Below are positions 1-32,000 of a stretch of 32,000 nt of DNA, one piece after another. The notes under the pieces were generated by a model. The model did not search any database and was not told the origin of the DNA. It saw nothing but the letters and a program-made list of their open reading frames with translations. Origin of the DNA: Pseudoalteromonas tetraodonis (GTDB lineage Bacteria > Pseudomonadota > Gammaproteobacteria > Enterobacterales > Alteromonadaceae); contig NZ_CP011041.1 in assembly GCF_002310835.1 (NCBI RefSeq), forward strand, positions 1,320,001-1,352,000, given 5' to 3'. Both the position numbers and the translations under genes were made by a program. Every line of letters begins with the position of its first letter. The first letter of the stretch is position 1.

Positions 1-1873
1 TTATTCTAGAATCAGGATTTCCAACTTGTTCTGATTGTGACAATAGCTTAATTACATTTTGTTTTAAGCTATTCTTTTTTGAGTCTATTACTTGTTCCGG
101 GGAAACATCAAAGGCCGCTAGCTTACCATCATTATTACTACTATTAGCTAGAGAAATTAATATGGGTGAAACTCCTATTGGTGTTTCAAATGACTTGTCT
201 CCTAGCCAAGCTAAAACGTCGATACTCACCTGATTTAGTAATTGATTTCTAAAATCAGTGTAACTAGTTAAGAATAACCAATTTTGAGGTAAAACTAGAG
301 AAACGACTCCATTACTTTTTGAAAACTTAAGGCAACGCGAAATAAAAACAGTCTCTAACGCACTTTTTTCTTTTTTGTAATATTTTTCGATAAAGTCTTG
401 AAGAAATTGACAAAGCTCTCCTTTAGTTTTGTAGGGAGGGTTTGTTGATATTAAATCATAAGCCTTTGTTAGTACTTCTGCGGCTTTAATTAGCCCATTC
501 GCAGTTGCTTTAGCATCATTACTGACTTTGGTGTGGTTAGTGACTGCTGCTTGTAGTAAAGACCACGGTTGTGTACTTTCATTTTCCGAAGTTGGTTTTG
601 GTTTTATCAAACTACCAAGGCTAGGCGCATTTTTAAATGTTTCTTGCATCCAATTAATAGCACTTTTAAGCTCATCATTGTCTTTCGCTACGTCTTTCCA
701 TTCTTTTTGGGCTTCACTAATAGACAAACCTGAACAAGCAACTTGTAACTCAGGCAATTGACGGTAACCACCAGAATTAGGATAACGCCAAGCTTCAAGC
801 GCTAAAGCAAATGCCGCTAATTCTACACAGCGTTGGTCGAGTTCTAAACCATGAATATTTTGAGCTAGTACTTTATCAATTGCTTCTTTTGCAGTTAGCT
901 TCTCTAGCTCCATTCGTATTGGCACTAGCATTAAGAATTTGGCTACTAAAAAGTGGCCTGAACCACAACAGGGATCGAGAGCTTTAAATTCACTTAAATT
1001 ATCTGGCCATTTATCAAAATCACCTGCGGCACAACGCCATACTTTTGATTTTTCATCTTGAACAAAACGTAAATACTCAAGTGGTACGCCGGGAATAGAG
1101 GCTAGATCTCGCAGCTCTTGCTCGCTAGATGCAGTCGCTAGGTCATCTTGTGTTAAGCGTCGTTTAGCCCACCATGCGCCAAGGGCGTTGTCGAGTAAAA
1201 AGCTCACCATATAAGGTTCGGTGAATAGCTGCGTCACCGGGCTTAGTTCTTTAGCGCCAATTTTTACGCCAGATTCGTTAACTTGTTTTTTCTTTTTGTT
1301 TTGCCAAAATTGATAACACCAACCAAGTGCGTCTGATGCTTGAAAGGTATCAGGGTGCAAGTTTGCAATGAGTTCTTCTAACGCTTGAACATGGTTTATC
1401 GAAAGTTTAACGTCGAACACAGGCGAATCAGCTCGGAATATTTGCGGCAACATCTCTTGCGCTAATTGACCGGCTAATTCCCATCCGTCTTTAATATCTG
1501 GCTCTTCTTCAGCAAGTTCAAAGCACTCTTTTAGGGTGACTTGGGTGTATTGGTCATACATTAACAGGTCACTTTGTTCTAAAAAACGCGCAAACAACAT
1601 ACGGTGCCAATGTTCGTAGGCCATTTCGTTAACAAGCAATTCTGTTTCTTGTTTGCCTGTATCACGATTTAACACATCACCTAATTGACGGCCGTGGGCA
1701 CGTAAACGTGTTCTAAGCTTTCGTTCTGCATCGCTTAAATAGTTCGGTGCATTGCCCTCGCCAATACCTAGACGAGTAAGCGCCTCGGTAACCGCGACTT
1801 CAACAATGTCACGGGCTTTTTCTACTGTTTTTTCAAGCTTGCCGCGTAATGTTTTATCTAATGGTGTTCTCAT
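1..1873 (-). CDS. pglX: BREX type 1 adenine-specific DNA methyltransferase PglX, N-terminal ~624 codons; the gene continues past the left edge of the window
   Basis: The minus-strand frame is open from position 1 to the ATG at 1873-1871. My translation begins MRTPLDKTLRGKLEKTVEKARDIVEVAVTEALTRLG...EMAYEHWHRMLFARFLEQ. An in-frame NPPY motif (aaccctccctac on the minus strand, 431-442, about residue 478) matches motif IV of N6-adenine methyltransferases. The gene sits 23 nt downstream of brxC, as in canonical type 1 BREX order. It is absent from the ORF track only because it is truncated. Confidence 0.85.
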   Translation of the reverse strand, partial: MRTPLDKTLRGKLEKTVEKARDIVEVAVTEALTRLGIGEGNAPNYLSDAERKLRTRLRAHGRQLGDVLNRDTGKQETELLVNEMAYEHWHRMLFARFLEQSDLLMYDQYTQVTLKECFELAEEEPDIKDGWELAGQLAQEMLPQIFRADSPVFDVKLSINHVQALEELIANLHPDTFQASDALGWCYQFWQNKKKKQVNESGVKIGAKELSPVTQLFTEPYMVSFLLDNALGAWWAKRRLTQDDLATASSEQELRDLASIPGVPLEYLRFVQDEKSKVWRCAAGDFDKWPDNLSEFKALDPCCGSGHFLVAKFLMLVPIRMELEKLTAKEAIDKVLAQNIHGLELDQRCVELAAFALALEAWRYPNSGGYRQLPELQVACSGLSISEAQKEWKDVAKDNDELKSAINWMQETFKNAPSLGSLIKPKPTSENESTQPWSLLQAAVTNHTKVSNDAKATANGLIKAAEVLTKAYDLISTNPPYKTKGELCQFLQDFIEKYYKKEKSALETVFISRCLKFSKSNGVVSLVLPQNWLFLTSYTDFRNQLLNQVSIDVLAWLGDKSFETPIGVSPILISLANSSNNDGKLAAFDVSPEQVIDSKKNSLKQNVIKLLSQSEQVGNPDSRI

Positions 1874-1896
1874 TTTTTATTCCTTTAGCAAACTTA

Positions 1897-4800
1897 TTAG
1901 CTAGGTACCACAGGGCCATTGGCTAACTCTGAACGAAGTTGTGCTTCAACGTCTGTTAGCCAAGCTTTAAGATCGTCTTCTGATTCGATCATAGGCTTAT
2001 TTAAGCGGATATGTTTCACTTTTGGTGCTAGTTCGCTAATGGCATCTTTAAGGGCTCCATCAAAACGACCTGGCAGCGCCGAAATTCGGTCATTCCACTG
2101 CTCAAAACTTGTTGCTTCTATAGCGTCGTATACTGCGGCTGGTGAAGATAAGTTAATAGATGGGATTGAACTTAGACTACGCTTTTCTAGTAGTGCTTGT
2201 TTCTTAGCATCGTCTAATTTAGCCCAATTAGTATCGTCTATTAAGTCGCGATGACATGCATTGAACTCGTCTTCATATTCAGAGAGTTTTGCAGTGATGG
2301 CATCACGTAATGCCGATTCTGCTTGTTTTAGTAGTGGGCTAATAGGGTTAGGCTCAGCTAACAAACTACGATTGCTTTCAATGGAGTCCATTTGTTCAGT
2401 AATAGCACTATATATTGCTAAATCTTTGCATAAACGAGAAACTGTTTTCAGCTCATTCCACTGGTTAACTCGGTGTTTAGCTAGATCTGCTTGTTCTTGC
2501 CATTCTATAAATTGACTTTGGATTTCGTCTTTTGCTTCATAAGCTTGTTGTAACTGTTCGTTACCATCGTACATTTCTAAATTGGTAAGAATTGTGGTGC
2601 TGGGTGCTAATGGTAATGGTGCTTCACCACCAGCACTACGCGCAACGTTTTTAGCGTTGGTTATCGCCTGCGATAATTTACTTTGCTCTTCATTAGCGCC
2701 ACAATTTTGCCCTTCTGGTAATAACGCGTTTATTAAGCCACGTACTTTAATGATTTGTAATTTTGATAACGTTACATTTTCAGGGCGGAACTTAGTTTGA
2801 GTAACTGAAGATCTATCTAAACTTTTGGCATCAACAGGGCGTTCTTGTCCATCTTTTGCATTGAGCACGCCGGCAGCGACCATGGCAAATAGGGCGCCTT
2901 CAATGGTGTCTTTACCCCAGCCGTAAGGTGCATCTTTAAAGTTGTCGATAATTTCTTTACCTGTTTTTACTAAACCAATAAAGCGTTTAATTTCAGAGCA
3001 TACAGGGTGTTTATCTGCTTCATCATTATGGTCAATTGCCTCTAATGCATTAGGGTCACCTTGAGTGCTGGCGCGATTGTAAACTTTAGCCCAACCTTTG
3101 TTGTCAGCCATTTTAAATTTACTATATAGACGCTGACTTGCTAGTTTACCTGCATTTTGAATTTGCTCTGCTAGGTTTTCGCCTTCAACCTCTTGACCTC
3201 CAGCGAGTTTTACCTGAATTTGGCTAAAGATATCTTTTAGGATGGCCTTTTTTGCACGATCAGCTTCTTTGAATCGATACTCCATTGCAGCATAGGCTTC
3301 TTTACCTGCATCGGTTTTAGCGGTACCTCGTACATCTATCGTGGTTTCTGCAGCTTTTAGTTCGACAATCGCTTTACGTAATTCATCACGTTGAGATGTG
3401 GGTACGTATATGTAAATAGTTGCTGTATCAGGGTTTGCGCCTCGAGCAAGATCGTTAAATTGTTTTTCAGATACTTCTGGTGACCAAGCATATAACTTTT
3501 TATCTGCTTCAATCGGTAACTCTGAGCCAAACTCAACGTTTATTAATCTTGGTTCAGCAACATCTCCCTGTGTGATTCTGGCAGATAATACCTGTTTACG
3601 AACAAATTGTTGAATCTCCTGAGAGCGAAATACTTCTAAACGTTGTGGGTTGCTTTTTAATTCGCTTTCTTGCTGACGATACATATCGTACCATTGTTGG
3701 CTTTCTACTGTTTGCAGGCGGTACTCTTCCCCTGCATTTGTTTGCATTGGCATTACCAAACCATCGTCAACCAGCTGAGCTAATAGCTTGGGTACTTTAG
3801 CTCGTAGTTCGTGTTTGCCTTCAAGCAGGTTTTCAAGTAGTAAATCAGATAGGGTATCTGCTGTTGCAGCTATGCCGTATTCTATATCGTTAGGTAGTTT
3901 GCTTATAAGTAGTATAAGCGCAAGAATACGTGCTTGTAATCTTTGGTCACTATCACCCCCTTTTAAGCGACTGATGGTTTCGTAAATGTCTTTACCTATC
4001 GCACCACTATTTAGGAGTTTAGTGGCTATTTGATCGTATATATAGTCGGCAGGAACAACATAACCAAGAGGGCACTTTGCGGTTTCCTTTATTGCCTCGT
4101 GAACTACGCGTAGCTGGTTACGTAGCTGTGAGCCTGTGCCTGTTTTATCTAGTGCTGGTAGAACTCGCTCCCAAAAACGGCGACGCACTGGTAGTAACGG
4201 GTAATCTGCCACCATCCATTTTTCGTCATCTTTATTGTGCTCAATAATACTGCCACGTAAATGGCGTGAAATTTCACCTAATTCATTATCAATAATATTC
4301 TGGATTTTTGGGCGAACTGTTTCTTTCTTTTGAAGAATTACCTTACGGATAACTGAGTCTACGTCCGTATCCTCTAATTGAACGTTAACTTGAAAACGTC
4401 CCATTAACCTATGTAAGTTTTCTGTTCCTGATAGAGCACTTTGGCCTGTACCAATAAATAATAACTTGGAGTTTAAGCGGCCATCGTCACCACAGGTTTC
4501 AACTAATTCTTGAACGTCCATTGCCGTTTCAATACTGTCGCCGATATATTGTTGTACTTCATCAAGAACGACAAGTGTTAATGGCAACTCACCATCAATT
4601 GCAAGAGCATCCATAATCGCAGTAACCATTTCTTCGTTACTAATATCCGTCACGACTTGATACTGTGAACGTATCATATCTCTTACTTCTTTGGCATCAT
4701 TAGCGAAACCAGGGAGGGTGCTGAGCAAGGCATTACCAATAACAGGTGAAACATGAAGATTTTTTAACTCATACTCCCAAGCGTTTCGGCCTTCCTTTTG

Positions 4801-5376
4801 TTTAGAGTTTAGATTGATATAATCTTTTACCTCATCTAGTATACCTTCTGCTTTTAGCCACATAACAAATTTAGCTAAATGGTATTGCTCTGGTAATCCT
4901 GCAGATCTAAAAATAATACTTAAAAATGATAACCTAACTCTTTTACCCGCTCCAGCACCCAGTGTACCTGATGCTGCATGTAAACCATTATATTGAGCCC
5001 CAAGTTTAGAAAGCAGCTCAAATTCTTCTAAAATATCAGTAGGCAATTCAACTAAGCTACGGGCATAACTACCATCATTCAGTTTTTGATTAGTCCATAA
5101 AGCACGGATCATTTTAGCTAAATGTGATTTACCAGAGCCAAAAAAACCACTAATCCATACACCAGCCTGCTTTTTATTTTTTTCTACACTTGTGTTATAA
5201 GATCCAAGTATCTTTTTTAAGCCTATGGCATAAGCACCATCACACACGAATGTCCGTAATTCGTATTCTAGGATATCTAGTTCTAATTTAGAAAGGTCAT
5301 CCTTAACAGTTGCAACCCCTTCGTTTGCAAGACTACGTACTGTAGGGTCGTTTAAGTATACTTCACGATTTAACAT
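1897..5376 (-). CDS. brxC: BREX system P-loop ATPase BrxC/PglY
   Basis: 1159 aa. It has a Walker A motif GFFGSGKSHLAKM near residue 80 and a Walker B-like VVLDEVQQY. Its size and its position between brxB and pglX are typical of BrxC. Confidence 0.9.
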   Translation of the reverse strand: MLNREVYLNDPTVRSLANEGVATVKDDLSKLELDILEYELRTFVCDGAYAIGLKKILGSYNTSVEKNKKQAGVWISGFFGSGKSHLAKMIRALWTNQKLNDGSYARSLVELPTDILEEFELLSKLGAQYNGLHAASGTLGAGAGKRVRLSFLSIIFRSAGLPEQYHLAKFVMWLKAEGILDEVKDYINLNSKQKEGRNAWEYELKNLHVSPVIGNALLSTLPGFANDAKEVRDMIRSQYQVVTDISNEEMVTAIMDALAIDGELPLTLVVLDEVQQYIGDSIETAMDVQELVETCGDDGRLNSKLLFIGTGQSALSGTENLHRLMGRFQVNVQLEDTDVDSVIRKVILQKKETVRPKIQNIIDNELGEISRHLRGSIIEHNKDDEKWMVADYPLLPVRRRFWERVLPALDKTGTGSQLRNQLRVVHEAIKETAKCPLGYVVPADYIYDQIATKLLNSGAIGKDIYETISRLKGGDSDQRLQARILALILLISKLPNDIEYGIAATADTLSDLLLENLLEGKHELRAKVPKLLAQLVDDGLVMPMQTNAGEEYRLQTVESQQWYDMYRQQESELKSNPQRLEVFRSQEIQQFVRKQVLSARITQGDVAEPRLINVEFGSELPIEADKKLYAWSPEVSEKQFNDLARGANPDTATIYIYVPTSQRDELRKAIVELKAAETTIDVRGTAKTDAGKEAYAAMEYRFKEADRAKKAILKDIFSQIQVKLAGGQEVEGENLAEQIQNAGKLASQRLYSKFKMADNKGWAKVYNRASTQGDPNALEAIDHNDEADKHPVCSEIKRFIGLVKTGKEIIDNFKDAPYGWGKDTIEGALFAMVAAGVLNAKDGQERPVDAKSLDRSSVTQTKFRPENVTLSKLQIIKVRGLINALLPEGQNCGANEEQSKLSQAITNAKNVARSAGGEAPLPLAPSTTILTNLEMYDGNEQLQQAYEAKDEIQSQFIEWQEQADLAKHRVNQWNELKTVSRLCKDLAIYSAITEQMDSIESNRSLLAEPNPISPLLKQAESALRDAITAKLSEYEDEFNACHRDLIDDTNWAKLDDAKKQALLEKRSLSSIPSINLSSPAAVYDAIEATSFEQWNDRISALPGRFDGALKDAISELAPKVKHIRLNKPMIESEDDLKAWLTDVEAQLRSELANGPVVPS

Positions 5377-5386
5377 TCACTCATCC

Positions 5387-5932
5387 TTATGACATTGCTG
5401 TGATGGCTGTGGCGTGGTAACCCCACCCATCTCGGGCATCTAAAATTTTAAAATTATTATTTTGATATTCACCTGGGAAAAAGACGATTAGCCGACCTTT
5501 TACTTCTTTTGCTATTTGCTCTACCAAGCCTGATACAGACGTAAACCCAAACAAAGTTCCACAACCAAGTAGAGCTACTACTGTGTTTTCATTTTGTTTT
5601 TCAGTATATTCTGACTTTAATTTAATAATTAGCTCTTCAGTAAAGTCTTCGTACAATCCAACTAAGTATTCTGGATCTTCGAAATAGGTTTCTTTATAGT
5701 CTTGCTCTGCCATCCAGTTTTCAAAGCTGTTAGTAATATCGAGTTGCAGCCAAGGGTGCCCACTTTGTGTTGCACTGGCTTCAAACTCGTCAATTCGAGC
5801 TCTTAGCTTTAATTCGTCTTCTTTGTTGTAAACAACAAAGATAGTACGTTCATCAGGTGAAACTGCTTTAGGCCAGGGAATGCTTATATGGCTGTCAAAG
5901 CTTTGCAATAATTTTGATAATCGGTCTGACAT
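5387..5932 (-). CDS. brxB: BREX protein BrxB (DUF1788 family)
   Basis: 181 aa. Its start codon directly abuts the brxA stop codon (5933-5935). Size, position and N-terminal sequence (SIPWPKAVSPDERTIFVVYNKEDELKLRARI) fit BrxB as I remember the family. Confidence 0.8.
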   Translation of the reverse strand: MSDRLSKLLQSFDSHISIPWPKAVSPDERTIFVVYNKEDELKLRARIDEFEASATQSGHPWLQLDITNSFENWMAEQDYKETYFEDPEYLVGLYEDFTEELIIKLKSEYTEKQNENTVVALLGCGTLFGFTSVSGLVEQIAKEVKGRLIVFFPGEYQNNNFKILDARDGWGYHATAITAMS

Positions 5933-6712
5933 TTAACCTTGCTCCTCGGCATTTGGAAGTTCTATATTCGGAAAGGTAACTTCTATCACTTCACTAATCT
6001 GTTTAAAGTTTATTAAACCTCTTAGTGACGCTCTGTGAGCTAACTCAAATAAATGCTCTTTATCTTGCGATAACATTTTGCACCAAAAGCTGTCGAAAAG
6101 TCGTTGGCCAGATAAACCATGGCAATGGGCTAAAAATAATGCATATGCGATATTTACATAGGTCGCTTTAGGCTGAGAGCGGTATTTTTTAGTTTTACCT
6201 TCAAGATAATTTGCTTGAGTCCATGTGCCATTAATATTTTGTGCAAATGACTTAAGTGATGCAGCACTAAAACGTTCTGGGTCGTCTTTAGCTAAATGTT
6301 GCTCGACTGTTTCTCTTGGCAAGTGTTCGCCTAATTGTAGTGACAGTATTACGCTAGCTGAATTTCTTAAAATAGGATCTCTTGCTACCGCTAATTGCAG
6401 TGCTAACATTGGCTGAGCATCTTCTGATAGTTCCCACCACTGACGGAAAACATTAAATAAAGGAATATCCATAGACATGCCATATAGATCTACAAGATGT
6501 CTAAAGGTTAATGAACGTGATTTTTCGGTTGGCTTATGCAGTATATTAAAGTTGATGATATCGTCTTCATAATTTTTTTTTGTTGCGCTTTCATCACGAG
6601 CGAAAAGAAGCTCTTTGAGCTCTTCAATCATCATACTTCTAGCTGAGTGAGCGCCATTTTTGCCAAATTTGAAGCCTATTTGGCTTAGTGTGTTTTCTTC
6701 AACCATGTTCAT
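5933..6712 (-). CDS. brxA: BREX protein BrxA (DUF1819 family)
   Basis: 259 aa and first structural gene of the operon. Its start overlaps the brxR stop by 4 nt (ATGA at 6709-6712). The call rests on position and length; the family name is from operon context rather than a motif I can verify. Confidence 0.7.
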   Translation of the reverse strand: MNMVEENTLSQIGFKFGKNGAHSARSMMIEELKELLFARDESATKKNYEDDIINFNILHKPTEKSRSLTFRHLVDLYGMSMDIPLFNVFRQWWELSEDAQPMLALQLAVARDPILRNSASVILSLQLGEHLPRETVEQHLAKDDPERFSAASLKSFAQNINGTWTQANYLEGKTKKYRSQPKATYVNIAYALFLAHCHGLSGQRLFDSFWCKMLSQDKEHLFELAHRASLRGLINFKQISEVIEVTFPNIELPNAEEQG

Positions 6713-7584
6713 TCCTGATAGCCTGAGGCTATCTCAATATCTTTAAGATTAAGTTGTGATTTATTGCTTAAATGCAGCTGGTAAATATTGCAGTTTAATG
6801 TGCCGTGGTTAGAACAGTCTACGTTCCATTGCCTAAGTAAATAACCCAATAGAGCGGCTCTTATTTCTAATTTTAATTGCCCATTCTCCATCGCGTAATC
6901 AAGCTCTATAGCTTTTGGGTATTTTAGCTTTGGATGCGGGGTTAAAATTATATCGTAAATGGTGTGCCATTGGGTGTCTTTATCTGCGGATTCTTCAGGT
7001 TTTATGTTAGGTTGCTGTATTTTTGGGCATTCAATGCGGGTAGTTACAAAGTCTCTAAATTGTTGCTTGGTTCTATCAAAAGCGCGTACATGCCAGCGAG
7101 CACCATTATTTACAATAGAGTGGGGTACTAATACCTTTGAAGTAGTACCTGAAGTTAGTGACGTATATTGGCACTCTATAGTGAGCTTAGACGTAATAGC
7201 ACGCATAAGAGTCGCGATTACTTCACTATTTGGGTGTATTAAGCGCGTTGCATCTTGGCAGTAGCTACTTGGCTGAACGCCACTAGACAGGCCATCACCA
7301 AAACCACGGCATAAAGCGCTGAGAATACTCTCAGCATTATGTTCGAACAAAGGTTTAAAGCTTTCTAAGCGGTGGTAACTTTTGGTTGTATGGCTTAATA
7401 CTAGATTTTGCGGTGCAAGTTCTTTATATGATGAAAAGTCACGAGTGCACGCGGCTAAGCCAGTTTTAAAACGCTGAATTAAATCAGCTCTTGCGACTTG
7501 GCCAAAGTACTGCAGATTAAAATCTATGAACGCTAAGCGTTCCCTCTGCGCATGTGTGAGTGCATCCAATGCGGTATTAGTCAT
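6709..7584 (-). CDS. brxR: WYL-domain transcriptional regulator, BrxR-like
   Basis: 291 aa. The N-terminus has a wHTH-like segment (THAQRERLAFIDFNLQYFGQVARADLIQRF). The centre has a WYL-type motif (GARWHVRAFDRTKQQFRDFVTTRI). It lies immediately upstream of brxA and is translationally coupled to it. Confidence 0.75.
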   Translation of the reverse strand: MTNTALDALTHAQRERLAFIDFNLQYFGQVARADLIQRFKTGLAACTRDFSSYKELAPQNLVLSHTTKSYHRLESFKPLFEHNAESILSALCRGFGDGLSSGVQPSSYCQDATRLIHPNSEVIATLMRAITSKLTIECQYTSLTSGTTSKVLVPHSIVNNGARWHVRAFDRTKQQFRDFVTTRIECPKIQQPNIKPEESADKDTQWHTIYDIILTPHPKLKYPKAIELDYAMENGQLKLEIRAALLGYLLRQWNVDCSNHGTLNCNIYQLHLSNKSQLNLKDIEIASGYQE

Positions 7585-7612
7585 AAATATACTAAATCAT
7601 TATTTTGTAGTA

Positions 7613-7640
7613 ACTATATCAGGCAAATGAAAAGATGCAA
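7613..7640 (-). promoter_or_regulatory. Putative sigma70-type promoter for brxR and the BREX operon
   Basis: On the minus strand: TTGCAT (7640-7635), a 16-nt spacer, then TATAGT (7618-7613), about 30 nt upstream of the brxR ATG. Two direct GTTAAT repeats 11 bp apart (7650-7655 and 7661-7666 on the plus strand) lie just upstream of the -35 element. Confidence 0.3.
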
Positions 7641-7690
7641 TCAAAATGAGTTAATGCCCGGTTAATAATAGATATGCTTTTAACACGACT

Positions 7691-9088
7691 TTAAATTTCT
7701 AGGTCACTAATAACCTTCATTTCATTAATTATACTGCTCCTTAAGCTCAAGCAAACTGTTTCAGAGTAACCGTCTGGCATTATATCTCTACTCAAAACTG
7801 GTAGTTTATTCAATGATTTAAATTTTTTTATAAGCTTACTCTCGAATTGGTAGATTAAATTTCCGTCATCATGATAAATATAATTAATAAGTATATGCTT
7901 TAGTAAAGTTTGTTTAGATTGTTGCTGCATTCTTGCAACCGGCTCTCTATTTGTAATACCTAGCTTTAAAGCAATAAGTTTATTTTTGCTGTAAAGTTCT
8001 TGTAGGTAAAAGTAAGCAGGTTTAGAGCGGTTAAAGCCACTTTCAGCACAATGTGGGCAAGCTGTTCCAGAAAAAATACAGTCAGGGTTAGTTTCCCATG
8101 TAAACGCTTCATCTTTTAAACACTGTAATAATATTCTACTTTTTACACCTCTTTCGAAGTTAGTAACAGGGCCAAGAAGCTTGAACTTGTCTTTCCCTAT
8201 CTCATTAATGCGATCAATTATTTCATCTATAGTGTAAACATATGAATTTGTGCATTTAGGGCATTGGCCACCTCTAAGTATGTTGTTTACAGATGGCGTC
8301 CAAGGGTTTCTAAATAAATGCCCATAACCATGAGTAGGGCACAATAGAACTACTTTTGTATGTTTAGACTTTTTCTTATCGTCAAATAGTAGCACTTTAT
8401 AATTTGTCTTTTTTTCTATTTGACTCTTATATTCATCTAGCGAAAAATTATACAAATTAGCGCATTTAGGGCAGCCATTCCCTCTGGTAATATCTTCGAA
8501 TCGGGGAACCCAAGGTGTTGCAAATTCATCACTTGGTCCGTGCTCTGCGCAACTGACAGCTATTCTGGTGTTTTTACCTTTGAAATCGGACTTTAAGCGA
8601 ATAAATTTGTATTTTGTATCGTTAACTAATTCTATCCACTCATCAATGGTTCGCTTATAAGTGCCCTTACATTTTGGACAGCCTCTATTGCGAATGATAT
8701 TAACTGCAGTGGGTTCCCATTTATTTGCATAAAGTTGACCTTCACCATGAATTTTACAAATTAGATTGAGCTTAGTTGAAGAGCCTTTAAATTCTCCAAT
8801 GAAGTTTTTAAACTTGAATCCTTTATCTTCGATAAGCTTTATCCATTCATCAGATGTATATATGTACTTGCCAGCACATTTTGGGCAGCCATAGCCATTT
8901 ATTATAGAAGAGGCAAGCGGTACCCATCTATTGCCAAACTTTGAGCCATCGCCATGCGTCGGGCATTTTAAAATAACTCGGTCATTTGATATTAATCTAT
9001 CGCTCATATAGTCTATAAGCTCAAATCTATCTTCAATTGCTTTGGTAAGTTGTCTATATTTTTCAACTCGTTTATCAGTTTTATTCAT
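7691..9088 (-). CDS. Protein with five tandem zinc-ribbon (CxxH-N22-CxxC) modules and a C-terminal GIY-YIG/T5orf172-like putative nuclease domain
   Basis: 465 aa. The metal-ligand pattern repeats every 69-70 aa: C42/H45/C68/C71, C111/H114/C137/C140, C180/H183/C206/C209 and C250/H253/C276/C279. A fifth copy is degenerate (C323...C344/C347). Each module carries a conserved W-x-P and G-CPKC. The tail KPAYFYLQELY...ALKLGITNREPVARMQQQ resembles the GIY...YIG...R core. The gene is visibly AT-rich compared with the BREX genes. Confidence 0.6.
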   Translation of the reverse strand: MNKTDKRVEKYRQLTKAIEDRFELIDYMSDRLISNDRVILKCPTHGDGSKFGNRWVPLASSIINGYGCPKCAGKYIYTSDEWIKLIEDKGFKFKNFIGEFKGSSTKLNLICKIHGEGQLYANKWEPTAVNIIRNRGCPKCKGTYKRTIDEWIELVNDTKYKFIRLKSDFKGKNTRIAVSCAEHGPSDEFATPWVPRFEDITRGNGCPKCANLYNFSLDEYKSQIEKKTNYKVLLFDDKKKSKHTKVVLLCPTHGYGHLFRNPWTPSVNNILRGGQCPKCTNSYVYTIDEIIDRINEIGKDKFKLLGPVTNFERGVKSRILLQCLKDEAFTWETNPDCIFSGTACPHCAESGFNRSKPAYFYLQELYSKNKLIALKLGITNREPVARMQQQSKQTLLKHILINYIYHDDGNLIYQFESKLIKKFKSLNKLPVLSRDIMPDGYSETVCLSLRSSIINEMKVISDLEI

Positions 9089-9161
9089 TATGTTCAGCCA
9101 TATAAGTCCTTTTAATAAGGCTAACTTACTGCTAAATCATGATTAAATCTACATTTGTTAG

Positions 9162-9347
9162 TTAAATTTCATCTCTTTTTCCAATCTTTTCACTTATCCA
9201 TTCTTCAACTTCACTTTCTACCCAGGCTACAGAGTTGCCACCTAGCTCGACCTTCATTGGAAATCCACCAGCGCTCATAAAGCGATAAACAGTTGAACGG
9301 CTTAAGCCTGTAATATGTAAAACTTCTTTTAATTTGATTAAACGCAT
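9162..9347 (-). CDS. alpA: AlpA-family phage/island transcriptional regulator (MerR-like HTH)
   Basis: 61 aa: MRLIKLKEVLHITGLSRSTVYRFMSAGGFPMKVELGGNSVAWVESEVEEWI. This is the classic AlpA/prophage CP4-57 regulatory protein signature. Confidence 0.85.
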   Translation of the reverse strand: MRLIKLKEVLHITGLSRSTVYRFMSAGGFPMKVELGGNSVAWVESEVEEWISEKIGKRDEI

Positions 9348-9472
9348 GGGATTTCTCCGGTTAGGTTATTAGTACATATCCTTTCCGGAGGTAGTAATTT
9401 TTTACTGAGGCGAAACAAAAACGTTAAGCACATACATCACTATTTTGCATAAACCATTAAGAGGGCATAACA

Positions 9473-9946
9473 ATGCAAAATAACAAGTCACTATACGAAT
9501 TTGATCACCCTGTAAGTGATGAACAAATACTTGAAGCTGCTGCTTACATAATCGCTCAAAAGCAATTTAGGCATGGGGCTTTAACATGCCCTAAAGACAG
9601 TGAAGAATATTTAAGGCATAAGCTGGCGTTGATTGAGCATGAGGTGTTTGCCGTCCTGTTCTTGGATAGCCAAAATCGCATACTTGAATATAAAGAGTTA
9701 TTTAGGGGGACTATTAACGCCGCAAGCGTATACCCACGAGAGGTAGTTAAAGAAGTATTAGCGCTAAATGCAGCATCTGTAATACTTGCGCACAATCATC
9801 CTTCAGGCGTCAGCACGCCATCACAGGCCGATAAACTTATTACCAGTAAATTACAGCAGGCGCTTAACCTAATTGATGTTTCGATAGTCGATCACATCAT
9901 TATTGGTGAAACCAGTTATTCATTTGCTGAGCATGGCTTAATTTAA
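9473..9946 (+). CDS. RadC-like JAB/MPN-domain protein
   Basis: 157 aa with the JAMM motif HNHPSG-x7-S-x2-D (AHNHPSGVSTPSQADKLIT). This is the island-type short RadC, as found in CP4-like islands and ICEs. Confidence 0.9.
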   Translation: MQNNKSLYEFDHPVSDEQILEAAAYIIAQKQFRHGALTCPKDSEEYLRHKLALIEHEVFAVLFLDSQNRILEYKELFRGTINAASVYPREVVKEVLALNAASVILAHNHPSGVSTPSQADKLITSKLQQALNLIDVSIVDHIIIGETSYSFAEHGLI

Positions 9947-9958
9947 AGGGAGTAGGGT

Positions 9959-10378
9959 ATGGCGATTAAAATAGAGCAAGTGCCAGGACTAAACGTGCCA
10001 GAGTCACTGTTTGATGTGATTGTAAATGCCATCACTAAACAAGGTGAATCGATAGGGAATGCGAGTAAGTTAACTTTGAATTTCCGTGATAAAGATTATA
10101 GCGCAGCAGCTGGGGGCTTTCACCCAGTCGAGGTTAGGCTAGAAAAACGCGGTATTGGTTGGGAGCTTGTATACATTACTGACTTTTCATACCAGGGCCG
10201 ACCGGATTTTGAGTTAGTAAAGGAGATTGATGTTTGCTTTGAAATTAAACGCGTGTATCACATGCTGGTGGGCTGGTTAAGTGAACGAGAGGGCAAGGAG
10301 CTTTTAACTTTATTTGTGACTAACTTTGTTGAATATTACAACACAGGCTGCTACCAAGTCATTATTTCAACAGAATAA
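9959..10378 (+). CDS. Hypothetical protein, DUF2787-like
   Basis: 139 aa, starting 12 nt after radC. The GGFHPVEVRLEK motif matches my recollection of DUF2787 proteins, which accompany RadC in Vibrio and Shewanella islands. The family name is from memory only. Confidence 0.5.
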   Translation: MAIKIEQVPGLNVPESLFDVIVNAITKQGESIGNASKLTLNFRDKDYSAAAGGFHPVEVRLEKRGIGWELVYITDFSYQGRPDFELVKEIDVCFEIKRVYHMLVGWLSEREGKELLTLFVTNFVEYYNTGCYQVIISTE

Positions 10379-10388
10379 GGAGTTGGCT

Positions 10389-10949
10389 ATGGCTGAAGTA
10401 CAGGCGATTAAGGACCTTGATACAGTAAAGTTAATCAGTTACTTGCTTGAAAAGCGGTGTTCTAAACAGATGAGCCATATTTGGAATATAGGTCTGAACT
10501 TGGCATTGCGCATATCTGATTTGTTGTCTGTTAAATTTACGGACATTCAAAATGACAGGTTACTTATATTTGAAAGTAAAACAGGCAAGCTTGCAGAGAT
10601 TAAGTTAAATCAAAAAGCATTAGCGTTTATCCATGAAGTACGAATCACTCACCCCAACCATGTTTACTTATTTCAATCGTATCGTAATCAACAGGCTAAA
10701 GGTTCACCACCACGGCCTTTATCTCGAAGGGCTGTAACAAGAGCATTTGCGTTAGTGGGTGAAGAGCTTAATTTAAAACTAGGCACTCACTCGATGCGGA
10801 AAACCCGAGGTTACCACCTCTACCATAAAACCCAAGACATCGCGCGTGTAATGAAGATGCTTCGCCATAGCTCGGAAGCAACAACACTGCGTTACATTGG
10901 CATAACCCAGGAGGAAATCGATAAAGACTTTGAAGAGTTAGAGCTATAA
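10389..10949 (+). CDS. Short tyrosine recombinase, catalytic domain only (phage-integrase family, FimB/FimE-sized)
   Basis: 186 aa from the ATG at 10389, which is preceded by AAGGAG (10377-10382). I prefer this start over the track start at 10326, which overlaps the upstream gene. A full catalytic set is recognisable: R in LALRISDLL, K in ESKTGK, HxxR in HSMRKTRG, H in LRHSS, and Y in TLRYIG. There is no N-terminal core-binding domain. Confidence 0.75.
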   Translation: MAEVQAIKDLDTVKLISYLLEKRCSKQMSHIWNIGLNLALRISDLLSVKFTDIQNDRLLIFESKTGKLAEIKLNQKALAFIHEVRITHPNHVYLFQSYRNQQAKGSPPRPLSRRAVTRAFALVGEELNLKLGTHSMRKTRGYHLYHKTQDIARVMKMLRHSSEATTLRYIGITQEEIDKDFEELEL

Positions 10950-10980
10950 ATTTATAACATATAATAGGAGTAAGTTTGTT

Positions 10981-11220
10981 ATGTCGTTAGAAAAAGCCGT
11001 TGCATGCGGTGCAGTAGGAAATGAAGTTTCTAAACAAATAACCGGTAGTTCTAAGCCATCACTCAGTAGAACAGCCATTGCTGTGAGCTCTGGTGCTGTA
11101 GCAGGCGCTACAGTATCCGGTGCAGTTGTCGTTGGCCTGGGTGTGGCGTCTGCACCAGTTACGGTGCCTTTAGCTGTTGCTAGTGGCTTGTTAGCAGGAG
11201 TCGCAAGTTTATTTGATTAG
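10981..11220 (+). CDS. Small Gly/Ala/Val-rich (glycine-zipper-like) predicted membrane protein
   Basis: 79 aa. An AGGAG site lies about 8 nt upstream of the ATG. The C-terminal 50 aa are hydrophobic with small-xxx-small repeats (AIAVSSGAVAGATVSGAVVVGLGVASAPVTVPLAVASGLLAGVASLF). It is the last gene before a strong terminator. Confidence 0.5.
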   Translation: MSLEKAVACGAVGNEVSKQITGSSKPSLSRTAIAVSSGAVAGATVSGAVVVGLGVASAPVTVPLAVASGLLAGVASLFD

Positions 11221-11228
11221 AAGTAAAC

Positions 11229-11262
11229 AAAGAACGCATTTTTGCAGTGCGTTCTTTTTTTG
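11229..11262 (+). terminator. Rho-independent terminator of the radC to small-peptide operon
   Basis: The stem agaacgca (11231-11238) pairs with tgcgttct (11248-11255), and a run of seven T follows. Confidence 0.7.
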
Positions 11263-11279
11263 CTTTTGTAGTGTAAATA

Positions 11280-11393
11280 GTGCTTCTCGTAATGCTATTT
11301 TGGGAACTTGCCATCCCTTGTATACTAAGGGTTTAAGCTTATTTAGCTAATTGAAGGTCTCAAAACCTCGTTAAAACGAATTATGAGAAGCAC
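11280..11393. repeat. 14-bp inverted repeats (13/14 match) flanking an 86-bp segment
   Basis: gtgcttctcgtaat (11280-11293) pairs with attatgagaagcac (11380-11393), with one mismatch. The enclosed segment contains a good -10-like hexamer, tatact. Confidence 0.5.
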
Positions 11394-11410
11394 AGGTCTT
11401 AATTAGAATA

Positions 11411-11992
11411 TCATCTTTGACTATAACCAAAACAACGGTGCCCTAAGCCATATTGTTTCGTATTAAGCTTTGCTAAATAACTAGCTCGTTTATAAAGACT
11501 GCTGTAATCCGCTTTAAAATTTGTATTGTTCGCGTCAAGGTAGTAATGAGCATTTTGAGGCAAGTGAACTAGTTGCATAGTTTCATCCAACGGTAAGCTC
11601 AACGCACTCGCCCAGGACTTAACTATTCGAGTAAACAAGTTATCGCTTTCTATATTTATTTTACCCGTACAGTGGTAACGGTCCTTATTGAAAAACAGTA
11701 CACAATGATAATGCTGTTGGTGAGCTTTGTTTTTCTCTCTAGTCCAAATATATCTAAAATTACATGGATGTGGAGTTTTACCATCACGAACTTTACGTTT
11801 TGTATCTGCTTTAATCTGCGCCTCAAGAGAAGCAATAAATCGTGTAATAATTTTATTGCTATCTAAATCAATTGTATTTGAATAAGCAGGTAGCCTTAAA
11901 TCAATTCTGACTGCAAACGTTCTTTTATGTTCACTACATGCAGCATGCATTACTTTCTCAATAGCATTTAAGTAGGGAATAACTAGTCGCTG
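11411..11992 (-). pseudogene. Inovirus Gp2 / YfjJ-YagK family protein, C-terminal 192 codons, separated from its start by an IS insertion
   Basis: The track ORF 11411..12022 begins with MSLWQTRGDS, which is encoded inside the IS left end. Native sequence starts at QRLVIPYLNAIEKVM...RTFAVRIDLRLP and contains an HUH-like HQQHYHCVLFF motif. Both are typical of Gp2/YfjJ-like proteins of CP4-type islands. Confidence 0.75.
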
Positions 11993-12042
11993 TGAATCGC
12001 CCCGTGTTTGCCAGAGACTCAATAACTTGAGAAACTGGAACT

Positions 12043-13328
<1,286 letters not shown>

Positions 13329-13367
13329 CTTAAACAAACTGGTCTCCGATGAACTCGGGGCGATTCA

Positions 13368-13445
13368 CTGTTCTACTCTAGCGAGTGTTTGATATTGCTT
13401 GTATGTAGGGTTGATTGTTACTGGGTATTGGGTTGGGTTATTCAT
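13368..13445 (-). pseudogene. N-terminal 26 codons of the IS-disrupted Gp2/YfjJ-like gene
   Basis: The reverse complement reads atgaataacccaacc...gtagaacag, which translates to MNNPTQYPVTINPTYKQYQTLARVEQ. Its last codon, cag, is the target-site duplication. Deleting the IS and one ctg copy joins it in frame to RLVIPYLNA..., restoring a 218-aa ORF. Confidence 0.75.
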
Positions 13446-13641
13446 TCTCTTTATCCTGATTAGTATTGGTTCATATCAGGTGTATGAGTTGTAGTTTTTT
13501 AATTTGAATTTGTTGTGATAATGATTTAGATGCTAGTAACTCTAATAAATATTACCAAACCGAGGATTGGGCTTGAAAAAAGTAAGCACGTATCAATGGA
13601 ACATTTTTTTTTAGCGCTATACATACAAGCGTTATTCTCAA

Positions 13642-14997
13642 TTAATTCTGCTCTGAAGTTAAAGTGTCTTTGTAAAATGCTTCAAATACTTTTGGATCAA
13701 TATGAAATATATTGTAATTCCCATTTTTCAGTTGGCTTTTTGAGTCCATAAACGTCACTGTTCCATCATTACTATTAACTTTTTCACAGAGGTCTAGATT
13801 GGTAAATAAGATTAAGTTGTAAATTGATGTGACATCATAAAACTTTACCTTCGAATGAGTGTTTTCTATGAAGGCATTTATATAGTTACCTTTTTTCTTG
13901 AGTGAGTGTATAGAGCTAAGGTATTTCTCTATGTCCTCACTTACTTTCGGAGTGTCTTTTAGCGAATGAATTATAGAATATAAAATGTAATGAATATGTA
14001 TATTAGCTAGATTTCTTATCAGGTACGAAGTTCCATGGCCTAAATTAGCGGCGCTTATTTCATAATCTGCAGGGCTGAAAATATGGCTAAAAGCATCTTT
14101 TTGGCTAACAGGTTTAATGTTAGTTCCACCATTTAGTAAATATGATAACCCCATAGAAACTAATTTAAGAAGGACTCCATCGAAGTAGCTGAAAACTTCT
14201 TTAGGCTGCTGACACAAAAAATTAAAGTCATGTTCAAGTGAATCTACTTCAAATCTTAATAATCTTAAAAAAATATTTTCACGTATTTTTTCAGAGAAGA
14301 AAAAATCTATCAGTGCCCCAGAGAAGTTATATATTTTTTTACGATTCGCATATGATTCTAAATTAGTCAATGAGGGAAATGTGAACAGGTATATGAATTT
14401 GTTATGATTATCTCCCATTATTTTAAAGCAAGACGAACGCTTAAAGTTGTTACCTCCAGTTTTAACAACGTTCCTTTTATTCTTGTCTTCAACTTTTTTT
14501 AAAGTACACCCTTTTATGGCTTTTTGAATGAATTTAAGGTCAATTAATTGAGAGATAGCAGTTTTAACCTCAGCATCTTTTAACCCGCACGCTTTAGCAA
14601 TGTTAGATAGTGTAAAATTAACAACATATCCAAATTCATCTTGGTTTAATACAAAGAAACACCATACCAACTTTATAGGAACTCTTAATTCGAGTCCTTC
14701 TAACTTTGCCTGCATTTCAGTACATTTTAATCGATGAATTTCGTCATGACCATTGTAAATAAAAGTATATGAAAGTGTTGGTCGTCCAGGCTTAAAGTGC
14801 TCAACTTCGAGTTTTGAAATTGCATTAATTTCTTGTAGCTCTTCTATTACTTTTTTAAATTTATTGTGTGGGCATCCTAATTTTATGAGATCAGCTTTAG
14901 ATAATTCGTCTCCAATTATTTTCCCTGTAATTAAGCGAATTAACACCCATTTTTTATATGCTGATAGACTAGCTGTTGAAGTAAAAAACTTATTCAT
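13642..14997 (-). CDS. Hypothetical protein with two winged-helix-like segments and an uncharacterised C-terminal half
   Basis: 451 aa in a very AT-rich gene. wHTH-like stretches are LIKLGCPHNKFKKVIEELQEINAISKLEVEHFKPGRPTLSY and FTLSNIAKACGLKDAEVKTAISQLIDLKFIQK. I see no P-loop or recognisable catalytic motif. Confidence 0.55.
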   Translation of the reverse strand: MNKFFTSTASLSAYKKWVLIRLITGKIIGDELSKADLIKLGCPHNKFKKVIEELQEINAISKLEVEHFKPGRPTLSYTFIYNGHDEIHRLKCTEMQAKLEGLELRVPIKLVWCFFVLNQDEFGYVVNFTLSNIAKACGLKDAEVKTAISQLIDLKFIQKAIKGCTLKKVEDKNKRNVVKTGGNNFKRSSCFKIMGDNHNKFIYLFTFPSLTNLESYANRKKIYNFSGALIDFFFSEKIRENIFLRLLRFEVDSLEHDFNFLCQQPKEVFSYFDGVLLKLVSMGLSYLLNGGTNIKPVSQKDAFSHIFSPADYEISAANLGHGTSYLIRNLANIHIHYILYSIIHSLKDTPKVSEDIEKYLSSIHSLKKKGNYINAFIENTHSKVKFYDVTSIYNLILFTNLDLCEKVNSNDGTVTFMDSKSQLKNGNYNIFHIDPKVFEAFYKDTLTSEQN

Positions 14998-15046
14998 TTA
15001 ATTACCATGCGCCATATTTGTTGCAGATATAGTAGCCAGTATGCCT

Positions 15047-15087
15047 ATTAAATGACAGAAAAACACCCTGTTTTTCTGTCATTTAAT
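15047..15087. repeat. Perfect 19-bp inverted repeat with a 3-nt spacer
   Basis: attaaatgacagaaaaaca (15047-15065), then ccc, then tgtttttctgtcatttaat (15069-15087). It lies 50-90 nt upstream of the 451-aa gene's start, in the divergent intergenic region. Confidence 0.85.
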
Positions 15088-15103
15088 TATTAGTTGTTAT
15101 TTA

Positions 15104-15267
15104 ATCTAAATTAGAGGTTATTTAGATTTTTAATTTATTTAAAATAATCTAATTTAGAGGCTAACTGAGGTTTTAATATAGTACCTAAGGGCGTTGACTG
15201 AAATTTTGATGTGAGAACTAATAAATATCTAACTTAGATTTTAAATAGTGTCTAGTTGTACATCTAA
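15104..15267. promoter_or_regulatory. Array of ATCTAA/TTAGAT half-sites (iteron- or operator-like)
   Basis: Two 15-mers match at 14/15 positions: aatctaaattagagg (15103-15117) and aatctaatttagagg (15146-15160). There is a palindrome atctaa-c-ttagat (15227-15239). Additional ATCTAA copies sit at 15262 and a TTAGAT at 15122. By eye I count six core copies in about 165 bp. Confidence 0.55.
15194..15222 (+). promoter_or_regulatory. Putative promoter for the 176-aa gene
   Basis: TTGACT (15194-15199), a 17-nt spacer, then ACTAAT (15217-15222). The atctaacttagat palindrome lies right at the predicted transcription start. Confidence 0.3.
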
Positions 15268-15370
15268 TAAGAAGAGGTTTAGTTTCTGACTTCAAAGTAG
15301 TTGCTTATAGATTAGTGTTGGATTATTGTTTTGATAACAGCGACAAGCGCTCAAGCACAGGGATGAATTA

Positions 15371-15901
15371 ATGACAGATTGGATTGATAGCAACAATATT
15401 TTGAAGTGGGTTAAGGAAGATAACGAAGACTTGCACAACTGGCTAGCTTATCGATATTCAAGTTATGTTGAATACTTTGAATCTGAAAATCCTACATTAA
15501 ATAGTTTTATTAGACTTATGATTAAAAAAAATAGCTCTAATGAAGATACGCAAAGAATTCAGCTTCAGAAGCTTCATAAAGCCTGGAAAAGCTATGAAAG
15601 AGGCTTAAAAAATACATCTAATAAAGTGTGTAAACTTCAGCTTGAGGTATCCAAATCAGCTCGTGGTAAACTACAAATTTTAAGTGAGGCCGATGGAATT
15701 TCACAATCTAAATATATTGAGAAATTGATTACTTACGCTCATAAAAACCCTAAGCTGATTTCCAAAAATTCAAAAGTACAAGAGCAATACAAACTTAACC
15801 AGAGAACTTTTGATGATAGCACTGAGATTAAAGCCATAAGAGAAGACTTATCGACTATTGATGATAAGATTACTAGGTTATTGTCTGCTTTGGTAGAGTA
15901 G
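15371..15901 (+). CDS. Hypothetical protein with a central ribbon-helix-helix-like segment
   Basis: 176 aa and AT-rich. KLQLEVSKSARGKLQILSEADGISQSKYIEKLI has the beta-strand, helix, helix pattern of CopG/Arc-type RHH proteins. The C-terminus looks like a coiled coil. Confidence 0.5.
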   Translation: MTDWIDSNNILKWVKEDNEDLHNWLAYRYSSYVEYFESENPTLNSFIRLMIKKNSSNEDTQRIQLQKLHKAWKSYERGLKNTSNKVCKLQLEVSKSARGKLQILSEADGISQSKYIEKLITYAHKNPKLISKNSKVQEQYKLNQRTFDDSTEIKAIREDLSTIDDKITRLLSALVE

Positions 15902-16030
15902 GGCAAGCTGAGTTTTTTAGACCGCTTTGGTTATTTTTAAAATAAATGGCCTTTAGTATACCTGTTAGTATTCCTTGATTTTATCTATAAAGGTATTGTT
16001 GCTTTTAATCAGTGGCTTATTGGTTTTATA

Positions 16031-16051
16031 TGAATCCCTCTCTCTCCACCA
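16031..16051 (+). other. Orphan tRNA 3'-end fragment; putative att site and island boundary
   Basis: tGAATCCCTCTCTCTCCACCA parses as the end of a T-loop (GAAT), a T-stem 3' strand (CCCTC), an acceptor 3' strand (TCTCTCC), discriminator A and CCA. No matching 5' half (GGAGAGA...) exists upstream, so this is a fragment and not a gene. Confidence 0.6.
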
Positions 16052-16063
16052 TTATTCTATATT

Positions 16064-16088
16064 AGGACGTCTCAAGGCGTCCTTTTTT
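16064..16088 (+). terminator. Rho-independent terminator downstream of the tRNA fragment
   Basis: The stem aggacg (16064-16069) pairs with cgtcct (16078-16083), and a T6 run follows. Its position 13 nt after ...CCA is what is expected for the native terminator of the targeted tRNA gene. Confidence 0.55.
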
Positions 16089-16103
16089 GTGCCTGTAATA
16101 ACA

Positions 16104-17741
16104 CTAAACGTGTTGGCGTTTGTTTTTACGTTGGTGCTTTAATGTATACATTCGTTGGTCGGCTAAGGTTAAGCAGGCTTTGTAGTCATTACATTCCTCA
16201 CTACTTGCTATGCCATAGCTCAGGCCTGATAGGGGCCAGTTTTTCTGTACTTGTTGATGAATATAATTTAACGATTCGTTGATGCTCAGGGTGAGTTGGC
16301 CGAGCTGTTGTGCTGATTTAACGTTACACACACAAATAAACTCATCACCGCCAGTTCTGCATACCTCACCTTTATCGGCTAACGCGCTTTTAATTAACCG
16401 TGTAACTTCAATGAGTAGTTTGTCACCGTGAGCATGACCTAGGTGATCGTTAACGCTTTTAATATTGTCGCAATCTATAAACACTATGAGGTAAAAATTA
16501 TCTAAGTTATCGAGCACTTGTTGTAATTGCAGCCGGTTTCCTACTTTGGTGAGTGGATCTATGCGTGATAACTCTAGCGCTTTTATATAATTGTTTTGCT
16601 TTATTTTTAGCCATTCAGATAAAGAAAGCAAAATACAGATACAATCAATGGCCAGAGCAATAAGCACCCATAATTCAGGTGAACTTATTTCTATTAAATT
16701 TAGGTGCGATAAAATAAAAATAACCAAGGATAAGCTATAAACAAGGTTGCCAGTTAAAAAGTATTTCGCTCTAAAGTCCTTCATCCCCAGCATTGTAAAG
16801 CCAAGCTTTAAGCTTAAATACACCCAAATTGCAGCGAGGAAGTGAGCTAAATAGAACACCCAATGGAAGGATAAAAATAGGTTTAAAAAACCACAGGCAA
16901 GTGCCGTTATGGAAAAGTACTTTAAAAATCGGCTAATACCAGAACGGGTATGTTGGTCAAAGTTAAATAAGTAATAGGCAAATGAGCTGGCAGAGGCAAT
17001 AGCAAAGGCAAAAATATACATGCCAAAGTAATGGGTGTTAATCGCATGGTAATTAAAAAGTAGCGCAGCTATCCCCGCTGCGAATGCCCAACCAATGCCA
17101 TGTAACCCTATGTAACCTGCACAAAATAATGCCACGCGATGTCGTGTTTTAAAAAACATGATCAAGGCCATGCAAGCCAAGGTCAGCATTATCGTTATAG
17201 ACACTAAGCTTAATGAATTGATATAAAACTGAAGTTTAACAAACCTAGATTGAGGAATAACGTTAATGCTGACAGGTTTGGCAAAGTGCTTAGCATTAAC
17301 ATAAAGCCATAAAACACCGTGTGAATTAGCTTCTAGTTGTAATTCAAAAGCTCGGCTGTGCATTACAATGGCTGATGGGATGGCACTATCTTGTGAAAAG
17401 TCAGCGACTTTTCTGATCCCACTAGCATCTTGATAAAAAGCAACGCCACTATCTAAGTAATTAACTTGGGGTATTATATACCAGCGTCCAGCGCTCGTTG
17501 TGGTTAAACTAATTTTTGCTATTGCACTGCCATTCGCACTGTACAGCGAAGTGATGGGAGTATTAACATTGTCATAGGCATTAACGAGTTGCTCACCTTG
17601 GGTTGGTTTAGCTAAATCTACTTGATGCCAAATAGCTGATTTTAATTGTAAGCTGTCATTTTCGTTTAGTGTTACAGCAGATGCACTAAAACCAATGGTT
17701 TGTAGTAGCAAACAACATATTAAATTGAAAGTGTACCGCAT
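16104..17741 (-). CDS. Diguanylate cyclase with 7TMR-DISM extracellular and 7-TM domains and a C-terminal GGDEF domain
   Basis: 545 aa. It has a signal-like N-terminus, a periplasmic domain of about 170 aa, seven hydrophobic helices, then RIDPLTKVGNR...RTGGDEFICV. I see no RxxD inhibitory site in the position upstream of GGDEF. Confidence 0.85.
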   Translation of the reverse strand: MRYTFNLICCLLLQTIGFSASAVTLNENDSLQLKSAIWHQVDLAKPTQGEQLVNAYDNVNTPITSLYSANGSAIAKISLTTTSAGRWYIIPQVNYLDSGVAFYQDASGIRKVADFSQDSAIPSAIVMHSRAFELQLEANSHGVLWLYVNAKHFAKPVSINVIPQSRFVKLQFYINSLSLVSITIMLTLACMALIMFFKTRHRVALFCAGYIGLHGIGWAFAAGIAALLFNYHAINTHYFGMYIFAFAIASASSFAYYLFNFDQHTRSGISRFLKYFSITALACGFLNLFLSFHWVFYLAHFLAAIWVYLSLKLGFTMLGMKDFRAKYFLTGNLVYSLSLVIFILSHLNLIEISSPELWVLIALAIDCICILLSLSEWLKIKQNNYIKALELSRIDPLTKVGNRLQLQQVLDNLDNFYLIVFIDCDNIKSVNDHLGHAHGDKLLIEVTRLIKSALADKGEVCRTGGDEFICVCNVKSAQQLGQLTLSINESLNYIHQQVQKNWPLSGLSYGIASSEECNDYKACLTLADQRMYTLKHQRKNKRQHV

Positions 17742-17906
17742 GTAATACCTAAGTTAGTGATCCTTAAAAATTATACTGCATTTTTAGCAGAATAATTATC
17801 GTTATGACTGTTTCAGCGTATTTTTACTTAAAATGTGGCTGTTAACTTTATATCGCTCCAAGAAGATAAATAAGTAAGTGGCAAATTATTACGCTACAGT
17901 ACGTTG

Positions 17907-18788
17907 TTATCGACGCACGTCTTTTGGTGCGCCACCTTTTGGCCAGTCATCCGCTTTATTGGCAAAAATAGGGCGTTCTAAATGTGAAAAGTAATAAGCA
18001 ATATCAATAGCTTGTTGCTCGGTTAACATGCCTTCTTGGCCCAATGGCATATTTCCTTTAATAAATGCCGCTGCGGTGTAAGTGCGTGCCATACCTGCAC
18101 CATCATTAAACGACTGACTGCCGGCAATGGCTGGGAACATGTAAGTATTATTAGGATATAAGCCTTGACCGTCTAGTTGGTGACAACTTGCACAGTGCTG
18201 AACGTAAAGAGTTTTTCCGTTATCGGCGTTTGGTATTAGCTCTTTATTAATAGCGACAAAGCCCGTGTTTCCTTGCAGGTCGTCTTTGGTTTTTATATTT
18301 TGTGATAAAAAGTTCATGTAGCTGACAATAGCCTGCATTGGCACTGAATTAGTAGGCAGTGGCTGACCGTTCATTGAGCGTTGAAAACAGCCGTTAATTC
18401 TGTCTTCAATGGTGTTTATTTGTGCATTGCGAGAGCGATATTTAGGGTATACCACATTCATGCCCACATAAGGCGCGGCTTTGGCTACACGCCCTTCATT
18501 AAGATGGCAAGTGCTACAATTGAGCTTATTATTTACGTTATTGGGAAGTTGTTTATAGGTATCAATAATTAATAAGCGCCCATAACGAATTAAATCCGAC
18601 TCAGGGCTGGCATCGAGCTCATTAATAGCGGGCGTTACTAGGGTGTTAGGGTGATTTGCTGATAAGTTTATAATTGTGGGCGCATTACTTAACGCTTTTT
18701 GCACGAGTGATTGTGTTTGCGCTTCTTGTGAGCATACGGGCAAAGTAAATAACGTCGCGAATACAACACTAAAATGAACTTTAAACAT
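17907..18788 (-). CDS. tsdA: Periplasmic diheme cytochrome c, TsdA-like (putative thiosulfate dehydrogenase/tetrathionate reductase)
   Basis: 293 aa with a signal peptide and two CxxCH motifs (CSTCH, CASCH). A conserved Cys in RINGCFQRSMNG lies about 40 aa after heme 1, which is the candidate His/Cys ligation. A K-G-N-M-P motif follows heme 2, matching the Lys/Asn/Met ligand region described for TsdA enzymes. Confidence 0.6.
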   Translation of the reverse strand: MFKVHFSVVFATLFTLPVCSQEAQTQSLVQKALSNAPTIINLSANHPNTLVTPAINELDASPESDLIRYGRLLIIDTYKQLPNNVNNKLNCSTCHLNEGRVAKAAPYVGMNVVYPKYRSRNAQINTIEDRINGCFQRSMNGQPLPTNSVPMQAIVSYMNFLSQNIKTKDDLQGNTGFVAINKELIPNADNGKTLYVQHCASCHQLDGQGLYPNNTYMFPAIAGSQSFNDGAGMARTYTAAAFIKGNMPLGQEGMLTEQQAIDIAYYFSHLERPIFANKADDWPKGGAPKDVRR

Positions 18789-19086
18789 AATTAAAACCTA
18801 AATAAAAAAGAGTATTTAAACGACAGTGCTCATTATTGCTGCAATGTGGCTAAGTGTTTTTAATACCGCTGAATTGGTAAGATGAATCAGTAAACCGTGA
18901 CCCGCTATCATAAAAATATAGTTAATGATTACTTAAAGGGTTAATAATTTAGTTAGTTTAATTATTGAACAGCAGTGCTTAGGTGGAGGTGTTATTAGTT
19001 TGTGATTAATTTATATAAGTTTGGTATGCATAGCCAAATGATTATGAACCATAACGCTATGCAAAGTGAGGTGTTTTTTGACTATT

Positions 19087-20199
19087 TTATTTACAGTTAT
19101 AATCCATAATTTTGTGTGATAAAGCGCTAAGTATGTCCACTACTTTAAAACTTGCTTGCTCCATAAGAGATACTTTTTCTACAGCAGTATTGATATCGCC
19201 TAATTGGAATGCTTCTAAAGCAGCAAAGCCATTCTTATGGACATCTTCATGTGGTTGCTCTAATGCTTTAAAGTCGTTAATGCTTGAATATTTTAATGCA
19301 CCTTCACCTTGGTAATACCATTTACCTAAACGACACATGGTATGATCAGAAAAGTCTTCTGCAGTCTTATTTGATTGCCCTAAAATGACTTTATAAATAT
19401 CGTATTTCCATACAATGTGATCCATTTTTACTGTTTGAATAAATGCATCGGCACTTGAATTAACAATAACGCTATACATATTTTGTGATAGTTCAACCAC
19501 CTTTTTAGCGGTAGCATCAATTTCTGATGAGCTATTTGCAATGCCATCACTTTCTTCGCTAACGTTAGTAATGTTAGTTACAACGCTTTGCATTTGCTCA
19601 TTGACCTTAGCTATTAAATTAGAGATCTCGTTAGATGCATCAGAAGAGCGCTGAGCGAGCGTTCTTACTTCATCTGCCACAACAGCAAAGCCTCGTCCTT
19701 GCTCTCCGGCTCTAGCGGCCTCGATGGCCGCATTAAGTGCAAGTAAATTTGTTTGATCAGAAATCCCTTTAATTATGTTTACAAAATCATTAATTCCGAT
19801 TGTTACTGACTGCAATTCTTTAACGGATTTAGTGGCTGATTTTGTATCTCTTGAGATATTATGTGTTGACGATGAAGTCGTTGCTAACATATCTAAAATT
19901 GTATCAAGTAATTCTTGGGATGACTTAAATGACGTAATATCATTAATTAGTTTATGTGAAGTTGAGGCTAAGCTTTCTCTGATGTCACTAATTAAATCAG
20001 ATGACTGTAATGATAATGTGTTTAATTCACGCTGTTTTACAAAGGCTGTATCATTTGCTATTTCATTGTCGTTTTGTTGTGATTGCTCGCTGTTTGCTGC
20101 TAACAATTGCGCTTCAAGCTTTTCATTGGTTTTTTTTAATTGAATTAACTCGTTATTTAACTCATTAATTTTGTTTTTATATTTTGAATTGAACAGCAT
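19087..20199 (-). CDS. Soluble methyl-accepting chemotaxis protein with a C-terminal CZB (chemoreceptor zinc-binding) domain, TlpD-like
   Basis: 370 aa with no TM segment. The signalling hairpin is [38 protein letters not shown] signatures are HIVWKYDIY...[11 protein letters not shown]...HEDVH. Confidence 0.85.
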
Positions 20200-20428
20200 G
20201 TAGACCCCAATTTAAACACAGAAAATAAACGTATATTTTTTATTAAATTTACCTGAACATTGATTACTTTATTCGATTTTTTACAGGGGTGGAATTGACG
20301 TCCACCCAGGTCGATTTTTATAAAAGTAAGTTACAACACTATAATAGATGCTTTATAACCTTTTGGTAAATAAACTTTTCTTTTAATGCTTATAATAAGC
20401 TTGTTTAAGGTGAACACTGCTTTAGAAG

Positions 20429-20818
20429 TTAGTACTTCCTAATTGATTTACTCAACTGGGCTTGAAACTCATCAGGGAATAAAATTGTGCCGTCGTCTTC
20501 TTCGGTAGGGAACACGGCCACCAGTAAGTCGTCTTCTTCAAGGCCAGGTGTCCAGCGGCTAAACCAATCGTTTGTTGGAATTGCTTTAGGTGTACAGCCT
20601 TGCCATTCGCCGGTTGCCCAGGCTTGTGCGAACTCTCGTGTTGGCCATACCGGCACGCAATCGTCGTCCTCGTTAGTGAGCATTACGCAGCCGTCGTCAT
20701 CGTTTAAAATCCACACTTGCTTAAATTGCTGCACGGTTTCGTACATGTATGCGAGTCGTTTTTTTGCGCCAAGGCCTAAAATTACGTCGTCTTGCTTTGA
20801 TAAATTATCGGTGGTCAT
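20429..20818 (-). CDS. Small acidic protein, DUF2750-like
   Basis: 129 aa. VWILNDDDGCVMLTNEDDDCVPVWPTREFAQAW resembles DUF2750 as I recall it. The family name is from memory. Confidence 0.45.
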   Translation of the reverse strand: MTTDNLSKQDDVILGLGAKKRLAYMYETVQQFKQVWILNDDDGCVMLTNEDDDCVPVWPTREFAQAWATGEWQGCTPKAIPTNDWFSRWTPGLEEDDLLVAVFPTEEDDGTILFPDEFQAQLSKSIRKY

Positions 20819-20882
20819 TTTTGGCTCTCTCTCACTGTGGAGTATACAAAGAGCAGCGAGCTGCTGCGCTTTAAAATTTAGT

Positions 20883-21461
20883 TTAGCTGATGGCTGCTAG
20901 TAGCTCATTGGCTAGTTGGTTTAGTGCGTCGGGGTCTTGGTTTGTTAATGCGTAGGTGCGTAATCCATATATACCCATAACACAAAATCGTGCCAGCTCT
21001 ATGGCACTTCGGCCATTGGTAATTTCTTTATTATCAATTGCTTTTTGTAACTGCTGCGCAAAAGCATGCTCATATGCAGTTAAATTAGTACGCAATACGT
21101 GGCAAATTTGTGGATCGTTACCCTCTACCTCGCTAATGCTTTTTGTGAGCAGGCACACTTTGGTTGCTTCACCGTCAACGCATTCTTGCACAATGATATT
21201 AAGGTATTGTTTCAGCGTATCTAAAATACAACTGCTGTGCTCAAACAGAGCAGTAAATTGAGTATTGCGATCGGTTTGGTATTGCTCAGTAGCGGCTAAA
21301 AAAATGCCTTTTTTACTTCCAAATGCTGCGTATAACGAGCCCGGATGTAAATGGGTTGCTTGAGTCAGTTTTTGCATACTGGTTTTTGCATAACCGTGAA
21401 GCATAAACATCGCCATTGCTTGGCGCAGTACAAACTCTGTATCAAATTCTGCAGTTCTCAT
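20883..21461 (-). CDS. TetR/AcrR-family transcriptional regulator
   Basis: 192 aa with an N-terminal HTH (FMLHGYAKTSMQKLTQATHLHPGSLYAAFGSKKGIF). It is divergent from the flavin oxidoreductase gene. Confidence 0.85.
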   Translation of the reverse strand: MRTAEFDTEFVLRQAMAMFMLHGYAKTSMQKLTQATHLHPGSLYAAFGSKKGIFLAATEQYQTDRNTQFTALFEHSSCILDTLKQYLNIIVQECVDGEATKVCLLTKSISEVEGNDPQICHVLRTNLTAYEHAFAQQLQKAIDNKEITNGRSAIELARFCVMGIYGLRTYALTNQDPDALNQLANELLAAIS

Positions 21462-21552
21462 AATGACTCTTCTCGTTGGCAGAGTAGGTAAAGCGAACTT
21501 TCAGCAATAATCCTACCTTAAACAGCGTTTAGGTAAAGCAGTTTACGCAATC

Positions 21553-21619
21553 TTGAACAAAGTTTCAAAATTATACTTGAATATTCATTCAAGTGACCTT
21601 ATCTTGAATGTACATTCAA
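21553..21619. promoter_or_regulatory. Three TTGAA-N6-TTCAA palindromic operator-like sites
   Basis: The sites are ttgaa-caaagt-ttcaa (21553-21568), ttgaa-tattca-ttcaa (21577-21592) and ttgaa-tgtaca-ttcaa (21604-21619, a perfect 16-bp palindrome). Site starts are 24 and 27 bp apart. All lie between the TetR gene and the OYE gene. Confidence 0.65.
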
Positions 21620-21634
21620 CAAAGGATAAACATT

Positions 21635-22678
21635 ATGTCGATAGACTTACTTTCACCTTTTAAATTAAATAACAGCATTGAACTGCAAAACCGCGTACTA
21701 ATGGCACCACTAACTCGTTGTATGGCAGATGACAATTTAGTGCCTACACAAGCGATGGTTGATTACTACGCTCGCCGTGCTGATGTAGGATTAATTATTA
21801 GTGAAGCAATTATTATTCGTGCCGATGCACAAGGTTACCCAAATACACCGGGTATCTTCACTAATGAACAAGTTCAAGGTTGGAAAAAAGTCACTGACGC
21901 CGTGCATGCCAATGGCGGTAAAATGTTCGCGCAATTATGGCATGTTGGCCGTGTTGCTCACCCTCACTTTTTTGGTGGTGATGTTCTGGCGCCATCGGCG
22001 ATAGGGGTTGAAGGTTCAGTACCGCGTATGCGTGAGCTAACTTATATTACGCCAAAAGCTGCCACTAAAGATGATATTAAAGGCTTAGTGGCTGACTACG
22101 CTAAAGCGGCAGAAAACGCGATGGAAGCAGGTTTTGACGGCGTGGAAATTCATGGTGCTAATGGTTATTTAATTGACCAATTTTTACATTATGCGGCAAA
22201 TGAACGTGATGACGAGTACGGGCAAACACCAGAAAATATGTCTCGTTTTGCACTGGAAGTAACTGATGCCATTATTGATGTTGTAGGCAATGAGCGTACC
22301 GCTATGCGTTTAACACCAGGTGCCTACTTTAATATGAGCGAAGATAACCGTGATAAAGCAGTATTTGACTACTTATTACCAGAGCTTGAAAACCGCAAAC
22401 TAGCCTATCTACACGGCGGTATTTTTGACGACAGCATGCGTTTTGATTCACTAGAAGGTAAATCAACCTCTGAATTTTTACGAGCTGGTTATGCAAGTAC
22501 CTTAGTGGGTGTAGGTAGTTATAGTTTTGAAACTGCCAAACAAGCGATCAACGATAATAAATTTGATTTAATTGCCATTGGTCGCCCACTTATTGCTAAC
22601 CCAGATTACATTAGCAAAATTAAAAATGGTGAAGAAGTGACACCTTATAGTGATGAGATGCTTGCTGAGTTAGTTTAA
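21635..22678 (+). CDS. NADH:flavin oxidoreductase / alkene reductase of the Old Yellow Enzyme family (NemA-like)
   Basis: I prefer the start at ATG 21635 (MSIDLLSPFKL), which has AAGGA about 8 nt upstream. The track start at 21608 lies inside the operator palindrome. OYE hallmarks are MAPLTRCMA, QLWHVGR and VEIHGANGYLIDQFL. Confidence 0.85.
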   Translation: MSIDLLSPFKLNNSIELQNRVLMAPLTRCMADDNLVPTQAMVDYYARRADVGLIISEAIIIRADAQGYPNTPGIFTNEQVQGWKKVTDAVHANGGKMFAQLWHVGRVAHPHFFGGDVLAPSAIGVEGSVPRMRELTYITPKAATKDDIKGLVADYAKAAENAMEAGFDGVEIHGANGYLIDQFLHYAANERDDEYGQTPENMSRFALEVTDAIIDVVGNERTAMRLTPGAYFNMSEDNRDKAVFDYLLPELENRKLAYLHGGIFDDSMRFDSLEGKSTSEFLRAGYASTLVGVGSYSFETAKQAINDNKFDLIAIGRPLIANPDYISKIKNGEEVTPYSDEMLAELV

Positions 22679-22696
22679 GTTTTAAAGAGTTCTCAC

Positions 22697-22724
22697 TAAT
22701 AAGCCCACAAATGTGGGCTTATTA
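22697..22724. terminator. Bidirectional hairpin terminator between convergent genes
   Basis: taataagcccaca (22697-22709) pairs with tgtgggcttatta (22712-22724), and the flanks are A/T-rich on both sides. It sits between the OYE stop (22678) and the PAS-MCP stop (22738). Confidence 0.7.
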
Positions 22725-22737
22725 CTTAAAAGCGGAT

Positions 22738-24477
22738 TTATGAATCTATCTTTTTAGATAATTCTGCAAGCTCTTGAATTTTAGTAACCGTTTCTTTTAT
22801 GTAGCCGTTTATTTCTTCAGAAGATGCCTTTGAATTGCCTGCAAGAGTTCTTACCTCGTCAGCAACAACGGCAAAACCGCGTCCCATTTCACCTGCTCTT
22901 GCGGCTTCAATAGCAGCATTGAGTGCAAGTAAATTTGTTTGCTCTGATATTCCATTAATTGTTTCTACTATTTTGCTGATGGTTTGGCTTATATCTAATA
23001 ATTCTTTCATTGATATTTGAGTTTGATTAACTGCTTTTTTTCTTTCCGTTATGTTTAAACCTATAAACATATAACTAGTGGTTTGACCATTAACATCACG
23101 AAGAGCACATATTCTCGCATCAAAGGCACTGTATTGATTATTTTTTTCAAGTTCAAAAGTTTTTGAGATATGTTTGTTTTTGTCTAAAAATGCTCTTTCT
23201 TCAACGCTGAGATCAGAAATCAGATTTTTAGCAAACTCTTCTACAGAAAAATTGGGTTTTAATGCCGTTTTTAGTAATTCGTTACAATCAAGTACTTCAC
23301 CATGAAGAGACACTTGCAACATAGCTATAGACTCGCCGATAGTTTCTAGTTTGTTTGTGAAATCAAGCGCCATTTGCTTTACTTCAGATATATCAGCTTG
23401 AATTGCAATGTAATTTTCTAATTTCCCTTCTCTTATTACTGGGTTGATAGATAGCGAGGTCCAGTAAGCACTCCCCGATTTTTTATAGTTTAATATTTCT
23501 CCATAAAAAGGAGTTCGATTTTTAAGATGTGTGCGTATCGTTTCTATCATGTTTTTGTCAGAATCTTTGCCTTGTAAAAAACTGCCTGGTTTCTTACCTT
23601 TTACTTCACTTAAAGCGTATCCTGTTAAACGTTCAAATCCATTGTTTACATATTGAATATAGCCCTTAGGATCGGTGATTATTACCGCGTTGTCTGTTTC
23701 GTTTGCAACAAGTGACAACATCCGTTGTTCTTCTCTAGTTATTACCTCTTGCGTTACATCTTTGATAAAAGCTGTGTAAATAACGCGATTAGCTAATTTA
23801 ATTTTCGATAGCGATAATCGCCCCCACACGGTTGTTCCATCTTTGCGTTCAATTTCAACTACTCTACTGGTACCAACTATTTTATCGACACCTGTGTCTC
23901 GGTTTGCATTTACAAGCTCATCATGGTTATGTTGTATTGCATGGGGTACTAGCATTTTTACATTGTTTCCCATTACTTCTTGTTTACTGTAACCCCACAG
24001 TGTTTCTGCGGCTTTGTTATACAAAGTGATACAATTATTTTCATCAATACATACAACTGCATCAAGGGCTTGCTCTAACGATTGCTCATTGATTTCTTTT
24101 GCTTCACGCTCTGCTGATATATCTCTTATAAAAGCGGTGTAATGTTTGTTGTTATTTACTTTCACCTGAGAAAGCGCTAATTCGACCCAAATGCGACTTC
24201 CCGATTTAGTTTGTAACTCAACTTCTCGGTAGCTGCCAACAATTTTGTCTTGCCCGGTTTCTCTATGATGATTTACATAGTCGTCGTGGTTTGTTTTATG
24301 TTCGTCAGGGACTAGTTTTCGTATGTTGTGACCGAGTACTTCATCTTCTGTGTAGCCCCATAATTTTTGCGCGGCTTTGTTATAAAAGACAATATTGTTT
24401 TTTTCATCTATGGAAACAATTGCCGTAATAGACTGTTTTAATGCTTGCTCAGCGCTATTAGCGAAAAAATTAAACAT
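22738..24477 (-). CDS. Soluble PAS-domain methyl-accepting chemotaxis protein (three N-terminal PAS domains plus an MCP signalling domain)
   Basis: 579 aa with no TM segment. PAS1 and PAS2 are clear paralogues ([29 protein letters not shown] versus [29 protein letters not shown]). PAS3 contains [27 protein letters not shown]. The C-terminus is [35 protein letters not shown]. Confidence 0.85.
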
Positions 24478-24784
24478 AGTGCAGCTACCTGTAATTAAAG
24501 CGTTAATAAAAAGATAGCCCAGAAAAAGCTGATTGCAAAATTGGTTTTTAACTTTGTATAAAACCGTGTTTTTGGGCTAAAAGTTATCACTTTATGGGCT
24601 CTTAACTCTTTATATCTAAGTTAAATAAGATTTTGATCAATTGCAGTTAGAAAGAGTGAGAAAATTTTATGACTTTAGAGAGTCCCTTGGCTTTTGGGTG
24701 CTGTTTTAGTCTGATTGCTCTTAATTACGATGTGCTTGATTTGATTACTTTACGTCATAATTAACTCATATTTGTTTAACCTGT

Positions 24785-24834
24785 TTGTCAATAAAATTGC
24801 CCCTCGTTGTCATACTTAAAAAATAGACTGTGCC
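24785..24834 (+). promoter_or_regulatory. Possible Pho-box-like direct repeats upstream of the TonB-dependent receptor
   Basis: TTGTCAA (24785-24791), TTGTCAT (24807-24813) and CTGTGCC (24828-24834) recur at 22- and 21-bp spacing. They resemble the CTGTCAT half-site. A -10-like cataat follows at about 24843. Confidence 0.3.
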
Positions 24835-24879
24835 CGCTTTCATAATTACCTTTTATAATTAGAATCAAATGGGACAACA

Positions 24880-27153
24880 ATGTACGCTTTAAAAAATAAA
24901 TCGATTTTGAGCATGGCTGTGGCCATGGCGGTATCAACTTCAGCTTATGCTAACGATAACGTGATAGAAGAAGTAACTGTTACTGCAAAACCAACCAGTT
25001 ATGCAAACAACGTTATTGAACCTGCGATGCTAGAACAACAAAGCTCGGTATCGAGTGTGTTATCGGTAATTGATAACTTGCCAGGGATTAGCATAAACGA
25101 AGGAGACGCATTTGGCGGCGACGATTGGTCAACAACCATTACCATGCGTGGTTTTAGTATTGACTCTAACCAACAACAATTAGGTATGACGATAGACGGC
25201 ATTCCTAATGGCGGTTCTAATTATGGCGGTGGTGCTAAAGCGAATCGTTACCTAGATAGCGAAAATCTTGTCACCGTGGAAGTAGGTCAGGGCACTTCAG
25301 ATATTAAATCAGCCTCGTTAGAGGCGCTAGGTGGTACTTTTAACTTTGTAAGTAAAGCACCGAGTTTAGATAAAAGCACCACCTTTGCTTATACCTCAGG
25401 CAGTCACGATGCTTCGCGCTATTATCTTAAGCACGAAACTGGCACCATTTTCGATAATACCCAAGCGTACGTGAGTTACTCACAAACTGATACCAGCCGC
25501 TGGATTGGCTCAGGCAGCAATGGCGGGAAAGATAACCAACATGCTGAAGCGAAATTTGTTACCACCCTTGATGAGCTAACTATTACAGGGCGCTTATCGT
25601 ATGACGATGTAAGCGAGAGCAACTACAATAGCGTGAGCCTAGAGCAATTTGAACAAACCCCTGATTGGGATCAGCTAACATGGAACTGGACAGGCGTTCC
25701 GCACTTTGACCAAATGTTTGCAGAAGGTTGGGGCACGCTGCGTGAAAACACTCTAGGGTATTTAAAGTTTGAATACGCGATTTCACCCACCTCATTGTTA
25801 ACCATTAGCCCTTATTATCATAAAAACTCAGGCCGAGGTGATTGGATCCCTCCTTATTTAACGTCCCCTGTAGATGAAAATAGTAATCCAACCACAGAAG
25901 GTGGCACAAACGCAGGCTCTTATGGCTTTACAGATAGTAATGGTAACCCACTTGCTCCCAATGCAGGTTGTACGGCTAGCTTAAACTGGCCGTGGGAGTC
26001 AGGCCCTGAGCTTAATCCTGCATGTTACGATGCTGATGCAACGCCAGTTATGTCTTATCGTCATACACATTATAATAAAGACCGTTTAGGGGTAACTGCT
26101 AATTATCAAGCAAGCATTGGCATGCACGATATTGAAGCCGGTTTTTGGTATGAGCAAAGCGACCGTGATGAGTCACGAGATTGGCATAAAGTTATAGATG
26201 CGCGCATTTATCATCACTTTGATAACACCCCTTATTGGACGCAATATAAAAACACCTTTGAGACCGATACGCTCAAATGGTACGCCCAAGACTCAATGTC
26301 ATTTGACGACTTAACTCTTAACCTAGGGGTTAAAAAGTACTTAGTAGACATAGAAAAGTATGACCATTATCAAAACGCCACCACAGCTAAAGTAAACAGT
26401 GATTCAGACCTTCTATTTAGTGGCGGTATTTTATATCAGTTAAACAGTAACACTGAGTTATTTACCAGCTACAGCGAAAACTTTGCCGCCATTAAAGATG
26501 GTGTGCTTGAGCGCGATAGCTCTGACTTGTCAGCTATTGAGCCAGAAACCGCAGAAAATATTGACCTGGGTGTACGCTATCAAAATAATGCACTTAAATT
26601 AACAGCAACGGCCTATTCAATTGAGTTTGATAACCGCATCACCTTTATAGCGCCAGGCAGCGACACCGGCGGTATAGACTACACCATAGGCACTAACGGC
26701 TCGTACCTCAATGTGGGCGGTATTGAATCCAAAGGTCTAGAGCTGTCAGCAAGTTATATGCTTAATAATGAGTGGAATGTATATAGCTCATACACCAATA
26801 ATAGCTCTGAATACAAAGGCGATGCGCCAGGCTTTGAAGCAGGAGGCAAAGTAATTGACTCAGTGGATGATTTATTTGTGCTATCAACCGATTACTACAG
26901 TGGCGATTTCCGCTTTGGTTTATCGGCTAAATACACCGGTGAGCGTGGCGATGTAGATAGCTACACCGTGCTTGATTTAAACGCAGGTTATGCAGCCGAA
27001 GTTAACGCAGGCCCGTTTAAAGCGGTTGATATTGCCTTTGTGGTTTATAACATTACCGATAAAAGTTATTTGGCAGGTGGTACGGGCAATGGGAGTACTT
27101 ACTTTATAGGCTCGCCACGCACAGCAGCGGTTACATTAACGGCTACTTTTTAA
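24880..27153 (+). CDS. TonB-dependent outer-membrane receptor
   Basis: 757 aa. It has a signal peptide ending in AYA, a TonB-box-like IEEVTVTA, a plug followed by a beta-barrel length, and a C-terminal aromatic residue (...TLTATF). Confidence 0.9.
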   Translation: MYALKNKSILSMAVAMAVSTSAYANDNVIEEVTVTAKPTSYANNVIEPAMLEQQSSVSSVLSVIDNLPGISINEGDAFGGDDWSTTITMRGFSIDSNQQQLGMTIDGIPNGGSNYGGGAKANRYLDSENLVTVEVGQGTSDIKSASLEALGGTFNFVSKAPSLDKSTTFAYTSGSHDASRYYLKHETGTIFDNTQAYVSYSQTDTSRWIGSGSNGGKDNQHAEAKFVTTLDELTITGRLSYDDVSESNYNSVSLEQFEQTPDWDQLTWNWTGVPHFDQMFAEGWGTLRENTLGYLKFEYAISPTSLLTISPYYHKNSGRGDWIPPYLTSPVDENSNPTTEGGTNAGSYGFTDSNGNPLAPNAGCTASLNWPWESGPELNPACYDADATPVMSYRHTHYNKDRLGVTANYQASIGMHDIEAGFWYEQSDRDESRDWHKVIDARIYHHFDNTPYWTQYKNTFETDTLKWYAQDSMSFDDLTLNLGVKKYLVDIEKYDHYQNATTAKVNSDSDLLFSGGILYQLNSNTELFTSYSENFAAIKDGVLERDSSDLSAIEPETAENIDLGVRYQNNALKLTATAYSIEFDNRITFIAPGSDTGGIDYTIGTNGSYLNVGGIESKGLELSASYMLNNEWNVYSSYTNNSSEYKGDAPGFEAGGKVIDSVDDLFVLSTDYYSGDFRFGLSAKYTGERGDVDSYTVLDLNAGYAAEVNAGPFKAVDIAFVVYNITDKSYLAGGTGNGSTYFIGSPRTAAVTLTATF

Positions 27154-27172
27154 ACCTAAAGTAACCTTATAT

Positions 27173-27196
27173 AAGCCCATCATCGATGGGCTTTTT
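27173..27196 (+). terminator. Rho-independent terminator after the TonB-dependent receptor gene
   Basis: aagcccatc (27173-27181), loop atc, gatgggctt (27185-27193), then a T5 run. Confidence 0.7.
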
Positions 27197-27221
27197 ACTA
27201 TATAAAGTTGATGAGAACACC

Positions 27222-28352
27222 ATGAAAAGCATGATAAAAATTATCGGGTTAAGTTTAATTTTATTGTTTAATAATGTGACATTGGCTGCTCAACAAAATG
27301 TAGTGTTAGTCACCCTTGACGGCGTACGCTGGCAGGAAGTATTTAATGGTGCCGATAAAAACCTGCTCAATAATAAAGAATTTGTTAAGCAACCAGCACA
27401 GTTAAGCAATGAATTTTGGGATGAAAGGGTGCAACAGCGCCAGCAATTATTAATGCCGTTTTTAACACAAACGATTGCCACTCAAGGCGTAATTATTGGC
27501 GACAGAGCAAACGGCTCAGCGATGTCGGTGAGTAATCCATGGTATTTTTCATACCCTGGTTATAACGAAATTCTTACCGGCGAAGTGGATGAAAACATTA
27601 ACAGTAACGATAAAGTATTTAATCCAAATAAAACCATTTTAGAGCGATTAGATGCGCAGCCTGAATTTAAAAACAGCACGGCTTTATTTGGTAGCTGGGA
27701 TGTGTTTCCTTACATTGTAAATACTAAGCGTACTAATGTGTATGTAAACGCGGGGTTTATGCCTATCGCCGATGATTTATTTGCCGATGCGCCCCTGTTA
27801 AAAGCATTACAAACAGAAATCCCCAGCCCATGGCACAATGTGCGGCTTGATAGTTTTACCTATCGATTTGCTAAAGCCTATATGCTGGCGAAAAAGCCTA
27901 AATTACTGGTTATTAGCTTAGGAGAAACTGACGACTTTGCTCACGATGGCCATTACGATGCTTACTTAAAGTCGGCCAAACAAAGCGATGCATTTTTAAA
28001 AGATTTATGGCAAACCATTCAAAGCACAGCAGGTTATAAAAATAATACTACGTTAATTGTTACTACCGATCATGGCCGTGGCAGCTACGCAAACGATTGG
28101 CAACATCACAGCTCTAAACGGGCATTAGCAAAGTCGGAGCAGGGTAAAAAGGCATTTCCTGAGGGAATTATTGGCTCAGATCATATTTGGCTTGCTGCCA
28201 TTGGCCCTACAATTAAAGGTAATGGCTTAATAAAAACCGATAATGAGCTTAAACAAGCGCAAATTGCCGCCACCGTTTTAAAAGCACTTGGGCAAAACCC
28301 AAACACGATTAACCCTAATATGGCACCGGCTATTAATGAGATTTTAAAATGA
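27222..28352 (+). CDS. Secreted alkaline-phosphatase-superfamily enzyme, NPP-like (type I phosphodiesterase/nucleotide pyrophosphatase-like)
   Basis: I prefer the start at ATG 27222 (MKSMIKIIGLSLILLFNNVTLAA, a signal peptide). The track ATG at 27186 lies inside the terminator stem. The motifs VVLVTLDGVRW, FSYPGYNEILTG (aligns to the NPP nucleophile loop), ETDDFAHDGH and TTDHGRG support the family call. Confidence 0.7.
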   Translation: MKSMIKIIGLSLILLFNNVTLAAQQNVVLVTLDGVRWQEVFNGADKNLLNNKEFVKQPAQLSNEFWDERVQQRQQLLMPFLTQTIATQGVIIGDRANGSAMSVSNPWYFSYPGYNEILTGEVDENINSNDKVFNPNKTILERLDAQPEFKNSTALFGSWDVFPYIVNTKRTNVYVNAGFMPIADDLFADAPLLKALQTEIPSPWHNVRLDSFTYRFAKAYMLAKKPKLLVISLGETDDFAHDGHYDAYLKSAKQSDAFLKDLWQTIQSTAGYKNNTTLIVTTDHGRGSYANDWQHHSSKRALAKSEQGKKAFPEGIIGSDHIWLAAIGPTIKGNGLIKTDNELKQAQIAATVLKALGQNPNTINPNMAPAINEILK

Positions 28353-29410
28353 AACAGTTACTAAAAACCCTTAAGCATTCAGCGCTGTTACTTGCTTTTG
28401 TTATTAGTGGTGGCGCAATGGCTGCGCCGTCTAAAATATTGTTTGGCTCGTGTGGGCATCAAGATAAAGACATCCCCATCTTTAATGCGATTAACAAAGA
28501 GCAGGGTGATTTATTTATATTTTTAGGCGATAACATTTATGGCGATACTAACGACATGGCCGTGCTTAAAAATAAATACCAACGATTAGGGGCAAAGCCT
28601 GGCTTTAAAACCTTAAAAGCAAATACACCATTAATAGCCATGTGGGACGATCACGACTATGGTCAAAACGATGCGGGTAAAGAGTACCCGCATAAAGAAG
28701 CATCACGGCAAATTATGCTCGATTTTTGGGATGAACCGGCAAACTCAGCGCGCCGTACTCGTGCTGATGGTATTTATACCTCGTACATGTATGGCAAAGG
28801 CGAGCAAACCGTGCAGGTGATCATGCCTGACTTACGTTTTAATCGCGATAAGCTTAATTCAGTGAGCGAACTTGAGTATTACACCAAGCGTAAAGCAAAT
28901 AACCAAGGACCGTACAGTCCAACTGAAGTAAAAGGCGCGTCTATGCTAGGGGAGGCGCAGTGGCAATGGCTTGAAGCCGAACTTAAAAAACCAGCAGCGA
29001 TTAAACTAATTGCATCAAGCTTGCAGTTACTGCCTGATTTTACTGGCTGGGAATCGTGGGCAAATTTTCCAGAGGATAGAAACCGTTTATTTGCGTTAAT
29101 TAAAAAACACCAAATAAATGGCGTGGTGATCATCAGCGGCGATACCCATTGGGGGGAAATTTCAAGGTATCAACATAATCTTGATTACCCACTCTTTGAA
29201 ATGACCAGCTCAGGCTTAACTGAAAAGTGGAAAGACGTTAGCCCAAATAAACATCGTGTCGGTGATTACACGCATAATGTTAACTATGGCGATTTAACCA
29301 TTGATTGGCAGCAAGCAGATCCAGGCTTGTCACTTAAGCTCAAAGGCATTGATGGTAACGTAATAATGCAAAGTGACTTTAGCTTATCTAGCATAAGCCC
29401 ATACCAATAG
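28349..29410 (+). CDS. PhoD-like alkaline phosphatase / metallophosphoesterase
   Basis: 353 aa with a signal peptide. The motifs are FLGDNIYGD, WDDHDYGQND and ISGDTHWGE. Its start overlaps the upstream stop codon (ATGA at 28349-28352). Confidence 0.8.
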   Translation: MKQLLKTLKHSALLLAFVISGGAMAAPSKILFGSCGHQDKDIPIFNAINKEQGDLFIFLGDNIYGDTNDMAVLKNKYQRLGAKPGFKTLKANTPLIAMWDDHDYGQNDAGKEYPHKEASRQIMLDFWDEPANSARRTRADGIYTSYMYGKGEQTVQVIMPDLRFNRDKLNSVSELEYYTKRKANNQGPYSPTEVKGASMLGEAQWQWLEAELKKPAAIKLIASSLQLLPDFTGWESWANFPEDRNRLFALIKKHQINGVVIISGDTHWGEISRYQHNLDYPLFEMTSSGLTEKWKDVSPNKHRVGDYTHNVNYGDLTIDWQQADPGLSLKLKGIDGNVIMQSDFSLSSISPYQ

Positions 29411-29424
29411 TTGGTTTAATATAA

Positions 29425-29459
29425 AAACGCACAGTGACTAAAGTGAGTCCTGTGCGTTT
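29425..29459 (+). terminator. Hairpin downstream of the phosphatase operon; weak terminator
   Basis: aaacgcacag (29425-29434) pairs with ctgtgcgttt (29450-29459) around a 15-nt loop. Only a short T run follows. A second hairpin, aaatcagc/gctgattt, lies at 29463-29495. Confidence 0.4.
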
Positions 29460-29578
29460 AAAAAATCAGCTAGCTACTGGCTAACATGCTGATTTATTAA
29501 CGCCAATTCCTCCTTAGCGCTACCGCTTAAATTGAAAATATCTTACACTGGCTTTATCTCAAGTAAGGCTGGTATCGT

Positions 29579-32000
29579 ATGCTCAATATTATTCAATCAA
29601 ACCGTATGGAAGCCCTGCAAGCGCAGTTTCATCAACTGTTAAAAATAAACCCATTGCAAAGCCCATTTGATAAAGAAGTGGTGTTAGTGCAATCGCCGGG
29701 TATGTCGCAATGGCTTAAAATAGGTTTAAGTGAAAATTTAGGCGTAGCTGCACAGGTAGACTTTCCGCTACCATCGAGTTTTATTTGGCAGTTGTACCAG
29801 CAACTATTGCCAAACGTGCCTAAAGAGTCGGCGTTTAATAAACCGAACCTTGCTTGGAAACTGTTTGCAATTTTACCTACTTGTATTGACGAGCCACTGT
29901 TTTTACCCCTAAAAACCTATTTAGAGGGGGATATTGACGGCCAAAAAACCTTTGCCCTATGTGAAAAAATAGCCGATGTGTACGACCAATATTTAATGTA
30001 TCGCCCCCATTGGATAGCCACTTGGGATAGCGGGGTTGATACGCTTGACGATGTAGATATCAGCATTGCTCCTTGGCAACCCGATTTGTGGCGCCGCCTT
30101 GTTAAATTAAGTAAAACACTTGGGCAAAGCCAATTTCACCGCGCCAACATGCAAGGACAATTACTCAGCGCCCTTGAGAGTATGGATGGCAGCTTATTGC
30201 CAAAGCGTATTAGCCTATTTGGTATATCGGCGATTGCCAGCTCACAGCTTGACGTGTTTGAAGCCTTGAGTAAAAAAACTGAGGTGTTTTTATTCTTTTT
30301 TAACCCCAGCGAGCATTATTGGGGCGATATAATCGATGAAAAAACAGCGGCTAAAATAAACGCTAAATACGCCAAAATGCCGCTGGTGGAAGCGCAGCAA
30401 AAAAAGCAAACGAATCCTGATGAAGAATACTATTTTATTGGTAATCCGTTGTTGTCCTCGTGGGGTAAACTCGGCCGCGATTATTTTGAGCAACTGGTGC
30501 AGCTTGATGCCCGTTGGATTGATGGTTTTATTGATGCGTTTGACGATACCTTACTTGGGCAAGTGCAAAGCGAAATATACCAACTTGCCTTTAAAGGTGA
30601 ATCGCTTACCGATAACAAAGAATGGTTTATAAACGATGAGGGTAAACTGCCCATAAGTGCACACGATACCAGCATTACGTTAAGTGACTGCCACACGCCA
30701 TTAAGGGAAGTCGAGCGCCTGCACGACTACTTACTCAATTTGTTTAATCAAAACCCAACGCTTACCCCCAAAGACATCATTGTGATGATGCCTGATGTAG
30801 GTACTTATAGCCCTTACATTGAGGCCGTTTTTGGTGGTGCGCAGGGCAGTCGATTTATACCATACGCCCTTGCCGATTTAGCCATAGAGCAAGAAAAACC
30901 AGTACTGAGCTCGTTTGCCAGTTTAGCTAATTTACCGTTTTCGCGCTTTGGCGTGTCGGATATTCTTGATTTATTACAGGTTACGCAAATTGCCGAAAAA
31001 TTTGGCCTAGAGGCCCATGAATACGAGCAAATACATTATTGGCTTGAGCGAGTAGGGGTAAAGTGGGGTATAAACGCTGAGCATAAACAAAGCTTTGATT
31101 TACCCGCCATTGATTTAAATACCTGGCAACATGGCTTGAACCGCTTATTACTGGGGATTGCCATGCGCGACGAACAGTGCCCATTTAATGGCATTTACAG
31201 CGCCGATGAAGTAGAAGGTATGGCGCTTGATACTCTCAATAAGCTGGTGCATTTTATTGATGTGCTTCAAGACTTTAAAGCGAAACTCACCCCTGATGAT
31301 ACGCTTACCAATAAAGCCCATATATTAAGTGAGCTACTCAATGCTGTGTATGAGAGCGAAAGCGATGATAGCTGGGATTTATTAGTGCTGCAAAAAGTGC
31401 TCGAAGACATTGCGAAGCACCACGACAACGGCGACTACAGTAAAGCCGTTTCGCAGCGCATAGTGAGCTATCTAATCAAGCAAGGTATACAAGAAAAAGG
31501 TGTAGGCCAGCGCTTTTTAGTAGGACAAGTGAACTTTTGTACTCTCATGCCCATGCGTGCCGTGCCGTTTAAGGTGGTGTGTATGCTAGGCTTAAACGAT
31601 GCCGATTACCCGCGCACGGTGCAGCCAATCGGATTTGATTTAGTGCCGTATTCTAAAAAGCAAAAAGGTGATCGTTCACGTAAACTCGATGACCGTTACC
31701 TCTTTTTAGAAGCGCTCTTAAGTGCTCGAGATAATTTATATATGAGCTACATTGGCCGCTCGTGTTTTGACAACCAGCCGCGCATGCCATCAACGCTTGT
31801 CAGTGAGCTTTTAGAATACATTGGACGCAGTTTTAAACTTAGCGAACCCAGTGATAAACCCTTGCCTGAATGCCTTATTACGCAGCAGCATTTGCAGCCT
31901 TTTAATAGTCTGTATTACTCAGCTCCTAGCGATGAACAGGCGGGAGTAAATAATCACAGCTATAACCCAATTTGGCTGCCTAGCGAGGCTATTGAGCCAA
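29579..32000 (+). CDS. recC: Exodeoxyribonuclease V gamma subunit RecC, N-terminal ~807 codons; the gene continues past the right edge of the window
   Basis: My translation from ATG 29579 is MLNIIQSNRMEALQAQFHQLLKINPLQSPFDKEVVLVQSPGMSQWLKIGLSENLGVAAQVDFPLPSSFIWQLY...KESAFNK, which closely resembles the E. coli RecC N-terminus. A spot check at 31502 gives VGQRFLVGQVNFCTLMPMRAVPFKVVCMLGLNDADYPR, also RecC-like. The frame is open to the window end. Confidence 0.9.
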   Translation, partial: MLNIIQSNRMEALQAQFHQLLKINPLQSPFDKEVVLVQSPGMSQWLKIGLSENLGVAAQVDFPLPSSFIWQLYQQLLPNVPKESAFNKPNLAWKLFAILPTCIDEPLFLPLKTYLEGDIDGQKTFALCEKIADVYDQYLMYRPHWIATWDSGVDTLDDVDISIAPWQPDLWRRLVKLSKTLGQSQFHRANMQGQLLSALESMDGSLLPKRISLFGISAIASSQLDVFEALSKKTEVFLFFFNPSEHYWGDIIDEKTAAKINAKYAKMPLVEAQQKKQTNPDEEYYFIGNPLLSSWGKLGRDYFEQLVQLDARWIDGFIDAFDDTLLGQVQSEIYQLAFKGESLTDNKEWFINDEGKLPISAHDTSITLSDCHTPLREVERLHDYLLNLFNQNPTLTPKDIIVMMPDVGTYSPYIEAVFGGAQGSRFIPYALADLAIEQEKPVLSSFASLANLPFSRFGVSDILDLLQVTQIAEKFGLEAHEYEQIHYWLERVGVKWGINAEHKQSFDLPAIDLNTWQHGLNRLLLGIAMRDEQCPFNGIYSADEVEGMALDTLNKLVHFIDVLQDFKAKLTPDDTLTNKAHILSELLNAVYESESDDSWDLLVLQKVLEDIAKHHDNGDYSKAVSQRIVSYLIKQGIQEKGVGQRFLVGQVNFCTLMPMRAVPFKVVCMLGLNDADYPRTVQPIGFDLVPYSKKQKGDRSRKLDDRYLFLEALLSARDNLYMSYIGRSCFDNQPRMPSTLVSELLEYIGRSFKLSEPSDKPLPECLITQQHLQPFNSLYYSAPSDEQAGVNNHSYNPIWLPSEAIEP

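Follow-up and report, generated by a model that had tools for sequence, protein, structure and literature searches.

A homing-endonuclease-like gene with five zinc-finger modules in a cassette slot of a Pseudoalteromonas tetraodonis defence island and its possible role in conflict with phages and mobile elements

In a chromosomal island of Pseudoalteromonas tetraodonis, a gene whose product is annotated in the database as 'hypothetical protein' (WP_096038342.1) lies between alpA and brxR, and this raises the question of what a protein composed of five tandem zinc-finger modules and a C-terminal putative nuclease domain might do at this position. A first-pass annotation had taken the protein for an orphan with an architecture that could not be assigned to any named defence system, and had offered a standalone anti-phage nuclease, a BREX accessory factor and a selfish, homing-endonuclease-like gene as possible explanations. 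With respect to the setting, its description was accurate: the locus is a defence island as judged by PADLOC, the gaps to alpA and brxR amount to 73 nt and 106 nt, respectively, and the gene is indeed AT-rich, if only modestly, the G + C content being 34.6%, whereas the island has 38.1% and the core 40.0%. The features are given below with their positions in the window, i.e., in the whole stretch of 32,000 nucleotides that was analysed.

7691..9088 (-), putative nuclease gene coding for 465 aa from an ATG start, zinc-finger array plus T5orf172-like domain (open reading frame, PHROG, Pfam)
8840..9049 (-), zinc module R1, aa 14-83, C42/H45/C68/C71
8633..8842 (-), zinc module R2, aa 83-152, C111/H114/C137/C140, with the best CapR stretch at 87-141
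8426..8635 (-), zinc module R3, aa 152-221, C180/H183/C206/C209
8216..8425 (-), zinc module R4, aa 222-291, C250/H253/C276/C279, with the DUF4379 match at 237-281
8039..8215 (-), zinc module R5, degenerate, aa 292-350, C323 and C344-x2-C347
7694..8038 (-), C-terminal T5orf172/MUG113-like putative nuclease domain, aa 351-465
9162..9347 (-), alpA, encoding 61 aa
9089..9161 (-), spacer of 73 nt from alpA to the gene, left flank of the slot
7656..7690 (-), 35 nt past the stop codon, part of the swapped cassette
7585..7655 (-), conserved region of 71 nt upstream of brxR, right flank of the slot
6709..7584 (-), brxR, WYL regulator

The zinc-finger array is exactly as had been described, down to the individual ligands. 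Modules R1 to R4, each of 69-70 aa, have the C-x2-H...C-P-K-C pattern intact in all four copies, share 23-29 of 70 residues in pairwise comparisons and align with z = 15-17 relative to shuffles; R5 (z = 3-6 relative to shuffles) has lost the C-x2-H knuckle, which is retained in some relatives. In Pfam, the protein matches CapR (1.3e-17, in three stretches), DUF4379 (5.1e-15) and DUF723 (1.6e-5), all over the curated cutoffs, the label for the finger modules being 'probable treble clef', and a profile comparison with PDB chains yielded one match, of a finger module with the aRF1 zinc ribbon (E = 0.0013). The Pfam matches support the modules as zinc-finger units for nucleic acid binding, and for CapR the requirement of the cysteines for DNA binding has been demonstrated by experiment (PMC8096241); the first knuckle of CapR is described as C-x2-C, whereas it is C-x2-H in the island protein. 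At the DNA level, recurrence is limited to the 17-mers coding for G-C-P-K-C, which are spaced 207-210 nt apart, and Tandem Repeats Finder detected no tandem repeats in the array, which rules out a recent tandem duplication of modules and indicates that the array is old.

The C-terminal tail had been likened to the GIY-YIG/T5orf172 nuclease core on account of the motifs YFY...KLGIT...R, and these motifs are present and conserved. The conserved residues comprise Y361, K375, G377-I-T-N380, R386, E416, D439-G440 and E443, of which Y361, G377, R386, G440 and E443 are invariant and K375 and E416 invariant or nearly so. Searched alone, the tail matches positions 436-534 of phrog_681 with 3e-19. The sole Pfam match of the protein's own tail is to MUG113 and lies below the cutoff (E = 0.097, 13.7 bits vs. 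22.3), none being obtained at 0.01; a Shewanella copy that is 50% identical matches T5orf172 with 22.1 bits, above the Pfam cutoff of 20. In addition, the tails of diverse relatives match MUG113 in 10 out of 29 and T5orf172 (PF10544) in 9 out of 29 cases, and an exhaustive phmmer search gave 227 tail representatives, of which the nearest 120 comprised 23 with a match to MUG113 (PF13455) and ten with one to T5orf172, with no other catalytic family detected by Pfam in their tails. The AF2 model of the tail (pLDDT 93.5) has a b-b-a-b-a-a topology compatible with the GIY-YIG fold, and matches with TM values of 0.7-0.87 were found in BFVD on the C-termini of phage proteins named 'CapR homology', 'Homing endonuclease' and 'GIY-YIG domain-containing'. 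At the family level, the likeness to T5orf172/MUG113-type domains is thus supported by sequence, and the tail probably belongs with them.

A direct link to canonical GIY-YIG enzymes, however, was not borne out by three kinds of comparison. Foldseek searches of the PDB with the tail model retrieved nothing at E ≤ 1e-3 (best E 0.78; UvrC 1ycz ranked 34th, E = 2.9, TM 0.22/0.27), and no significant match was obtained with the full-length model. Neither the full-length nor the tail-only profile gave a GIY-YIG match among PDB sequences. Finally, hhalign of the tail family against an I-TevI-type profile of 11 members (with the I-TevI sequence checked against 1MK0/1LN0) yielded a probability of 0.5% and E = 0.12 over 14 aligned columns (YIG...Arg), the only paired segment being K-L-G-I-T...R386 with Y-V-G-S...R27 of I-TevI. 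The conserved tail residues may be equivalent to Y6/Y17-G19/R27/E75 of I-TevI. With I-TevI and the canonical GIY-YIG homing endonucleases the island protein shares the modular layout of a catalytic domain and a zinc-finger-containing DNA-binding region, but the catalytic domain is N-terminal in I-TevI and C-terminal here, and no significant match in sequence, profile or structure exists between them. The Pfam clan, too, puts T5orf172 in the GIY-YIG superfamily. This placement has been published (PMC8096241), and since a direct match to the canonical enzymes is lacking, the case for catalysis is drawn from the family naming and the conserved residues.

The protein is by no means an orphan. At full length it matches phrog_681, 'endonuclease', with 1.9e-75, and of its homologues 532 were found at E < 1e-5. 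In INPHARED, 476 phage records contain relatives, all with less than 60% and typically about 25-30% identity, and 287 relatives in IMG/VR are at most 33% identical. Likewise, repeated CapR-type zinc fingers followed by T5orf172 have already been published as the architecture of the phage T5orf172 homing endonuclease genes (HEGs), where fingers are found in 200 out of 229 cases and phage Helene has six finger repeats (PMC10448857). The CapR, DUF723 and DUF4379 fingers N-terminal to the nuclease domain in the island protein correspond to the arrangement by which that study recognised the family, so that among the options offered by the first-pass annotation the homing-endonuclease-like one named the correct family. 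The same order of parts, i.e., fingers of ~70 aa and then a T5orf172-like domain, is present in ICP1 gp165/gp174, Helene, Vibrio phage 184E37 and RB49p240, and the phage genes resemble the island gene also in their free-standing position near a boundary of genetic exchange, RB49p240 being located between gene 32 and frd.

What is new is the chromosomal defence-island context. In contrast to the phage genomes in which the HEG family resides, the host locus is a chromosomal island, and the identity of the island protein to phage and viral copies is only 25-33%. Its relatives at 46-99% identity are located on chromosomal or island contigs, and this close subfamily was not found in the phage (INPHARED) or viral (IMG/VR) collections. 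It had been argued beforehand that homologues residing mainly in phages would speak against a defence role; this is true of the wide family, whose members are for the most part phage HEG-like, whereas the close subfamily is cellular, lies beside defence genes and may represent a branch of the phage family that has moved into cells. Its distribution is sporadic, with two close matches in 185,579 species genomes. A plasmid reservoir was dropped from consideration, as the 12 plasmid matches were all weak and partial. A search of PADLOC-DB v2 with the protein itself returned none of the catalogued defence families at E ≤ 0.01, BREX models included, and NCBIfam gave noise only.

Among Pseudoalteromonas islands that share an identical AlpA, the alpA-brxR slot has two alternative contents, the putative nuclease gene and a HEPN-like two-gene cassette. 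HEPN proteins have been recognised as one class of auxiliary effectors next to BREX (PMC12839542). In the numbering of this comparison, homology between the two alleles in the left flank covers positions 1-259 with 95.8% identity and stops at the start codon; on the right, the stop codon ends at position 1657 and homology restarts at 1693, the 35 nt in between belonging to the cassette. The gene is accordingly a free-standing presence/absence polymorphism whose alternative allele is the HEPN-like cassette, and an empty alpA-brxR junction was not found in about 17 places examined. A second breakpoint, for the exchange of cargo, is located at the 3' end of brxR, about 1 kb from the nuclease gene. 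The nuclease gene is paired with two unrelated BREX types (brxA/B/C 21-24% identical) and the HEPN cassette with either BREX or non-BREX cargo, sister islands carrying SNF2/methylase systems behind brxR in place of BREX; the content of the slot and the cargo behind brxR assort independently. Alleles of brxR do not co-segregate with the nuclease gene either, which argues against a co-conversion tract. A scan of the slot was uninformative: promoter-like sites were less frequent than in shuffled sequence, and a terminator-like site between the genes was not detected. Further genes of the island are satellite-like, namely alpA, an integrase fragment, yfjJ and a gene for a HTH_36 protein. A conserved small upstream partner was considered as well and ruled out, the upstream genes of 61-68 aa being unrelated except for the pair at loci L009 and L010.

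With respect to relatives elsewhere, BREX lies beside the gene here and at locus L001, DrmD of DISARM (2.8e-268) together with BREX at L002, PDC-S39 (1.6e-118) adjoins the copy at L004, ABC-3C-type MC6/CTD10 domains occur at L009, and L010 is an integrase/AlpA island with a retron RT_VI (9.8e-75). At L005 the copy adjoins an HNH homing-endonuclease-like gene and at L006 it is split by an IS, BREX is absent from the vicinity of several other subfamily members, and members at 46-58% identity occupy unrelated, highly variable loci with no conserved target gene adjoining. This neighbourhood evidence for a defence role consists of about seven loci without a background rate, and it is weakened by the fact that islands accumulate selfish genes too.

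The gene is functional and under purifying selection, without signs of decay. In comparison with the copy at L001, dN/dS is 0.12 in both the array and the tail (tail 0.117) at a dS of 0.71, which indicates a maintained function, and the neighbouring genes brxR (dN/dS 0.16) and DUF2787 (0.11) have diverged along with it in conserved synteny. The phage HEGs thus differ from the island gene in two further respects: the latter has diverged together with its island while subject to purifying selection, and it alternates with a HEPN-like cassette and not with an empty site.

Judging from its domains and relatives, the gene product is very probably an endonuclease for a specific DNA site, with the same construction as the free-standing T5orf172-family homing endonucleases of phages. 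The five tandem CapR-type modules would act as a 'beads-on-a-string' reader of an extended DNA site, and the C-terminal T5orf172/MUG113-like domain would cut near the bound site, its conserved residues being Y361, K375-x-G-I-T-N, R386, E416 and D-G-x-S/T-E443. In the reading favoured here, the gene, kept in the recombination-prone alpA-brxR cassette slot of an integrative defence island, would have been co-opted as a stand-alone conflict effector whose product cuts a specific sequence in the DNA of an invading phage or rival mobile element, self-DNA being spared because the long target site would be missing from it. For the account as a whole, i.e., this molecular identity together with a co-opted role in phage/MGE conflict, we regard the chances as evenly balanced. 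More tentatively, it might be proposed that a HEG-type enzyme has been domesticated by defence islands as a one-gene, sequence-programmed anti-phage/anti-MGE nuclease. The position before brxR would in this case be a plug-in site for auxiliary effectors, which a HEPN RNase-like cassette could fill equally well; the enzyme would act independently of the BREX, DISARM-like or other system downstream, and its specificity would be tuned by module shuffling. Reportedly, the T5orf172 nuclease Odn of phage ICP1 destroys PLE with the help of a borrowed DNA-binding domain. It would provide a precedent for mobile elements fighting one another with a sequence-specific T5orf172 nuclease, but Odn is phage-encoded and has a RepA_N domain where the island protein has zinc fingers, and the direction of the conflict would be opposite here (island vs. 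invader). A defence role is further called into question because a very long recognition site would confer narrow protection, which is unusual for a defence gene, and because a homing gene would also yield an ORF-exact exchange of cassettes.

As the main alternative, the gene might be an active selfish free-standing HEG. When two variants of the island come together in a cell, its product would cut a nuclease-less allele, either the HEPN-cassette allele or a site at the alpA-brxR junction, and recombinational repair would then copy the gene in, its location in a defence island being incidental. Besides its membership of the phage HEG family and the free-standing RB49 homologue, this is suggested by the ORF-exact polymorphism between conserved flanks, the sporadic distribution, the copies beside an HNH gene and disrupted by an IS, and the cargo breakpoint nearby, which recalls the nuclease genes at boundaries of genetic exchange (PMC10448857). 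However, the long syntenic retention with a dN/dS like that of the neighbours is unexpected for a fixed chromosomal HEG with rare homing chances, neither an empty-site allele nor a co-conversion tract in brxR was observed, and the 46-58% identical members lie in variable loci and not beside a conserved target gene. Active homing is not favoured and appears unlikely.

Far less probable is a domesticated, nuclease-inactive DNA-binding regulator whose array would repress phage or island promoters. Such a role is modelled on CapR of PLE, a satellite of Vibrio cholerae, which is a domesticated HEG DNA-binding domain repressing the capsid operon (PMC8096241). The fingers of both proteins belong to the same family, Pfam PF21817 being named after CapR, and PLE, too, is a mobile island in a chromosome and acts against phages; the satellite-like genes of the Pseudoalteromonas island would be in line with this. 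However, CapR consists of a DNA-binding domain without a nuclease, whereas five modules and a catalytic-type domain are combined here, the entire C-terminal domain of 115 aa has been kept, its Y/K-G-I-T/R/E/G-x-S/T-E residues are invariant across the family, and its dN/dS is as low as that of the array.

Finally, a role devoted to BREX, with the gene product as an accessory factor or as a partner of BrxR in regulation that might supply a nuclease that BREX lacks or tune brxR, is highly improbable, and BREX membership is not favoured. It is true that the gene directly precedes brxR in the same orientation and that the scan placed no terminator-like site between the two, a second homologue (58% identical) is also near a BREX operon, and auxiliary nucleases flank BREX in the 2026 survey (PMC12839542). 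However, the HEPN-like cassette replaces the gene before the same BREX types in identical-AlpA islands, the slot content is independent of a cargo that may be either of two unrelated BREX types or, in sister islands, no BREX at all, the surroundings of other subfamily members lack BREX, and no BREX model of PADLOC is matched.

If merely a selfish homing gene, the gene would be an ordinary member of a described family with an unusual chromosomal host. If, as preferred here, members of this subfamily cut invader DNA, the auxiliary nucleases adjacent to BREX-like systems would gain a GIY-YIG/T5orf172-type member, a class absent from the 2026 survey (PMC12839542). The subfamily would then parallel, on the cellular side, the use that phages and satellites make of T5orf172 nucleases (Odn) and CapR fingers against each other, and would imply that homing-endonuclease scaffolds pass from phages into host immunity; the five-finger reader could also represent a natural re-programmable scaffold for the recognition of long DNA sites. 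Whatever the function of the gene, a sharp-edged effector mini-slot upstream of brxR, together with a second exchange point at the 3' end of brxR, bears on the way in which defence islands are assembled.

The gene located between alpA and brxR of Pseudoalteromonas tetraodonis is annotated as coding for a 'hypothetical protein':

7691-9088, minus strand: putative nuclease gene, a 465-aa ORF (WP_096038342.1)

As the first-pass annotation had described, it closely adjoins both neighbours, being 73 nt past alpA and 106 nt (given there as about 100) ahead of the WYL/BrxR gene, after which brxA, brxB and brxC follow. The G + C content of the gene is 34.6% (island, 38.1%; core, 40.0%), which likewise bears out its AT-richness, if only modestly. 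A regular-expression scan of the protein yielded four C-x2-H...(22 aa)...C-P-K-C units with a 69-70-aa spacing (R1 to R4), reproducing all zinc ligands listed previously, as well as a degenerate fifth module (R5) which keeps C323 and C344-x2-C347 and has lost the C-x2-H knuckle. Pairwise, R1 to R4 are identical at 23-29 of 70 residues (alignment z = 15-17 versus shuffled sequences), and R5 aligns to the other modules with z = 3-6. Since the only recurrence at the DNA level consists of G-C-P-K-C-coding 17-mers at 207-210-nt intervals, and since Tandem Repeats Finder detected no tandem repeats in the gene, the array is ancient and not the product of a recent duplication.

The earlier view of this protein as an orphan of unassignable architecture can no longer be upheld. 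A large protein collection contains 532 homologues (E < 1e-5), tblastn matched 476 phage records, 79 of them with at least 80% of the protein covered, and a match to PHROGs family 681, 'endonuclease', was obtained with the full protein (1.9e-75) as well as with its last 114 residues alone (3e-19). The Pfam families matched by the modules are the CapR homology domain (in three stretches, 1.3e-17), DUF4379 (a 'probable treble clef zinc finger', 5e-15) and DUF723. CapR, in whose domain four cysteines are required for DNA binding, derives from T5orf172 homing endonucleases of phage ICP1 (Netter et al., PMC8096241), and CapR/DUF723/DUF4379 fingers were found in 200 of 229 phage T5orf172 homing endonuclease genes (HEGs), often serially as 'beads on a string'; Vibrio phage Helene has six (Barth et al., PMC10448857). 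The protein is a new example of this already known kind, a finger array joined to a T5orf172-type domain. The homologue of phage RB49, an 'endonuclease' gene, is free-standing, with gene 32 on one side and frd on the other. In many further homologues (e.g., P0018, P0028 and P0034-P0037) the same finger arrays are joined to PD-(D/E)xK/Vsr-like C-termini, with motifs such as 'D...E.QG.QH' and 'EFHGDFWHG', in place of the T5orf172-like tail; nuclease modules have therefore been swapped on a common DNA-binding scaffold.

With respect to the C-terminal domain (the tail, residues 351-465), which had been likened to GIY-YIG/T5orf172 nucleases, family-level evidence supports the T5orf172-like part of that assignment. 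Alone, the tail matches MUG113 in Pfam below threshold (E = 0.097); among 29 diverse tails, however, MUG113 was found in ten (best 9.5e-10) and T5orf172 in nine (best 4.2e-8), and the 50% identical Shewanella copy exceeds Pfam's own T5orf172 cutoff. When only the tail was used as query, an exhaustive phmmer search through 1.84 billion representatives returned 227 clusters in which the domain is always C-terminal, and the best 120 of these carry CapR (80), DUF4379 (40) and DUF723 (22), with MUG113 (23) and T5orf172 (10) as the only C-terminal families. The AlphaFold2 model of the tail (pLDDT 93.5, topology b-b-a-b-a-a) can be superposed on the C-terminal parts of 75 phage proteins (E ≤ 1e-3, TM up to 0.87), which are named 'CapR homology domain-containing', 'Homing endonuclease' or 'GIY-YIG domain-containing'. 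Residues Y361, G377, R386, G440 and E443 are invariant in the diverse set, and K375 and E416 nearly so. A canonical GIY-YIG domain, in contrast, was not recovered directly: Foldseek of the tail model against the PDB gave no significant match (best E 0.78, UvrC E 2.9), the tail profile matched no PDB sequence, and hhalign against an I-TevI-type profile built and verified here returned a probability of 0.5%, the pairing being limited to K-L-G-I-T...R386 with Y-V-G-S...R27. The term 'GIY-YIG fold' thus rests on the literature and on the Pfam superfamily assignment. The full-length model, too, resembles no solved structure.

Sister islands from several Pseudoalteromonas genomes and metagenomes, gathered by exact match to the AlpA protein of the window, hold one of two alternatives in the alpA-brxR interval (the slot): the 465-aa nuclease gene (L023, L025, L031), or an unrelated pair of genes (L024, L026-L030, L032):

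L024, 8259-9199: HEPN-like cassette, coding for a 216-aa and a lysine-rich 93-105-aa protein

The 216-aa protein carries the motif R-N-Q-L-I-H and is named 'HEPN domain-containing' by NCBI, the Pfam match to HEPN_Apea reaching just E = 0.031; for the lysine-rich protein neither Pfam nor PADLOC gave a match, and the pair is possibly an uncharacterised two-gene effector. On the left, the two allele types are homologous (95.8%) through alpA and its 73-nt spacer as far as the start codon; on the right, homology restarts 36 nt past the stop codon, in a 71-nt stretch preceding brxR. In about 17 places no empty slot turned up, and wherever the window's BrxR occurs as an exact copy, the nuclease gene lies upstream. 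The slot is small and exchangeable, and the nuclease gene is one of its two cassettes.

A second breakpoint separates brxR from the cargo behind it, and according to identity matrices backbone, slot, brxR and cargo assort separately:

About 6811: 3' end of brxR, cargo-exchange breakpoint (cargo 1897-6712; in L001, 8914 onward)

Cargo behind brxR in sister islands, by slot content
Window-type BREX: nuclease gene in L023; HEPN-like cassette in L026 and L028
BrxE-type BREX: nuclease gene in L025; HEPN-like cassette in L030
SNF2 with N6_N4-methylase or with DUF4391, behind the same brxR: nuclease gene in none seen; HEPN-like cassette in L024, L027, L029 and L032

Between the window and L001, protein identity is 78-99% for the backbone including the nuclease, versus 21-24% for brxA/B/C. 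Because the cargo varies independently of slot content, the nuclease gene is not a BREX-specific accessory, one of the options raised in the first-pass annotation. In a metagenome contig (L134, 1486-2266) brxA following an identical BrxR is broken into ORFs of 48 and 220 aa, likely by a frameshift or assembly error. Two further features of the window island are:

10326-10949: short tyrosine-recombinase-like gene, Phage_integrase catalytic domain only (186 aa as called in sister contigs)
11994-13364: IS3-family element (orfA 12043-12429, orfB 12432-13328)

The former, flanked by DUF2787 and a 79-aa ORF, is too short for a complete integrase; the latter is inserted about 77 nt within the 5' end of yfjJ and is missing from an otherwise 99.99% identical metagenome contig (L013), in which yfjJ codes for 218 instead of 203 aa.

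Close relatives of the nuclease protein (46-99% identity, 463-486 aa) have the same five modules and tail, and reside in chromosomal islands.

Settings of close relatives
L001, 84% identity: alpA-X-brxR-BREX synteny as in the window
L002, 58%: adjoins DISARM DrmD (2.8e-268) and a BrxE-type BREX
L006 (Shewanella), 50%: gene interrupted by IS3, adjoins a group II intron
L005 (Pseudidiomarina), 49%: two large tyrosine recombinases before; double-HNH_3 'HEase'-like gene and Xre/ParS antitoxin after
L004, 48%: directly beside PDC-S39 (1.6e-118)
L009, 47%: ABC-3C-type MC6/CTD10 genes close by
L010, 46%: integrase/AlpA island with type VI retron RT (9.8e-75)

Only two close copies were found in 185,579 species-representative genomes, and none among viruses, all INPHARED matches being below 60% (typically 25-30%) and all 287 IMG/VR relatives at most 33% identical. 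Since relatives at about 30% identity lie in virus-like contigs, the close subfamily represents an island-borne, cellular branch of a wide family of viral, HEG-like character. It is the close subfamily that sits beside defence genes, as a plain count of about seven loci, uncorrected for background, shows, and the wide family is mostly of phage HEG type. In the cellular island of L005 (Pseudidiomarina sp. CB1), the homologue and the gene of a double-HNH_3 protein of 533 aa (11891-13492; PADLOC 'HEase', 4.6e-13) make up a small homing-endonuclease-like gene cluster, and in L006 (Shewanella phaeophyticola, 8412-11065) an IS3 transposase gene disrupts the homologue, with a group II intron reverse transcriptase alongside. 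In L009 (1441-1647) and L010 (489-692) the homologue is preceded by a 67-68-aa protein, 76% identical between both loci, without Pfam match and absent from the window and the other loci.

Between the window and L001, dN/dS of the nuclease gene is 0.12 (array 0.122, tail 0.117; dS = 0.71), next to 0.16 for brxR (dS 0.70) and 0.11 for DUF2787 (dS 0.82). The gene has long co-diverged with the island under purifying selection, contrary to the degeneration phase predicted for a fixed homing gene.

The protein is very probably a T5orf172-family, homing-endonuclease-type enzyme, in which the multi-finger array would recognise an extended site on DNA; judging from family annotation and conserved residues, cutting would be done by the C-terminal domain. 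With its phage counterparts it shares the finger repeats and the T5orf172-type domain, but these are viral and its close subfamily is cellular. Regarding its biological role, we give an even chance to co-option as a stand-alone conflict nuclease directed against phage or rival mobile DNA, which is favoured by the recurrent defence neighbourhoods of the subfamily, its absence from viral collections, the long-term purifying selection and the slot interchange with the HEPN-like cassette; auxiliary effectors adjoining BREX include HEPN as a recognised class (PMC12839542). ICP1 Odn and PLE CapR are precedents for T5orf172/CapR parts as weapons between mobile elements.

That the gene is instead an active selfish homing gene, the leading alternative, is rather unlikely, although membership in a HEG family, the ORF-exact cassette polymorphism, the sporadic distribution, an exchange boundary near the gene, the HNH neighbour of one copy and the IS disruption of another would all fit; the persistent purifying selection speaks against it. 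A CapR-like, nuclease-dead regulator is improbable given the conserved tail, and a BREX-specific role, disfavoured by the independent assortment of slot and cargo, slightly more so.

In the searched literature mentioning T5orf172, neither the cellular island subfamily nor the alpA-brxR effector slot is reported, and GIY-YIG is missing from a 2026 BREX survey (PMC12839542). What is left standing is the testable hypothesis that a homing endonuclease may have been domesticated into bacterial immunity.

Follow-up and report, generated by a model that had tools for sequence, protein, structure and literature searches.

A conserved divergent gene pair in the core of a Pseudoalteromonas genomic island, with a possible role in replication control

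Two divergently transcribed genes were identified in a 32,000-nucleotide stretch of the Pseudoalteromonas tetraodonis genome (hereafter the window), one encoding a 451-aa protein with two predicted winged helices and the other a 176-aa protein with a putative CopG-like central segment, and together they constitute a real two-gene module carried by a small conserved island core. Our best reading of the pair, put forward tentatively, is that of a CopG-like repressor and an O/Rep-like origin-binding protein that would control replication of the island. The proteins of the pair match no described system; the class of island in which they reside has already been described.

The gene pair and the conserved island core

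The pair and the neighbouring features to which it is compared lie in the window as follows.
9162..9347, minus strand: alpA (61 aa), at the far end of the conserved core; Pfam Phage_AlpA was recorded for its orthologues in other loci
11411..11992, minus strand: 3' part of the yfjJ/Gp2-like gene (HUH-like), severed from its 5' end by an insertion sequence; Pfam YagK_YfjJ_C, E 1.3e-54
11993..13364, plus strand: IS3-family insertion sequence inside yfjJ, with boundaries set by blastn against locus L011
13642..14997, minus strand: 451-aa tandem winged-helix gene, intact ORF with ATG start
14998..15370, no strand assigned: divergent control region between the two genes, 373 bp, GC 0.29
15371..15901, plus strand: 176-aa gene with the CopG-like ribbon-helix-helix segment in its centre, intact ORF with ATG start

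Both reading frames lie exactly where the first-pass annotation had placed them, and its remark that the pair is markedly lower in GC than its surroundings was confirmed: the GC content of 13642-15901 is 0.312, relative to 0.390 over the whole window; no 2260-bp sliding window has a lower value (0.8th percentile), and the two genes have the lowest GC among the 24 ORFs compared. The family is tiny: a set of 1.84 billion proteins contained 18 representatives, all from Pseudoalteromonas or marine metagenomes. A total of 32 homologues of the 451-aa protein (33-90% identity) and 21 of the 176-aa protein (60-99% identity) were retrieved. The proposal that the two genes form a functional module was examined through their co-occurrence and held, as every one of the 16 loci with sufficient flanking sequence carries them side by side in divergent orientation, including relatives at ~20% identity, in which the 176-aa partner keeps the same architecture. 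All loci examined for the 451-aa gene were chromosomal, or were unplaced metagenome contigs with the same synteny. Both genes are under purifying selection, with dN/dS values of 0.38-0.45 for the 451-aa gene and 0.20-0.30 for the 176-aa gene.

Synteny across loci bore out the suggested linkage of the pair to alpA/yfjJ (Gp2-like) islands, and defined a conserved core of ~6.4 kb encoding alpA, radC, a DUF2787 protein, a 186-aa recombinase, a 79-aa ORF, the yfjJ/Gp2-like gene and the 451-aa and 176-aa genes. No full-length integrase is present in this core, only the 186-aa catalytic-domain protein, nor is a ParA or ParM ATPase, and apart from the HUH-like YfjJ it contains no other candidate replication gene. 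In Pseudoalteromonas, phage-defence cargo of variable content is anchored by this core at a single chromosomal site; the cargo beside it is BREX in the window, and restriction-modification and further defence-type genes in other loci. Location of the pair at the extreme edge of the island is plausible, with the 176-aa gene abutting chromosomal genes in a genome with a bare core (L023), where the pair is kept without cargo; in other genomes, defence cargo continues past the 176-aa gene, and the 16.1-20.4 kb portion of the window is strain-variable.

The YfjJ-like protein shares 33% identity with E. coli YfjJ (E 2e-36) and conserves the HYH and YxxK motifs. The 451-aa gene is found ~200 bp upstream of yfjJ, and its description as lying between the Gp2/YfjJ-like gene and the island boundary stood as regards the yfjJ linkage, but in the window the IS3-family element intervenes. 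This element is absent from all other loci and includes an ALIL frameshift pseudoknot (RF01497) at 12387-12503. As yfjJ is broken by the insertion, the cassette may no longer work in this window.

In its alpA, radC and yfjJ/Gp2-like backbone and adjoining defence cargo, the core resembles the CP4-57-type islands of E. coli and the I55-type islands of Pseudomonas, and its ~6.4 kb is similar in size to the PICMI minimal satellites of Vibrionaceae; the claim that the pair matches no described system is therefore upheld for the proteins, but not for the island class. E. coli CP4-57 has the order alpA-yfjI-yfjJ with a 152-bp gap, and yfjI, encoding a DUF3987 protein, holds the slot of the 451-aa gene. 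Thus the gene upstream of yfjJ encodes a DUF3987 protein in CP4-57 and PICMI, whereas here it encodes an unrelated winged-helix protein. Membership of the 451-aa protein in the DUF3987 family (YfjI and the PICMI primase) was rejected, there being no homology (hhalign probability of 0.13% for the family profile against E. coli YfjI, and no DUF3987 Pfam match), only a common position upstream of yfjJ. For the divergent, putatively ribbon-helix-helix partner, the published descriptions of the CP4-57, I55 and PICMI islands consulted here offer no counterpart.

A repeat-dense control region between the genes

The repeat-dense region of ~370 bp that had been described between the two genes was recovered as 373 bp with several palindromes.
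15047..15087, no strand assigned: perfect palindrome with 19-nt arms, centred on AACACCCTGTT
15105..15115, no strand assigned: operator-like palindrome TCTAAATTAGA
15148..15158, no strand assigned: operator-like palindrome TCTAATTTAGA, overlapping the -35-like TTTAGA of a plus-strand promoter-like site at 15153-15182
15228..15238, no strand assigned: operator-like palindrome TCTAACTTAGA

Across loci, conserved blocks adjoin each gene in this region, and the repeat array at its centre varies in length (multi-locus alignment A7). Sixteen of the 21 locus records (approximately nine distinct places) contain a single exact copy of the AACACCCTGTT 11-mer, 62-77 bp upstream of the start codon of the 451-aa gene. 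The CCC centre of the palindrome is inverted relative to the gene in the window, and distant loci retain AACACCTGTT. Of the cis elements, AACACCCTGTT is the most conserved, and since it is invariant while both proteins of the pair diverge, it is probably recognised by another factor, for example AlpA, YfjJ or one supplied by the host, or else belongs to the core promoter.

Exact copies of TCTAAnTTAGA number three in the control region (15105, 15148 and 15228), and only one elsewhere in the 32 kb; with up to one mismatch allowed, the window contains 8 matches relative to an expected 2.1. The density of AATTAG/CTAATT is 2.7-15 per kb in the intergenic regions of the loci, compared with 0.8-1.7 per kb elsewhere. 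Repeat copy number varies between loci from 0 to 5.7, and the units are 11-bp palindromes in the window and 12-bp tandem arrays in other loci. A repeat period of 12 bp fits one ribbon-helix-helix dimer per helical turn, as in the ParR/parC, MetJ and CopG operators. In the distant relatives, only 157 bp separate the two genes. Neither DnaA boxes (up to one mismatch, 13300-16100) nor direct repeats inside or downstream of the 451-aa gene (13365-15000) were detected.

Identities across loci ranged from 83-99% for RadC, 92-99% for the recombinase and 72-78% for YfjJ to 38-72% for the 176-aa protein and 19-69% for the 451-aa protein, and a recombination breakpoint was located inside the intergenic region; by these comparisons the pair is the fastest-evolving and most mosaic part of an otherwise conserved core. 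The 451-aa family falls into two length classes of ~450 aa and ~398 aa, corresponding to two C-terminal types, and the identity of the C-terminal domain to that of the window (19-69%) is uncoupled from that of the N-terminus; the two halves of the protein recombine independently.

Predicted architecture of the two proteins

The protein segments discussed below are encoded at the following positions.
14761..14961, minus strand: winged helix 1 of the 451-aa protein, residues ~13-79 (AlphaFold2: H13-25, H34-39, H44-56, E60-65, E74-79)
14500..14682, minus strand: winged helix 2 of the 451-aa protein, residues ~106-166, HTH_36 domain (Pfam and AlphaFold2: H106-117, H130-137, H141-153, E157-161, E164-166)
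13654..14445, minus strand: C-terminal domain of the 451-aa protein, residues ~185-448, with no detectable relatives and swappable between loci
15632..15745, plus strand: putative ribbon-helix-helix segment of the 176-aa protein, residues 88-125, KLQLEVSKSARGKLQILSEADGISQSKYIEKLITYAHK (PDB profile match to CopG, family conservation)

The AlphaFold2 model of the 451-aa protein (pLDDT 82, pTM 0.85) contains two canonical winged helices followed by a beta/helical/beta C-terminal region, in agreement with the two winged-helix-like segments that had been noted in the first ~170 residues. Residues C42, N45, K46, V50, E53, L54, G71, R72 and P73 of winged helix 1 are unchanged across the family. Winged helix 2 matched Pfam HTH_36 over residues 109-157 (E 3.8e-6, 27 bits relative to a cut-off of 25), a match found in 23 of 31 family members. 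The ~280-aa C-terminal region is, as first described, devoid of recognizable motifs: no Walker A, NTPase, nuclease, transmembrane or other effector motif was found in the protein, and the C-terminal domain proper (~260 aa) had no match in Pfam or the PDB or by Foldseek.

Beyond HTH_36, nothing significant was retrieved for the 451-aa protein from Pfam, NCBIfam, PHROGs, PADLOC, a PDB sequence search, Foldseek against the PDB and BFVD, PLSDB or INPHARED, and thus no known single-gene family lays claim to it. No homologues were found on plasmids (tblastn of 72,556 PLSDB plasmids), and no relatives on phages (INPHARED) or IMG/VR viral contigs. The weaker matches comprised four PHROG families, all of replication initiation (E 0.012-0.43), including the O-like phrog_678 (E 0.012), together with TIGR01610 phage_O_Nterm of NCBIfam (E 0.17) and a sub-threshold match to Rep3_C at winged helix 2 in 5 of 31 family members (best E 0.0049). 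The best structural matches in BFVD had E values of 1-3e-3, probabilities of 0.96-1.0 and ~200-390 aligned columns; the top match is uncharacterised, and several others are HTH_36 proteins or are named 'Replication protein O' (E 1.3e-3, TM 0.38) or 'Replication initiator protein'. Foldseek also aligned the model with RepE (2z9o; E 0.057, TM 0.30) and the Rep protein of 8ac8 (E 0.12). Each of these items is slight, and all lie in one direction, hinting at replication.

The sequence of the 176-aa protein follows the ribbon-helix-helix pattern, with a putative strand of alternating hydrophobic and polar residues (K-L-Q-L-E-V), a helix A (SKSARGKLQILSEA), a D-G-I-S-Q-S turn of the G-x-S/T type and a helix B (KYIEKLITYA). 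Family members hardly vary in this segment, and distant partners retain its pattern (INVELS...LSRSEFISMLI). When residues 84-130 were searched as a profile against the PDB, CopG (1b01/2cpg) scored best (E 0.007, 39 of 45 residues aligned) and the CopG-like regulator Reg576 came next (E 0.076), with MazE7 among the weak matches (E 1.3), and hhalign aligned the same residues with CopG at E 0.031, with a reported probability of only 1.6%. A weak match to the RepA/CopB replication regulator was also obtained (E 0.014). Pfam RHH_3 remained sub-threshold (E 0.064, 13.7 bits relative to a cut-off of 21.6), as did the matches of family members to RHH_3 (7/20), RepB-RCR_reg (4/20) and RHH_10 (1/20). 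The strand-helix-helix CopG/Arc segment of the first-pass annotation is thus moderately upheld by the CopG profile match, but the AlphaFold2 monomer draws residues 58-107 as one helix, with a pLDDT of 60-67 over residues 81-100, and the supposed coiled-coil tail reaches a pLDDT of only 42-58. Foldseek found no matches to this model in the PDB. These comparisons weakly suggest that the central segment is of the CopG-type repressor kind.

Possible functions of the pair

The pair and its intergenic region are perhaps best regarded as the cassette that governs the life cycle of a small conserved mobile-element core and initiates its replication. The 176-aa protein would bind the CTAAATTAG-type repeats, these being the three TCTAAnTTAGA palindromes of the window and the 12-bp tandem arrays of other loci, as ribbon-helix-helix dimers, and, with the repeats lying over the divergent promoters, its binding would set how strongly its own gene and the 451-aa gene are expressed. 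The 451-aa protein would bind the same AT-rich region via its two winged helices, in the manner of phage O or HTH_36-type plasmid initiators, and its exchangeable C-terminal domain would recruit a partner, either the replisome of the host or of a helper, or the HUH-type nickase YfjJ encoded alongside, and so start replication once the element is excised. The sequences show the gene structure, domains, repeats, co-occurrence, synteny and purifying selection; the pairing of protein with site, and each of these functional steps, we infer.

This replication-control reading is favoured because the PHROG, phage_O_Nterm, Rep3_C and BFVD matches point the same way, because the 451-aa gene occupies the slot of the primase-like CP4-57 yfjI, because an AT-rich region with clustered repeats adjoins the gene, and because the halves of the protein recombine independently, as in lambdoid O proteins. 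The N-terminus of lambdoid O proteins is origin-specific and the C-terminus partner-specific. Proteins with HTH_36 act as Rep in small Paracoccus plasmids (PMC6209633) and also occur in the replication region of Stx phages (PMC8951638), and DUF3987 proteins are primases needed for PICMI satellite replication (PMC10803314). The earlier suggestion of a Rep-like initiator is consistent with the HTH_36 domain, the four PHROG families, Rep3_C, the BFVD names and the yfjI slot, albeit weakly. The reading is weakened by the sub-threshold Pfam score and the AlphaFold2 monomer of the 176-aa protein, and the 157 bp between the genes of distant relatives would be tight for an origin. Also against it are the lack of the 451-aa protein in the plasmid, phage and viral-contig collections searched, the invariance of AACACCCTGTT and the broken yfjJ of the window.

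Three known replication systems invite comparison. As in the CopG-RepB system of pMV158, a ribbon-helix-helix protein, here a putative one whose central segment aligns across the whole 45-aa CopG fold, is found beside replication-type genes including an HUH-like one, with repeated operator-like sites over promoters. Unlike in pMV158, the segment is embedded in 176 aa, preceded by an N-terminal helical domain of 85 aa and followed by a C-terminal helix, the two genes are divergent and not in one operon, a winged-helix gene stands between the regulator and the HUH gene, and the element is chromosomal. Lambda O and the HTH_36-type initiators share with the 451-aa protein an HTH_36 match above cut-off and the weak PHROG, NCBIfam and BFVD matches, as well as a DNA-binding N-terminus, an exchangeable C-terminus and AT-rich repeats adjoining the gene; however, the 451-aa gene has no internal iterons, the next gene is yfjJ and not a P/DnaC-like helicase loader, the C-terminal domain is unlike anything known, and sequence similarity is confined to one winged helix. 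The Rep_3 initiators (RepE of F, pi of R6K, TrfA) have two tandem winged helices, as predicted here, but the RepE match is poor, no Rep_3 Pfam match was found, and the 451-aa protein is ~200 aa longer. The proposed iteron-type Rep was not upheld: the control region has the AT-rich context of an iteron origin, but its repeats are palindromic or of 12 bp and not direct iterons of 17-22 bp, DnaA boxes are lacking in the interval searched, and the gene was never found on a plasmid.

A serious, though somewhat less probable, alternative is that the pair acts on transcription only, as the immunity-type switch of an island resembling a satellite, much as SaPI Stl/Str or phage CI/Cro do, with neither protein acting in replication. 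The 451-aa protein would then possibly be the master regulator, bound to operators through its winged helices and sensing a phage or host signal with its C-terminal domain, and the 176-aa protein its counter-regulator. Divergent genes with palindromic operator-like sites over promoter-like sites fit such a switch, as do the rapid, mosaic evolution of the pair relative to RadC and the breakpoint within the intergenic region; immunity regions and Stl proteins undergo fast, mosaic evolution of the same kind. A conserved DNA-binding N-terminus that carries either of two C-terminal domains would suit a sensor, and an intergenic region of 157 bp suits an operator better than an origin. However, all annotated weak sequence and structure matches of the 451-aa protein are to replication initiators and not repressors, its gene takes the place of a replication gene, and no sensor or ligand-binding fold was recognised in its C-terminal domain (Foldseek against the PDB and BFVD). 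Like Stl/Str, the pair is divergent, has palindromic operator-like sites, belongs to a small-island core of which it is the most divergent part, and joins a DNA-binding N-terminus to a variable C-terminus, but Stl has a lambda-CI-type helix-turn-helix in place of winged helices and a ribbon-helix-helix, and we know of no homology between the two pairs. Related island classes are phage satellites (I55, bioRxiv 10.1101/2024.08.29.610337; PICMI, PMC10803314), yet IMG/VR viral contigs yielded no relatives.

Defence, toxin-antitoxin and partition functions are unlikely. A two-gene anti-phage or abortive-infection system, made up of a ribbon-helix-helix repressor and a 451-aa sensor/effector, would suit a defence-rich island with BREX adjoining the core, the low GC and fast evolution of the pair and its uncharacterised C-terminal domain, but it is improbable, since the pair belongs to an invariant backbone around which defence genes turn over, persists in the bare core, encodes two predicted DNA binders without effector motifs, and has no meaningful PADLOC match (RT_UG32 alone for the 451-aa protein, E 0.048, 10 bits; none for the 176-aa protein); the earlier defence claim is disfavoured accordingly. 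Least probable of all is a plasmid-type stability module, in which an antitoxin is paired with a 451-aa toxin or a ParR/ParG-like centromere binder occupies the repeat array: ribbon-helix-helix proteins are common in both roles, MazE7 was weakly matched and the 12-bp arrays resemble the 11-bp iterons of parC, but the genes are divergent, unlike co-transcribed toxin-antitoxin pairs, the 451-aa protein shows no toxin fold but carries DNA-binding domains, and the core lacks a partition ATPase.

A more far-reaching and doubtful possibility is that the 451-aa protein founds a new island-encoded initiator family, in which two winged helices are joined to a novel, swappable partner-recruiting domain. 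Such an initiator would act with the HUH-type YfjJ/Gp2-like nickase, under the CopG-like repressor, to replicate a minimal ~6.4 kb PICMI-like satellite core devoid of a DUF3987 primase, which would be the constant anchor point for a defence hotspot across Pseudoalteromonas. If this is true, the C-terminal swaps of the 451-aa protein would track helper-phage or host-replisome specificity.

The divergent gene pair and its predicted folds

The six-frame ORF list contained two divergently transcribed genes, each with an ATG start, on either side of a spacer at 14998-15370:

13642-14997, minus strand, 451-aa gene
15371-15901, plus strand, 176-aa gene, pointing away from the 451-aa gene

The GC content of 13642-15901 was 0.312 relative to 0.390 for the window, the lowest value of any 2260-bp sliding window; of 24 ORFs compared, these two were lowest in GC, confirming the AT-rich divergent pair described in the first-pass annotation. 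An AlphaFold2 model of the 451-aa protein, built from 31 family sequences (pLDDT 82, pTM 0.85), displayed two canonical winged helices at approximately residues 13-79 and 106-166, as had been proposed for its N-terminus, followed by a short beta unit, a helical bundle (216-364) and a C-terminal sheet and helix (375-446). The second winged helix matched Pfam HTH_36 with 27 bits against a curated cut-off of 25, as did 23 of the 31 family members. Beyond HTH_36, the protein had no significant match in Pfam, NCBIfam, PHROGs, PADLOC or PDB sequences, and neither a Walker A motif nor a transmembrane segment was present; the C-terminal region of approximately 260 residues matched nothing, which bears out its earlier description as lacking recognised motifs.

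Foldseek searches of the PDB with the whole 451-aa model yielded no match below an E value of 1e-3, the list consisting of generic multi-winged-helix proteins such as RPC82/62, MarR and RepE (the latter with E 0.057, TM 0.30). Matches in BFVD were borderline (E 1-3e-3, probability 0.96-1.0), the top one being uncharacterised; most of the named best matches were annotated as 'Helix-turn-helix domain protein', 'Replication protein O' or 'Replication initiator protein', and these covered approximately 200 columns or more, thus at least both winged helices. All four PHROG matches, though weak, were to replication-initiation families, phage_O_Nterm matched weakly (E 0.17), and Rep3_C was weakly matched by five of the 31 members. 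HTH_36 proteins constitute a Rep type of small plasmids (PMC6209633) and are also present in the Stx phage replication region (PMC8951638).

In the 176-aa model, residues 1-80 form a helical domain (pLDDT ~90) and the C-terminus a helix of low confidence; neither had matches, and Foldseek found nothing with this model. Whole-protein searches returned sub-threshold hits only, to RHH_3 (E 0.064) and a RepA/CopB replication regulator (E 0.014); at the family level, RHH_3 was found in 7 of 20 members and RepB-RCR_reg in four. The almost invariant segment K88-K125 begins with a strand of alternating residues (KLQLEV); helix A comes next, and a G-I-S-Q-S turn leads into helix B. When a profile of this segment alone, including distant partners, was searched against the PDB, CopG (1b01/2cpg) was the best match (E 0.007, 39/45 residues), followed by the CopG-like regulator Reg576 (E 0.076). 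The earlier suggestion of a ribbon-helix-helix-like segment is favoured by the CopG profile match and, below threshold, by RHH_3, but not by the monomer AlphaFold2 model, in which K88-K125 is a helix of low confidence; the assignment is therefore likely, though not proven.

Distribution of the pair and the core to which it belongs

The 451-aa family is very small, with 32 clusters in 5.8 billion proteins; a full HMM scan of 1.84 billion representatives retrieved only 18 members, and a second word-indexed search, seeded with distant members, a single further relative. Every named member originated from Pseudoalteromonas. The 176-aa family comprised 21 clusters. Fifteen further distinct loci were retrieved (L001, L005, L011-L016, L018, L020, L021, L023, L024, L026 and the partial L025), and the pair was adjacent and divergent in every one. 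This was also true of relatives with only ~20% identity (P0058, P0064 and P0061), whose partners of 207, 198 and 222 aa share the same layout, including the strand-helix-helix pattern. Since the pair was kept in every locus, even at ~20% identity, the two genes do co-occur, and the proposed two-gene module is upheld. Both genes are under purifying selection, with dN/dS values of 0.38-0.45 for the 451-aa gene and 0.20-0.30 for the 176-aa gene, relative to 0.16 for yfjJ.

Many homologs were located on contigs of 2-8 kb; a small-plasmid origin was rejected, as these contigs proved to be pieces of the same chromosomal synteny whose assembly breaks at the variable cargo, and PLSDB contained no match to the 451-aa protein. 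A phage or virome origin was likewise rejected, there being no tblastn match in INPHARED and no relative in IMG/VR.

The pair constitutes one end of a conserved core, the order of which in the window is alpA, radC, DUF2787, a 186-aa recombinase, a 79-aa ORF, the yfjJ/Gp2-like gene, the 451-aa gene and the 176-aa gene. The features of the core and its surroundings are:

1897-9088, beside alpA, BREX-type cluster (BrxC-like, BrxB, a 259-aa gene in the BrxA position, WYL/BrxR regulator) and a CapR-domain zinc-finger protein
7691-9088, beside alpA, the CapR-domain zinc-finger protein
9162-9347, minus strand, alpA
10389-10949, plus strand, tyrosine recombinase of 186 aa, catalytic domain only (Pfam Phage_integrase, profile positions 26-169 of 172)
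10981-11220, plus strand, hydrophobic 79-aa ORF, Gly/Ala/Val-rich, conserved (68-95% identity across loci)
11993-13364, IS3-family element (orfA 12043-12429, orfB 12432-13328, ALIL frameshift pseudoknot 12387-12503)

The 79-aa ORF has the highest GC in the window (0.49). The core order was common to all loci except L020, in which alpA comes immediately after the 451-like gene, and the claimed tie of the pair to alpA/Gp2-like islands is supported. L020, a distant variant on a 4.7-kb metagenome contig, encodes a 357-aa relative with a divergent 222-aa partner, then alpA, then a Gp3-like protein (PF18897); no yfjJ was found on the contig.

Variable defence cargo adjoins alpA, namely BREX with BrxR in the window, where the cluster extends past the left end, and SNF2/BrxR, kinase or helicase genes elsewhere. 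Past the 176-aa gene, further defence-type cargo was present in some genomes and included type I restriction-modification with Cas_NE0113 (L014) and ThiF/DUF4407/Cas2 (L001); in other genomes, chromosomal genes directly follow the 176-aa gene. A 3.8-Mb Pseudoalteromonas chromosome harboured a bare core of ~6.4 kb (L023, 4159-10531), from alpA to the 176-aa gene, devoid of defence cargo. This core sits between HxlR and CMD/AraC/DUF2750 genes; its DUF2787 gene is truncated, and yfjJ is separated from the 451-like gene by an extra insertion. The 186-aa recombinase, 92-99% identical across loci, is the sole recombinase of the bare core.

A DUF2750-TetR-OYE-TonB flank was common to the loci with long flanks, and the element therefore occupies a single chromosomal site across many Pseudoalteromonas. 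No tRNA, tmRNA or other RNA gene that could serve as an integration target was found in the window, the sole Rfam match being the IS3 frameshift element. Between the 176-aa gene and this flank, window positions 16104-20460 (GGDEF, cytochrome c and MCP-CZB genes) are strain-variable, being replaced by other genes in L012, L016, L023 and L026, with L013 sharing GGDEF only. The 176-aa side is therefore also a variable zone, and the earlier placement of the pair at the extreme island edge is no more than plausible.

In the window, the IS3-family element interrupts the yfjJ/Gp2-like gene ~75 nt from its 5' end; it is absent at all other loci, and yfjJ is therefore disrupted in this genome. Pseudoalteromonas YfjJ shares 33% identity (E 2e-36) with that of E. 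coli K-12. As in HUH nickases, H-Y-H-hydrophobic and Y-x-x-K motifs are conserved in YfjJ/YagK (window 11411-12022; L014, 11574-12230; the E. coli K-12 yfjJ locus L022, 6548-7174), and these proteins match REP_ORF2-G2P weakly, which suggests that the backbone of these islands includes an HUH-type nickase.

Identities to the window proteins were 83-99% for RadC, 92-99% for the recombinase and 72-78% for YfjJ, then 38-72% for the 176-aa protein and 44-62% and 19-69% for the N- and C-termini of the 451-aa protein. The latter two were uncoupled, with C-termini falling into two classes of ~450 aa and ~398 aa protein length. Clean co-variation of the 176-aa protein with the 451-aa N-terminus was rejected; it tracked in seven loci and was broken by L011, so the linkage of the pair is not absolute. 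Between the window and L011, identity is 90% for the 451-aa protein (dS 0.15) and only 72% for the 176-aa protein (dS 0.65), a disparity that indicates a recombination breakpoint in the spacer. On these alignments, the pair is a mosaic, fast-evolving cassette within a conserved backbone. Immunity regions and initiator/origin specificity modules both evolve as mosaic, fast-changing cassettes.

Repeats and palindromes of the spacer

The spacer (373 bp, 29% GC) harbours three exact copies of the palindrome TCTAAnTTAGA (15105, 15148 and 15228), with one more exact copy in the remaining 31.6 kb. With up to one mismatch allowed, eight matches were found in the window against 2.1 expected, a number reached in none of 100 shuffles. 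Together with a perfect palindrome with 19-nt arms at 15047-15087, these confirm the repeat-dense control region noted previously. One of the TCTAAnTTAGA palindromes overlaps a -35-like hexamer, which belongs to a promoter-like site directed at the 176-aa gene.

CTAAATTAG-type motifs were present in every close-family spacer at 2.7-15 per kb, relative to 0.8-1.7 per kb elsewhere, arranged as palindromes in the window and as 12-bp tandem arrays in other loci. The 12-bp unit CTAAATTAGCTG occurred in 5.7 tandem copies in L013 (9781-9848) and approximately three in each of L015 and L012, and was not tandem in the window. In a multi-locus alignment the array grows and shrinks between conserved flanks, copy number varying among alignable spacers. 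In the distant L018 and L021, the CTAAATTAG-type motif is replaced by ATAAATAT/ATATTTAT repeats and the ribbon strand is changed too (AINVEL). With a 12-bp period, each helical turn could accommodate one ribbon-helix-helix dimer, as for ParR, MetJ and CopG. We infer that the CTAAATTAG-type repeats may be sites of the 176-aa protein, because this period fits such a dimer and is too short for each unit to take a two-winged-helix monomer.

A second element, AACACCCTGTT, was found exactly, once per locus, in 16 of 21 fetched locus records (~nine distinct places), 62-77 bp upstream of the 451-aa start codon. The two arms of this palindrome co-vary (AAAACA/TGTTTT versus ATAACA/TGTTAT), and it persists as AACACCTGTT where the pair proteins are only ~20% identical; AlpA is ~70% identical in those distant loci. 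The copy at 15047-15087 in the window is the only one whose CCC centre has the opposite orientation with respect to the 451-aa gene and whose arms match perfectly along 19 nt. As AACACCCTGTT is constant while both pair proteins diverge, it could not be assigned to either, and it is probably read by a better-conserved factor or is a promoter core. DnaA boxes and internal iterons were also sought; no DnaA boxes were found in the spacer and the surroundings of the 451-aa gene, and no repeats within or after this gene.

Relation to described islands and candidate functions

Islands that combine alpA and radC with a Gp2/YfjJ-like gene are widespread and carry phage-defence systems, for instance CP4-57 and the I55-type islands; to our knowledge, how they replicate and switch on is little understood. 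CP4-57 of E. coli has the order alpA, yfjI (DUF3987), yfjJ and defence genes (abpBA), with 152 bp between yfjI and yfjJ, and the 451-aa gene occupies the yfjI position, ~200 bp upstream of yfjJ. A homologous relationship between YfjI and the 451-aa protein was rejected (hhalign probability 0.13%). DUF3987 proteins are primases required for replication of PICMI satellites (PMC10803314). In Pseudomonas, defence systems are found on islands with intY, alpA, RadC, a Gp2-like protein and an HTH protein; one such island, I55, behaves as a satellite that a jumbo phage transduces (bioRxiv 10.1101/2024.08.29.610337). Given these CP4-57, PICMI and I55-type counterparts, the island class is already described and the gene pair is not; the first-pass statement that no described system matches stands for the pair itself, but not for the island.

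The best-supported reading, which we hold tentatively, is that the pair is a control-plus-initiation cassette, in which a CopG-like 176-aa repressor would act on the repeat array, and an O/HTH_36-like, origin-binding 451-aa protein would recruit a partner via its swappable C-terminus and may work with the HUH-like YfjJ. This is favoured because every annotated match of the 451-aa protein, though weak, is replication-flavoured, its gene occupies the slot of a replication gene, the core holds no other replication candidate, the region is AT-rich with variable repeats, and evolution is modular in an O-like manner. The earlier idea of a Rep-like initiator with its origin shares the replication-type matches and the slot, but is opposed by the lack of DnaA boxes, internal iterons and any plasmid match. 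The main rival, a purely transcriptional Stl/CI-Cro-like switch, is somewhat unlikely in our estimation, though the palindromic operators, the short spacers of distant relatives and the sensor-like variation of the 451-aa C-terminus fit it better than they fit a control-plus-initiation cassette. An anti-phage defence system, including the abortive-infection function once considered, is improbable, and a toxin-antitoxin or partition module more improbable still, as the pair is part of the backbone and not of the cargo, both proteins appear to be DNA binders, the genes are divergent, PADLOC was silent, and neither ParA nor ParM is present.

The pair is a genuine two-gene module of predicted DNA-binding proteins, conserved and confined to the genus, with an operator array of its own; its functional steps are proposed here. 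Found in the core of islands of an already known, defence-carrying class, it is mobile-element control/initiator circuitry that introduces no new principle; nothing else in this very small core is an obvious candidate for a regulator or initiator, and the pair takes the place that the DUF3987 primase has in other such islands. Were it only a local regulator, it would represent ordinary genus-restricted circuitry of mobile-element control. If it is a replication/control module, it would provide a handle on whether Pseudoalteromonas islands are active phage satellites, a role for the uncharacterised YfjJ neighbourhood and a new initiator architecture, and the finding would carry greater weight should the cassette turn out to represent a new system by which satellite-like islands replicate.
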